64,000 nucleotides of DNA, taken from NCBI GenBank assembly GCA_016906335.1, contig JADEYG010000004.1, positions 1,364,001-1,428,000 of the forward strand. Reading direction: 5' to 3'. The position numbers and the translations under genes were made by a program. Positions within the stretch are counted from its first letter, which is position 1. Every line of letters starts with the position of its first letter. This document shows positions 1 through 64,000 of this stretch, one piece after another. Origin of the DNA: Novakomyces olei (Eukaryota). The notes under the pieces were generated by a model. The model was not told where the DNA came from, ran no database searches, and worked only from the letters and a program-made list of their open reading frames with translations.

Positions 1-738
1 TCGCTAAGGGAACCGTGCAGGAACGAGGGTCGAAGGAGCCTAAAATGGCACCACCACCATTCTTTTCCGGCGAACGCTCGAAAACTGGTGAATTTTTGAC
101 CTGCGTGAGGATGATTATTGGCAGTCAACCAGATCGCTATCGCTCGGCGCGACAGCAAGTGATGTTTGCGGCGTCTTACCTTCGCGGAGCGGCTTTCAGA
201 TGATTTGAGCCTCATGTGAGAAACGAAAATGAAGTTATTCTCGACGATTTTGATTGTTTTTGTGACACGCTCGAGAGGATGTTCGGAGACCGGGACGTCA
301 AACGAACAGCAGAGCGAAGTATCCGTCTCTTGAGACAGAGAGGATCTGTATCTCAGTATGCGACTGAGTTTGAAAGATTGAAATCTTGGCTAACCTGGAA
401 CAATGATGCATTAGTTGCTCAGTTCTACGATGGGTTGAAAGAGAATATCAAAGATGAGTTGTCAAGGAGAGAAATGCCTGAACTTTTGGGCACCTTGATT
501 GATGAATGTGTGAAGATCGATGGCCGTTTGTTCGAGAGAAACAAGGCTAGACAGCGATTTAGTTACAGTGAAAGGGAGTATGCAAGACCTCTGCATTATG
601 GAAGTACACCGATGGAGATTGACAATCTGATGACAAGACGGATTGATGACGAAGAGACAAGCGTTAATTATGACGCTACCAAACGCCGATACTCGCGCCC
701 GCAACAAACTGATACAAGGAACTATGGCGCTAAGTATG
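1..738 (+). pseudogene. gag: Ty3/gypsy gag fragment (paralogue of element A gag), premature stop, truncated by LTR D
   Basis: EPKMAPPPFFSGERSK...FAASYLRGAAFR*FEPHV aligns by eye with the gag at 6078-7088. TGA at 201-203 replaces the conserved Trp. Retrotrans_gag-type QRGSVSQYATEF and FYDGLKENIKDEL, plus PMEID. Confidence 0.85.
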
Positions 739-1161
739 TGTCATGATCCCCGCCTCGCGTGAACCACGACAGCGAACGACGCCTGAAGTCCTGTAGCGCC
801 AAAGGCGATGACTTCAGGCTAGATAGATCTAAATAGCTCGCGCGAGGTAATGTTGGACATTACTCGCGCGAAGCGCGTAAGTGGCCTAGCTCGCGAGCAG
901 GTTGGACCTGGCTCGCGCGAAGCAGGTCCACGTCCATGCCCGCGCGACGTAGGCACGTCGCGGCGCATGACAGTAGTAGTAGCGATCGCGCATCGCTACG
1001 AAGCTAGATAGATCGATCCATAGAGTTCATAGCTCGCCACCGCTTTCCCAATGCGGATGGTCTGGGACCATCGCATTGAGATCGTGGTGGGATGAGGCTT
1101 AGGCCGCGAAGTGGCTAAGCGAGCCGCTAAGCCTCATAGGATAGTCTACATAGTCGCCCAT
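739..1161 (+). mobile_element. Truncated LTR fragment (family D, related to family F LTR)
   Basis: Begins TGTCATGATCC like the F LTR, is GC- and hairpin-rich, interrupts the gag ORF, and is cut at 1161 by the A LTR. Confidence 0.65.
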
Positions 1162-1479
1162 TGTTGTGTTTTTCTTTGTTTGGTTTGGGTACGGCTGTGT
1201 TGCTTTCACGGCAACTGTGGTGGGAAGCCAAATGGAAGGTAATAGTACTTAAAACGGTTTACACGGTCAACACGGTCGATAATCAGCGTCGGATAAAAGT
1301 GTGAACGGGCCTCCTTTTATCCTTGCTGGAACTAACTAACTATAACTAAAAATAGAAACAACTACGGAAAAGACTGTCTAAGCCACAAAGTGGCTAACTA
1401 AAATTCCGGAATTGGAAATAATCCGCAATCGAACGGATTATCTCCGATGAAAACGGAATTATGTCATATTGATATGACA
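1162..1479 (-). repeat. 3' LTR of element A
   Basis: Direct repeat of 7127-7444; one visible difference (GTGTGAAC vs GTGCGAAC). Confidence 0.95.
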
Positions 1480-2519
1480 CTATCCTCCTCTTCCAAAAAC
1501 GTAGACACTGCCGCCTGTGCCTTTTTGTACCAGCCTTGTCTCCTGCTGTCTTCTCCTGCCCAATCACGATATGCCATCAAGCAACGTTCGTGATCTTCCT
1601 TTACCTCGTCTCGAATAGTTGGGAACTGTGTACTAGCCCACGACGATTCCCACTTTGCCACTCGGTATAAAGCCTGGTCTTCGCTAGCAATATAGTAACC
1701 CATCAAGACTGCTTTCTCAAAAGACATCACCGCATGTGGTGTCCCAGACCTTAATCGAAAAATAACTCCCGGCTCTAGTACTCCAATCTTTAACCCTTCG
1801 AGGCTGCGAAGAGCTTCAGGTAATATAAAGTCTCCTGGCCTGCGATGATAGGGCTCCAACTTCTGTAAATTGGCCTCTGAATTGGCCCACGTAAAGACCA
1901 GCTTTCTCCCAAGAATTCCCACAATGACGGTTTCGCACAGAACCGGATCCACGTGAACGTCCGTGATTGTGCCCGACGGTGTGGCAGTCCCGTTCCATCC
2001 AAGTTCATTCAAATAACTTTCCTTCAACAATCCTTGCGCGCGAAGGCCCACTGACGATAAACCGTATTCGCTGATCGGCCTCAAATTGTAGGCTGCGTAT
2101 CTCGTAGTCCCCGGCTGGACGAATGATGCGAGGACCTGGGCGATTCGTATTTCGTCATCATGCACGCGAACCCGTATGTCCATAAACAAAGCTGTCTCAT
2201 CCTCCAAAAGGTCCTCGAAGACATGTGCCCATGTTGGCTTGCAATCGAAAACAAACCTTTCGCTATGGGGCTTGAGCTTTTCGAAATCAACCGATGCGAG
2301 CAGAGTAAAAATGTCTCTCGCCAACTGTTTGTTCGGTCGGTCTTCCTCCTTAAACCACTCTTCGGCCCAGCCAACCAGATCAGGGTCGTGCATCTCCATG
2401 TGACGGTCGCGGTCGTGCTTTCGGGTGTACTGTCGAGTGCACACAACACATTGGAACTTACCGCTGTCCAGCGCGTATCGCTTGCGCTGCCTCCCCTCTT
2501 CAAGAACGTTATTGTTCAT
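1464..2519 (-). CDS. C2H2 zinc finger + JmjC-like Fe(II)/2OG dioxygenase (retrotransposon accessory gene, ~351 aa)
   Basis: FQCVVCTRQYTRKHDRDRHMEMH; TPSGTITDVHVD, GRKLVFTW, LEPGVIFRLRSGTPHAVMSFE match the JmjC layout with HxD...H. The ORF is open from 2696, but the likely start is ATG 2519, downstream of a TATA at ~2577-2586. A homologue lies at 48101-49154. Confidence 0.85.
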   Translation of the reverse strand: MNNNVLEEGRQRKRYALDSGKFQCVVCTRQYTRKHDRDRHMEMHDPDLVGWAEEWFKEEDRPNKQLARDIFTLLASVDFEKLKPHSERFVFDCKPTWAHVFEDLLEDETALFMDIRVRVHDDEIRIAQVLASFVQPGTTRYAAYNLRPISEYGLSSVGLRAQGLLKESYLNELGWNGTATPSGTITDVHVDPVLCETVIVGILGRKLVFTWANSEANLQKLEPYHRRPGDFILPEALRSLEGLKIGVLEPGVIFRLRSGTPHAVMSFEKAVLMGYYIASEDQALYRVAKWESSWASTQFPTIRDEVKEDHERCLMAYRDWAGEDSRRQGWYKKAQAAVSTFLEEEDSVISI

Positions 2520-2770
2520 TGTCCGTAAATTTGCGGATTTGATGTCTAAGTTGCGGATTTGGTGGGGGTAGCCCACATATATATAGACTTCGTTATACTT
2601 GACTTCGACAAGTAATAATTCTTTGACGTTCCATAAAAATAATAATGATAATAATAGTATATACTTAATTATTTTATTAAGTAATAGTCGTAGCATAGAA
2701 TAACAATAAAAGCAATAATATAGATATATCTGATCCGTATCTTAGCGGATTATGTGTTGATATTGCGGAT

Positions 2771-5700
2771 TCAATGTTTTTGGTTATTCCAGTATGCTTT
2801 AACTGCCTCTGTTGCATTTGTCAGGTTTCCAAAAGGTTCCCATGTACGGTCTTGTACTCCATAACCTTTCCAATGCACTAAATATTTGCGGTTTCGGCCT
2901 CTGCCTGTATGATTGCAAATGTAATCGACTTCGTATTCAGTCGTGTCCACTAGAACATCGGGAACGTGTAAATCTGTTGGGTCTCTCTGAAATCGGTCTG
3001 GTAAACATTTTTCCAGTAAAGTTTCATAAATACGTTGTGTATTTTGATATGTTGGGGAAGCTCAATCCTGTAAGCGCTATTTCCTATAGCCTCAATAATT
3101 TTGAAAGGTCCCAGTCTTGTATGATCTAGTTTATCCGATGGTCGCTCGCTGTGTATGTGTCTTCTCTGGATCCACACGTTGTCTCCAGGCACAAATGTAT
3201 TTGCTGCTGTTTTCTTTTTGTCATAATGTAGCTTTGATACTTTATTTGCAGATTGAATGTTGCTTTTGACTCGTTCAAATAATTCGTTCCAGTCTCGTGT
3301 AGTTTGATTTGCTGCTGGATTGTCACTCTGGGAAGTTGTGATCTGTATTCCCTTTGGATGATAACCGTTGCAAATGTAAAACGGTGATAGTCTTGTACTG
3401 CTGTTTGTTGCATTGTTCATTGCGAATTCCGCAAAAGACAATAGCTTGCTCCAATTGTTTTGGTTGTAATTGACATAGGCTCTTAAGTATTGCTCGAGTG
3501 TTTGATTGGTTCTCTCAGTCTGTCCATCTGTTTGTGGGTGGTGACTCGTCGAATGCAATAGCTTAACTCCAAGGTTCTGGTACATGCCTTGCCAAAATTT
3601 GCTCAAAAACTTTGGATCTCTGTCTGATACGATTTCATTTGGTAGTCCGTGGTGTTTAAATACCTTGTCAATGTATAGTCTCGCTACATCCGTTGCTGTG
3701 GATGATTCTTTGCAAGGGATTAAATGACACATTTTAGAAAATCTGTCAACAACCACTAGTATTGAATCAAAACCTTCGGATTCGGGAAGTTTAACGATAA
3801 AATCCATTGAAACAGATTCCCATGGTCTTGACGGTACTTGTAGCGGGTTTAATAATCCTGCAGGTTTCTTCCTCGATTTCTTGCTTCTCCAGCACGTCGC
3901 ACATGATGCTACGTAATCCCTAACATCCTGCGACATATTTTTCCACTTCTTAAAACGCTGTACTAGTTCTAACGTTCGATGTTGTCCAAAATGTCCTGCT
4001 AATGGGTGATCATGGCATGCTCGCAATATTTCCAGCTTCTCGTCCGTATCTATATGTTCGACTGTTGTCATACTTAGATCAAATCTTGCTGGATCGATCA
4101 ACGGCTTATCAATTTGGTATTCCTTCAAGTCAACATTATTAAAATCAACTCTTCTGCTCAACGCGTCTGCTGCTGCGTTTCCTGATCCTTTTCTGTATCG
4201 AATCTTAAATTCATATTCTCCTAATAGTTCCGACCAACGTGCTTGTCTCCTCGATAGTTTCTTTGTCGTAGTAAACGTCTGCAAGTTCCGATGATCAGTA
4301 TATACAATAATTGGCTTTGGATGTCCTTGCAAATAGTGTCTCCATATTCCGAATGCATAGACAATCGCAAGTAACTCTTTATCGTGTATATCATAATTGA
4401 TCTCGGCTGGTTCAAGCTTTCTGCTTATAAAAGCAATCGGTCTCTTTTCGCCTCCTTGTTCTTGTAACAGTACGGCTCCTATAGCGAAATCTGAGGCATC
4501 TGTTTCGACAATGCACTCGAGTTCTGGATCGTAATGCTTTAACGTAACGTCTCTTCGAAAGCTGTCTTTCAATTGTTCAAAAGCCTTCTCTTGGTCTGCT
4601 CCCCAGCTAAATGTATTATCCTTCTTTAATAGACTTGTTATTGGTGTCACAATCTTTGAAAATCCAGGAATGAATCTTCTGTAATAATTGCATAGTCCAA
4701 GAAACGACTGTACGTCCTTGACGTTCTTTGGTGTGGGCCAGTCATTAATAGGCTTGGTCTTGTCCGAGCTCATCGAAACTCCTTCTGTCGATATAATAAA
4801 TCCTAGAAATTCCACTTTTGTCTTGTGAAATTCACATTTGCTTGCCTTTGCGAACAGCTGTCTTGCTCGTAATCGCTTAAACACTTCTCTGGCATGCTGT
4901 ATATGTTCCTCTTTATTTCTCGAGTAAATGAGGATGTCATCCAGATAGACTAAGACATATCTATCCAGGATATCTCGGAATACGTCATTGATAAGGTTTT
5001 GGAAAGTTGCTGGCGCATTAGTGAGTCCAAAAGGCATCACTCTGTATTCAAAATGTCCGTATCTTGTACGAAATGCGGTTTTCCACTCGTCGCCATTTCG
5101 AATACGTATCAGATTGTAAGCGCCTTTCAAATCGATCTTAGTAAATATACGACTTCCACTTAACTTATCGATGAGTCCATCAATTCTCGGAATAGGATAT
5201 CGATTCTTGACTGTAATCGCATTTAGTGCTCTGTAGTCCACGCAGAGTCGTAAGCTCCCGTCCTTCTTTTTCACAAACAATATGGGTGCTCCTGCTGGTG
5301 ACTTCGATTTTCTGATGAATTTCTTATACAAGTTTTCCTCAATATACTTGAGCAACTCTCTCTGCTCGTCTGCAGATATGTTGTAGATAGGTCCAAAAGG
5401 TACCTTCGATCCCTTTTCCAATATTATTTCATGATCATAGCTTCGATGCGGTGGCAATACGTCTGCTCGTCTCTCATCGAATACATCACGATAGTCTTCA
5501 TATTCTGTAGGAATTTGGGGGATTTTTCCAACGTTATCGCTTTCCGGTTTTTCGGGAAAAAATCCGCTCTCTTGCGGCACTTGTGTTTCATCCGCAAAAC
5601 TTGCCTTTAATCCGCTCGTCTGCGTGCAAGTTGCGTCTGCATAATCTTGCTCTGTATTCTGTACTTCAAATGATAATGTACGATTCTTCCAATCAATAAT

Positions 5701-6096
5701 GGGATTGTTCTCTTGCAACCATTGAATACCCAAAATGATGTCTCTCTGGCCAATATCTGCCACATAAAATCTCGTAGGTGTAACACAATTTCCTATCTTC
5801 ATGTCCATAATCTTCGTAGTTCTCGCCACGGGTCCTGATGCCAGGCTTCGGCCATCGACAACCTGTATCACAATTGGTCTCTGAAGTCTTTCTGTCTTTA
5901 GATTCAAATTCAATATTAATCGCGGGTGTATGAAATTTAGGTTCGCTCCTGAATCCACTAAAGCTTTTCGTCTAAGCCCATTTATTTGGACGTCCGTCTC
6001 CAAATGTCTCACTCCAGTATCTCGTCGTCTTTCAGTGGCTTTTAATTCAGCTTGTCCTAGAGAAACCACTTCTTTCTCTAGGCGAAATCTTTTCCC
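2771..6096 (-). CDS. pol: Pol polyprotein of A (PR-RT-RNaseH-integrase-chromodomain), one 1-bp frameshift at ~3027
   Basis: [31 protein letters not shown]. After the frameshift the frame continues ETLLEK...EYEVDYICNH...YLVHWKGYGVQDRTWEP to TGA at 2771. Confidence 0.9.
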
Positions 6097-7088
6097 GAGT
6101 CGTCGCTCAACTCGTTCGTCGTCATTGCAGCTTGACGGCTTACAAACGGAATTCTCTTTTCTTTGCACTCTTTTGCAATATGCCCTTTCTTCTGGCAATT
6201 ATAACACTGTACGTTTCTGTTGTCGTGACTTCTCTCTCTTTCTCTCGCGTCTCTCGCGTCTCTGTAATTCGTCTTGTGCTCTCTGTCATTCGTCTTGTAC
6301 TCTCTTGCGGGTCTGCCTGCTCCTCTGGCACCGGCAACCGCCAAATCAATTTCCATCGGTGCAGTCGTCTGGTTACTTCTGCCCGTAAATCTCGGCTCAT
6401 AATACGTTCTCGGTTCGTAACTTGTTCTCTGTCTCTCTTTACGTCTCTCAAATAGACGATTATCAATACTGATCGTCATCTCGATCATCTCTCGCAAGGT
6501 ACTAGGCTCTGTCGTTCTTGCCAATTCGTCCTTAAGCCTGTCGCTAAGGCCCTCGTAGTACTGCGAAATCAACGCTTCTTCGTTCCAGCTAAAGTTCGCT
6601 CTGAGTCTGTCAAACTCGGCTGCGTACTGAGCAACAGCTCCAGACTGCTTCAGATTGCGAATTTGCTTCTGCGCCTGCTTTCTAATATCTCGATCACCAA
6701 ACATCTGTAGGAATGAATCACAAAACGTCTCAAAATCGTTGAGTATTCCTTCGTTTTCCCCTAGGATGTGAGGCTCAATCCACCTGAACGCGGTTCCTCG
6801 CAAATAGGTTGCTGCAAACGTGACCTTCTGGCGGTCCGATCCGTATCTCGAGGGTAGTGCGTCGGTTATCATTTTCACTTGGGTGATAAATTCACGAGCC
6901 TTAGCTCTCTCGCCAAAAAACAAAGGTGGCGGGGCTAACTTGGGCTCCCGGTTGAACGTCGCATGTCGACTCTCCTGATCGTTTTCCAATTTGACCTTCA
7001 GCATCATGTTCTCATGCTCCAGTAGCTGTAACTTCGCTGTTGTTTCCTCAACAAATTGGTTCAGACGATTCATGTCGACACCTTCCAT
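6078..7088 (-). CDS. gag: Gag of A with CCHC zinc knuckle
   Basis: CYNCQKKGHIAKEC, PMEID, Retrotrans_gag motifs; first ATG after the PBS is at 7088. Confidence 0.9.
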   Translation of the reverse strand: MEGVDMNRLNQFVEETTAKLQLLEHENMMLKVKLENDQESRHATFNREPKLAPPPLFFGERAKAREFITQVKMITDALPSRYGSDRQKVTFAATYLRGTAFRWIEPHILGENEGILNDFETFCDSFLQMFGDRDIRKQAQKQIRNLKQSGAVAQYAAEFDRLRANFSWNEEALISQYYEGLSDRLKDELARTTEPSTLREMIEMTISIDNRLFERRKERQRTSYEPRTYYEPRFTGRSNQTTAPMEIDLAVAGARGAGRPAREYKTNDREHKTNYRDARDARERERSHDNRNVQCYNCQKKGHIAKECKEKRIPFVSRQAAMTTNELSDDSGKDFA

Positions 7089-7126
7089 GACGAACGGCTC
7101 GGCACCACAACGTGGGCTGATTATAC

Positions 7127-7444
7127 TGTTGTGTTTTTCTTTGTTTGGTTTGGGTACGGCTGTGTTGCTTTCACGGCAACTGTGGTGGGAAGCCAAATGG
7201 AAGGTAATAGTACTTAAAACGGTTTACACGGTCAACACGGTCGATAATCAGCGTCGGATAAAAGTGCGAACGGGCCTCCTTTTATCCTTGCTGGAACTAA
7301 CTAACTATAACTAAAAATAGAAACAACTACGGAAAAGACTGTCTAAGCCACAAAGTGGCTAACTAAAATTCCGGAATTGGAAATAATCCGCAATCGAACG
7401 GATTATCTCCGATGAAAACGGAATTATGTCATATTGATATGACA
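7127..7444 (-). repeat. 5' LTR of element A
   Basis: Direct repeat of 1162-1479, followed on the minus strand by a self-complementary PBS. Confidence 0.95.
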
Positions 7445-8328
7445 GATAATATCCGAGGTAAGATCCGAGGATGCGTTCCTTGGTTCGGAAAAAAGAAAGA
7501 TAGAGCAAAGACAAGATAATAGTAATAGTAGAAACTAAATGTCAAAGACAGAAAAATATAGTTAGGACAATAAAAGAAAGGAAACAATATTGAGAAAAGT
7601 CTTCCTTGGAAAAGATCCTTGGAAAGATCCGAAGATATGATCCTAAGTTAGGAACGAAAAGAATAATATTTTTTTTGTTGAAATATAAGATATTGAAAAG
7701 TCTTCCGAGGAAGAGATCCTAGGAAAGTTCCGAGGATAAGTTCCTAGGTTAGGAACGAACAAAAACAAGTAAAAGAAATTAAGTAACGGAACGGAACGAA
7801 ACAGAACAGACGGGTACGAAAATTTTTTTGTGACGGGTTAATATGTGAGGAAAGGGGGAAAGGAGGGAAGAAAGGCGAAGCGAAACGTAGGCGTCTGAAA
7901 GTAAAAGAAAATATATTAGAAAATATATTAGAAAATTAAATAGAGAAATTGAATAGAATAGATTAACCCGTGGGGAGCTGGGCTCACCACGGCGCTATTT
8001 ATAAGCTACGGACGGAGGAGGAAGGCGCAGCACGCTGCGAAGGGGCTGCGCCGGAAACGGAAAGAAGTAAACAAATAAATAGCGCAAAGTAAATAAACGC
8101 GCGGAAGTGTATAGACGAAATAAAAGAGGGGAAAAGGTAAGTAATGAAGAGGGGCTCCTAGGAAGGGATCCTAGGAAGGGATCCTAGGAAGGGATCCTAG
8201 GTAGGGATCCTAGGTAAGGATCCTAGGAAGGGATCCTAGGTAGGGATCCTAGGTGGGGTAAACCCTAACCATAACCCTAAACTATATTTATAACCCTAAC
8301 CCTAACTAACCCTAAGTGGTTCATTACA
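7445..8328 (-). mobile_element. 5' LTR (7844-8328) and 5' UTR of a family C element, truncated by A
   Basis: Reverse complement of 50216-51126; 8 copies of the 13-bp CCTAGGATCCCTW unit and TTAGGG-like motifs. Confidence 0.95.
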
Positions 8329-11300
8329 GAAGACAGGAGGAAATGTTACAGGAATCTCAGACATCGATCTCATCAGTATGTTTCTGGAATCAAACGCATT
8401 AATCTATGCAGAAGAACTTAGAGACAATGACAACTTGACGGCTAACCAAATGCTGGATCATCTGGAACGAAGCATTGTTCCCAACGATTACCTGCCAAAA
8501 GCCTACAGCAGATTTGTTACATTTTCCCAAGGAACGAGAAGCATCAGTCAATATGCTACACAACTTAAGCTCAAGTCAATGGAACTAGAAATAATTAATG
8601 AAGCAATATTGGTTCAACAATTCATTCATGGACTCAATGAGAAGATAAAACCACAAATAATGGGATCTTTGAGAAGCGCATTTGGCAACCAGCCTGGCAA
8701 CAATACTGGGATGACGAAATGGAAATGGCAGAGTGTGGTAGTAGTCGCAACTGGCTATGACTTTACTGCAACAAGACCATACATTGGAAATATCGCTCCA
8801 AAACCAAACAATCAACGAATTGAAGCTAGAACAAGCATGTCAGAGAAAAAGGAGCCAGAGAAACCTTCACTGAGAACGAGATGTACATTTTGTCGCAGAA
8901 CTGGACACACGTATGAACAATGTTTCAAACGAAAGAATGAATCAACCATTAGTGCTCTCAAAGATGACGATGAAATGGATAGCGAAGAAATAAGATTGGA
9001 TTATCAATGCTCTGCTGTTCAAAGCAAAAGCCAATAGTTTCTCGTAAATCTACCAATTGAAGTAAATGGTAAAGAGATCAAATGTCAAGCCCTTATTGAT
9101 ACAGGAAGTGACATTGATGTTATTGATTCAAATTTCTGCAATGTTCACAACCAAAGTATGAAGAGAGTGACCACAAAATTCAAATGGCATTTCAAGGATC
9201 AAAGACAATCAGCAGATATATGGCTAGAATAAAATTCAAAGGAAATGAATTAAATTGTGCAGTAGCCAGACTGCGAACTTCTGATCTCCTAATTGGTATG
9301 GGAACCTTGAGCAAGTTAGGAGCAATAGTCAACACCAGCAGAAGACAGGTCAAATGGCAGATGAACAAAGATACAGAAAGCATTTACGAAGACCAAAGCA
9401 TTCCAGTGGTTAGCTCCATAACAATCGATCCGAAGAAGAAAATTGAGGCCAAATCAATTACAAATGAAAACGCAATTGATTCAGACAAGGTACTGGAACT
9501 CTTACAAGAGAATTTTCCACAAACCTTGATCAAAGAACCTCCAAGCAAGTTACCAATTATGAGACCAGTCGTGGCAACTTATGAACCAATTGATCCAAAC
9601 AAGAAATATAACATCAAAAAATGGTATCCAAGCAAAAAGCTTATGATGCCTTTAAAGATGAAAATTGATGATCTATTACAAGCAAGAATGATATCAATAT
9701 CTACAGAAGAACCTAGTGCAATATTATTCCCAATTCCTAAAGACAAAGAAATGGTGAATAACTTACCAATCCGAATGAGATTAAGAATTATTTACGATTT
9801 GTCAATGATGCTCGACCTCGCAATACAAATATGAAGCGATTTTACATTCAAGTACCGCGAATTGACATAGTTGTTCAGGACATAGCCAGAGCAAAGTATC
9901 GAACAAAATTGATCTAAAGGATGCTTTCTTTCAATCTCGAATACAGCCTGGGCAAGAACATTATACAGCATTCTGGACACCATTTGGTATTTATCAATGG
10001 AATGTGATGCCACAGGGTAATCGAAATTCCACTGCAATACAACAACAACTAATGGAGGAACTATTCAGACCATATATTGGAATATGGATGACCGTTTATG
10101 TTGACGACATAATAATATATGATGACGATGTCCAAGAACATCTGGATCACTTGGTACTTGTATTTTGCATCATGGCCAAATGGGAATTGTATGCCAGTCC
10201 AACAAAGACCTTTCCATTTTGCAGAAGCTTTGTTGTGTTGGGAAGACAAATCAGTGACGAAGGAATCAAAATGACCGACAAGTCAAAAAATTCCATACTA
10301 AAATTACAAGCCCCAAAGAACTTGAAACAAGTACAGAAATTGGTCGGAATGCTTAATTGGGTATCAACTTTTATACCAAATTTATCCTCTCAAATTTCCA
10401 TATTCACAGAAATGAAAGAATTTCATTGGGACGAAACGAAGCAAAAAGGGTTCAATGAAATTAAAAAAGCAGTCGAACAAGACATAGTGCTAAAACCATT
10501 TGAACCAGAACCCCTAAACAATGGTACAGAAAAATTGTTCATACGAATAGATGCTTCGCTAGTCGGAACTGGAGGATGGCTAGGACAAGGAAAAGAGTGG
10601 CAAAGCTGCCGAATAATTGGATTCACTTCTAAGAAATTGGGCACAGCAGAGTCACATTACCCAGTTCACGAGCTGGAATATCTTGCATGCATCAGAGCAT
10701 TAGATCACTTTGAAATATATGCCAGAGGGTATCAAGTAAATTGCTTAACAGACAATAAGGCGCTAAGTCGTCTTCTCTATTCGAAAAACGTTATGTTATC
10801 AAGACGACATCTGAGATGGATGGACTTTTTAAATGAATTTGACATCAACATCATACATGTATCGGGCACGGCCAACGTTTTGGCAGATATATTGTCACGA
10901 TCGCCTCCTAAATCAAATGTGTCCGCAATTAGCATGGAACAAAGTCCTGTCACACATCTGGAAATAAAAGATCTTTACCTAAATGATCCGTATTGGGCTG
11001 AAGTACTAACTTCGCTGAAAAATACTGATACAGCTATTGATTTTAAACGAGCACAAGCAAAGTATTATCTAAAAGATGACCTGATACATCTCAAATTTGA
11101 TAACCGCATTTGTGTGCCTACAGATTTCACTAACACGATAATACGGGAGTTTCATGATACGTACCATGGAGGACATGGGGGAATGAACAAGACAACAGCT
11201 GGAATAGCAAAAACCTACTATTGGCCAGGAATGTCAAAAGAAATCAAGGAATATGTGAAATCATGTGAGACATGTGCCAAAAATAAGATCACTCCTCACA

Positions 11301-12499
11301 AACCATACGGATTGTTACAAGAAATAGATATCCCCAATACTAGATGGGAAACTATTGGAATGGACTTTATCACTGGACTACCTCTATCTGGTGATGAGCA
11401 ATATGATGCTATTATTTGTATTGTTGACCGACTTACAAAAAGGGCACACTTTTGGCCAACACACACTACAGTCACTGCAAAAGGCACAGCAACTTTATTT
11501 CTCAACAGATACTATTGCCTGCATGGACTACCACAAGCCATAATAAGCGACAGAGATGTGCGATTCATGTCAGCTTTTTGGCAACAAATTACAGCCATTC
11601 TTCAAATCAAATTGAAACCATCATCAAGTTATCATCCTCAGTCGAATGGACAAACTGAGCGAACAAACAGAGTACTAGAAGATTATTTGCGACTATTCAC
11701 ATATGCAAATAACAACAGCTTATCATGGCACAAGCTGCTTTCATTTGCTGAATTCAGTTATTCATCAAGCAAGCACTCTGCCATTGGCATGACGCCGTTT
11801 GAAGCTGATTTAGGTTACAATCCAAGAAGCCTAAGTGACCTTGCCATACCTCCAATCACAAACCAAGATGATTCAACATTTCTCGAAACTCTTGAGGTAA
11901 ACAGAATTCTTTGCCAGGATGCAATCAGAACCGCACATGAATTATCAAAGATATATGCGGACCAAAACCGAATAAACATTGAATACAACGTCAATGATTC
12001 TGTTTAATTAAGCACCGCTAATATTCGCGAAATTCCTGAGCTTTTCCAAAATCAACTAACAAGGAAATTGCAATCAAAATTCATTGGACCATACAGAATT
12101 ATAAAAAAGGTCAGCCCTGTTGCTTACGAATTGGAGCTACCTTCTGCTTTAAAGTACCACCATGTGGTACACATCTCTCAGCTAAAGAAACATACTCCAA
12201 TGAACAAACACAACCAGCGAGAACAACCTAAACCGAAAGCACTCCGACGCTACAAAAACAACACGGAGCTTTATGTCGTCGAAGACATACTAGATCATGT
12301 CTGGGTTCGAGGACAATCGAGATCGACAACACCAAAACCGGGCTACAAACTAATGTATCGTATTCGCTGGGAAGGTTACCAACCTGAAGACGACACGTGG
12401 GAACCAAAGCAGCACCTAGTACATTCACCCGAATTATTAAAAAGATACAATTCGACACACCTCGAATTAGTGGGGGAGGATGTTAGGAATCAAGATTGA
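8329..12499 (+). pseudogene. B gag-pol with stops and frameshifts
   Basis: CTFCRRTGHTYEQC knuckle, ALIDTGS after TAG 9035, YVDD, HPQSNGQTER, chromodomain YRIRWEGYQPEDDTWEP. Breaks near 9183, 9832-10003 and 12005. Confidence 0.85.
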
Positions 12500-12724
12500 T
12501 CTAATCAAATCTAATCAAGATTGATTACTCATCAATGAGTCATCATTACTCATCAATGAGTCATCATTACTCATCAATGATTCATCATCATTACTCATCA
12601 TTTTCTTCCTATTTCCTTCCTATCTTCGTCCTATCTGCTTCACAAAAAGTCTATAAAAGGACCCAACTTCCCATAGTCTAAAAGATAGATCTCTTAGCTA
12701 GGTCTAATTTATATTGTTACAACA
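12481..12724 (+). repeat. 3' LTR of B with ~21-bp internal tandem repeats
   Basis: TGTT...AACA ends directly after the PPT; CATTACTCATCAATGAGT repeats; TATAAAAG. Confidence 0.75.
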
Positions 12725-15700
12725 GTGAGTAATCCTCACTTAACAAAATGTCTAAGAGAAAACAAATTGAATCAATATCTGAAGCCAGTGCAGAAGAAAT
12801 TAAAAATTGTGAAGTATGTGCGAAAGGAAAAATTACAAGAAATCCATTTCCAGAGAATAGTAAAACAAAATTAGAACCATGTGACCTACTTCATACTGAC
12901 GTTATGGGACCTTTTCCTTCGTTAAGAAATGGGAACAAATGGATTCTACTCGCCATGGACGACTCGACAAAATTGTGTTTTGGATTTTTCTTAAAATCTA
13001 AAGGAGATACAGCTAAAGCGCTAATGAATATTATTTCCTATATTGAAAATCAAAAGAAAATAACAATTAAAACACTACGGTCTGATAATGGAAGAGAATT
13101 TGTTAATACAAAATTAATTAATTATTTTATGGAAAAAGGAATTCGGCACGAGACCTCAGTACCGTACAATCCAGAACAGAATGGAGTGGCTGAGCGTCTT
13201 AATCGTACGATTCAAGAGATCGCACGATGCATACTGATCGATTCTAATCTACCGGATACATTTTGGGAGGACGCTTTTGAGCACGCCATATTCTTACGAA
13301 ATCAACAGCCAATCAAAGGCTATGATAAGACTCCCTATCAAATGTGGTTTAATCGCGACAATCGCTTAGCCAATGAAAAACCATTCGGGTGCTTGGCTTG
13401 GGTAAAAGACCCCTTATCTCAAGGGAAATTAACCTCTCGTGCGACTCTAATGATTTATATTGGCCAATCAAATACTCAAAAAGGATATAAACTTTACAAT
13501 ATAAAAACTAAAAGAGAAACAACATCGCGGGATGTTAAATTTTTAATTAACCGAAACTGTACCGATCTCTCGGACAAATCGGGACTGGACGGCGAAAGAC
13601 AAGCCACCTTCCTATCCAACGATAACCATCTCTTATCATCAGAAGATGAAATAACTCGTTATCAGTCCGAATTCGGCAATCCCACTCAAATTGAAAATGA
13701 TGCCGAATTGGGTAATTCCGACAAAATAACTAATTTCACCGAAATTGGGATGGATACCGAAAAGGGAAATAATTCCGAAAATGGAAGTCTAAGCGAGATT
13801 GGAAGTATTTCTGAAAAAGGAAACTTAGGCGAGATCGGAGATATATCCGAAAATGGAAGTTTAACCGAGCTCGGTAATATAAGCGAGACCGTTGGTATCA
13901 ACACGGAAATATACACAGATAATACGAGTGAAGTATATGAGGATGTGCCTGAAGTGCCTGTTCTACTGTCTGGTGTACAGCCAGAATCTTACACAAAAGC
14001 ACTTAATTCACCTAATAAAATTGAATGGCAAAAGGCAATTCAATCTGAGCTTGCATCATTAAAGGAACACGATGTCTGGACAATAGTTGATCGACCTAAA
14101 GATAAACCTACAGTCGACTCAAGATGGGTCTTTAAAATCAAAACAAATGAAAGAAATGTTATAACCCGTTATAAAGCTAGACTAGTCGCACGTGGTTATA
14201 CACAGACCTACGGAGTTGACTACAATGATACTTACGCTCCTGTTGCTGGCTCGGAGACAGTTAAAACGTTTATATATTTAGGTTTTCATCATGATTATCC
14301 TATTTATCAATACGACATTTCTACTGCATTTTTATATGGAGGCCTAGAAGAAAAGGTTTATATGGAAATTCCTGAAGGAGTCGACGGAGACAGAAACGAT
14401 AGAGTCTGTTTATTAAACAAAAGTTTGTATGGATTGAAGCAGGCTCCTAGAGCCTGGCATTCAAATTTAATTAAAGAACTTAGAAAATACAGTCTAAACA
14501 ATATGAAATCGGATACTGGTGTCTTTGTTGGAAAAGATTTAGCAATTTTAATTTATGTCGACGATTTATTGATTATGGAATTTAAAAGGGGAACTGCCCA
14601 AATTCTTGAAAATAAATTGAAGAATAAATTTAAAATAAACTTTATGGGAATTGCCAAATATTTTCTGGGGCTACAAATTACGTACAAGCCAAATGAAATG
14701 CTGTTGAAACAGGAATCCTTTGCTAATAGCCTTAAAGAGCATCAAAAATCTGTGATGGGGAAGGCGCAAAACTGCCCACTTCCCTGTGACATAACGGAAT
14801 TTTATATTCCCTCTACGGAGAAAACTGATGAAAAGGAATACAGGAGTATAGTTGGAAAACTAATGTACCTAAGTCTTTGGACCAGACCAGATATCACGTA
14901 TGCTGTAAGACTGTTGAGTAAGTTCAGCTCAGCCCCAAGTCAAATTCACATGCGTGGTCTACAGTTCATTATCTCATATGTCCTGCAGACAAAGGAAAGG
15001 GGATTGACGTTTATTCGCGAACCATTGGAACTACACATTTTTAGCGATGCAGATTTTGCTATGGACCCTGCTACTCGAAAATCCCGAACTGGTTACACTA
15101 TAGGGATAGGAGCAGGAAGTTCCCCAATTGCTTGGTCATCGGAGCAGCAATCCTTGGTAGCTATCAGCACCATGGATGCTGAATACATGGCCTTATTTGC
15201 GGGATTGAATCGAAGTCTACTGGTGAAACACTTTATCGAAGAATTTGAATCTTTACCGATGCCAATGCACATGTATTGTGACAACAGTGCATGTGTAAAG
15301 CTAACTAAAATTACAGGCGTTGCTCGTGGTGCAAAGCATCACGAAGTTAAGTTTTATAAAATAAAAGAAAGTGTGGAACAAGGTATTATAAAAATACACT
15401 GGTGTGACACCAAACATATGAAGGCTGATGGCCTGACAAAGCAGCTGAAGGGGATTAAATTTAATAATTTCCTACATCAACTGAATCAAATTCATTAAAA
15501 AAAAAAAAATAATAATAATAATAATAATAAAATTTAAAAAAAAAAGAGGGGGAGAAAATATTGTCGAATTGAAGCAAAAAAATCTATGACTTTTGAGTAT
15601 ACAACAAAAAAAAATTCACATTTTTAATTAATTTCTCTGAATTTTACAAATTATTTATGATCTTCGATTTGAAGGGGATGTTGAACTACTTCTGATATTA

Positions 15701-15794
15701 ATCGAAGATCCCATTTATGTTAAACTAATTCTGTCTTTAATGGTTTAACTGTCTAGTCATTTTATATAAATACAAGTCCATAGAATCTTACAAC
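12725..15794 (+). mobile_element. 3' portion of Ty1/copia element G (interrupted by B)
   Basis: INT-RT-RH domain order; purine tract GAAGGGGA then a probable short LTR from TGTTGAAC at 15679 (end approximate). Confidence 0.8.
12748..15498 (+). CDS. pol: Copia pol fragment (GAG-pre-integrase end, integrase, RT, RNase H)
   Basis: CEVCAKGK, LLHTDVMGP, LRSDNGREF, QNGVAER, YKARLVARG, SLYGLKQAPRAW, YVDD, FSDADFA, ADGLTK. Confidence 0.9.
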   Translation: MSKRKQIESISEASAEEIKNCEVCAKGKITRNPFPENSKTKLEPCDLLHTDVMGPFPSLRNGNKWILLAMDDSTKLCFGFFLKSKGDTAKALMNIISYIENQKKITIKTLRSDNGREFVNTKLINYFMEKGIRHETSVPYNPEQNGVAERLNRTIQEIARCILIDSNLPDTFWEDAFEHAIFLRNQQPIKGYDKTPYQMWFNRDNRLANEKPFGCLAWVKDPLSQGKLTSRATLMIYIGQSNTQKGYKLYNIKTKRETTSRDVKFLINRNCTDLSDKSGLDGERQATFLSNDNHLLSSEDEITRYQSEFGNPTQIENDAELGNSDKITNFTEIGMDTEKGNNSENGSLSEIGSISEKGNLGEIGDISENGSLTELGNISETVGINTEIYTDNTSEVYEDVPEVPVLLSGVQPESYTKALNSPNKIEWQKAIQSELASLKEHDVWTIVDRPKDKPTVDSRWVFKIKTNERNVITRYKARLVARGYTQTYGVDYNDTYAPVAGSETVKTFIYLGFHHDYPIYQYDISTAFLYGGLEEKVYMEIPEGVDGDRNDRVCLLNKSLYGLKQAPRAWHSNLIKELRKYSLNNMKSDTGVFVGKDLAILIYVDDLLIMEFKRGTAQILENKLKNKFKINFMGIAKYFLGLQITYKPNEMLLKQESFANSLKEHQKSVMGKAQNCPLPCDITEFYIPSTEKTDEKEYRSIVGKLMYLSLWTRPDITYAVRLLSKFSSAPSQIHMRGLQFIISYVLQTKERGLTFIREPLELHIFSDADFAMDPATRKSRTGYTIGIGAGSSPIAWSSEQQSLVAISTMDAEYMALFAGLNRSLLVKHFIEEFESLPMPMHMYCDNSACVKLTKITGVARGAKHHEVKFYKIKESVEQGIIKIHWCDTKHMKADGLTKQLKGIKFNNFLHQLNQIH

Positions 15795-15842
15795 CTTGGG
15801 TAGCTAATTCACTTTATTCTCTCCCTGTTCAAAGATCCAACA

Positions 15843-16241
<399 letters not shown>

Positions 16242-17199
16242 ATAATAATAACGATACAACGCAGTGCAATACTGTAGTTAATATACACTAATCGGAAAAG
16301 GAAAAAAAGAAGGAATAACGGCAATGATTTCAAGAGTTCATCACCCAATTGACGTCCAATCATGAATCATGCAGCGTTGAAAAGCAAAATAATAATAGCC
16401 TATTAAATATGTACACTTGAGCCACAAGAGACGAAAAGATCGACAAAAATAGACTTGGCAACGCATTAACTGTCATATAGATTACATAATCACAAGATAA
16501 TAATATCCAACGAAACCATTGCTCGTTCTTGTCACCAAAAATTTAAGGGGACACTGAATCGTGGTTTGTCTCAACAAAACTGAGACATGTCTTATGGAAT
16601 TATTCATAAAATATGGGATAACCGGCCGAGTCGGAGGTCAAAGTAACGGAACTATACTTATATAGGAATAACGAGACATCTATAAACACCAGAACCATGC
16701 TTGACCTTAAACCACAAATGGTAGAAAAATCCCTTAGATGTGCGACTGACCTGTACAAAGCTAGTTTATTGCGACAAAGGACGTAATTTGTAATTGAACC
16801 TGCTATACGTAGCTAGCTTGAACAAACTAAATCTATTAAGAAAGGGGAAAATAAAAGGGGAAGAAAATAGAAAGAAAAAATAATCAAAAATCGATTTCAA
16901 GCAAGGGCACTCCGGACTAAATGCACTTGTCCAGACCAATGTTCTCATACATATAACTGCTTTTTCATTTCATTTCTTGTATCATTGGGTACTCGCTCAT
17001 TCAGCCATTCGAATATTTGTTATGCCTGCTTGATCATTGTTCACAGACCTATTTCCATCAGGTTGTTGACCGTTCGGACAAAGCCTGAGATTGGATCAAA
17101 TGTATCCAGGACTTCACTTTAAACCGGAAAAGCATCAACTAAACCATTACTAGGTTCTATAAAATTTCTTTTCGCCACCAGATGCGTCAGGAATAAATC

Positions 17200-20100
17200 A
17201 TGAAAAGTCTGTTTTGGCTTGTGGCATCAATAGTATTGCTGCGGCTTCTGCAGACAGGTAAGAGTCCACATCTAACCGTAACAGCCGACCGAGTGCACAA
17301 AACCGCCCAAAGCTTTCCGTTTCCAAAGCGCCCATTTAAGATAAATGGGCCAATTTCCAATTATACCTTTGGACCAAAGCGTTATTGGAATAAAACATTT
17401 GGCGCAAACAATTCATTGTCCAATTCAAGTTCCAGCAATCACACAATCCGCAATCAAACCAGATTCACAAAAGTCAAACCGTATGGCGCCACCAGGAAAG
17501 GGTTATCTAAACTGCGCTATCCCTACTCAAACGAGGTCAAAAAACCAAACTCAAAAGCCAAAGATCCCTTTAGAAAACCAGATGAGTCTGGTAGCCGGAA
17601 GCACATACAAGTCTACAAAACAGAAGCGCCACATAATTATCAAGCGAATGATAATCGTAAAGATCGTGATAGCGGGCAAAAAGGGCCATTTGAAGCGGAC
17701 AAGATTAAACCAAGTTTAATCGGAAGCACTGACAAAGATCCAGAATCTAAATCGACTACTAATGCACACAGAAGCGATAAATATCCCAATGACAGACAGA
17801 GAGGAAAGCCTGCCCAAAAAGCTGGGACTCAAAATATTGACCCTAAGAATAAAATGGTAAGAACAGGATCGAAACCAGTCGGGAAAGAATTAGACGACGG
17901 TACAATTGGCTCAGAAAAACCAAACAAAAACCAGCCGATTTCGACCCAAGGCAATGGTAATAAAGAAAAAAGTTTTGGGAAATTTCAAGAAGACGAAGAG
18001 TCGGCTGGTGCAGATACGTCCGAAAACAAACAGGACTTTTTAGCAGAAAAAGAAGGGGGCAAAAACGAGAGACATCAAAATTACAGGCTACAAAAGGATG
18101 ATCCGAGGTTTGGGATACTTGAAGATCAGCACAGAGATGGAGATGGTGTCAAAATCGATAATGATTTAAAGAACGACCATGATCCCATAAACAGTAATAA
18201 AAACAACAACAACAATGATAACGATCTCAGTCATGAAAACGGGTTGGATAATAAAGAGACTCGGGATAGGACAAACTATCGGGATAGCAATGGGGATGGT
18301 GTCAAAATCGATAATGATTTAAAGAAAAACCATGATCCCATAATCAGTAATAAAAACAACAACAACAATGATATCGATCTCAGTCATGAAAACGATTTGG
18401 AAAATAAAGAGACTCGGGATAAGACAAACGATCGGAATATAGATATTGCCATCGACCATTTTTTGGGAAACGATAATGTTTCGGCCAGTGAGCAAAATTT
18501 CAAGGTTGAGAATAATTCGAAGCCAAGTTCAAAGACGCAGGATTCAGCATTCGACTTTAAAGGCCCCGAAAAGCTAAGTGATAATAAAAACACATATAAC
18601 TATCAAGCAAAAGCGGATTGGCAAAGCTTAAACTCGCAAACGCCAGAACCGAAAGCGAACGAAAAGCCAGAGCAATCCAAAAAAGTCGACGCTTCGAAAG
18701 CAGAAATCCTAAAGAGTTTTGGTACAACAACAAGTGCCGGACATACATACAGTCCTGGACACTTTGTATATAAAGGTAACACCCCCCCTATGTACGCGTC
18801 CGACGAACATTGGCATCCAAAAACTGATCACCGCTTCGACGATCAACACACCGAGGCATTACATTCATCTCCTCGGCCGGGAATAAATGAAGCTAAAAAA
18901 GAAAGTCCGCCAACAGTATCAAACGTAGATGAAGCCGCCGCTGTTGTGTTAAAAAAGCCGAAAACTCTAAACTTCAATACTGGAAGCAGCCGGCCTTCCA
19001 CCAATCAAAATGCTCACAATACCCAGGAAGTAGCCGTGCCCTTGTCGAGAGTGGCTACGAGCACAATTACAGCAAAGACTGTAAGAAAGCCCAACCTAGC
19101 GACGTCACATACCACGTCGAGCGAGCCAAAAGCCAACAATTGGTATGAGAGCGGCAACACCGTTGATAATACAGCAATAGCGACGGAAAAATCAGTAGAA
19201 AATGCCAATCTCGGTACCAAGATTGAGACACGTAGTAGGGACGTTGGCGATAGTCTTCAATTCCCACAGTCCGCAATGGCCAGCGATATCTATACAAAGG
19301 CTATCCGCAGTCCGGCCGAGCCTGCAATTAGCAGCCCGAACCATCCTGATCAGCAGTCTCTGACGGTGGTTACAAGTGGCGAGTCTGCTAAAACGGCTAA
19401 GGCTATCGGAACCAAACTGTCCGGGAGCCGTTTACACACGGACAGTAAAGGCAATTCTGAGGACATTAGAAGCAGCGCCTTAGACGCTCCCAATCCGCCA
19501 TACCCACTCGCAACAGACGCAGCTGTTTCCCTTAATACCGGGAATCAAGGATTATATAATAACCCAAAAAGAATAAATAATAATACGACCAAAACGTATG
19601 GCGGAGCAGAGAAAGACGCAGAGGCCGCAGCAGATCACGGATCAAGCAGGGAAAATAGTATAAATGGGGACAATGAGCTCTGGCTTGGACGCCCGAGTGG
19701 GCCCGAGAGCCAAGCGGTCTGGACAACGGGCGAGACTTCCGACTGGTTAGACTTTGAACAGACGGGAAATAAGAGCGAGAAAAGTGTTGATGTTGAACTT
19801 GATCCCAATCCTGTCGAAAAGGCTTTGAAGAGCCATGGCGGAAACAGTGCTTTGACTCCTTTGACAAGTGCTACTGCTAGTTCAATAACAGTAGAAAAGG
19901 ACGCGAAAGCAGGAATCAGCAATCTGGCTATTGATTTGCCTCTCACGGAGCACATTCTAGGCCCTACTAACTCAAGCACCGAAACTACACTTGGTCTGGT
20001 TCCCGAATCTAAAGCCAGAACGCGGCCTGATGGGACGGGCCGAGTGAACTCGATTCAAGAGACCACAGTGCACGATTTCATTCCGACAAAAGCTGTGTTC

Positions 20101-23100
20101 GCCGCGGTCTTGAAAAATCTTAGTTTGGCCAATCAGCCTACCAAGGCACACCGAAATTCTTCAACTGCAATAGAACCGGGTCTTGCAGTGCAAGCGTCAC
20201 TCGGAGGATTGCTGAATGCTTCTTCAAAGACTGTTTCTGTTGATGCTTTATCCGCGGTAATCAGACATAGCGCCGACAATCTTAATGAATCCTTTTCTAC
20301 CGGGTCCATTGGTGTTTTGTCTCTTCCGTTCATTGGTAAAACGGTAAATCTTAAGACTGAGAGTATGAAATTCCCCTTTACAAGTGTCATAAACAGCTAT
20401 TGGCCCAATGCCAATGTTTCGAATTTGCTTTCTGGCGTATCTACAACTATCTCTTTTGGACACAACTCCAAGTCGACTTTAGCATCCATATCTGCTCAAT
20501 CTCTACTTGGCTCAGAAAAAATTGCTTCTATGCGCAACATGACATATGCCTTCATATCACCTATGACCATTGCAGTCATATCTACTCAATCAGTGACCGA
20601 CAAAGCAAGCATGTCTTTTTCCCTTGAATATATTGAAACTAGTTCTCCACATTTAATCGGGGATAAGGAGAACAGTACCGCCTTAATAAATCCTACAACA
20701 ATAATAACCGACCAGTCTCAAAGATTGTTTAGTTCTTCAAAGACCGAATTCAGTTTAACAACACATGGCAATGATGAGACTAACGGCTCTAGTGATATGT
20801 TGAAGACAGGAATCAGTCCTCAGCAGTCAGCATTAAATAGGTCAAGCCCTACAACTGGACTCGCCGACCAAGAACTCGCCGACCAGTTTAAGGAAGGGTT
20901 TAATTCGGCATTAAATAAGTCAAGCCCTACAACTGAGCTCCCCGGCCAGTCCGCGAAATTGTATAATTCAGCAATAACTAGGTCGAGCCCTACAACAAAA
21001 CTCGCCAAACAGTCTAAGGTGTCATTTAATTCTTTACAGACGCTGGAATCTGCATTGAATAAGCCAAGCCCCGCTACAACACTCTCCGACCAGCCTAAGG
21101 AAGGGTTTAATTCAGCATTAACTAGGTCGAGTCCTACAACAAAAGTCGGCGACCAGTCTGCGGAATTGTATAATTCAGCAATAACTAGGTCAAGCCCTAC
21201 AACTGAACTCGCTGACCAAATCAGTAAGTTTAATTCAGCATTGAATAAGTCAAGCCCTACAACTGAGCTCCCCGGCCAGTCCGCGGAATTGTATAATTCA
21301 GCAATAACTAGGTCGAGCCCTACAACAAAACTCGCCAAACAGTCTAAGGTGTCATTTAATTCTTTACAGACGCTGGAATCTGCATTGAATAAGCCAAGCC
21401 CTGCTACAACACTCTCCGACCAGCCTAAGGAAGGGTTTAATTCAGCATTAACTAGGTCGAGCCCTACAACAAAAGTCGGCGACCAGTCTGCGGAATGGTA
21501 TAATTCAGCAATAACTAGGTTGAGCCCTACAACAAATCTAGCCGACCAGACTGAGGAAGGGTTTAATTCAGCAACAAATAGGTCAAGCCCTACAACTGAG
21601 CTCCCCGATCAGTCTAAGGAAAGGTTTAATTCAGATTTAAATAAGTCGAGCCCTACAACTGAACTCACCGACCAGTTCAGTGGGTCGTTTAATTCAGCAT
21701 TGAATAGGTCAAGCCCTACGACAAACCACGCCGACCAGTCTAAGGAGGGGTTTAATTCCGCATTAAATAGGTCGAGCCCTACAACTGAACTCGCCGACCA
21801 AGAACTCGCCGACAAGTCAGAGGAAGGGTTTAATACAGCATTAACTAAATCGAGCCCTACATTAAAACTGGCCGACCAGTCTAAGGTGTCATTTAATTTT
21901 TTACAGAGCGGATTGAATCCGCTGGAATCTTCATTTAATAAGTCTCGCCCTGCTACAACACTCGCCGACCAGTCGAAGAAGTCGTTTAATTCATCGACGG
22001 GCGCATTGAGTCCAGTCCATTCTGCATTGAATAAGTCAAGCAAGTCATTAAATTCTTCACAGACAGGATCGAGTCCGTTGCAGTCTGCATTGAATAAGGC
22101 ACGCGAGTCGTTAAATTCTTCACAGACAGGATTGAGTCCGTTGCAGTCTGCATTGAATAAGGCACGTGAGTCGTTAAATTCTTCACAGACAGGATTGAGT
22201 CCGTTGCAGTCTGCATTGAATAAGTCAAGCCCTGCTACAACACTCGCCGACCAGTTCAAGAAGTCGTTTAATTCATCGACGAGCGCATTGAGTTCGTTGC
22301 AATCTGCCTCATTTAGGTCGAGCGAGTCGTTTAATTCTTCACAGGGCGCATTGAGTCCAGTCCATTCTGCATTGAATAAGTCAAGCGAGTCATTAAATTC
22401 TTCACAGACAGGATTGAGTCCGTTGCACACTGCATTGAATAAATCGAGCTCTGTTACATCTGTCGCCGACCGGTCTAAGAAGTCGTTTAATTCATCGACG
22501 AGCGCATTGAGTCCGATGCAATCAGCATTTAATAAGTCAAGCGAGTCGTTTAATTCATCGACGAGCGCATTGAGTTCGATTCTATCTGCATTTAATAAGT
22601 CAAGCGAGCCGTTTAATTCTTCACAGACAGAATTGAGTCCGTTGCAGTCTGCATTGAATAAGTCACGCGAGTCGTTAAATTCTTCACAGACAGGATTGAG
22701 TCCGTTGCAGTCTGCATTGAATAAGTCAAGCCCTGCTACAACACTCGCCGACCAGTTCAAGAAGTCGTTTAATTCATCGACGAGCGCATTGAGTCCGTTG
22801 CAATCTGCCTCATTTAGGTCGAGCGAGTCGTTTAATTCTTCACAGGGCGCATTGAGTCCAGTCCATTCTGCATTGAATAAGTCAAGCGAGTCATTAAATT
22901 CTTCACAGACAGGATTGAGTCCGTTGCACACTGCATTGAATAAATCGAGCTCTGTTACATCTGTCGCCGACCGGTCTAAGAAGTCGTTTAATTCATCGAC
23001 GAGCGCATTGAGTCCAGTCCATTCTGCATTGAATAAGTCAAGCGAGTCATTAAATTCTTCACAGACAGGATTGAGTCCGTTGCACACTGCATTGAATAAA

Positions 23101-26100
23101 TCGAGCTCTGTTACATCTGTCGCCGACCGGTCTAAGAAGTCGTTTAATTCTTCACAGGGCGCATTGAGTCCAGTCCATTCTGCATTGAATAAGTCAAGCG
23201 AGTCATTAAATTCTTCACAGACAGGATTGAGTCCGTTGCACACTGCATTGAATAAATCGAGCTCTGTTACATCTGTCGCCGACCGGTCTAAGAAGTCGTT
23301 TAATTCATCGACGAGCGCATTGAGTCCGTTGCAGTCTGCATTGAATAAGTCACGCGAGTCGTTAAAATCTTCACAGACAGGATTGAGTTCGTTGCAGTCT
23401 GCATTGAATAAGTCTCGCCCTGCTACAACACTCGCCGACCAATCTAAGAAGTCGTTTAATTCATCGACGAGCGCATTGAGTCCACTTCATTCTGCATTAA
23501 ATAGGTCAAGCTCTGCTACAACACTCGCCGACCAGTCGAAGAAGTCGTTTAATTCATCTACGAGTGCGTTGAGTCCGTTGCAGTCTGCATTGAATAAGTC
23601 TCGCCCTGCTACAACACTCGCCGACCAATCTAAGAAGTCGTTTAATTCATCGACGAGCGCATTGAGTCCACTTCATTCCGCATTAAATAGGTCAAGCTCT
23701 GCTACAACACTCGCTGACCAGTCTAAGAAGTCGTTTAATTCATCGACGAGCGCTTTGAGTCCGATGCAATCAGCATTTAATAAGTCAAGCGAGTCGTTTA
23801 ATCATTCACAGACAGGATTGAGTTCGATTCTATCTGCATTTAATAAGTCAAGCGAGCCGTTTAATTCTTCACAGACAGAATTGAGTCCGATTCAATCTGC
23901 ATTTAATAAGTCACGCGAGTCATTAAATTCTTCACAGACAGGATTGAGTCCGTTGCAGTCTGCATTGAATAAGGCACGCGAGTCGTTAAATTCTTCACAG
24001 ACAGGATTGAGTTCGTTGCAGTCTGCATTGAATAAGTCTCGCCCTGCTACAACACTCGCCGACCAGTCGAAGAAGTCGTTTTATTCATCGACGAGCGCAT
24101 TGAGTCCACTCCATTTTGCATTAAATAAGTCTCGCCCTGCTACAACACTCGCCGACCGGTCTAAGAAGTCGTTTAATTCATCGACGAGCGCATTGAGTCC
24201 GTTGCAGTCTGCATTGAATAAGTCACGCGAGTCGTTAAAATCTTCACAGACAGGATTGAGTTCGTTGCAGTCTGCATTGAATAAGTCTCGCCCTGCTACA
24301 ACACTCGCCGACCAATCTAAGAAGTCGTTTAATTCATCGACGAGCGCATTGAGTCCACTTCATTCTGCATTAAATAGGTCAAGCTCTGCTACAACACTCG
24401 CCGACCAGTCGAAGAAGTCGTTTAATTCATCTACGAGTGCGTTGAGTCCGTTGCAGTCTGCATTGAATAAGTCTCGCCCTGCTACAACACTCGCCGACCA
24501 ATCTAAGAAGTCGTTTAATTCATCGACGAGCGCATTGAGTCCACTTCATTCCGCATTAAATAGGTCAAGCTCTGCTACAACACTCGCTGACCAGTCTAAG
24601 AAGTCGTTTAATTCATCGACGAGCGCTTTGAGTCCGATGCAATCAGCATTTAATAAGTCAAGCGAGTCGTTTAATCATTCACAGACAGGATTGAGTTCGA
24701 TTCTATCTGCATTTAATAAGTCAAGCGAGCCGTTTAATTCTTCACAGACAGAATTGAGTCCGATTCAATCTGCATTTAATAAGTCACGCGAGTCATTAAA
24801 TTCTTCACAGACAGGATTGAGTCCGTTGCAGTCTGCATTGAATAAGTCACGCGAGTCATTAAATTCTTCACAGACAGGATTGAGTCCGTTTCAATCAGCA
24901 TTGAATAAGTCAAGCTCTGCTACAACACTCGCTGACCAGTCGAAGAAGTCGTTTTATTCATCGACGAGCGCATTGAGTTCGATTCTATCTGCATTTAATA
25001 AGTCAAGCGAGCCGTTTAATTCTTCACAGACAGAATTGAGTCCGATGCAATCAGCATTGAATAAGTCAAGCTCTGCTACAACACTCGCTGACCAGTCTAA
25101 GAAGTCGTTTAATTCATCGATGAGCGCATTGAGTTCGATGCAATCTGCATTTAATAAGTCAAGCGAGTCGTTCAATCATTCACAGACAGGATTGAGTCCG
25201 TTTCAATCTGCATTTAATAAGTCACGCGAGCCGTTTAATTCTTCACAGACAGGATTTAGTACGTTGCAGTCTGCATTGAATAAGTCACGCGAGTCATTAA
25301 ATTCTTCACAGACAGGATTGAGTCCGTTGCAGTCTGCATTGAATAAGTCACGCGAGTCATTAAATTCTTCACAGACAGGATTGAGTCCGTTGCAGTCTGC
25401 ATTGAATAAGGCACGCGAGTCGTTAAATTCTTCACAGACAGGATTGAGTCCGTTGCAGTCTGCATTGAATAAGTCACGCGAGTCATTAAACTCTTCACAG
25501 ACTGGATTGAGTCCGTTGCAGTCTGCATTGAATAAGTCTCGCCCATCTACAACACTCGCCAACCAGCCTAAGAAGTCGTTTAATTCATCGACGAGCGCAT
25601 TGAGTCCGATGCAATCTGCATTGAATAAGTCAAGCACTGTTACATCAGTCGCCGACCGGTCTAAGAAGTCGTTTAATTCATCGACGAGTGCGTTGAGTTC
25701 GATTCTATCTGCATTTAATAAGTCAAGCGAGCCGTTTAATTCTTCACAGACAGAATTGAGTCCGTTGCAATCTGCATTAAATAAGTTAAGCTCTGTTACA
25801 TCAGTCGCCGACCGGTCTAAGAAGTCGTTTAATTCATCGACGAGTGTGTTGAGTCCGCTGCAATTTGCATTAAATAGGTCAAGCGAGTCGTTTAATTCTT
25901 CCCAGACAGGATTGAGTCCGTTGCAGTCTGCATTGAATGAGCCGTTTAATTCTTCACAGACAGAATTGAGTCCGATGCAATCTGTATTAAATAAGTCAAG
26001 CGAGCCGTTTAATTCTTCACAGACAGAATTGAGTCCGTTGCAGTCTGCATTTAATAAGTCAAGCGAGCCGTTTAATTCTTCACAGACCGAATTGAGTCCG

Positions 26101-29100
26101 ATGCAATCAGCATTGAATAAGTCAATCTCTGTTACATCAGTCGCCGACCGGTCTAAAAAGTCGTTTAATTCATCGACGAGTGCGTTGAGTTCGATTCTAT
26201 CTGCATTTAATAAGTCAAGCGAGCCGTTTAATTCTTCACAGACAGAATTGAGTCCGATGCAATCAGCATTGAATAAGTCAAGCCCTGCTACAACACTCGC
26301 CAACCAGTCTAAGAAGTCGTTTAATTCATCGACGAGTGCGTTGAGTCCGCTGCAATTTGCATTAAATAGGTCAAGCGAGTCGTTTAATTCTTCACAGACA
26401 GGATTGAGTCCGTTGCAGTCTGCATTGAATAAGTCAAGCCCTGCTAGAACACTCGCCAACCAGTCTAAGAAGTCGTTTAATTCATCGACGAGCGCATTGA
26501 GTCCGATGCAATCTGCATTAAATAAGTTAAGCTCTGTTACATCAGTCGCCGACCGGTCTAAGAAGTCGTTTAATTCATCGACGAGTGTGTTGAGTCCGCT
26601 GCAATTTGCATTAAATAGGTCAAGCGAGTCGTTTAATTCTTCACAGACAGGATTGAGTCCGTTGCAGTCTGCATTGAATGAGCCGTTTAATTCTTCACAG
26701 ACAGAATTGAGTCCGTTGCAGTCTGCATTGAATAAGTCAAGCCCTGCTAGAACACTCGCCAACCAGTCTAAGAAGTCGTTTAATTCATCGACGAGCGCAT
26801 TGAGTCCGATGCAATCTGCATTAAATAAGTCAAGCCCTGCTACAACACTCGCCAACCAGTCTAAGAAGTCGTTTAATTCATCGACGAGTGCGTTGAGTTC
26901 GATTCTATCTGCATTTAATAAGTCAAGCGAGCCGTTTAATTCTTCACAGACAGAATTGAGTCCGTTGCAGTCTGCATTTAATAAGTCAAGCGAGCCGTTT
27001 AATTCTTCACAGACCGAATTGAGTTCGTTGCAGTCTGCATTGAATAAGTCTCGCCCTGCTAGAACACTCGCCGACCAATCTAAGAAGTCGTTTAATTCAT
27101 CGACGAGCGCATTGAGTCCGATGCAATCAGCATTGAATAAGTCAAGCGAGCCGTTTAATTCTTCACAGACAGAATTGAGTCCGTTGCAGTCTGCATTGAA
27201 TAAATCGAGCTCTGTTACATCTGTCGCCGACCGGTCTAAGAAGTCGTTTAATTCATCGACGAGTGCGTTGAGTTCGATTCTATCTGCATTTAATAAGTCA
27301 AGCGAGCCGTTTAATTCTTCACAGACAGAATTGAGTCCGTTGCAGTCTGCATTGAATAAGTCAAGCCCTGCTAGAACACTCGCCAACCAGTCTAAGAAGT
27401 CGTTTAATTCATCGACGAGCGCATTGAGTCCGATGCAATCTGCATTAAATAAGTCAAGCCCTGCTACAACACTCGCCAACCAGTCTAAGAAGTCGTTTAA
27501 TTCATCGACGAGTGCGTTGAGTTCGATTCTATCTGCATTTAATAAGTCAAGCGAGCCGTTTAATTCTTCACAGACAGAATTGAGTCCGTTGCAGTCTGCA
27601 TTTAATAAGTCAAGCGAGCCGTTTAATTCTTCACAGACCGAATTGAGTCCGATGCAATCAGCATTGAATAAGTCAATCTCTGTTACATCAGTCGCCGACC
27701 GGTCTAAGAAGTCGTTTAATTCATCGACGAGTGCGTTGAGTTCGATTCTATCTGCATTTAATAAGTCAAGCGAGCCGTTTAATTCTTCACAGACAGAATT
27801 GAGTCCGATGCAATCAGCATTGAATAAGTCAAGCCCTGCTACAACACTCGCCAACCAGTCTAAGAAGTCGTTTAATTCATCGACGAGTGCGTTGAGTCCG
27901 CTGCAATTTGCATTAAATAGGTCAAGCGAGTCGTTTAATTCTTCACAGACAGGATTGAGTCCGTTGCAGTCTGCATTGAATAAGTCAAGCCCTGCTACAA
28001 CACTCGCCAACCAGTCTAAGAAGTCGTTTAATTCATCGACGAGCGCATTGAGTCCGATGCAATCTGCATTAAATAAGTTAAGCTCTGTTACATCAGTCGC
28101 CGACCGGTCTAAAAAGTCGTTTAATTCATCGACGAGTGCGTTGAGTCCGCTGCAATTTGCATTAAATAGGTCAAGCGAGTCGTTTAATTCTTCACAGACA
28201 GGATTGAGTCCGTTGCAGTCTGCATTGAATGAGCCGTTTAATTCTTCACAGACAGAATTGAGTCCGATGCAATCTGTATTAAATAAGTCAAGCGAGCCGT
28301 TTAATTCTTCACAGACAGAATTGAGTCCGTTGCAGTCTGCATTGAATAAGTCAAGCCCTGCTACAACACTCGCCAACCAGTCTAAGAAGTCGTTTAATTC
28401 ATCGACGAGTGCGTTGAGTTCGATTCTATCTGCATTTAATAAGTCAAGCGAGCCGTTTAATTCTTCACAGACAGAATTGAGTCCGTTGCAATCTGCATTA
28501 AATAAGTTAAGCTCTGTTACATCAGTCGCCGACCGGTCTAAGAAGTCGTTTAATTCATCGACGAGTGTGTTGAGTCCGCTGCAATTTGCATTAAATAGGT
28601 CAAGCGAGTCGTTTAATTCTTCACAGACAGGATTGAGTCCGTTGCAGTCTGCATTGAATGAGCCGTTTAATTCTTCACAGACAGAATTGAGTCCGATGCA
28701 ATCTGTATTAAATAAGTCAAGCGAGCCGTTTAATTCTTCACAGACAGAATTGAGTCCGTTGCAGTCTGCATTTAATAAGTCAAGCGAGCCGTTTAATTCT
28801 TCACAGACCGAATTGAGTCCGATGCAATCAGCATTGAATAAGTCAATCTCTGTTACATCAGTCGCCGACCGGTCTAAAAAGTCGTTTAATTCATCGACGA
28901 GTGCGTTGAGTTCGATTCTATCTGCATTTAATAAGTCAAGCGAGCCGTTTAATTCTTCACAGACAGAATTGAGTCCGATGCAATCAGCATTGAATAAGTC
29001 AAGCCCTGCTACAACACTCGCCAACCAGTCTAAGAAGTCGTTTAATTCATCGACGAGTGCGTTGAGTCCGCTGCAATTTGCATTAAATAGGTCAAGCGAG

Positions 29101-32100
29101 TCGTTTAATTCTTCACAGACAGGATTGAGTCCGTTGCAGTCTGCATTGAATAAGTCAAGCCCTGCTAGAACACTCGCCAACCAGTCTAAGAAGTCGTTTA
29201 ATTCATCGACGAGCGCATTGAGTCCGATGCAATCTGCATTAAATAAGTTAAGCTCTGTTACATCAGTCGCCGACCGGTCTAAGAAGTCGTTTAATTCATC
29301 GACGAGTGTGTTGAGTCCGCTGCAATTTGCATTAAATAGGTCAAGCGAGTCGTTTAATTCTTCACAGACAGGATTGAGTCCGTTGCAGTCTGCATTGAAT
29401 GAGCCGTTTAATTCTTCACAGACAGAATTGAGTCCGTTGCAGTCTGCATTGAATAAGTCAAGCCCTGCTAGAACACTCGCCAACCAGTCTAAGAAGTCGT
29501 TTAATTCATCGACGAGCGCATTGAGTCCGATGCAATCTGCATTAAATAAGTCAAGCCCTGCTACAACACTCGCCAACCAGTCTAAGAAGTCGTTTAATTC
29601 ATCGACGAGTGCGTTGAGTTCGATTCTATCTGCATTTAATAAGTCAAGCGAGCCGTTTAATTCTTCACAGACAGAATTGAGTCCGTTGCAGTCTGCATTT
29701 AATAAGTCAAGCGAGCCGTTTAATTCTTCACAGACCGAATTGAGTTCGTTGCAGTCTGCATTGAATAAGTCTCGCCCTGCTAGAACACTCGCCGACCAAT
29801 CTAAGAAGTCGTTTAATTCATCGACGAGCGCATTGAGTCCGATGCAATCAGCATTGAATAAGTCAAGCGAGCCGTTTAATTCTTCACAGACAGAATTGAG
29901 TCCGTTGCAGTCTGCATTGAATAAATCGAGCTCTGTTACATCTGTCGCCGACCGGTCTAAGAAGTCGTTTAATTCATCGACGAGTGCGTTGAGTTCGATT
30001 CTATCTGCATTTAATAAGTCAAGCGAGCCGTTTAATTCTTCACAGACAGAATTGAGTCCGTTGCAGTCTGCATTGAATAAGTCAAGCCCTGCTAGAACAC
30101 TCGCCAACCAGTCTAAGAAGTCGTTTAATTCATCGACGAGCGCATTGAGTCCGATGCAATCTGCATTAAATAAGTCAAGCCCTGCTACAACACTCGCCAA
30201 CCAGTCTAAGAAGTCGTTTAATTCATCGACGAGTGCGTTGAGTTCGATTCTATCTGCATTTAATAAGTCAAGCGAGCCGTTTAATTCTTCACAGACAGAA
30301 TTGAGTCCGTTGCAGTCTGCATTTAATAAGTCAAGCGAGCCGTTTAATTCTTCACAGACCGAATTGAGTCCGATGCAATCAGCATTGAATAAGTCAATCT
30401 CTGTTACATCAGTCGCCGACCGGTCTAAGAAGTCGTTTAATTCATCGACGAGTGCGTTGAGTTCGATTCTATCTGCATTTAATAAGTCAAGCGAGCCGTT
30501 TAATTCTTCACAGACAGAATTGAGTCCGATGCAATCAGCATTGAATAAGTCAAGCCCTGCTACAACACTCGCCAACCAGTCTAAGAAGTCGTTTAATTCA
30601 TCGACGAGTGCGTTGAGTCCGCTGCAATTTGCATTAAATAGGTCAAGCGAGTCGTTTAATTCTTCACAGACAGGATTGAGTCCGTTGCAGTCTGCATTGA
30701 ATAAGTCAAGCCCTGCTACAACACTCGCCAACCAGTCTAAGAAGTCGTTTAATTCATCGACGAGCGCATTGAGTCCGATGCAATCTGCATTAAATAAGTT
30801 AAGCTCTGTTACATCAGTCGCCGACCGGTCTAAAAAGTCGTTTAATTCATCGACGAGTGCGTTGAGTCCGCTGCAATTTGCATTAAATAGGTCAAGCGAG
30901 TCGTTTAATTCTTCACAGACAGGATTGAGTCCGTTGCAGTCTGCATTGAATGAGCCGTTTAATTCTTCACAGACAGAATTGAGTCCGATGCAATCTGTAT
31001 TAAATAAGTCAAGCGAGCCGTTTAATTCTTCACAGACAGAATTGAGTCCGTTGCAGTCTGCATTGAATAAGTCAAGCCCTGCTACAACACTCGCCAACCA
31101 GTCTAAGAAGTCGTTTAATTCATCGACGAGTGCGTTGAGTTCGATTCTATCTGCATTTAATAAGTCAAGCGAGCCGTTTAATTCTTCACAGACAGAATTG
31201 AGTCCGTTGCAATCTGCATTAAATAAGTTAAGCTCTGTTACATCAGTCGCCGACCGGTCTAAGAAGTCGTTTAATTCATCGACGAGTGTGTTGAGTCCGC
31301 TGCAATTTGCATTAAATAGGTCAAGCGAGTCGTTTAATTCTTCACAGACAGGATTGAGTCCGTTGCAGTCTGCATTGAATGAGCCGTTTAATTCTTCACA
31401 GACAGAATTGAGTCCGATGCAATCTGTATTAAATAAGTCAAGCGAGCCGTTTAATTCTTCACAGACAGAATTGAGTCCGTTGCAGTCTGCATTTAATAAG
31501 TCAAGCGAGCCGTTTAATTCTTCACAGACCGAATTGAGTCCGATGCAATCAGCATTGAATAAGTCAATCTCTGTTACATCAGTCGCCGACCGGTCTAAAA
31601 AGTCGTTTAATTCATCGACGAGTGCGTTGAGTTCGATTCTATCTGCATTTAATAAGTCAAGCGAGCCGTTTAATTCTTCACAGACAGAATTGAGTCCGTT
31701 GCAGTCTGCATTGAATAAGTCAAGCCCTGCTACAACACTCGCCAACCAGTCTAAGAAGTCGTTTAATTCATCGACGAGTGCGTTGAGTTCGATTCTATCT
31801 GCATTTAATAAGTCAAGCGAGCCGTTTAATTCTTCACAGACAGAATTGAGTCCGTTGCAGTCTGCATTGAATAAGTCAAGCCCTGCTAGAACACTCGCCA
31901 ACCAGTCTAAGAAGTCGTTTAATTCATCGACGAGCGCATTGAGTCCGATGCAATCTGCATTTAATAAGTCAAGCCCTGCTACAACACTCGCCAACCAGTC
32001 TAAGAAGTCGTTTAATTCATCGACGAGTGCGTTGAGTTCGATTCTATCTGCATTTAATAAGTCAAGCGAGCCGTTTAATTCTTCACAGACAGAATTGAGT

Positions 32101-35100
32101 CCGTTGCAGTCTGCATTTAATAAGTCAAGCGAGCCGTTTAATTCTTCACAGACCGAATGAGTCCGATGCAATCAGCATTGAATAAGTCAATCTCTGTTAC
32201 ATCAGTCGCCGACCGGTCTAAGAAGTCGTTTAATTCATCGACGAGTGCGTTGAGTTCGATTCTATCTGCATTTAATAAGTCAAGCGAGCCGTTTAATTCT
32301 TCACAGACAGAATTGAGTCCGATGCAATCAGCATTGAATAAGTCAAGCCCTGCTACAACACTCGCCAACCAGTCTAAGAAGTCGTTTAATTCATCGACGA
32401 GTGCGTTGAGTCCGCTGCAATTTGCATTAAATAGGTCAAGCGAGTCGTTTAATTCTTCACAGACAGGATTGAGTCCGATGCAATCAGCATTGAATAAGTC
32501 AATCTCTGTTACATCAGTCGCCGACCGGTCTAAGAAGTCGTTTAATTCATCGACGAGTGCGTTGAGTTCGATTCTATCTGCATTTAATAAGTCAAGCGAG
32601 CCGTTTAATTCTTCACAGACAGAATTGAGTCCGTTGCAGTCTGCATTTAATAAGTCAAGCGAGCCGTTTAATTCTTCACAGACCGAATTGAGTCCGATGC
32701 AATCAGCATTGAATAAGTTAAGCTCTGTTACATCAGTCGCCGACCGGTCTAAGAAGTCGTTTAATTCATCGACGAGTGTGTTGAGTCCGCTGCAATTTGC
32801 ATTAAATAGGTCAAGCGAGTCGTTTAATTCTTCACAGACAGGATTGAGTCCGTTGCAGTCTGCATTGAATGAGCCGTTTAATTCTTCACAGACAGAATTG
32901 AGTCCGATGCAATCTGTATTAAATAAGTCAAGCGAGCCGTTTAATTCTTCACAGACAGAATTGAGTCCGTTGCAGTCTGCATTTAATAAGTCAAGCGAGC
33001 CGTTTAATTCTTCACAGACCGAATTGAGTCCGATGCAATCAGCATTGAATAAGTCAATCTCTGTTACATCCGTCGCCGACCGGTCTAAGAAGTCGTTTAA
33101 TTCATCGACGAGTGCGTTGAGTTCGATTCTATCTGCATTTAATAAGTCAAGCGAGCCGTTTAATTCTTCACAGACAGAATTGAGTCCGATGCAATCAGCA
33201 TTGAATAAGTCAAGCCCTGCTACAACACTCGCCAACCAGTCTAAGAAGTCGTTTAATTCATCGACGAGTGCGTTGAGTCCGCTGCAATTTGCATTAAATA
33301 GGTCAAGCGAGCCGTTTAATTCTTCACAGACCGAATTGAGTCCGATGCAATCAGCATTGAATAAGTCAATCTCTGTTACATCAGTCGCCGACCGGTCTAA
33401 GAAGTCGTTTAATTCATCGACGAGTGCGTTGAGTTCGATTCTATCTGCATTTAATAAGTCAAGCGAGCCGTTTAATTCTTCACAGACAGAATTGAGTCCG
33501 TTGCAGTCTGCATTTAATAAGTCAAGCGAGCCGTTTAATTCTTCACAGACAGAATTGAGTCCGATGCAATCAGCATTGAATAAGTCAAGCCCTGCTACAA
33601 CACTCGCCAACCAGTCTAGGAAGTCGTTTAATTCATCGACGAGTGCGTTGAGTCCGCTGCAATTTGCATTAAATAGGTCAAGCGAGCCGTTTAATTCTTC
33701 ACAGACCGAATTGAGTCCGATGCAATCAGCATTGAATAAGTCAATCTCTGTTACATCAGTCGCCGACCGGTCTAAGAAGTCGTTTAATTCATCGACGAGT
33801 GCGTTGAGTTCGATTCTATCTGCATTTAATAAGTCAAGCGAGCCGTTTAATTCTTCACAGACAGAATTGAGTCCGATGCAATCAGCATTGAATAAGTCGA
33901 GCCCTGCTACAACACTCGCCAACCAGTCTAAGAAGTCGTTTAATTCATCGACGAGTGCGTTGAGTCCGCTGCAATTTGCATTAAATAGGTCAAGCGAGTC
34001 GTTTAATTCTTCACAGACAGGATTGAGTCCGTTGCAGTCTGCATTGAATAAGTCAAGCCCTGCTAGAACACTCGCCAACCAGTCTAAGAAGTCGTTTAAT
34101 TCATCGACGAGCGCATTGAGTCCGATGCAATCTGCATTAAATAAGTTAAGCTCTGTTACATCAGTCGCCGACCGGTCTAAGAAGTCGTTTAATTCATCGA
34201 CGAGTGTGTTGAGTCCGCTGCAATTTGCATTAAATAGGTCAAGCGAGTCGTTTAATTCTTCACAGACAGGATTGAGTCCGTTGCAGTCTGCATTGAATGA
34301 GCCGTTTAATTCTTCACAGACAGAATTGAGTCCGATGCAATCTGCATTAAATAAGTCAAGCGAGCCGTTTAATTCTTCACAGACAGAATTGAGTCCGTTG
34401 CAGTCTGCATTTAATAAGTCAAGCGAGCCGTTTAATTCTTCACAGACAGAATTGAGTCCGATGCAATCAGCATTGAATAAGTCAATCTCTGTTACATCAG
34501 TCGCCGACCGGTCTAAGAAGTCGTTTAATTCATCGACGAGTGCGTTGAGTTCGATTCTATCTGCATTTAATAAGTCAAGCGAGCCGTTTAATTCTTCACA
34601 GACAGAATTGAGTCCGTTGCAGTCTGCATTTAATAAGTCAAGCGAGCCGTTTAATTCTTCACAGACCGAATTGAGTCCGATGCAATCAGCATTGAATAAG
34701 TCAATCTCTGTTACATCAGTCGCCGACCGGTCTAAGAAGTCGTTTAATTCATCGAAGAGTGCGTTGAGTTCGATTCTATCTGCATTTAATAAGTCAAGCG
34801 AGCCGTTTAATTCTTCACAGACAGAATTGAGTCCGTTGCAGTCTGCATTGAATAAATCGAGCTCTGTTACATCTGTCGCCGACCGGTCTAAGAAGTCGTT
34901 TAATTCATCGACGAGCGCATTGAGTCCGTTGCAGTCTGCATTGAATAAGTCACGCGAGTCGTTAAAATCTTCACAGACAGGATTGAGTTCGTTGCAGTCT
35001 GCATTGAATAAGTCTCGCCCTGCTACAACACTCGCCGACCAATCTAAGAAGTCGTTTAATTCATCGACGAGCGCATTGAGTCCACTTCATTCTGCATTAA

Positions 35101-38100
35101 ATAGGTCAAGCTCTGCTACAACACTCGCCGACCAGTCGAAGAAGTCGTTTAATTCATCTACGAGTGCGTTGAGTCCGTTGCAGTCTGCATTGAATAAGTC
35201 TCGCCCTGCTACAACACTCGCCGACCAATCTAAGAAGTCGTTTAATTCATCGACGAGCGCATTGAGTCCACTTCATTCCGCATTAAATAGGTCAAGCTCT
35301 GCTACAACACTCGCTGACCAGTCTAAGAAGTCGTTTAATTCATCGACGAGCGCTTTGAGTCCGCTGCAATTTGCATTAAATAGGTCAAGCGAGTCGTTTG
35401 ATTCTTCACAGACAGAATTGAGTCCGTTGCAGTCTGCATTGAATAAGTCAAGCCCTGCTAGAACACTCGCCAACCAGTCTAAGAAGTCGTTTAATTCATC
35501 GACGAGCGCATTGAGTCCGATGCAATCTGCATTAAATAAGTCAAGCCCTGCTACAACACTCGCCAACCAGTCTAAGAAGTCGTTTAATTCATCGACGAGT
35601 GCGTTGAGTTCGATTCTATCTGCATTTAATAAGTCAAGCGAGCCGTTTAATTCTTCACAGACAGAATTGAGTCCGTTGCAGTCTGCATTTAATAAGTCAA
35701 GCGAGCCGTTTAATTCTTCACAGACAGAATTGAGTCCGATGCAATCAGCATTGAATAAGTCAATCTCTGTTACATCAGTCGCCGACCGGTCTAAGAAGTC
35801 GTTTAATTCATCGACGAGTGCGTTGAGTTCGATTCTATCTGCATTTAATAAGTCAAGCGAGCCGTTTAATTCTTCACAGACAGAATTGAGTCCGTTGCAG
35901 TCTGCATTTAATAAGTCAAGCGAGCCGTTTAATTCTTCACAGACCGAATTGAGTCCGATGCAATCAGCATTGAATAAGTCAATCTCTGTTACATCAGTCG
36001 CCGACCGGTCTAAGAAGTCGTTTAATTCATCGAAGAGTGCGTTGAGTTCGATTCTATCTGCATTTAATAAGTCAAGCGAGCCGTTTAATTCTTCACAGAC
36101 AGAATTGAGTCCGTTGCAGTCTGCATTGAATAAATCGAGCTCTGTTACATCTGTCGCCGACCGGTCTAAGAAGTCGTTTAATTCATCGACGAGCGCATTG
36201 AGTCCGTTGCAGTCTGCATTGAATAAGTCACGCGAGTCGTTAAAATCTTCACAGACAGGATTGAGTTCGTTGCAGTCTGCATTGAATAAGTCTCGCCCTG
36301 CTACAACACTCGCCGACCAATCTAAGAAGTCGTTTAATTCATCGACGAGCGCATTGAGTCCACTTCATTCTGCATTAAATAGGTCAAGCTCTGCTACAAC
36401 ACTCGCCGACCAGTCGAAGAAGTCGTTTAATTCATCTACGAGTGCGTTGAGTCCGTTGCAGTCTGCATTGAATAAGTCTCGCCCTGCTACAACACTCGCC
36501 GACCAATCTAAGAAGTCGTTTAATTCATCGACGAGCGCATTGAGTCCACTTCATTCCGCATTAAATAGGTCAAGCTCTGCTACAACACTCGCTGACCAGT
36601 CTAAGAAGTCGTTTAATTCATCGACGAGCGCTTTGAGTCCGCTGCAATTTGCATTAAATAGGTCAAGCGAGTCGTTTAATTCTTCACAGACAGGATTGAG
36701 TCCGTTGCAGTCTGCATTGAATAAGTCAAGCCCTGCTAGAACACTCGCCAACCAGTCTAAGAAGTCGTTTAATTCATCGACGAGCGCATTGAGTCCGATG
36801 CAATCTGCATTAAATAAGTCAAGCCCTGCTACAACACTCGCCAACCAGTCTAAGAAGTCGTTTAATTCATCGACGAGTGCGTTGAGTTCGATTCTATCTG
36901 CATTTAATAAGTCAAGCGAGCCGTTTAATTCTTCACAGACAGAATTGAGTCCGTTGCAGTCTGCATTTAATAAGTCAAGCGAGCCGTTTAATTCTTCACA
37001 GACCGAATTGAGTTCGTTGCAGTCTGCATTGAATAAGTCTCGCCCTGCTAGAACACTCGCCAACCAGTCTAAGAAGTCGTTTAATTCATCGACGAGCGCA
37101 TTGAGTCCACTTCATTCCGCATTAAATAGGTCAAGCTCTGCTACAACACTCGCTGACCAGTCTAAGAAGTCGTTTAATTCATCGACGAGCGCTTTGAGTC
37201 CGCTGCAATTTGCATTAAATAGGTCAAGCGAGTCGTTTAATTCTTCACAGACAGGATTGAGTCCGTTGCAGTCTGCATTGAATAAGTCAAGCCCTGCTAG
37301 AACACTCGCCGACCAATCTAAGAAGTCGTTTAATTCATCGACGAGCGCATTGAGTCCACTTCATTCTGCATTAAATAGGTCAAGCTCTGCTACAACACTC
37401 GCCGACCAGTCGAAGAAGTCGTTTAATTCATCTACGAGTGCGTTGAGTCCGTTGCAGTCTGCATTGAATAAGTCTCGCCCTGCTACAACACTCGCCGACC
37501 AATCTAAGAAGTCGTTTAATTCATCGACGAGCGCATTGAGTCCACTTCATTCCGCATTAAATAGGTCAAGCTCTGCTACAACACTCGCTGACCAGTCTAA
37601 GAAGTCGTTTAATTCATCGACGAGCGCATTGAGTCCGTTGCAGTCTGCATTGAATAAGTCACGCGAGTCGTTAAAATCTTCACAGACAGGATTGAGTTCG
37701 TTGCAGTCTGCATTGAATAAGTCTCGCCCTGCTACAACACTCGCCGACCAATCTAAGAAGTCGTTTAATTCATCGACGAGCGCATTGAGTCCACTTCATT
37801 CCGCATTAAATAGGTCAAGCTCTCTACAACACTCGCTGACCAGTCTAAGAAGTCGTTTAATTCATCGACGAGCGCTTTGAGTCCGCTGCAATTTGCATTA
37901 AATAGGTCAAGCGAGTCGTTTAATTCTTCACAGACAGGATTGAGTCCGTTGCAGTCTGCATTGAATAAGTCAAGCCCTGCTAGAACACTCGCCGACCAAT
38001 CTAAGAAGTCGTTTAATTCATCGACGAGCGCATTGAGTCCACTTCATTCTGCATTAAATAGGTCAAGCTCTGCTACAACACTCGCCGACCAGTCGAAGAA

Positions 38101-41100
38101 GTCGTTTAATTCATCTACGAGTGCGTTGAGTCCGTTGCAGTCTGCATTGAATAAGTCTCGCCCTGCTACAACACTCGCCGACCAATCTAAGAAGTCGTTT
38201 AATTCATCGACGAGCGCATTGAGTCCACTTCATTCCGCATTAAATAGGTCAAGCTCTGCTACAACACTCGCTGACCAGTCTAAGAAGTCGTTTAATTCAT
38301 CGACGAGCGCATTGAGTCCGTTGCAGTCTGCATTGAATAAGTCACGCGAGTCGTTAAAATCTTCACAGACAGGATTGAGTTCGTTGCAGTCTGCATTGAA
38401 TAAGTCTCGCCCTGCTACAACACTCGCCGACCAATCTAAGAAGTCGTTTAATTCATCGACGAGCGCATTGAGTCCACTTCATTCCGCATTAAATAGGTCA
38501 AGCTCTGCTACAACACTCGCTGACCAGTCTAAGAAGTCGTTTAATTCATCGACGAGCGCATTGAGTCCGTTGCAGTCTGCATTGAATAAGTCACGCGAGT
38601 CGTTAAAATCTTCACAGACAGGATTGAGTTCGTTGCAGTCTGCATTGAATAAGTCTCGCCCTGCTACAACACTCGCCGACCAATCTAAGAAGTCGTTTAA
38701 TTCATCGACGAGCGCATTGAGTCCACTTCATTCTGCATTAAATAGGTCAAGCTCTGCTACAACACTCGCCGACCAGTCGAAGAAGTCGTTTAATTCATCT
38801 ACGAGTGCGTTGAGTCCGTTGCAGTCTGCATTGAATAAGTCTCGCCCTGCTACAACACTCGCCGACCAATCTAAGAAGTCGTTTAATTCATCGACGAGCG
38901 CATTGAGTCCGATGCAATCAGCATTGAATAAGTCAAGCCCTGCTACAACACTCGCCAACCAGTCTAAGAAGTCGTTTAATTCATCGACGAGTGCGTTGAG
39001 TCCGCTGCAATTTGCATTAAATAGGTCAAGCGAGTCGTTTAATTCTTCACAGACAGGATTGAGTCCGTTGCAGTCTGCATTGAATAAGTCAAGCCCTGCT
39101 AGAACACTCGCCAACCAGTCTAAGAAGTCGTTTAATTCATCGACGAGCGCATTGAGTCCGATGCAATCTGCATTAAATAAGTCAAGCCCTGCTACAACAC
39201 TCGCCAACCAGTCTAAGAAGTCGTTTAATTCATCGACGAGTGCGTTGAGTTCGATTCTATCTGCATTTAATAAGTCAAGCGAGCCGTTTAATTCTTCACA
39301 GACAGAATTGAGTCCGTTGCAGTCTGCATTTAATAAGTCAAGCGAGCCGTTTAATTCTTCACAGACCGAATTGAGTTCGTTGCAGTCTGCATTGAATAAG
39401 TCTCGCCCTGCTAGAACACTCGCCAACCAGTCTAAGAAGTCGTTTAATTCATCGACGAGCGCATTGAGTCCACTTCATTCCGCATTAAATAGGTCAAGCT
39501 CTGCTACAACACTCGCTGACCAGTCTAAGAAGTCGTTTAATTCATCGACGAGCGCTTTGAGTCCGCTGCAATTTGCATTAAATAGGTCAAGCGAGTCGTT
39601 TAATTCTTCACAGACAGGATTGAGTCCGTTGCAGTCTGCATTGAATAAGTCAAGCCCTGCTAGAACACTCGCCAACCAGTCTAAGAAGTCGTTTAATTCA
39701 TCGACGAGCGCATTGAGTCCGATGCAATCTGCATTAAATAAGTCAAGCCCTGCTACAACACTCGCCAACCAGTCTAAGAAGTCGTTTAATTCATCGACGA
39801 GTGCGTTGAGTTCGATTCTATCTGCATTTAATAAGTCAAGCGAGCCGTTTAATTCTTCACAGACAGAATTGAGTCCGTTGCAGTCTGCATTTAATAAGTC
39901 AAGCGAGCCGTTTAATTCTTCACAGACCGAATTGAGTCCGATGCAATCAGCATTGAATAAGTCAATCTCTGTTACATCAGTCGCCGACCGGTCTAAGAAG
40001 TCGTTTAATTCATCGACGAGTGCGTTGAGTTCGATTCTATCTGCATTTAATAAGTCAAGCGAGCCGTTTAATTCTTCACAGACAGAATTGAGTCCGTTGC
40101 AGTCTGCATTTAATAAGTCAAGCGAGCCGTTTAATTCTTCACAGACCGAATTGAGTCCGATGCAATCAGCATTGAATAAGTCAATCTCTGTTACATCAGT
40201 CGCCGACCGGTCTAAGAAGTCGTTTAATTCATCGACGAGTGCGTTGAGTTCGATTCTATCTGCATTTAATAAGTCAAGCGAGCCGTTTAATTCTTCACAG
40301 ACAGAATTGAGTCCGATGCAATCAGCATTGAATAAGTCAAGCCCTGCTACAACACTCGCCAACCAGTCTAAGAAGTCGTTTAATTCATCGACGAGTGCGT
40401 TGAGTCCGCTGCAATTTGCATTAAATAGGTCAAGCGAGTCGTTTAATTCTTCACAGACAGGATTGAGTCCGTTGCAGTCTGCATTGAATAAGTCAAGCCC
40501 TGCTACATCAGTCGCCGACCGGTCTAAGAAGTCGTTTAATTCATCGACGAGTGCGTTGAGTTCGATTCTATCTGCATTTAATAAGTCAAGCGAGCCGTTT
40601 AATTCTTCACAGACAGAATTGAGTCCGTTGCAGTCTGCATTTAATAAGTCAAGCGAGCCGTTTAATTCTTCACAGACCGAATTGAGTCCGATGCAATCAG
40701 CATTGAATAAGTCAATCTCTGTTACATCAGTCGCCGACCGGTCTAAGAAGTCGTTTAATTCATCGACGAGTGCGTTGAGTTCGATTCTATCTGCATTTAA
40801 TAAGTCAAGCGAGCCGTTTAATTCTTCACAGACAGAATTGAGTCCGATGCAATCAGCATTGAATAAGTCAAGCCCTGCTACAACACTCGCCAACCAGTCT
40901 AAGAAGTCGTTTAATTCATCGACGAGTGCGTTGAGTCCGCTGCAATTTGCATTAAATAAGTCAAGCGAGCCGTTTAATTCTTCACAGACAGAATTGAGTC
41001 CGTTGCAGTCTGCATTTAATAAGTCAAGCGAGCCGTTTAATTCTTCACAGACCGAATTGAGTCCGATGCAATCAGCATTGAATAAGTCAATCTCTGTTAC

Positions 41101-44100
41101 ATCAGTCGCCGACCGGTCTAAGAAGTCGTTTAATTCATCGACGAGTGCGTTGAGTTCGATTCTATCTGCATTTAATAAGTCAAGCGAGCCGTTTAATTCT
41201 TCACAGACAGAATTGAGTCCGATGCAATCAGCATTGAATAAGTCAAGCCCTGCTACAACACTCGCCAACCAGTCTAGAAGTCGTTTAATTCATCGACGAG
41301 TGCGTTGAGTCCGCTGCAATTTGCATTAAATAGGTCAAGCGAGTCGTTTAATTCTTCACAGACAGGATTGAGTCCGTTGCAGTCTGCATTGAATAAGTCA
41401 AGCCCTGCTACAACACTCGCCAACCAGTCTAAGAAGTCGTTTAATTCATCGACGAGCGCATTGAGTCCGATGCAATCTGCATTAAATAAGTTAAGCTCTG
41501 TTACATCAGTCGCCGACCGGTCTAAGAAGTCGTTTAATTCATCGACGAGTGTGTTGAGTCCGCTGCAATTTGCATTAAATAGGTCAAGCGAGTCGTTTAA
41601 TTCTTCACAGACAGGATTGAGTCCGTTGCAGTCTGCATTGAATGAGCCGTTTAATTCTTCACAGACAGAATTGAGTCCGATGCAATCTGCATTAAATAGG
41701 TCAAGCGAGTCATTGAATTCTTCACAGACAGAATTGAGTCCGTTGCAGTCTGCATTGAATAAGGCACGCGAGTCATTAAATTCTTCACAGACAGGATTGA
41801 GTCCGTTGCAGTCTGCATTGAATAAGGCACGCGAGTCTTTAAATTCTTCACAGACAGGATTGAGTCCGTTGCAGTCTGCATTGAATAAGTCAAGCCCTGC
41901 TACAACACTCGCCGACCAATCTAAGAAGTCGTTTAATTCATCGACGAGCGCATTGAGTTCGATTCTATCTGCATTTAATAAGTCAAGCGAGCCGTTTAAT
42001 TCTTCACAGACAGGATTTAGTCCTATGCAATCAGCATTGATTAAGTCAAGCCCTTCTACATTACTCGCCGGCCGGTCTAGGAAGTCGTTTAATTCATCTA
42101 CGAGTGCGTTGAGTCCGCTGCAATCTGCATTGAATAGGTCAAGCTTAGCAATAAATCTCGCGGACCCGTCTAAGAAGTCGTTTTTTTCTTCGCACAGAGG
42201 AATGAATCAGATGAATTCTGCATTGAATAAGTCAATCTCTGCAATAATTTCATCCGATCAGTCTAAAACGCTTACCGTTGTTTATGAAGGTCCGCTCAAT
42301 GGATCGAGTGTCGGCTATTTGTCTCAAAGATTTTCTAAGGTCTCGAGCTCTGCATCGAGCAAGACTCCCGTCGCTACACTGTCGAGTTTCTCTGGAGCGA
42401 AAAACAACAAGCCATTACAGAAGAAGTCTAAGCCTATGGCAAAGTCTACTCCTCTGAACCCTCCATCTAAATCGAAGTCTACGTCTAAATCCAAGGAGTC
42501 TTCAAACAGATTATTGACGATGACTTATACGGACGATAAGGACTTGTCAAAAAACATCAGTCTGGCAACTCCTTCATCCATGCTCAGTTCCGAGTCTATT
42601 TGTGGGTCGAGGAAAGAGAATAGAACTACTTCATCTCTAGCAGCAAGCACTTCGTTAGCATCAAGAAAAGATATGGAGGGTTCAGTCAATCTGACAAACG
42701 AATCATCTGAAAAAACTTCTATTCAAATTTTATTTAACAACTACGGATCTAAAGGCTTTGCTAGTCTGGATTCATCAATTTCCTATTCTGCTATTCTTCC
42801 TAAAAAAGACCCGAAACCAGAGGCCCCCTCTAGAACTCTTGGTTTTAGTGTTTTTGTTGCTTCTACCCTTAGTACCTCTAAGACTTCAAGTACTTTTAGT
42901 ATCACCTCAAGCACTTCTATGACCTCAAGCACTTCTAGGACTTCAAGTTCGTCTAAGACGTCGAGTACTTCTGGTAATTATAGTACTTCTAGGTCTTCAA
43001 GTACTTCTAAGACTTCAAGTACTCCTATGACTTCAAGTACTCCTAGTACTTCTAGGTCTTCTAGTACTTCTAGTACTTCTAAGTCTTCAAGTACTTCTAA
43101 GACTTCTAAGACTTCAAGTTCTTCTAAAACTTCTAGTACTTCTATGACTTCAAGTACTCCTAGTACTTCTAAGACTTCAAGTTCTTCTAAAACTTCTAGT
43201 ACTTCTATGACTTCAAGTACTCCTAGTACATCTAGTACTCCTAGTACTTCTAGTACTTCAAGTACTTCTATGACCTCAAGCACTTCTAGGACTTTAAGTA
43301 CTTCTGGTACTTCTAGGTCTTCAAGTACTTCTAAGACTTCAAGTACTTCTAAGACTTCTAAGACTTCAAGTACTTCTATGACTTCAAGTTCTTCTAAGAC
43401 TTCTAGTACTTCTATGACCTCAAGCACTTCTAGTACTTCTAGTACTTCTAAGTCTTCAAGGACTTCTATGACTTCAAATACTCCTAGGTCTTCTAGTACT
43501 TCTAGTACTTCAAGTACTTCTATGTCTTTAAGTACTCCTAGTACTTCTAATACTTCTACGACCTCAAGCACTTCTAGTACTTCTAGTACTTCTAAGTCTT
43601 CAAGCACTTCTATGACTTCAAATACTCCTAGGTCTTCTAGGTCTTCAAGTACTTCTAAGACTTCAAGTACTTCTAAGACTTCTAAGATTTCAAGTACTTC
43701 TATGACCTCAAGCACTTCTAGTACTTCTTTGTCCTCAAGTACTCCTAGTACTTCAAGTATTTCTATGACCTCAAGCACTTCTAGTACTTCTAGTACTTCT
43801 AAGTCTTCAAGCACTTCTATGACTTCAAATACTCCTAGGTCTTCTAGTACTTCTAGTACTTCAAGTACTTCAAGTACTTCTATGACCTCAAGCACTTCTA
43901 GGACTTTAAGTACTTCTAAGTCTTCTAAGACTTCAAGTTCTTCTAAAACTTCTAGTACTTCTATGACTTCAAGTACTTCTAGTACTTCTAGTACTTCAAG
44001 TACTTCAAGTACTTCTATGACTTCAAGTACTCCTAGTACTTCTAGTACTTCTTTGACCTCAAGCACTTCTAGGACTTTAAGTACTTCTAAGACTTCAAGT

Positions 44101-45522
44101 TTTTCTAGTTCTTCTAGTACTTCTAGTATCTCTAATATTTTTGCGCCTCATACATCCTCCGGCAGTGGTCGTAAGAGCGCACGCTCAGGGCTGACAAACC
44201 CTCTTTATGCGCCTTTAGAGTTACGTTCAATAGAATCTATGTTTTACGAGAAAGATTGTTGGACTAGTCTAGAAAAGGAGCCATACCAGCAAGTCCTGTC
44301 TTCATTTTCAAACACGACAACCCGTGAAAGGGCTAGAGACAAATTGTTTTGTCCAAAGGCATCGTCTCTACTGGTAACCAGGATAGTAGACAAATACCCG
44401 TTTGTCAGCACCAGATTTACCGATGACTTCGTGGACATTAAAGTCAACGAACTGGTTAAAAAAGCTCAAGGACATTACTGTCAAAGTGATCCTTGTTTTA
44501 ATAAGCACCACGAATCAGCAGCCAGTTTTATTAAGGACTATGAGAAAACGAAGGGATTCTTTAAACCCGATTCATACTACTATGAAGCGCAAGCAGGCCA
44601 TTTGTATTTTAGTATTCCTGAATTCAAATTATCAGTTTCTGTTTCTAGCGAACTGATTCTAGAGTATTTAAATGGTTGCCAAGAAACATCAAGATGGAGC
44701 GTGAGCGAGATGATTCGTATTAATCGTCTGGTGCATTTTGATATTAGGCGAATTGTTACTAAGGCAAACAAGAGGCTTCGTGAAGAAAACTACTTGGTGA
44801 TGATTCAAATAGACTACGTTTATTTTCAATACTGGAATGAATCTCAGTTTAAAGAGGCATCAACAGATTCGCTTGAATTTACTGATGACTACCGAGAATT
44901 TTACACTAGGTTACAGCACATTGAAACAATTGGCGAGTATAAGCAATACCAAATGAAATGTATTGATATTGATGATAGGAAAAACTTAATTATCACACCC
45001 TTTATTGAAGCACAGAAAGTCTGCGGTCCGTGGGAAGAAGAATTTCCTGAATTAAAAGAATTGTTTTTTAAAAAGTTTGGCTCGTGGCTGTTCAACTTAA
45101 CTTTAGCTCTAAACGAGCCGGGTAAAGATGAACTTTGGCGAAAAGCGACGGAGGATTCAAATCTTGATGCAAACATTTATATGCACGGACTGTTTGTACG
45201 GTCGACCTGCAAAGTTTTCGAATTACTCTTAGAACTTAATCGTGAGCTCCGACCTTATTTCATATCGCAGACGTCAGTAACGGATCTGGTGACGAATGTT
45301 GTCTTAGACACGATTCTTGCAGTAAATACTCTTTTAGCTGACTCCGGCAGCAGACATTTTGTACAGCTCATGTATTTGGGAGTTATTACCCAGTCATGTG
45401 GAAGCGGCAGGTCTATTTATCCGGATTGGGTCGCTCTCAGTCAACCAAACGTCTTCCATGGTCTCGAGTCTTTTGTGGAATTCTGCTTTATGAAATGTAC
45501 ACGGCATTACAATTTGCTTTGA
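17200..45522 (+). CDS. Giant secreted mucin/adhesin-like repeat protein (~9,440 aa once three 1-bp deletions are restored)
   Basis: Signal-peptide-like N-terminus. ORFs 17200-32160, 32157-37880, 37877-41308 and 41305-45522 carry the same repeat and are joined by single-base deletions at ~32158, ~37824 and ~41276. Unique Cys-containing C-terminal domain. Confidence 0.8.
20810..42240 (+). repeat. Coding minisatellite of 63-nt and 93-nt units with higher-order repeats
   Basis: Units SALNKSSEPFNSSQTELSPLQ (21 aa) and SALNKSSPATTLANQSKKSFNSSTSALSPLQ (31 aa); a 2721-bp period is visible from variant markers. Confidence 0.97.
42870..44130 (+). repeat. 9-nt (ACTTCTAGT-like) coding repeat, TSS/TSK/TSM Ser/Thr tract
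   Basis: Directly visible. Confidence 0.95.
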
Positions 45523-46258
45523 ATGCGAGATTGATATATGTACAATTAAAAAGCATGTAAAAATATGGGAGAAGATATACAAAGCTGGACACGGCGATTA
45601 CGGATGAAGGAGAGGAGGATTTTTGTCACAATATGCTGGATTAGACTAGATTAAATAAATCATTAAATATTAATAGCAAACAGTAAAAGAAATTTTAATA
45701 AAACATCCGTCCATTGCAAACTTTTTGCAGATTTTTAGGCAACTTCACCAAGTCAAGATAGGCATCTTTAGAAGACATAAGTCTGTCATCGTTATTGCCT
45801 TTCTTGTTTCGCCGACAAATCCGTTTCGAAAGCAACTTTACATAATCTCGAAAGCATGGGTCGGAGAGCTGCACAGGTCTCGCAAAAAATCTACTGAAAT
45901 TTAGATCAAGTCAAGATTTGATAGGGTTAGGGTTAAGGTGAACCGAATCGGCATCTTATCTGGACAAGATTCTTATTATATTTGTCGGGATATAGTTCGT
46001 CTAGTCATAGCAATAGTAAGCCAGAATAAGTTAGGGTTAGGGTTAGTTACATAACCCTAACACTAACTGTTATAAATGCTGGCAGAAATAATCTTTAATA
46101 TATCTTTTCACAAAACAAGAAGCATTCTATGCAATAGGTTATGAGCCTGGCTGACTAGAAAACGAAGAGTTGAATCGAAAACCTTTTTTCTAACTGTGTG
46201 CTTCTTAAAAACAATTACAACTTTCCTATAAAGCTCTGTAAGAAAAGATCAAAGCAAT

Positions 46259-47718
46259 ATGTCTGGATCGACCGCGATGCAACCGACGCATCCCTCGTCC
46301 AATGAAGGGCTGCAAGTTCAAGCCCCGTCAGCAAAGATCTCCATTCAAAAGCTGAGAGGGGCCGAAAACTACGACATTTGGGCTCAACACATGAAAGCCC
46401 AACTGAACGGCCTAGGCCTATTTGGCTACGTTACCGGACGAAATAAGGAACCTGAAAGAAAAGGCCTTAAGAAAGAACCGGAAACAAAGACAATAGATGA
46501 CAACGAGTCAATATTGTCAGACGACGACTTCGAGGAGGGAAACGAAGAGCTTAACATTTGGAAGCGAAATTCGTCCCTCGCTCTCTGTCACATTCTGGGA
46601 AACATTTCCTTGGAAATCAACCGAAGAGTCAAAAGACTCAACAGCGCAAAGGAAGTCTGGAGATGTAATGAACCACTTAGGGTTAGTTAGGGTTAGGGTT
46701 ATAGATATAGTTTAGGGTTATGGTTAGGGTTTACCCCACCTAGGATCCCTACCTAGGGTCCCTTCCTAGGATCCCTACCTAGGATCCCTACCTAGGATCC
46801 CTTCCTAGGATCCATTCCTAGGATCCCCTCTTCATTACTTACCTTTTTCCCCTCTTTTATTTCGTCTATACACTTCCGCGCGTTTATTTACTTTGCGCTA
46901 TTTATTTGTTTACTTCTTTCCGTTTCCGGCGCAGCCCCTTCGCAGCGTGCTGCGCCTTTCTCCTCCGTCCGTAGCTTATAAATAGCGCCGTGGTGAGCCC
47001 AGCTCCCCACGGGTTAATCTATTCTATATAATTTCTATTCTATTTTCTATCTATTTATTTTCTATTCTATTCAATTTCTCTATTTAATTTTCTAATATAT
47101 TTTCTAATATATTTTCTAATATATTTTCTTTTACTTTCAGACGCCTACGTTTCGCTCCGCCTTTCTTCCCTCCTTTTCCCCTTTCGTCACAGGAGACTCC
47201 TTAAGCGCGAGTACGCCAGAGCAGGTTTTTCATACATAGGAACCTGCTACTCGAACTTTTTCAACTTCAAGCTTGGAAACGAAGGAGGACAAACTCCAGA
47301 AGACTACTGTCGAAAATTCGTCGACCTACTGGAATCCTACCAAGTTGGAGGAGAACAAGTCGGAATGTTTACTCAGATATTTACCTTTTTCTCTGGAATA
47401 GAGAGAGACTATGAGCAGTTCGTGCAAATTCAGAAGGACACGTACGACGTCCAGAAACCCGTCGATCTCGAAACCATGATCGAACGGTTCCTAAACCACA
47501 GCAGGGGAAGAGCAAATGAGTACCCGATAGCTCTGGTCACCGATCGAAACGGTGGACCGAAAGGTAAAGTGCGCTGCTCGTTCTGCAAAAAGCCAGGCCA
47601 CACAGAGAACGCCTGCTGGAGAAAGCATCCTGAAAAGAGGCCTAGTCGCGAGAACAAACAGATCGAGCGGACAAAGACTTTTCTTGCTACGGCCCATGTC
47701 TCTACCTTGGACGTGTGG
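46259..47718 (+). pseudogene. gag: Copia gag of H, split by solo LTR
   Basis: KLRGAENYDIWAQHMKAQL, AKEVWR|LLKREY in frame across the insertion, CSFCKKPGHTENAC. Confidence 0.85.
46664..47191 (+). mobile_element. Solo LTR of family C
   Basis: TG...CA, 5-bp TSD GGAGA on both sides. Confidence 0.95.
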
Positions 47719-48100
47719 TGTTATGTTGCTACCTAGCACGCCTGCTTAGGTAGATTCGGACGTAGACTCTTAACTGCTCGTAGTAATAAACGCTTTTGTT
47801 ACTATAAGCTTCTGCCAGTCGTACGCGGCTGGCTACAGCAGGGGACTCCAGATGGAAGTTAACTCTTCCAACAAAGTTGATGAACCGTAAAGTTATAAAG
47901 GAGAGAAGCCCCTTTATATCCTTTACGGGCTACGTACTCACTAATCTCACTAACTAAAATAACTCAAAAACTATCTCGAAAAGGAACTAAGAGGCTAAGC
48001 CTCAACAAGTAAGCTAAACTACTTTACTCGGTGCAAGTTCTGTGCAAGATGCACTGTACTTGCACCATGTCAGGTGCAAACCATGACATCACTCCCCTCC

Positions 48101-49154
48101 TTAAGCTCCAATAAGGCTTGCGATTTCCCTAATCCTCGCAACGTATAGATAGAACGTCTTCCTTTCGCGCAAGTAGTTATCCATCCGGGTGATGGAACTT
48201 CTCAACTCTGCGCGGTAGGCGGCCAATTCCTCCCCAGGGGCACCTCGTAATGTATTGGCCTCCCATTTCACTAACTCGGGTAGGCGCGCATCGAACGTAA
48301 AGATTTCATACCCCGTCAAAAACGCATTCTCCACTGTGAGAACTGCGTGTAACGTTCCAGCAGGGAATTTGAATACAGTCCCAGGCCTCACGATGGCCAC
48401 TTTGACCTCCTCCAAATGCTCCAAGGCCTCCACCAGTAGTGGGTCACCAGCCTTTCGATGGAAACGTGCAAAATAGTTTAAATTGCTTTCCGTTGGGTCC
48501 CAACAAACGACCACTTTTGTTCCCAGGACTCCCACAACCACTTGTCCGAACAGGACGGGGTCCATATGGACGTCGGTGAGCGCCCCTTTTGGCGTAATCG
48601 CACCGCTCTATCCCACGTCGCTCGTAGTGTAACGCTTCAGCGCGTCTAACACTCTTGGCCCACAGGCGTCCAGGCCATTTGGCGCTTCCATAAATAAATC
48701 GTAAACCGAATACCCCTCGCCTTCACCATTAACTAGCGCTCCCTTGACGCTGTCAGCGTCGATCTCGTCGTCTCGAAGACGGACACGGGCATCAGTAATG
48801 AAAAGGAGCAGTTTGCTCAGACAGATCGCGGAACACATGAATCCAGTTTGGTCGTATATCGAACGACTCACTGATGTCCTCGGTCAACGGGGCCAGAACC
48901 GGAGCGTCTAGGTGTATGAGCTTCCGAAAGACTGTTTTACCCAGCTCGCAGCTTGCCAGGTTTTCGGTTTTGATCGCCCATTCCTTAGATATCGCTTCCA
49001 GTGCCGTGGCGTTCCCGTGCACTTGTATTCCATGCCTTTTCAACTCCTGCATCCGGTGATAACGCACCGGGCATAATTCGCAGGCGAACGGCCCAGAATT
49101 GTTCGGGCGTCGACGGCTTGTCGTCGACCTATCTCCCTCCTCACTGCGCGGCAT
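48101..49154 (-). pseudogene. C2H2 zinc finger + JmjC-like gene of E (one frameshift, one stop)
   Basis: FACELCPVRYHRMQELKRHGIQVH; ITPKGALTDVHMD...GTKVVVCW...VRPGTVFKFPAGTLHAVLT. Frameshift at ~48800; TAG at 48608-48610 where A has Trp. Confidence 0.85.
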
Positions 49155-49448
49155 GATCCTTCGCAGCAGTCGGTTTGTCTCGTTTAATTGCACTGATGTT
49201 GCAAGTTGTGTGTGTGTGTGCAAATTTTTTCACTCGGTATATATATATAGTCTCGTATATATAATAAAGAAAACCCTGACCAATTTTATATATATGGTCC
49301 ACTCATATAATAAGTATATAGTAGTGTATGATATTAAGTAATCATAATAATAGTAAAGTTGCACTGCAGGTGCATCTTGCACCTCTTGTGCACATAAAAT
49401 AAAAATAGCCATAAAAACACCAAAATAACGTGTCACACGTACACACGT

Positions 49449-50215
49449 TCACTTGGATCGTTCCAGGTATGCTTTAATTGCATCTTGAGCATTGTGTAAG
49501 TTCTCCAAGGGTTCCCAAGTACGTTCTTCTTCAGGGTAACCTTTCCAATGAACAAGATATTCGCGTTTTCGACCGCGTCCACGGTGTTCGCAAATATATT
49601 CGACGTCATACTCCTGTAGATCTGGGAGTATATCTGGTACGGCATGATCTGTAGGTTCTCGGTCAAACCTATCAGCTGTAAACTTCTCAAGTAGTGTTTC
49701 GTTAAACACGTCGTGCATCTGCACCGAGGGGGGTAATTTGAGACGGTACGTGTTGTGTTTTTCTTTGTTTGGTTTGGGTACGGCTGTGTTGCTTTCACGG
49801 CAACTGTGGTGGGAAGCCAAATGGAAGGTAATAGTACTTAAAACGGTTTACACGGTCAACACGGTCGACACGGTCGATAATCAGCGTCGGATAAAAGTGC
49901 GAACGGGCCTCCTTTTATCCTTGCTGGAACTAACTAACTATAACTAAAAATAGAAACAACTACGGAAAAGACTGTCTAAGCCACAAAGTGGCTAACTAAA
50001 ATTCCGGAATTGGAAATAATCCGCAATCGAACGGATTATCTCCGATGAAAACGGAATTATGTCATATTGATATGACAGTACGCACTCGTCCCAACTTTCT
50101 GTAGTCTTCGTAAGGACCCAATCTCGTGTGGTCAAGCTTCGTCCTTGGTCGTGTGGTTTCAATGTGCTTTCGGCGAAGCCAAACATAATCACCAGGTGTT
50201 AACTCGATAGATTCT
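49449..50215 (-). pseudogene. pol: C-terminal integrase + chromodomain of E pol, interrupted by solo A LTR
   Basis: GDYVWLRRKHI...KLDHTRLGPY, then YRLKLP...EYDVEYICEH...YLVHWKGYPEEERTWEP. Confidence 0.85.
49751..50077 (-). mobile_element. Solo LTR of family A
   Basis: Matches 7127-7444 plus a 9-bp duplication; TSD GTACG on both sides. Confidence 0.95.
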
Positions 50216-50727
50216 TGTAATGAACCACTTAGGGTTAGTTAGGGTTAGGGTTATAAATATAGTTTAGGGTTATGGTTAGGGTTTACCCCACCTAGGATCC
50301 CTACCTAGGATCCCTTCCTAGGATCCCTACCTAGGATCCCTTCCTAGGATCCTTACCTAGGATCCCTACCTAGGATCCCTTCCTAGGATCCCTTCCTAGG
50401 ATCCCTTCCTAGGATCCCCTCTTCATTACTTACCTTTTTCCCCTCTTTTATTTCGTCTATACACTTCCGCGCGTTTATTTACTTTGCGCTATTTATTTGT
50501 TTACTTCTTTCCGTTTCCGGCGCAGCCCCTTCGCAGCGTGCTGCGCCTTCCTCCTCCGTCCGTAGCTTATAAATAGCGCCGTGGTGAGCCCAGCTCCCCA
50601 CGGGTTAATCTATTCTATTCAATTTCTCTATTTAATTTTCTAATATATTTTCTAATATATTTTCTTTTACTTTCAGACGCCTACGTTTCGCTTCGCCTTT
50701 CTTCCCTCCTTTCCCCCTTTCCTCACA
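50216..50727 (+). repeat. 5' LTR of C (10 x 13-bp units, TTAGGG motifs)
   Basis: TG...CA, 512 bp. Confidence 0.95.
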
Positions 50728-52790
50728 TATTAACCCGTCACAAAAAAATTTTCGTACCCGTCTGTTCTGTTTCGTTCCGTTCCGTTACTTAATTTCTTTT
50801 ACTTGTTTTTGTTCGTTCCTAACCTAGGAACTTATCCTCGGAACTTTCCTAGGATCTCTTCCTCGGAAGACTTTTCAATATCTTATATTTCAACAAAAAA
50901 AATATTATTCTTTTCGTTCCTAACTTAGGATCATATCTTCGGATCTTTCCAAGGATCTTTTCCAAGGAAGACTTTTCTCAATATTGTTTCCTTTCTTTTA
51001 TTGTCCTAACTATATTTTTCTGTCTTTGACATTTAGTTTCTACTATTATTATTATCTTGTCTTTGCTCTATCTTTCTTTTTTCCGAACCAAGGAACGCAT
51101 CCTCGGATCTTACCTCGGATATTATCCTAGGAAGACTTTTACTTTGAACTCACCTTCTACTTTGTCAAATCTTTTTATTTCTGCCTTACAATTCTTTCAC
51201 GTCTATTATAATATTTCTCCTGAGTGGTCTCTTCTTTCAAGATGGACACCGATCAACCTCAACAGCCGGAATTCGAGGCCTTCCTCAATCAGCTCAAGGA
51301 GCGCCTCCTCAATCTCGAAGCCGAATCGGCGAGAGATAAGGCAAAGATCCAGACTCTGGAAGCTATTTCCTCATCGAATCGCGGTCCAACCAAATCATTG
51401 GTCCGCGTACCCGACTTCTTTACCGGTCGTCGAGCGGATCTCAGCTCGTTCCTTGCCCACGTGAAGCTTTACATGATCAGCAATCCTGGTCACTTCCCAA
51501 CGGACAAACTCAAGGTCCTCTTTGTCGCTTCTCTTTTGAGAGACTCTGCTTTTCGCTGGTTCCAGCCCTTACTGGACCCTTGTAAGACGGTCCTTACAAC
51601 TACAACCGCTGGAGGCCGGTCGTGTATAGTCTAAATAGAAGTAAAGGAATTACAGAAACCAAGGGAACAGAAAGCGATTATTGTAAGGCTTACCAGGAGT
51701 AATATAATATATTACTCCCACTTTGAGATAATCAACCCGTGAAGGGCGAGAGGCCTTCACGGGCAACTATAAACTAAACTAAGTTGCGGAGGAGCGGATG
51801 CTCCTTCGCATTCTAAACTACTCTTCCCAAACTAACTTATGCGAAGGTCGCACAAGTTAGAGCGGGAAGCTCTCAACCTAAACTAGACTATGGAAATAAC
51901 TATGAATGTTCTCGCGCTAGCGGAGTGCGAAGGGTCGCACTCGCTAGCGTGCGAGAATGAGAACGGGAAGCGAGGTCCGTGCACATTGTGCATGGAGCCC
52001 CTCGCTCCCGTGGGCCAAGCTGGCTTAGTGCGCGTACCTACATGCGCACTAAGACAACTTCTACGTCCCAAGACCATCGCATTACGCGCCGACTGGTCTT
52101 GGGCCGCGTTGGCGAAGCTTGCGACGCGCGGACATCCCAAGTCCGACTACAGGCGTCGCCCCTCGCTTCCCAACGCGGTTGTCAGGAACTCGCCAAGGCG
52201 AGGATCATGACAGTATCCCCCCTCCCTTGGGCGAGGTCCCCGCGCCCGCAAAACATAAAATATCCCAAAACAATAGTAAGGCGAAAATAAAAACAACAGA
52301 TTTCCCAGCTTTCAACATAATAAGGAACATTGCAACTCTTCCACAGTCTTGTCTCAATAAAATAGCATGGGTAAATCAAATCAATCAATAAATGTTCGCA
52401 TTGCCCTGCGTAAGGAAAGAAAATTAAAATGCGAGCACGAACACATGTAGACCATACTGTCTTCCAATTGCAAACCAAGTCGTCTCCCTGGTCAGTGTTG
52501 TCGTATCTCCTCCGTATAACGTGTGTATGTCGTGCGATAGAATAAACAATAGTCGCGTTCAATTTGTCAACGCCGTAAATGATTAAAGCGGTGTTAGCTT
52601 CATCGTTTTCGATTTTAATAATTTTTTTTTTGCATGATTTTCAAAAAAGTTTTTTCCAAATAGCGATAAATAACTAGTGCGAATTGTGTATTATATCGCA
52701 GTCGTAAACAAAAATCAAGAGTTGAGTCTCGCGATTGCGTAAGATTACGTGAGTTGAATGACGTAACCTGTATCGCGATTAACGTAAACA

Positions 52791-55700
52791 TCATTGCTTC
52801 GGCTTAGCCGGGTGTGATCTGTGAAATTCTTTCACTAAATCGTCGCAATTTGTCAAATTGCCTGCCGGCTCCCAAGTGCGATTAGCACTATCGTATCCCT
52901 TCCAGTGTACAAAGTATTCCAATTTATTTCTTCGCTTCCTGGAGTCCAACACTTCTTCTACCTCCCACTCTGGTGTATTCTCAATTATTATTGGTAGTGG
53001 TGGTGCTGCCTGCCGTCGCACAATCGTAGACGTAGACTTGTATGATTCCAATAAAGAAGCATGGAATACTGGGTGTATTCTCATCGTGTTCGGTAGATCC
53101 AACTTGTATGCACGTAAACCGATACGTTCCAAGATTGTAAAAGGTCCAATCTTCCTGTAATCCAACTTGTCGCTTGGCCTAGTGGTACTGATGTTCTTTC
53201 TCACTAGCCATACTTTCTGACCGACTTCAAAATTCTTGTCGACACGGTGCGTATTAGCAAACCGTGCTTGATCGCTAATGGCGTGCTTGGTTTCGATCTG
53301 TAAAAGGCGATGTAGCGTTCGCAAGAAATCAATCCGATTGTCCGCCGATGGACACTGCCGTGCTGTTGCTATCGTAAAACGGCATTTGGGGTGATACCCA
53401 TATAAAGCGTAACTAGGGGTCGCTTTTATTGATGATTGCTCAGTATTGTTATATGCGAACTGTGCAAAAGGTAGCAAGTTTACCCAATTCGTTTGTTGGT
53501 AATTGCTGTAAATTCTCAAATATTGCTCGAGGCTCTGATTAAGCCTTTCCGTTTGTCCATCGCTCTGGGGATGGTACGCAGTTGATAACCTTTGCTTGAT
53601 ATCACAATGTGCGAGTAAATGCTTCGTAAAATGTGATACGAAAACTGATCCACGATCTGAGATAATTTCTTCTGGCAGTCCAAAGTTAGCAAATACTCTG
53701 TGAGCGTATAGCAATGCTAGTTCTTTCGCGCCCATGGTCTCGCGTATTGGTACAAAGATGCCTATCTTCGTAAAGCGACATACTATAACCCAAATTGAGT
53801 CGTAGTCCTTGCCTGTAATGACATCTCTTGACACGGGGAGCTTCACAATGAAGTCCATAGCAATGCTTTCCCAAGGCTTTGTAGGCACTCGCAACGAATG
53901 TAGTAGACCATAAGGAGCATGACGCGATGGTTTACTTCGTGCGCAAGTGTCGCATGAGTCCACATAGTTAAATACGTCCTTCCGCATCCTAGGCCAGTAG
54001 TAATTTCGTGTCACAAGCTCTAGCGTCTTAGCCTGTCCGGGGTGACCTGAAGTCTGCGAATCATGACATTCTTGCATGATTGATAATCGCAAATCGTTGT
54101 CTCTGGGTATGTAAATCAAACCCGAGAACATTAACAGACCTTCCTTGTCTATTGTATAGTTCTCCAAATGAGCAGCACGAGGCTTGCTCTTTAACTCCTC
54201 AATAATATTTTTGCAAATGCTGTCCTTCTCGTAGCATTTCTTAATATCCTGTGCCAGCGTTTTGTTGTCCTCAATCGCAAACACAAATTGCGATTTGTCC
54301 AAAAGCACCATTGTTCGTTCTGGCTTTTCCTCCTCTTCGCTGCTAACGTAATCGCTTCTTCGCGATAAGGAGTCAGCCTTGTGGTTAAACTTTCCCGCAC
54401 GATACACGATCACAAAATCGTAAGACGCAAGTAACTGCGACCAGCGCATTTGCCGTCTATTCAGGACACGCGCGGTCCAAAAGTACACAAGATTGCGATG
54501 ATCCGTGTATATCGTAGTTTTGTGAAGGGGACTCTCCAAGTATACCCTCCATTCCCGAAGACATACAACAATAGCTAATAGCTCCTTGTCGTGAATGTCG
54601 TAGTTCGTCTCTGCGCTTGTCATCTTGCGCGAGTAAAATGCGATTGGTCTCATATCGCCGTTCTCGTCTTTTTGCGAAAGGATCCCGCCTATCGCAAAAT
54701 CTGAGGCGTCCGTTTCCAAAAAGCTCGGCTTTTGTGGATCAAAGTGCACAAGAATAGGTGCGCCTAAGAATGCATCCTTCAACGCATTGAATGACTCCCT
54801 GCATTCGTCGCTAAACACGAACTTTGTATCCTTCTTTAAAAGCCGGGTAAGAGGTACCGTAATCTTGCTGTAGTTGGCGATGAATCTTCGGTAATAGTTC
54901 GCCAGTCCCAGGAACGACATAACCTCCTTAACATTCTTTGGCTCGGGCCATGTTTCAATCGATTTGACCTTCGTATTTTCCATCGACACACCTTTCGTTG
55001 AAATCACGAAGCCAAGAAACTCCGTTGTGTCGGTATGGAATTCGCATTTCTCCAATTTGACAAATAAATTGCCTTGCGAAGTCTCTCCAATACTCCGCGC
55101 ACGTGCTCCACGTGTTCTTCCTCTGTATTTGAGTAAATCAGTATATCGTCCAAGTAAACGACAACATATCGATCCAGGCAATCTCGCAAAGTGTCGTTGG
55201 CGAGTGCTTGAAACGAAGCCGGGGCATTCGTAAGCCCAAACGGCATGACTTGGTACTCGTAGTGGCCGTACCTCGTACGAAAGGCCGTTTTCCATTCGTC
55301 GCCTTTTCGTATCCTAACCAAATTATATGCACCGCGAAGATCCAATCGCGTAAAAATAGTTGCTTGGCGAATGCGATCTAGAAGTTCGGATATAAGCGGT
55401 AATGCATATCTGTTTTTGACAGTGATTGCGTTCAGACCGCGATAGTCAACGCATAATCTAAGCGATCCATCTTTCTTTTTGACAAATAAGATCGGCGCCC
55501 CCGCGGGCGACGACGACGGTCGTATAAAACCTTTAGCGAGGTTTTCCTTGAATAATCTCTCAGCGTTTGCAATTCGCGTTCGGCGAGCGGGTAGATCGGA
55601 CCAAAAGGCGGCTTTGCATTTTCGGCCAAGGGTATCGCATGATCCCAAGGTTGATGTTTCGGCAAAACGTCCGCGTTCTTCTTCTCAAATAGGTCGCGAT

Positions 55701-56337
55701 ATCCCTCGTAGAACCCAGGCAATGTAACGCGAGGCTTGATATCTTGCTCGTCCGTTGCGTACACACATAAAATACCTGATTCTCCATTACGAGCCAATCT
55801 TGCAAATTCGGTTGCGCTGACTTGCATGGATTCGGATAATGTACTGCACTTCAAACAGTTCGCCAAACAGTAGTTCGACTTAAACTCGACGTTTGCGCGA
55901 CTCCATCCGATCGTAGGCTCATGCTTGTCCAACCATGGCTTGCCCAAGATAGCATCGTATCCACGAAGAGGTATGACATTGAAGGTCATCCTTTCTCGAT
56001 GTTCGCCAATTGATATATCCATCTCGCTGGTGTGAAAGCGAATACCTCCTGACTTGATTGTCCTTCCATCAACGACTCTGATGGGCTCGGTCTCGCTCTT
56101 CTCCGTAAGCTTAATAAAAGCATGCGATGCGAGTTTCTCGCTGATAAAATTAGAGGTAGCTCCTGAGTCAATCAGGGCTCTCGCGTTCAACTCTCCATCC
56201 TCTGTCTTGACTTTCACGACGACAGTCAGATGCTTTGCTTTGTCCGGTTCCGTAAAAACTGTCATAACTTCTGGTGGCCTAAATTGTTGTTTGCCCAGAT
56301 CAGGCCTTTTCATTGGACCTGGGCGTTCGCTTTTCCC
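52791..56337 (-). CDS. pol: Pol of F (PR-RT-RH-INT-chromodomain) with two 1-bp frameshifts
   Basis: [45 protein letters not shown]...YFVHWKGY. Shifts at ~55553 and ~55070. Confidence 0.9.
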
Positions 56338-57242
56338 AAATCGGAAAATTCGTGCGTGAATGCAGCGACGTGTTGCTGATTGTACGTCTTCTTCTTCTGC
56401 TTGCATTCTCTTGCTCGATGACCCACGCGTCCACAGTTAAAGCATTTGATGTTGCTTTTGCGATGGTTGTTATCCTCCTTTTCCAAACTAATCGCGTCCA
56501 CATCCATAGGAGTAAAACTTGTACTCGCGTTTGCAGCCGGGCGGTTGTTGGAATATTTCACGGAACCGCGGCTTGCACTCTCGATGTGCCTGTCGGATAT
56601 TCTTCCATCCACGCGAACTGAAATCTCAATCATTTCATTCAAAGTGCGGGGTCTGTCCATCCTGGAAAGCTCATCCTTGATGCGATCCTTCAGCCCCTGA
56701 TAATACATGAACGTCAGCGCACTGTCATTGAAATCCAAATACGAAGCAATTCTTTGAAAAATGCTCGCATAAGATGCTGCTGATCCACGTTGTCTCAAGG
56801 CGGCTAACTCTCTTTGCGCCTGACTCGCCCTGTCGACCTTGCCGAAATTCGCGGCCAACGCTTCGCAAAAGGCTTCAAAAGTAGGTACTACCGAAGCGAA
56901 GTCGTTGTTGCGAAGGTGTGGTTCGAACCACGCAAATGCGGCGTCCCGCAAATACGAAGCTGCGAACAAAACCTTCGAACGCTCGTCGCGAAACTCGTGC
57001 GGTTTCAACATGATGTAAAGGCGAAGCTGCGCCAAAAAATTCTCGACCATTCTGCGGTCCCCACGAAACGCGTCGGGCTTCATCACCGCTGGTCCGTCAC
57101 TCGTCGGAGCTCTCTTAGCTCGCGAACCGATCTCCTGGGTCAGATGCGCAATGTGCGATTGCCCTTTCTCGTTCTCTGCCTTCAACTCGGCAATTTGAGT
57201 TTGCAGGGATTGCAAAAAGGTGTTGAGTTCCTCTTGCGACAT
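56310..57242 (-). CDS. gag: Gag of F
   Basis: FAASYLRDAAFAWF, PMDVD, CFNCGRVGHRAREC. Confidence 0.92.
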   Translation of the reverse strand: MSQEELNTFLQSLQTQIAELKAENEKGQSHIAHLTQEIGSRAKRAPTSDGPAVMKPDAFRGDRRMVENFLAQLRLYIMLKPHEFRDERSKVLFAASYLRDAAFAWFEPHLRNNDFASVVPTFEAFCEALAANFGKVDRASQAQRELAALRQRGSAASYASIFQRIASYLDFNDSALTFMYYQGLKDRIKDELSRMDRPRTLNEMIEISVRVDGRISDRHIESASRGSVKYSNNRPAANASTSFTPMDVDAISLEKEDNNHRKSNIKCFNCGRVGHRARECKQKKKTYNQQHVAAFTHEFSDLGKANAQVQ

Positions 57243-58859
57243 CTTGTCCCTCGTACCGCAAAACTCGTAATCGTAATCGTTCTTCTAGAACCGTTCTTCG
57301 TAAATTGTTCACTCAATCGTCGACTATCCAAGCCGATACTCAATAACTCAAAATAACTGTGTTTCACCGGAACACTCGATAACTCAAAATTCTCAAACTC
57401 GAATCCACGTCCTTCACTCGACGCTTTAACCGTTTTAACTTCCGTAAAAATCCGTAAAAATAAGTACCGAACCGCGTCTTTGACTCGACGTCCGAAACTC
57501 TCTCGAATCCGAAGGAAATAAAACACAAACAATTCCAAAAAACTTCAAACTTCAACGACCGGGACGGGTTGATTATAGTGTAAGACGGTCCTTACAACTA
57601 CAACCGCTGGAGGCCGGTCGTGTATAGTCTAAATAGAAGTAAAGGAATTACAGAAACCAAGGGAACAGAAAGCGATTATTGTAAGGCTTACCAGGAGTAA
57701 TATAATATATTACTCCCACTTTGAGATAATCAACCCGTGAAGGGCGAGAGGCCTTCACGGGCAACTATAAACTAAACTAAGTTGCGGAGGAGCGGATGCT
57801 CCTTCGCATTCTAAACTACTCTTCCCAAACTAACTTATGCGAAGGTCGCACAAGTTAGAGCGGGAAGCTCTCAACCTAAACTAGACTATGGAAATAACTA
57901 TGAATGTTCTCGCGCTAGCGGAGTGCGAAGGGTCGCACTCGCTAGCGTGCGAGAATGAGAACGGGAAGCGAGGTCCGTGCACATTGTGCATGGAGCCCCT
58001 CGCTCCCGTGGGCCAAGCTGGCTTAGTGCGCGTACCTACATGCGCACTAAGACAACTTCTACGTCCCAAGACCATCGCATTACGCGCCGACTGGTCTTGG
58101 GCCGCGTTGGCGAAGCTTGCGACGCGCGGACATCCCAAGTCCGACTACAGGCGTCGCCCCTCGCTTCCCAACGCGGTTGTCAGGAACTCGCCAAGGCGAG
58201 GATCATGACAACCCTTCCAGCGGCATCGAACCTCCAATTCTTTCCGATTACAGCATCTTCACAAGCGAACTTACGCGCATGTTTGGTGACGTTGACAACC
58301 AAGCAACGGCAGAAAGAGAGCTTCGGAAGCTTTCCCAAACCGGTTCTGTTGCCAATTATGCGTCTCGTTTCCAGCAGCTGATGTCTCACCTGCAATTCGA
58401 CAATGACGCAACTTGTTTCATGTTCTACAACGGATTAAAGGATTACATTAAGGATGAGCTTGCTCGAGAAGGACGTCCTTCCTATTTCGAAGATTTGGTT
58501 AGCCTTAGCATTCGTCTTGACAATCGCCTTTATGATCGGCGCCTCGAACGCAACTCTACCAATCGCCCTTCTCGATTCCCTCAGCAGAGCCGATCCTTTC
58601 CCTCAACCTTCTCGTCGGCTCCACGAAGCCCCAAGCAAAGCGACGCAATGGAAGTCGACGCGTTAACTACTCAGCCTCGAAAACTTACGGCTCAAGAGCG
58701 CAAACATCGGATCGAAAATAACCTTTGCCTGTACTGCGGCAAAAGCGGCCATTCCATCAACAAATGCCGAAAGATCCCCGACAAGCCTAAACTCGCTAGT
58801 TCCCTTTCAAATGTGGCTTCCATTTCGTTCACCAAAGGCATTCCTGAAGACCCCTCTTC

Positions 58860-61800
58860 GGGAAAAGCCTAGGCTCGAACTTCTCTCGGTCGCCCAGCTC
58901 GAGCCAGATTGGGCGCATCCCCGCGCATCGAATATTCACCACAAAATCTACTACTCCCGAACAATCGTCGCATCTCATTGCGAATACAATTATTTCCTAT
59001 CACGATCACGAGATACCGGCACGAGCACTGATCGACTCCGGCGCCACTTCCAACTTTATGTCGGAGGCCTTCGCTAAACAAAATCGTCTTCCAACTGAAG
59101 CCAAGCAAACGCCCGACCACTTGCGCGGAATCGACGGCTCCCCAATATCGAACGGCCTCGTGACTCATCATACTACTCAACTTTCCTTATGTCTCGGTAA
59201 ATCAAATACCCAGCACCATGAACTTATCCAATTCAATCTCATGCCAATCTCCGGCTATAACCTTATTCTCGGAAAGCCCTGGTTGGACCTTCACGATCCA
59301 AAAATTACGTGGTCCAAGGGCTTAATCCACTTCGACTCTTCATATTGCAAAAAGTCCTGTTTTCGCACAGACTCTTCTATCCCTATCCATATGGTTGCTT
59401 CCTCGACTATGGCGCGACACCTTTCGTCGCCTGAGTCACAATGTTGGCTTGTTAGCGCTGCGACACTTTCGGAAGCCTCAACAAACAACACTCCTATTCC
59501 GCAACCATACAAGGACTTCGAGAACCTCTTCGACAAGAGAGCTTCTACTAAACTTCCATCCCATCGGCCATGGGATCATTCCATTCCCCTCCAAGACGGA
59601 GTTTCGCCTCCTTACGGACCTATTTATTCCCTCTCAGAGCCTGAGCTTAAAGCTCTCAGAGAATACCTCTCCGAAAATCTTACAAACGGTTTCATCCGAC
59701 CTTCTACTTCGCCTGCGGGCGCTCCCATACTCTTCGTTAAGAAGAAAGACGGCTCACTTCGCCTATGTGTCGACTACAGGGGCCTTAACTCAATAACAGT
59801 TAAGAATCGCTATGCCCTGCCACTCATTTCCGAACTCTTGGATCGAGTTCAAACAGCCAAAATATTTACTCGCCTAGATCTACGCGGCGCCTACAATTTG
59901 GTACGCATCAAAGAAGGCGACGAGTGGAAAACGGCATTCAGGACTCGCTATGGACATTTCGAATACCAAGTGATGCCTTTTGGCCTTACAAATGCGCCTG
60001 CATCATTCCAAGCGCTGGTAAACGATGTCTTGAGGCCTTATCTTGACCGATCCGTAGTCGTCTACTTAGACGACATCCTCATTTACTCCGACAGCCTAAA
60101 AGAACATGTGCAACATGTCCGAGAAGTCTTACACAAGCTGCAAGAAGCCAGCTTGTTTGTCAAACTGGAAAAGTGTGAGTTCCACACTACCCAAACGGAA
60201 TTTCTTGGGTTCATTATTTCTACAAAAGGAATATCGATGGCTCCAGATAAAGTGCAGGCAGTACAAGACTGGCCTCGCCCACAAAATACTACTCATGTTA
60301 TGGCCTTTCTAGGCTTTGCAAATTTCTACCGACGTTTCATTCATTCGTACAGTAAGATGGCACACCCACTTACTCAACTTCTTCGAAAAAACGTCCCGTT
60401 TGATTGGACCTCAGAGACTCAGACGGCCTTCGATGCCCTTAAATCCTCCTTCGTCTCTACCCCAATACTTCGTTACTTCGACCCCGACAAGCCAGCAGTA
60501 GTAGAGACCGATGCTTCTGATTACGCTGTGGCGGGAGTCATTTCTCAAACCGATGACGACAACATTCTTCGCCCTGTCGCCTATTATTCCCGGAAAATGA
60601 CGCCTCCGGAACTCAATTACGAAATCTACGATAAGGAAATGTTGGCTATAGTGGCTTGTCTCAAAGAATGGAGAGTATACTTAGAACAGCCAAGGCACCA
60701 GACAATCATCTATACAGACCACCGCAATTTACAACATTTTCTCAAAACTAAACAACTCAACCGACGACAAGTCCGATGGGCGCAACTTCTAGCCTCATAC
60801 GACTTCACTATTATATACCGGCCCGGAACCAAGAATGGGAAAGCTGACGCACTGACGCGACGCAGCGACTACCCCCTTACCAAGAAGGACGATCCCGATC
60901 GCTCCCAGCCTCTCTTAAAATCTCATCAGCTAGTATTCGCTGCAAGCGCCACGAATCCCCTATCCGACCTCGAACGGAAAATTGTCGCCGCCTACAGCCA
61001 AGATAAAAAGCTGAGCGAAATAATAAAGCTGTTGAAGACACCCGAAGCATCAAATCACCTCGGGAAGTACAAACTAACCGATTCGGGACTCCTCTTGCTC
61101 CAAAACCTTATCGTCGTACCTCAGGATGCCAACCTTCGGCGCCTGATTATCGCGGAAAGCCACGACCTGCCTTCAGCTGGGCATGGTGGCCAAGCGAAAA
61201 CACTTGAACTCATATCTCGACAATACTATTGGCCAAAAATCCGCCAACATGTCGACGATTACGTCAATACTTGTGACACGTGCGCCAGATCAAAGGCCAT
61301 ACGGCACAAGCCTCTCGGGGAGCTCTCTTCTCTCCCCATACCCGAACAACCGTGGAGTTCCATCTCCATGGACTTCATTGTAAAATTGCCACCTTCATCG
61401 GGCCTCTCAAGCACACAGCAATGCGACTCTATTCTCGTCATAGTATGCAGACTTACCAAAATGGCTCACTTCATCCCTTGCAACGAGTCTATGGACTCTC
61501 CGACACTGGCGAACATCTTCATTCAGTACATCTACAAGCTTCATGGACTCCCGCAAAGTATCATTGCGGATCGCGGTTCTCTATTTGTCTCGCAGTTCAC
61601 AAAAAGCCTCTGCGCGCAGCTCAAAATCAAGCAAAACATCTCTACGGCCTACCATCCTCAGACGGATGGCCAGACAGAGCGCCTCAACCAGTCGCTTGAG
61701 CAATATCTTCGCGCATATTGCAACTACCAGCAAGACGATTGGGTTACTCTACTCCCATTGGCTGAGTTTGCCTACAATAACGCGTCTCACTCCTCCACCA

Positions 61801-62417
61801 AAGAGTCCCCGTTCTACGCCAACTATGGCTACCACCCAGTGTGCAATATTCAATTAAACTTGTCTCCAAGCCCAGCAGCAAACGAACGCCTACAATATAT
61901 ACGGGCATTGCACAACACCATCAAGGCCGAGCTGGAAAACGCATTAAGCAGCCAAGCCAAATACGCAGATAGGAATCGCCTACGCCACGAATTCAAGCCT
62001 GGCGACAACGTATGGCTACTCCGTAAACACCTTCGTACGGACCGGCAGTCCGACAAACTCGACTACAAACGTCTCGGACCTTTCCAAATACTCGAACGCA
62101 TCGGTACTCGATCATACAAGCTGAAGCTACCACAGTCTATGCGTGTTCATCCAGTATTTCATATTTCGCTACTGGAACCATACAAAACCTCCTCTCAATT
62201 CCATCGGCAGCAACTCCAACTTCCCGATCCAGTCGTTTCCGACCAAGAACCTGAGTATGAAGTCGAATCTATCCTAGATCACCGGAAATTGGGACGACAT
62301 ACGTACTATCTGGTCCACTGGAAAGGTTACTCTATCGCCGAACGCACCTGGGAACCACTCAAAAACCTTCAAAACGCTAAGTCACTGGTCCAAGAGTACC
62401 ATAGGACACGAAACTAG
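58860..62417 (+). CDS. pol: Pol of C (intact, entered by -1 frameshift)
   Basis: Frame is open from the slippery site through [25 protein letters not shown] and chromodomain EYEVESILDH...YLVHWKGY. Confidence 0.93.
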   Translation, partial: GKSLGSNFSRSPSSSQIGRIPAHRIFTTKSTTPEQSSHLIANTIISYHDHEIPARALIDSGATSNFMSEAFAKQNRLPTEAKQTPDHLRGIDGSPISNGLVTHHTTQLSLCLGKSNTQHHELIQFNLMPISGYNLILGKPWLDLHDPKITWSKGLIHFDSSYCKKSCFRTDSSIPIHMVASSTMARHLSSPESQCWLVSAATLSEASTNNTPIPQPYKDFENLFDKRASTKLPSHRPWDHSIPLQDGVSPPYGPIYSLSEPELKALREYLSENLTNGFIRPSTSPAGAPILFVKKKDGSLRLCVDYRGLNSITVKNRYALPLISELLDRVQTAKIFTRLDLRGAYNLVRIKEGDEWKTAFRTRYGHFEYQVMPFGLTNAPASFQALVNDVLRPYLDRSVVVYLDDILIYSDSLKEHVQHVREVLHKLQEASLFVKLEKCEFHTTQTEFLGFIISTKGISMAPDKVQAVQDWPRPQNTTHVMAFLGFANFYRRFIHSYSKMAHPLTQLLRKNVPFDWTSETQTAFDALKSSFVSTPILRYFDPDKPAVVETDASDYAVAGVISQTDDDNILRPVAYYSRKMTPPELNYEIYDKEMLAIVACLKEWRVYLEQPRHQTIIYTDHRNLQHFLKTKQLNRRQVRWAQLLASYDFTIIYRPGTKNGKADALTRRSDYPLTKKDDPDRSQPLLKSHQLVFAASATNPLSDLERKIVAAYSQDKKLSEIIKLLKTPEASNHLGKYKLTDSGLLLLQNLIVVPQDANLRRLIIAESHDLPSAGHGGQAKTLELISRQYYWPKIRQHVDDYVNTCDTCARSKAIRHKPLGELSSLPIPEQPWSSISMDFIVKLPPSSGLSSTQQCDSILVIVCRLTKMAHFIPCNESMDSPTLANIFIQYIYKLHGLPQSIIADRGSLFVSQFTKSLCAQLKIKQNISTAYHPQTDGQTERLNQSLEQYLRAYCNYQQDDWVTLLPLAEFAYNNASHSSTKESPFYANYGYHPVCNIQLNLSPSPAANERLQYIRALHNTIKAELENALSSQAKYADRNRLRHEFKPGDNVWLLRKHLRTDRQSDKLDYKRLGPFQILERIGTRSYKLKLPQSMRVHPVFHISLLEPYKTSSQFHRQQLQLPDPVVSDQEPEYEVESILDHRKLGRHTYYLVHWKGYSIAERTWEPLKNLQNAKSLVQEYHRTRN

Positions 62418-62679
62418 CGCCCAGACTACCGCCAGTACACCTCTATGGCCACCCAGTCCACCTTGATCCTCTTACGCTTCCGCTTACCCCTCAAACTGCC
62501 AGATATCCCAACAACCAATTATCCTATCCCAAAAGTTGGGTTAAGTCCCGACAAACTACCACCACTCGCGAAATCAGGGTTAACCAATAACCCTAGGGTT
62601 TACATTTATTGGAGTGGACAGTAGGGTTATTTAGGGTTATTTAGGGCTTATAAATTATTACTCTGCGAAGCATTAATTT

Positions 62680-62715
<36 letters not shown>

Positions 62716-62717
<2 letters not shown>

Positions 62718-63130
62718 ATTCTTGGGTCGCCGGTTCCGATTCCGATGGCGGGGCCTCACTCTCAACGGGCTCCTCCACCTCGTGCTCCTCCTCAAGCTTA
62801 TGCAGCATTTCGAACGCTCTCAAACGCGCATTCGCCGACACGAGCTCCTCTTGAGCCGATTTCAAGGCCGCGCGCAATTCCAACACATACTGCGTAATCG
62901 CCTCTAGGGGGTCCTCTCGACCGCGCTTAACCCCGCGGGCCCCCCCACAAGCGTTGCTGCATGTCACTAAGCTCGAACGGGTACTCGCCGTCACACGGCT
63001 TTCCCGCATTCGCACAACGCAAACACTTTGGCTTTTGGCGACCCGTTCGACGCACCCACACACAATCGTGGGGTTTGCCAAACGCAGTACACCTCGAGCA
63101 CGGACCAGCAACACTTCTCTTCTGCTCTTC
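62716..63130 (-). CDS. Antisense Zn2Cys6-like + coiled-coil + acidic tail protein (frameshift in G7 run; start unresolved)
   Basis: CSRC-x8-C-x12-CLRC-x6-C at 63100-62993, in a frame not shown in the ORF track. It joins the 62716-63114 ORF if one G is removed from 62940-62946. Confidence 0.65.
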
Positions 63131-63236
63131 CTATGGATGGATCAAATTTTTTCTCTCACCCTCCTTTTATTCAGTATTTGTCGCTACATTACTTATTTGC
63201 CCTCACAGGAGTTCGCGCCTCCGAGGGGGGGTATCG

Positions 63237-63722
63237 TGTAATGAACCACTTAGGGTTAGTTAGGGTTAGGGTTATAAATATAGTTTAGGGTTATGGTTAG
63301 GGTTTACCCCACCTAGGATCCCTACCTAGGATCCCTTCCTAGGATCCTTACCTAGGATCCCTACCTAGGATCCCTTCCTAGGATCCCTTCCTAGGATCCC
63401 TTCCTAGGATCCCCTCTTCATTACTTACCTTTTTCCCCTCTTTTATTTCGTCTATACACTTCCGCGCGTTTATTTACTTTGCGCTATTTATTTGTTTACT
63501 TCTTTCCGTTTCCGGCGCAGCCCCTTCGCAGCGTGCTGCGCCTTCCTCCTCCGTCCGTAGCTTATAAATAGCGCCGTGGTGAGCCCAGCTCCCCACGGGT
63601 TAATCTATTCTATTCAATTTCTCTATTTAATTTTCTAATATATTTTCTAATATATTTTCTTTTACTTTCAGACGCCTACGTTTCGCTTCGCCTTTCTTCC
63701 CTCCTTTCCCCCTTTCCTCACA
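63237..63722 (+). repeat. 3' LTR of C (8 x 13-bp units)
   Basis: TG...CA, 486 bp. Confidence 0.95.
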
Positions 63723-64000
63723 TCTTCGCATAAGTAAGCCATTTGACCATAGAGGTTCTCCAAGATTGGAATTCTCTGTGGGTCATAGAATGCCCATTCA
63801 GCTTTGCTGGTTCAGGCAGCTTGATTTTGAAATCCATTTCTATTGAATGAAACCAATCGAACAGTGTTTTTAATTATTAAACTAATAAAGAGTATTCAAA
63901 AATCCTGGTTGCTGTTTTCCGCTCTCCAAGTGTTTGTGATAATCTCTTTCAACTTTATCCGGATCTTCTCCTTTGTAAAGTCGAACCTTAAATTCGTCCT
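63723..64000 (-). mobile_element. 5' portion of element B (5' UTR and gag start, ATG at 63837)
   Basis: MDFKIKLPEPAKLNG...WLTYAK joins in frame, through the duplicated GAAGA, to TGGNVTGISDIDLISMFLE at 8329+. Confidence 0.8.

Follow-up and report, generated by a model that had tools for sequence, protein, structure and literature searches.

Zinc finger-JmjC cargo genes and family-specific word arrays in two related chromovirus families of Novakomyces olei, and a possible self-addressing of the cargo protein

The 64,000-nucleotide stretch of Novakomyces olei DNA analysed here (the window) holds members of two diverged families, designated A and E, of a single fungal Ty3/gypsy chromovirus lineage. 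The chromodomains of both follow the pattern Y-x-V-x-Y...WKGY...TWEP, and in both a cargo gene lies between pol and the 3' LTR. Element A has a 3' LTR at 1163–1479 (minus strand) with a partner at 7127–7444, the two being 99.7% identical over 318 aligned nucleotides, and its intact cargo gene (1464–2519, minus strand) encodes a protein of 351 amino acids with an N-terminal basic patch, a C2H2 finger and a JmjC domain. The Pfam domains of A pol appear in the order PR-RT-RNaseH-IN, followed by a C-terminal chromodomain that is out of frame by 1 nt owing to a frameshift just ahead of it. A tblastn search with the A cargo across the window recovered the cargo genes of A and E and no third family.

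Element E, also on the minus strand, is represented by a 3' LTR of 373 bp (47719–48091; sense start TGATGTCATGG, end AACATAACA) with a TATA-like GGATATAAAGG about 170 nt from its sense start, by a cargo pseudogene (48101–49154) running from an ATG at 49154–49152 to a TAA at 48103–48101, and by the tail of pol (49450–49746), which comprises the end of the integrase SH3-like domain and an intact chromodomain and closes with a TGA near 49450. The limits of the LTR coincide with a jump in read depth and with loose ends at 47719 and 48079–48088, and alignment with the A LTR agrees; the interval 48031–48079, which the first-pass annotation had assigned to the U3 of this LTR, lies there by all three lines of evidence. 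Four sequencing runs, all as DNA contigs, served for depth and for the comparison of copies. Further along, the E integrase is interrupted by a solo A-type LTR (49751–50077, minus strand) flanked by a 5-bp duplication, GTACG, and the leftover integrase piece (50083–50212, minus strand) stops at about 50212, where an unrelated LTR-like repeat cuts it off. The cargo reading frame runs uninterrupted for its first ~117 codons and is then broken by a frameshift near 48800 and by an in-frame TAG at 48610–48608. Because of the truncation, the split by the solo LTR and the cargo lesions, this copy of E is a dead fragment, a fossil that records the arrangement described below rather than performing it.

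The cargo, whose nature the first-pass annotation had left unstated, combines a single C2H2 finger with a KDM7/PHF8/KDM2-type JmjC domain. A profile built from 35 sequences matched, among PDB chains, ceKDM7A (1.5e-11), KDM2A (3.4e-11) and PHF8 (9e-9). Single-sequence AlphaFold2 gave a pLDDT of 36 for the A cargo, so an alignment-based run, which reached 88.7, was used instead, and the best Foldseek matches to that model were ceKDM7A, PHF8, PHF2 and KDM2A (E about 1e-10, TM 0.42–0.48). The catalytic set of A consists of T186, H189, D191, K206 and H262, that is, the metal triad H-x-D...H and the 2-oxoglutarate-binding Thr and Lys; these residues align with their counterparts in ceKDM7A and KDM2A. 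All five are invariant in an alignment of eight sequences, and in the alignment of 35 sequences H189 is invariant and D191, K206 and H262 are at least 90% conserved. The E cargo, 41% identical to that of A across 184 amino acids, retains the whole T/H/D/K/H set despite its lesions. The likeness to KDM7A, PHF8, PHF2 and KDM2A (PDB 3n9l, 3k3o, 3ptr, 4qwn) lies in the fold and in the Fe/2-oxoglutarate residues T-x-x-H-x-D, K and H, whereas identity is only 10–15% and the cargo is much smaller and transposon-borne; Pfam detected no PHD or CXXC reader domain in it.

The Pfam JmjC model found no match in the A cargo above its gathering score, and JmjC_2 or JmjC was reported in just four of the 35 relatives, with E values up to 1. 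A word-indexed search for homologues of the A cargo of near length returned no match, whereas an exhaustive HMMER search gave 70, at about 30% identity. Among these 70 representatives 65 were JmjC-type matches, only five of them with an N-terminal finger, and the other five were multi-finger proteins matched on the finger alone. A metagenome scan yielded a single locus, a high-GC JmjC gene that is finger-less and lies outside any transposon, and two scans of viral contigs produced no relatives of the cargo.

The cargo protein may also form a homodimer. Its homodimer prediction scored 0.53, against 0.00 for the best control, with contacts agreeing in at least 93% between runs and a partner pLDDT of at least 82. 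The score passes the mark used for calling a dimer, which in a microbial benchmark was reached by 21 of 30 proteins solved as a pair of one chain and by none of 23 proteins solved as single chains; in a eukaryotic one the counts were 17 of 29 solved pairs and none of 30 single chains. The predicted interface involves residues 96–105, 125–135, 152 and 269, and not the finger. The model supports the dimer, possibly through memory of solved JmjC pairs; if formed, it would offer two fingers to paired sites.

The fingers of A and E both conform to C-x2-C-x12-H-x3-4-H with conserved hydrophobic core residues. That of A (2456–2388, minus strand; FQCVVCTRQYTRKHDRDRHMEMH) carries R(-1), H(2), D(3) and R(6). 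The N-terminal finger region of A matched ZBTB20 and Zif268-variant fingers at 1e-7 to 1e-4, and the Pfam zf-C2H2 model remained under its gathering score in A (13.6 bits against 25.2, E 0.095). The finger of E (49017–49088, minus strand; FACELCPVRYHRMQELKRHGIQVH) carries R(-1), Q(2), E(3) and R(6), so that the helix residues named in the first-pass annotation, R(-1), E(3) and R(6), are indeed those encoded. Its closest solved chains are fingers 1 and 3 of EGR1/Zif268 (E 3e-6 with the N-terminal 60 amino acids), which share the same R, E and R. EGR1/Zif268 and the engineered GNN modules are tandem arrays of three or more fingers, whereas the cargo has one, and this single finger would require additional contacts or multimers. 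GAGA factor provides a case of a single finger accompanied by basic arms.

The non-coding DNA of E carries three clusters of a GTGCA-core word. The first, in the LTR U3 (48031–48079, 12–60 nt into the LTR), consists of five hexamers with cores spaced 14-11-7-11: GTGCAA at 48031, 48042 and 48074, TTGCAC at 48060, and ATGCAC, the reverse complement of GTGCAT, at 48049. The second (49188–49223) contains TTGCAC at 49188, TTGCAA at 49199 and GTGCAA at 49218, together with a (GT)n run, and the third (49359–49393) contains TTGCAC at 49359, CTGCAG at 49364, GTGCAT at 49370, TTGCAC at 49377 and GTGCAC at 49388. The latter two flank a TATA run (49238–49251; TATATATATATA) that is a putative internal promoter of the cargo and has a counterpart at the matching place in A; the second cluster lies 15–50 nt past this run and 34–69 nt ahead of the cargo ATG. 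Both the five U3 sites and the flanking of the TATA by two clusters had been proposed from a first inspection of the sequence, and a direct reading of the sites bears this out. The sites are degenerate palindromes, K-TGCA-M, in both orientations. The three clusters hold all 13 TGCA tetramers of the LTR (47719–48100) and of the gap between the pol stop and the cargo ATG (49155–49449), while the remaining 306 nt of the LTR and the AT-rich spacer of 124 nt have none. On one strand or the other, GTGCA is present in 11 of the 13 TGCA-core hexamers, the exceptions being the TTGCAA site and the CTGCAG core.

Element A has arrays of a different word in a corresponding arrangement. Its U3 contains an inverted pair, AATCCG-N8-CGGATT, at 1414–1440. 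Two TTGCGGATT sites 20 bp apart (2533–2559) lie between the TATA (2578–2585) and the cargo ATG (2519), and two GCGGATT sites, again 20 bp apart, lie upstream (2745–2771), the first overlapping the pol stop codon; AATCCGC/GCGGATT thus occurs at 2533, 2553, 2745 and 2765, on both sides of the TATA. A further array of three GCGGAT(T) sites in 55 nt is found within the pol coding region (5562–5616). The word is present in all three A-type LTR copies (1420, 7385 and 50018), the solo LTR inside the E integrase retaining it at 50018 and 50032. The likeness of architecture between the two elements, which the first-pass annotation had claimed, therefore holds, and it extends to details. In A and E alike the first array falls within the initial ~70 nt of U3, with some 100 nt or more separating it from the LTR TATA that follows; in both cargo promoters an array just after the pol stop is followed by an AT-rich spacer with the TATA; and the last array begins 15–18 nt past the TATA run, before the ATG. 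The DNA around the arrays has diverged almost completely between the families while the layout is kept. The words themselves are TTGCGGATT in A and GGTGCAAG in E. GCGGATT is absent from E (47719–49746), GTGCAA is absent from the A LTRs and the A cargo promoter, its two occurrences in A both being in gag-pol coding sequence, and no other LTR family of the 64-kb window has arrays of either word. A derivation of the E word from a decayed A word seems unlikely; the two differ at most positions.

That such clusters arose by chance or from low complexity is exceedingly improbable. The downstream E array does adjoin the (GT)n run and AT-rich repeats. However, GTGCAA, both strands taken together, has 25 occurrences across the 64,000 bases of the window, eight of them within the 333 regulatory positions of E, where 0.09 would be expected, and in 2000 dinucleotide-preserving shuffles of the E regulatory DNA, with low-complexity words left out of the count, not one contained a non-trivial 6-mer at eight copies or a 5-mer at 12 copies. 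The layout moreover recurs in A, whose regulatory DNA has five AATCCGC against 0.06 expected, a count reached in three of 2000 shuffles. Chance clustering was rejected on the basis of these shuffles. Repeat-induced point mutation was also considered as a source of the pattern; the region has 47.5% G+C, and the AT-skewed decay of that process is not seen.

A different possibility is that local duplication, of a U3 block inverted into the cargo promoter, produced the arrays as a side effect with little sequence-specific function, or that they serve as RNA signals in the untranslated regions of the cargo mRNA. The E upstream and U3 arrays do share a 13-nt block (GTGCATCTTGCAC), identical and inverted, and both have the 11-7-11 core spacing. 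In a related copy 163 bp are gone between two 8-bp direct repeats (TTGCACTG), a loss which indicates that repeats drive rearrangement here. Furthermore, in any cargo transcript the U3 array would belong to the 3' untranslated part, and the downstream array probably to the 5' untranslated part. Yet A and E are almost fully diverged here and still carry, at three corresponding places, arrays whose words are internally consistent, a persistence that is not what drift following one duplication would leave, and the occurrence of sites in both orientations argues against an RNA signal. Sequence variation among copies points in the same direction at one site, in that an A>T change at 48049, seen in about 45% of the read depth, turns ATGCAC into the canonical TTGCAC and so restores the consensus in other copies. 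A related copy about 8% diverged retains three of the four upstream sites. Among the variants listed for the E LTR (47719–48091), one of the five best supported falls in the array, so that no special conservation of the array is evident. Taken with the evidence on both sides, duplication or an RNA-level role appears improbable as the explanation of the arrays.

The recognition code allows a prediction of whether the words could be addresses for the cargo's own finger. The helices of the two fingers agree at -1 and 6 and differ at position 3, being R/D/R in A and R/E/R in E. GCG is held by five of the six A sites and GTG by 11 of the 13 E TGCA-core hexamers, and neither family word contains the triplet of the other. 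A table in PMC5260015 lists, under Zinc Finger Tools, RSDDLVR for GCG and RSDELVR for GTG, and these engineered GNN modules, R-D-R with GCG and R-E-R with GTG, parallel the contrast between A and E. The statement in the first-pass annotation that R-E-R helices read GCG or GTG is consistent with the RSDELVR entry. The correspondence of D3 with GCG in A and of E3 with GTG in E goes beyond what that annotation had stated, and on sequence grounds it fits. By a rough count of triplet positions, the odds that both triplets would fit by chance are about 0.02–0.04, which is suggestive and not decisive. As to its broader proposal, that finger and word diverged together, the two families that can be compared differ both in the word and in helix position 3; with only two, covariation is an anecdote.

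The fit has limits in its geometry. A single finger specifies 3–4 bp, and the conserved words measure 6 bp in E and 9 bp in A, so the remainder would have to be read by some further, putative contact. A common binding register for A and E on the GCAA that their words share was tried and rejected, since the predicted triplets then end up on opposite strands; the registers of the two proteins would accordingly differ. In addition, the paired sites of the A promoter run in the same direction, 20 bp apart, an arrangement for which a two-fold symmetric dimer has no obvious preference. Outside geometry, the sub-threshold zf-C2H2 score of A, the small share of JmjC-type matches with an N-terminal finger (five of 65) and the frameshift in A pol also count against the self-addressing reading.

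A strong rival is that the words are sites for host transcription factors recruited separately by each family, that LTR enhancer and cargo promoter share them so as to be switched on together, and that the finger binds elsewhere or does not bind DNA at all. LTR U3 regions often contain repeated host-factor sites, and internal enhancers are known from yeast Ty1, to which the A array within pol may be likened. The A word contains CGG followed by AT-rich bases, and its everted LTR pair CCG-N8-CGG resembles what we take to be the dimer sites of fungal Zn2Cys6 factors. In E the palindromic TGCA cores at fixed spacing would suit a host dimer, and a factor reading TGCA fits equally well, given the TTGCAA site and the CTGCAG core without GTG and the fixed 11-7-11 spacing. 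Conserved words that outrun the reading length of one finger also favour a host protein. Against this stands the fit of finger and triplet in both families. An array that follows the TATA and lies about where transcription is expected to start would be odd for an upstream activator, and neither word is arrayed in any other LTR family of the window, although the scarcity of host DNA there means that this absence is no fair test of a host factor. Finally, a transposon-borne chromatin enzyme with a DNA-reading finger would presumably need an address, the obvious candidate being the element that carries it. We regard recruitment of host factors as quite possible, if on balance doubtful. Were it correct, the arrays would amount to an ordinary shared enhancer and the JmjC cargo alone would be of interest.

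The reading that we put forward instead, at somewhat less than even confidence, is that the cargo is a self-addressed, finger-guided JmjC anti-silencer acting in the manner of VANC of the VANDAL transposons. The extra gene between pol and the 3' LTR would be driven by its own TATA promoter, and its product, in which a short basic arm at the N terminus is joined by a single classical C2H2 finger and the JmjC domain, would act as a homodimer. Finger and arm would address the protein to short family-specific words that lie in the upstream-activating portion of U3 and flank the cargo TATA, and in A also occur inside pol. Once bound, it would oppose the methyl-lysine-based silencing of its own family, either through demethylation or as an Epe1-like scaffold, and the change from D to E at helix position 3 together with that from GCG to GTG in the word core would keep the families from serving each other. 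Each family may, judging by its finger and its words, direct the enzyme that it encodes to its own copies. We infer four of the steps involved: binding of the finger to the words, enzyme activity, transcription from the internal TATA and relief of silencing. The full combination, a retrotransposon-encoded dimeric JmjC eraser guided by family words, in which position 3 and the word core changed together to give orthogonal self-recognition and hence a natural programmable demethylase, we consider tentative and rather unlikely.

Several described systems resemble parts of this proposal. According to PMC5735166, VANC21 and VANC6 recognise distinct short words arrayed in the non-coding DNA of the VANDAL family to which each belongs, YAGTATTAY for VANC21 and AGTTGTCC/AGTTGTAC for VANC6, the density of the words matters, and binding and loss of DNA methylation were established by ChIP, EMSA and bisulfite sequencing. 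In that account, as in A and E, a protein encoded by the transposable element is matched by dense arrays of short words in the non-coding DNA of the same family, and the words vary between related families. VANC differs in being neither a JmjC nor a finger protein and in belonging to Arabidopsis Mutator-like DNA transposons, the VANC21 words lie in one orientation whereas those of E lie in both, and for A and E the corresponding binding is a prediction from sequence. Since the cargo is a JmjC protein, what is claimed is a VANC-like way of working and not membership in VANC.

Host proteins of other fungi offer further partial parallels. The core of Rph1 and Gis1 is of the JmjN+JmjC (KDM4) type, with two C-terminal fingers. 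Rph1/Gis1 of Saccharomyces cerevisiae (PMC4085034) join JmjC and zinc fingers, of the C2H2 class, within one fungal protein and act at specific promoters. They are host genes, and the cargo differs from them in its single finger at the N terminus and in its KDM7/PHF8/KDM2-type core. Epe1 of Schizosaccharomyces pombe is, according to PMC7192584, PMC6317313 and PMC6576747, a JmjC anti-silencing factor that counters H3K9-methyl heterochromatin in part non-catalytically. It is like the cargo in being a fungal JmjC protein and, if the proposed role of the cargo is right, in opposing silencing; it differs in being a host gene recruited by Swi6/HP1, without a DNA-reading finger and not transposon-borne. 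A search of the full-text literature found no description of fungal LTR retrotransposons with a JmjC gene on board.

If the anti-silencer reading is true, the cargo would be a retrotransposon counterpart of VANC, recognising and de-silencing only its own family, by a chemistry unlike that of VANC in that histone methyl marks would be the target in place of DNA methylation; to our knowledge there is no earlier retrotransposon example of this principle. The two families, which differ by a single residue and a single base, would form a compact system for the study of the co-evolution of a regulator and its sites, and the protein would provide a small natural scaffold for sequence-directed demethylation. 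For the elements themselves, such a self-addressed cargo would account for the continued expression of chromodomain elements that land in silent chromatin.

The window, eukaryotic DNA, is rich in LTR retrotransposons, and two related families of Ty3/gypsy chromoviruses in it, here elements A and E, carry an extra gene, or cargo, between pol and the 3' LTR, which encodes a single C2H2 finger and a JmjC domain. Based on self-comparison, Pfam and frame reading, element A is a young Ty3/gypsy copy (1163-7444, minus strand) with an LTR pair 99.7% identical over 318 nt, containing gag, pol (PR-RT-RNaseH-IN), a chromodomain and an intact extra gene of 351 codons (2519 to 1467). Its pol shifts by one base at ~3020-3035 (minus strand), after the integrase SH3-like domain (HNVF|MKLYW in A, HDVFNETLLEKF in E), which leaves the chromodomain that follows out of frame in this otherwise young copy. 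Element E, on the same strand, is a fossil of a family related to A. Its 3' LTR (47719-48091, minus strand) was delimited by a jump in summed contig depth and loose ends in public DNA runs and by alignment to the A LTR; its extra gene (49154 to 48101, minus strand) is broken by a frameshift near 48800 and by a TAG, in frame, at 48610-48608. Within the E integrase sits a solo LTR of the A type (49751-50077; 49746-50082 with its perfect 5-bp target duplication, GTACG) that divides it in two, so A-family activity was later than the death of E. Near 50212, E is cut off by another LTR-like repeat with four full or partial copies, 93-99% alike (7445-8331, 50212-51126, 63237-63723 and 46664-47191); it contains internal tandem repeats of ~39 nt (e.g. 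50286-50418), and one copy adjoins the 5' LTR of A. Elsewhere, a giant repetitive coding region (17197-45522, plus strand) comprises four successive stop-to-stop frames of 4987, 1912, 1164 and 1414 codons, with repeats spaced at 63/93/156 nt and ~175 copies per repeat family, and may be one huge repeat protein broken by frame changes; a 6-nt tandem repeat of ~400 nt (15843-16251; 99% self-identity at 6-nt shifts) is open in several frames.

The first-pass annotation had described three clusters of the word GTGCAA/TTGCAC in E, and reading of the sequence bears out each of them. The first (48031-48079) holds five GTGCA-core hexamers (three GTGCAA, one TTGCAC, one ATGCAC) and, since the ends of the E LTR are fixed at 47719-48091, occupies the first 12-60 nt of U3, as annotated, more than 100 nt upstream of the LTR TATA-like box. 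The other two, with three hexamers at 49188-49223 (TTGCAC, TTGCAA, GTGCAA) and four at 49359-49393 (TTGCAC, GTGCAT, TTGCAC, GTGCAC, plus one CTGCAG), do flank the proposed cargo TATA, a TATATATATATA run at 49238-49251. In an unbiased k-mer count, GTGCAA occurs 8 times in the E regulatory regions against 0.09 expected (25 times across the window), second only to TATA words, and none of 2000 dinucleotide-preserving shuffles of these stretches brought any non-trivial 6-mer to 8 copies or any 5-mer to 12. All 13 TGCA tetramers of the E LTR and promoter gap lie inside the three clusters, with none in the remaining 306 nt of the LTR or in the 124-nt AT-rich spacer; the clustering is confirmed and is very far from random. 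E sites take the form of degenerate palindromes, with TGCA preceded by G or T and followed by A or C. In the U3 and upstream arrays alike the TGCA cores are spaced 11-7-11 around a central inverted pair, GTGCA-N3-TGCAC, and the two share a 13-nt block, GTGCATCTTGCAC, in opposite orientation.

The same architecture had been claimed for A with another word, and this holds. The A word, TTGCGGATT, occurs five times against 0.06 expected, a count matched in 3 of 2000 shuffles; as with E (0 of 2000), chance is excluded as the source of the clustering. Two sites 20 bp apart follow the pol stop, two more with the same separation lie between TATA and ATG, and each of three A-type LTR copies has an inverted pair, AATCCG-N8-CGGATT. 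In sense order, both elements run pol stop, array, AT-rich spacer with TATA, array, ATG, stop, and LTR with an array near its start. The surroundings of the arrays have diverged almost beyond alignment, with only the chromodomain coding tail, a patch of spacer, the TATA and the LTR ends still alignable, yet the layout is the same; the same places therefore bear different words. By k-mer count there is no array of the A word in E or of the E word in A, nor of either in any of the window's other LTR families, including another chromodomain Ty3/gypsy element (51581-58210) with 100% identical 632-bp LTRs; in this element an open frame of 152 codons (52182-52640, minus strand) separates pol from the 3' LTR. 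That the arrays are a by-product of duplication, or act at the RNA level, is improbable, as the same three places have been independently maintained in two diverged families. Three GCGGAT(T) sites within 55 nt of the A pol coding region (5562-5616) may form an internal array, presumably resembling the coding-region enhancers of yeast Ty1; they read so in element sense, opposite to the promoter arrays.

Four public DNA runs from two studies cover the stretch, all as contigs, mapped at 85% likeness. In one run (X1) summed contig depth, which is not copy number, is 11,422-35,246 in the E LTR bins versus 1,047-1,054 in the flank and E interior; E-type LTR sequence is thus on many more contigs than the interior. 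At 48049, ~45% of mapped depth carries T, by which the single off-consensus site of the LTR, ATGCAC, becomes a canonical TTGCAC. In a related copy at ~8% divergence, the upstream array retains three of its four sites, the fourth being lost through 49392 A>T; the same contig is without 49185-49347 (163 bp, the downstream array and TATA-rich spacer), and a pair of 8-bp direct repeats, TTGCACTG, which are sites too, brackets the breakpoint. In another related copy, 29 other letters stand in place of 48293-49069, most of the cargo. One of the five best-supported LTR variants among those listed falls within the array, so no special array conservation can be claimed.

Pfam gave nothing above threshold for the extra gene. 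An exhaustive HMMER search found 70 relatives of the A cargo at ~30% identity, and a 35-sequence profile matched solved JmjC demethylases (ceKDM7A, 1.5e-11; KDM2A, 3.4e-11; PHF8, 9e-9). The taxa among which relatives were found, Crepidotus, Tilletia and Ascomycota clusters, suggest that the window is fungal. The AlphaFold2 model of the A cargo made with the 35-sequence alignment (pLDDT 88.7) returned ceKDM7A, PHF8, PHF2 and KDM2A first in Foldseek (E ~1e-10). Conserved residues include the metal triad (H189, D191 and H262), the 2-oxoglutarate lysine (K206) and the threonine T186, and all five have equivalents in E. On a metagenome contig (L001, 3661-5089), a high-GC relative of the JmjC domain that has no finger is read across two frames, possibly owing to an intron or frameshift; it adjoins a large 896-codon gene on the opposite strand and lies outside any transposon.

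The A and E proteins each have a single classical C2H2 finger, N-terminal and behind a short basic patch, a combination we take to be reminiscent of GAGA factor. The A finger, FQCVVCTRQYTRKHDRDRHMEMH, has R(-1), H(2), D(3) and R(6) in its helix, and the E finger, FACELCPVRYHRMQELKRHGIQVH, has R(-1), Q(2), E(3) and R(6), of which R(-1), E(3) and R(6) are as annotated. The closest solved structure to the N-terminal 60 residues of E is EGR1/Zif268 (3e-6; best finger 3, more weakly finger 1), and those to the A region are ZBTB20 and Zif268-variant fingers, which makes both fingers of the DNA-reading type. E cargo residues 5-20 (49095-49142, minus strand), EGDRSTTSRRRPNNSGP, align to the helix and linker of the preceding EGR1 finger; this stretch may be a relic of a lost upstream finger or simply a basic arm.

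In the Zinc Finger Tools modules tabulated in the available text of PMC5260015, RSDDLVR is used for GCG and RSDELVR for GTG. GCG is present in five of six A sites (D at position 3) and GTG in 11 of the 13 TGCA-core hexamers of E (E at position 3), the A word being without GTG and the E word without GCG. By a rough count over triplet positions in two families, the joint chance of both fits is ~0.02-0.04, which is suggestive. Among the 70 representatives, five of 65 JmjC-type matches carry a finger of this kind, all with different helix residues; the remaining five are multi-finger proteins aligned on the finger only. Of the annotated co-divergence of finger and motif, what stands is that helix position 3 and the triplet differ together between A and E; with two families only and a dead E copy, the overall reading is partly supported, in its arrays, layout and helix. 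The main alternative, a doubtful but real possibility, is that the words are host-factor sites common to the two promoters. The A word, with CGG plus AT in an everted pair, presumably resembles fungal zinc-cluster sites; the E palindromes would suit a host dimer, both words exceed the reading length of one finger, and aligning them on their common GCAA sets the predicted triplets on opposite strands.

Starting from the observed arrays, layout, fold, catalytic residues, finger type and code fit, we tentatively propose, as the likeliest of the readings, quite possible if short of probable, that the finger and basic arm direct the extra protein to the word of its own family, where it would counter silencing; word binding, cargo activity, an internal promoter and a chromatin effect are what we infer. 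The protein would occupy the LTR enhancer and its own promoter. There its JmjC domain, catalytically or in a scaffolding role, would act against methyl-lysine silencing of the element, whose chromodomain integrase would seek silent chromatin. The paired differences, D or E at helix position 3 and GCG or GTG in the word, would hold the families apart. The inverted-pair centre and palindromic E sites point to a reader that acts as a dimer. For the A protein, a homodimer was predicted with a score of 0.53 versus 0.00 for the best control. The pass mark of this test was attained by 21 of 30 one-chain pairs among solved proteins and by 0 of 23 solved single chains (eukaryotes, 17/29 and 0/30); contact agreement between runs was at least 93% and partner pLDDT at least 82. 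This supports pairing of the A protein, although the model may have passed by having learned solved JmjC pairs. With the predicted interface (helices 96-105 and 125-135) away from the finger, a dimer would place two fingers on paired sites, suiting inverted pairs more than the 20-bp direct repeats of A.

According to the available text of PMC5735166, the VANDAL transposons of Arabidopsis encode VANC21 and VANC6, each of which binds a short word of its own, arrayed in non-coding DNA of its family, and strips DNA methylation from that DNA. As far as that text goes, the arrangement in A and E is alike in its own-family word arrays and encoded protein, but it involves a JmjC enzyme and a retrotransposon and is not a member of the VANC family. 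The host proteins nearest in logic, in the accounts available, are of two kinds: fission yeast Epe1, a JmjC anti-silencer, but recruited by HP1, and budding yeast Rph1/Gis1, which combine JmjC with C2H2 fingers. In the full-text literature, which mostly does not extend to subscription journals, we found no paper on JmjC genes on fungal LTR retrotransposons. The category to which A and E would belong, transposon-encoded, sequence-specific anti-silencing, is a known one; judged from sequence, the new part would be a finger-tagged JmjC cargo paired with family-specific arrays at matching control points.

Follow-up and report, generated by a model that had tools for sequence, protein, structure and literature searches.

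An LTR retrotransposon in the 64-kb window (the whole stretch of DNA analysed here) bears, on the strand opposite to gag and pol, an additional open reading frame between pol and the 3' LTR. Other copies contain an uninterrupted frame of about 138 codons, from an ATG to a TAG, and the window holds a form of it that is broken twice. We regard it as fairly probable that the frame is a real, element-borne antisense gene and that the window copy is its pseudogene. Judged from its sequence, the encoded protein would have the build of a small dimeric nuclear regulator.

The retrotransposon, here called element C, is of the Ty3/gypsy chromovirus type and contains the antisense frame in the following setting:

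50216-50727, plus strand: 5' LTR of element C, with TG...CA ends and a 13-mer present in 10.2 copies
50229-50418 (5' LTR) and 63250-63413 (3' LTR): 5' part of the LTR, with TTAGGG units followed by the 13-mer array
51581-58210, minus strand: nested younger Ty3/gypsy chromodomain element, inside the leader/gag of element C
58051-58872, plus strand: gag frame of element C, its 5' part overlapped by an LTR of the nested element
58848-62417, plus strand: pol of element C, with Pfam protease, RT, RNase H, integrase, Tf2-type SH3 and chromodomain
62681-62712, plus strand: A32 run (T32 on the strand of the antisense gene), adjoining the antisense stop codon
62716-63133, minus strand: remnant of the antisense extra ORF, broken twice; about 138 codons in intact copies
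63223-63231, plus strand: GAGGGGGGG, read as polypurine-tract-like, immediately ahead of the 3' LTR
63237-63722, plus strand: 3' LTR of element C, with TG...CA ends, telomere-like TTAGGG units and the 13-mer in 8.2 copies

The spacer between the end of pol and the 3' LTR measures 820 bases and holds the antisense frame; on the minus strand, AATAAA motifs lie further downstream of the antisense stop and of T32. Named relatives of the element C pol are mostly fungal (Berkeleyomyces, Ustilago, Microbotryum and Absidia); the top identity, 59%, is to contigs without a name. The 5' and 3' LTRs of the element are 94.6% identical to each other, and the 3' LTR is 99.4% identical to another LTR at 7840-8328. 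No clean target-site duplication was seen, the 5' LTR being preceded by ATTCT and the 3' LTR followed by TCTTC. With this divergence between its own LTRs and no such duplication, element C may have arisen by recombination between two copies. The LTRs of the nested element (51581-52212 and 57579-58210, 632 bp each) are 100% identical, and the nested element is therefore a very recent insertion into element C; its spacer (52213-52790) showed no antisense ORF of a similar kind.

Further repeats accompany element C in the window. The A32 run at 62681-62712 is uninterrupted between pol and the antisense ORF, with TAGGGTTATT repeats alongside at 62622-62651, and the contigs of public DNA runs break at it. 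In the LTR, the telomere-like TTAGGG units come first and are followed by the 13-mer array CCCTACCTAGGAT, with overlapping CCTAGG and GGATCC palindromes. An LTR with leader of the same family lies at 7445-8328 on the minus strand; it shares 99.4% identity with the 3' LTR of element C (63237-63726) and 96.6% with the 5' LTR and leader of that element (50216-51126). A diverged LTR copy of element C (85%) at 46664-47191 is overlapped at its end by a 234-aa frame at 47032-47736 on the plus strand, in which zf-C2H2_10 scores below threshold (24.8 bits against a cut-off of 26.2).

Elsewhere in the window, a different Ty3/gypsy element, whose LTR-like repeats lie at 1162-1482 and 7127-7445 and recur once more at 49751-50080, has a 425-aa frame at 1464-2741 (minus strand). 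This frame belongs to no Pfam family, is located on the sense strand between pol (2950-6198, minus strand) and the LTR copy at 1162-1482, and may be a sense-strand extra ORF. About 21 to 28 kb of the region 17197-45522 consists of tandem repeats whose unit lengths, 63, 93 and 156 nt, are all divisible by 3; an 18-nt array at 42907-44126 comes in addition. Giant open frames of 4987 aa (plus strand) and 2322 aa (minus strand) run through this region, with many weak coiled-coil-type matches as the only Pfam result; a very large repetitive coiled-coil gene and a satellite in frame by chance are the two alternatives.

The antisense frame as it stands in the window is divided among the following features, listed in its own reading direction:

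63131-63133, minus strand: TAG stop directly before the Cys frame, at the site of the ATG start in other copies
62993-63100, minus strand: six-Cys cluster, read as C-x2-C-x8-C-x12-C-x2-C-x6-C
62940-62946, minus strand: G7 run, in which the extra G shifts the frame of the window copy; six G elsewhere give a single frame
62803-62907, minus strand: five-heptad leucine-zipper-like helix, residues 75-109
62719-62802, minus strand: acidic Pro/Ser-rich tail with 11 D/E and 1 K/R in 28 residues, predicted to be disordered

The minus-strand frame at 62927-63130 translates to EEQKRSVAGPCSRCTAFGKPHDCVWVRRTGRQKPKCLRCANAGKPCDGEYPFELSDMQQRLWGGPRG, a peptide of 67 residues with six Cys that ends at a TAA just past the G7 run; in the window, this Cys frame has no upstream ATG. 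The frame one base off (62716-63141, minus strand) reads, from the G run on, GVKRGREDPLEAITQYVLELRAALKSAQEELVSANARLRAFEMLHKLEEEHEVEEPVESEAPPSESEPATQE and stops at 62716-62718. Along it come a KRGR basic patch, then a long run of heptads and finally an acidic tail. Joining both parts through one four-letter step at the G run yields a read-through of 137 residues. The six-Cys peptide with x2-x8-x12-x2-x6 spacing that the initial annotation had read on the minus strand is present at 62927-63130 (Cys at 62993-63100), and the layout it described downstream of the G run, a basic patch followed by a heptad coiled coil and an acidic tail, was confirmed in the off-by-one frame.

Other copies were represented by contigs of two public DNA runs, X1 and X2, that cover 62300-63300 and stem from two studies with two organism labels; two further runs, X3 and X4, contributed no aligned contig. 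The base at 62940 is missing from one of the X1 contigs (depth 1065 of 1981) and from the sole covering X2 contig (6.61 of 6.61), and a second X1 contig (depth 916) is the same as the window across 62835-62993 and keeps the G7 run; contig depths are not copy numbers and indicate only that the G6 and G7 branches are both well represented. All aligned X1 and X2 contigs have added bases behind 63131 and an A>T change at 63133. The added bases were aligned as A and T in X1 and as AT in X2, which are the same letters, and the minus strand of both runs reads ATG directly ahead of GAA GAG CAG, in frame. The rebuilt X2 form stays open for 149 codons, as far as the piece extends, and has an M 11 residues ahead of CSRC, and the rebuilt X1 G6 form behaves in the same way; the X1 G7 form and the window both reach a stop 57 residues on from CSRC. 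Four forms were seen, namely the window (TAG, G7), the X1 G7 branch, the X1 G6 branch and X2 (G6). The whole frame is found in two of these four, and the ATG in all aligned X1 and X2 contigs.

These alleles bear directly on what the initial annotation had said of the locus. Its hidden antisense coding frame within element C is borne out, with a natural intact form in other contigs, and the removal of one G that it had used to fuse the two frames occurs naturally as the G6 form of the X1 and X2 contigs. Its proposed check of G-run length in other copies returned both G6 (X1 and X2) and G7 (X1). The start, which it had left unresolved, is the in-frame ATG found in the X1 and X2 contigs at the place of 63131-63133, and this ATG supersedes the GT-AG mini-introns suggested at 63131-63159 and 63184-63206. 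We also considered a 28-nt GT...AG stretch at 62904-62931 (minus strand) that would join the frames in the G7 copy, and rejected it because the G6 copies explain the frames without an intron. An intron of 28 nt would be shorter than usual for fungi.

Because the ORF is uninterrupted in X1 and X2 contigs, the window copy is best understood as a pseudogene of a gene that exists elsewhere. Since the X1 G7 branch (916) is about as deep as the G6 branch (1065), an intact ORF is evidently not required for copies to persist or spread. The well-represented broken G7 branch suggests that the protein is not needed in cis for the persistence of a copy, and the antisense protein could act in trans or be dispensable.

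We then asked how far the frame bears the marks of coding sequence. When all six frames of the 64-kb window were scanned for a relaxed six-Cys pattern, there was a single occurrence, and none of 100 block shuffles contained it. The ORF stretch has a GC content of 58.9% (0.589), compared with 0.45-0.46 in its flanks and 0.485 in pol, and this GC island matches the ORF. In the C-terminal half, GC at the first, second and third codon positions is 0.73, 0.41 and 0.69, respectively, and in pol it is 0.54, 0.40 and 0.52, with the second position lowest in both; the Cys half (0.57, 0.56 and 0.59) is without codon-position periodicity. All three plus-strand frames are open as well, over 105 to 128 codons across the antisense stretch. 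Because the stretch is GC-rich and these three frames are all open, openness of the antisense frame alone is weak evidence.

Comparison of the window with the variants gave 16 substitutions in the ORF, all of them outside 62964-63108, the region of the Cys cluster (P = 0.00075 for random placement). This substitution-free Cys region could have come from gene conversion between copies or from contig collapse of shared sequence. None of the 16 substitutions created a stop, and at least one stop would be expected in 68.5% of random placements. Eight were synonymous and eight non-synonymous, against a neutral mean of 5.3 synonymous changes, a difference that is not significant (P = 0.12).

Between the Cys module and the helix lies a linker of roughly 27 residues (48-74), which contains the KRGR patch. 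Heptad positions a are taken by L75, V82, L89, L96 and L103, and positions d by I78, L85, A92, A99 and F106. The occupancy of a and d is 10 of 10 across 35 residues that include neither Pro nor Gly, which was matched in 0 of 5000 shuffles of residues 48-137. A linker followed by heptads, the arrangement of the Zn2Cys6 family, is present at the sequence level, and the zipper would serve for dimerisation. AlphaFold modelled the 74-aa C-terminal piece as a single helix with a pLDDT of 95-99 at residues 11-50, followed by a low-confidence tail. A dimer prediction with two copies of this 74-aa half scored 0.04 against a mark of 0.32 and has no bearing either way. Pfam returned no bZIP family, for the C-terminal half at E <= 10 or for the read-through at E <= 0.01, and ahead of the helix there is only the short KRGR.

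The Cys module itself was compared with the Gal4-type zinc cluster. It is basic: residues 11-47, a stretch of 37 that covers the cluster and one further residue, include 9 K/R and 2 D/E. A passage in PMC5542705 gives the Zn2Cys6 spacing consensus as CX2CX6CX5-12CX2CX6-8C; the first loop of the element C cluster has 8 residues, not 6, and the other four spacings fit. Against Pfam Zn_clus (PF00172), the 67-aa frame scored 16.8 bits (E 0.0077) and a 44-aa cut 18.3 bits, both short of the gathering cut-off of 21; the matches were partial, with E values of 0.0025-0.0077. Residues 31-47 contribute nearly all of the score; on its own, the second half of the cluster (RQKPKCLRCANAGKPCD, residues 30-51) gave 17.3 bits over Zn_clus profile positions 15-31. 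The first half alone had no Pfam Zn_clus match. In the 137-aa read-through, Zn_clus was absent at E <= 0.01, and a coiled-coil DUF was the sole Pfam family there.

Structure prediction for the Cys half, made from a single sequence and without metal, reached a pLDDT of 68.9 and gave four beta strands in two hairpins, at a pLDDT of about 74. This low-confidence model does not have the two short helices of a binuclear cluster. A Foldseek search of the model against the PDB found nothing at E <= 0.001 (best E 2.1), and a wide VIA-align comparison was uninformative, with a best Z of 2.5; one of its 18 rows was a TFIIS zinc ribbon (Z 2.1). In both LTRs of element C, inverted CGG-N-CCG pairs were absent, and only a few direct or everted CCG pairs were found.

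The Gal4 architecture proposed in the initial annotation is accordingly supported in one respect and not in another. The order of cluster, linker, coiled coil and acidic region stands, as does its remark that the first loop is non-canonical (x8 observed, x6 in the consensus); the Pfam Zn_clus check that it had named remained below the curated cut-off for both the 67-aa and the 44-aa query, at 16.8-18.3 bits against 21, and the first half of the cluster was unmatched. The transcription-factor reading is in this sense partly supported.

Searches for relatives were uniformly negative. A word-index search of a 5.8-billion-protein collection with the 137-aa read-through returned no relative of 75-240 aa or of 241-2000 aa, and HMMER with the 67-aa Cys half against 1.84 billion representatives gave 0 matches at E <= 0.001, Zn2Cys6 proteins included. 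PDB sequences yielded 0 matches at E <= 10, and a scan of viral contigs found no related locus. A metagenome locus (L001) on a high-GC bacterial-type contig matched in the zipper only (LRLRAFEMLH) and was judged spurious; a prokaryote locus (L002) in a proteobacterial MAG matched residues 92-127 only and was judged spurious from the match alone. In the ESM Atlas, the top score for the 67-aa half was 0.80, below the meaningful level, and led to a cluster of hypothetical proteins with one member of known origin, from Basidiomycota; this candidate was set aside. A literature search, with subscription journals mostly outside its coverage, turned up no publication on a retrotransposon that encodes a zinc-cluster protein.

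We propose that the element C family carries an additional antisense gene between pol and the polypurine tract and 3' LTR. In its intact form, the gene would start at the ATG that corresponds to 63131-63133 of the window, stop at the TAG at 62716-62718 and specify a protein of about 138 residues in four parts: a basic six-Cys module predicted to bind metal, a KRGR linker, a five-heptad zipper helix and an acidic disordered tail. The window pseudogene would have arisen through loss of the ATG, with TAG in its stead, and through an extra G that splits the frame. Transcription may be driven by an antisense promoter within the 3' LTR or next to it. The protein would enter the nucleus and dimerise through the zipper, with the Cys module on DNA or chromatin, and the acidic tail might act on transcription of the element or of host genes, by analogy with HBZ. 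Candidate targets in the LTR are the CCTAGGATCC-containing 13-mer array (8 to 10 copies) and the direct CCG pairs around TATAAATA.

A sceptical reader could hold that there is no gene here at all, only a GC-rich non-coding spacer or a decayed captured fragment in which the open frame, the Cys residues and the heptads arose by chance and are drifting. We judge this quite unlikely. It would account for the lack of homologues, for a dN/dS that is not significantly below neutral (P = 0.12), for the good representation of the broken G7 form and for the openness of both strands; however, neither the Cys pattern (0/100) nor the heptads (0/5000) were matched in shuffles, ATG and stop flank the GC island exactly in two haplotypes, the Cys region is free of substitutions (P = 0.00075), and the C-terminal half has codon-position periodicity. 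Given a real antisense protein, the metal fold may be a different one, for example a Cys4 zinc ribbon with two spare Cys, and the protein might bind protein or RNA (element RNA, Gag) and have no part in sequence-specific transcription. The two CxxC pairs 21 residues apart, the two hairpins of the AlphaFold model (pLDDT of about 74) and the first half that Zn_clus leaves unmatched are consistent with such a fold. Yet the model is of low confidence, no solved zinc ribbon rose above Z 2.5, Zn_clus is the only family-level signal, though a weak one, and the combination of basic cluster, zipper and acidic tail is typical of transcription factors. We consider this reading rather unlikely.

The protein could also be a true miniature Gal4-type Zn2Cys6 factor, with two Zn, a zipper dimer on paired triplets, an acidic activator and its own LTR as target. 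The order of its parts is that of the N-terminus of this family (cluster, linker, coiled coil, acidic region), four of the five spacings fit, the second half of the cluster scores 17.3 bits to Zn_clus, and the named relatives of pol are mostly fungal, as is the Zn2Cys6 family. The bit scores of 16.8-18.3 against 21, the x8 first loop and the unmatched first half nevertheless count against it, as do the read-through without Zn_clus at E <= 0.01, the HMMER search without a Zn2Cys6 protein at E <= 0.001, the beta hairpins of the low-confidence AlphaFold model and the LTRs without inverted CGG-N-CCG, and we find membership in the family doubtful. The most specific form of our own proposal is a dimeric, chromovirus-encoded antisense transcription factor with an atypical x8 zinc cluster, expressed from an antisense promoter at the 3' LTR and binding the palindromic 13-mers of its own LTR or the CCG pairs around a TATA-like box; taken as a whole, it is a long shot. 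What we carry forward is the broader reading, a real antisense gene with a pseudogene in the window, and the ORF appears best placed among the antisense extra ORFs of LTR retrotransposons, as a variant of them, rather than in the Gal4 family.

Plant elements have a described class of antisense ORFs in this position, between pol and the 3' LTR, and in the passages that treat them some products are nuclear and a regulatory role is suggested (PMC7264820). The element C ORF (62716-63133, minus strand) belongs to this class by position, as it lies antisense between the end of pol at 62417 and the start of the 3' LTR at 63237. As those passages describe them, the plant ORFs share its location and strand, but they belong to non-chromovirus lineages and have no clear similarity to known proteins except SMC and transposase_28 domains (PMC7264820), whereas the element C product would be a small protein that combines a Cys cluster with a zipper and an acidic tail. 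Gal4-type Zn2Cys6 factors have the order of parts in common with the element C product, and the second half of its cluster matches their profile. Unlike these factors, the product has an x8 loop, is about 138 aa long, is without the middle homology region and is encoded by a retrotransposon.

The brtn gene of Boty-like elements was reportedly described by Zhao et al. (2011) in Virology. It is a fungal antisense gene in Boty-like Ty3/gypsy elements of Botrytis cinerea (PMC8365987, PMC4227169, PMC7264820). Common to both is an extra antisense gene in a fungal Ty3/gypsy chromodomain element, a likeness at the level of description; the passages of these papers that deal with brtn assign it no Cys cluster or zipper. 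The best functional analogue may be HBZ of HTLV-1, described in the relevant passages as an antisense product transcribed from the 3' LTR, small and nuclear, with an activation domain and a leucine zipper, that modulates proviral transcription (PMC3736048, PMC4776189). The likeness, as far as those passages describe HBZ, is that of an antisense zipper protein. HBZ is the bZIP protein of a human retrovirus, whereas the predicted element C product has a Cys cluster in place of a bZIP basic region.

Because repeats are masked, an antisense gene of this kind is invisible to standard annotation pipelines. As the passages in PMC7264820 describe them, antisense extra ORFs lack informative domains, and the element C ORF has a readable, transcription-factor-like build. 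Intact and broken natural alleles side by side would make the function of such an antisense gene directly testable. Should the product bind its own LTR, the element would have a self-regulatory circuit like that of Tax and HBZ, which is not described for LTR retrotransposons. If the proposal holds, this retrotransposon would carry its own regulator, as complex retroviruses do.
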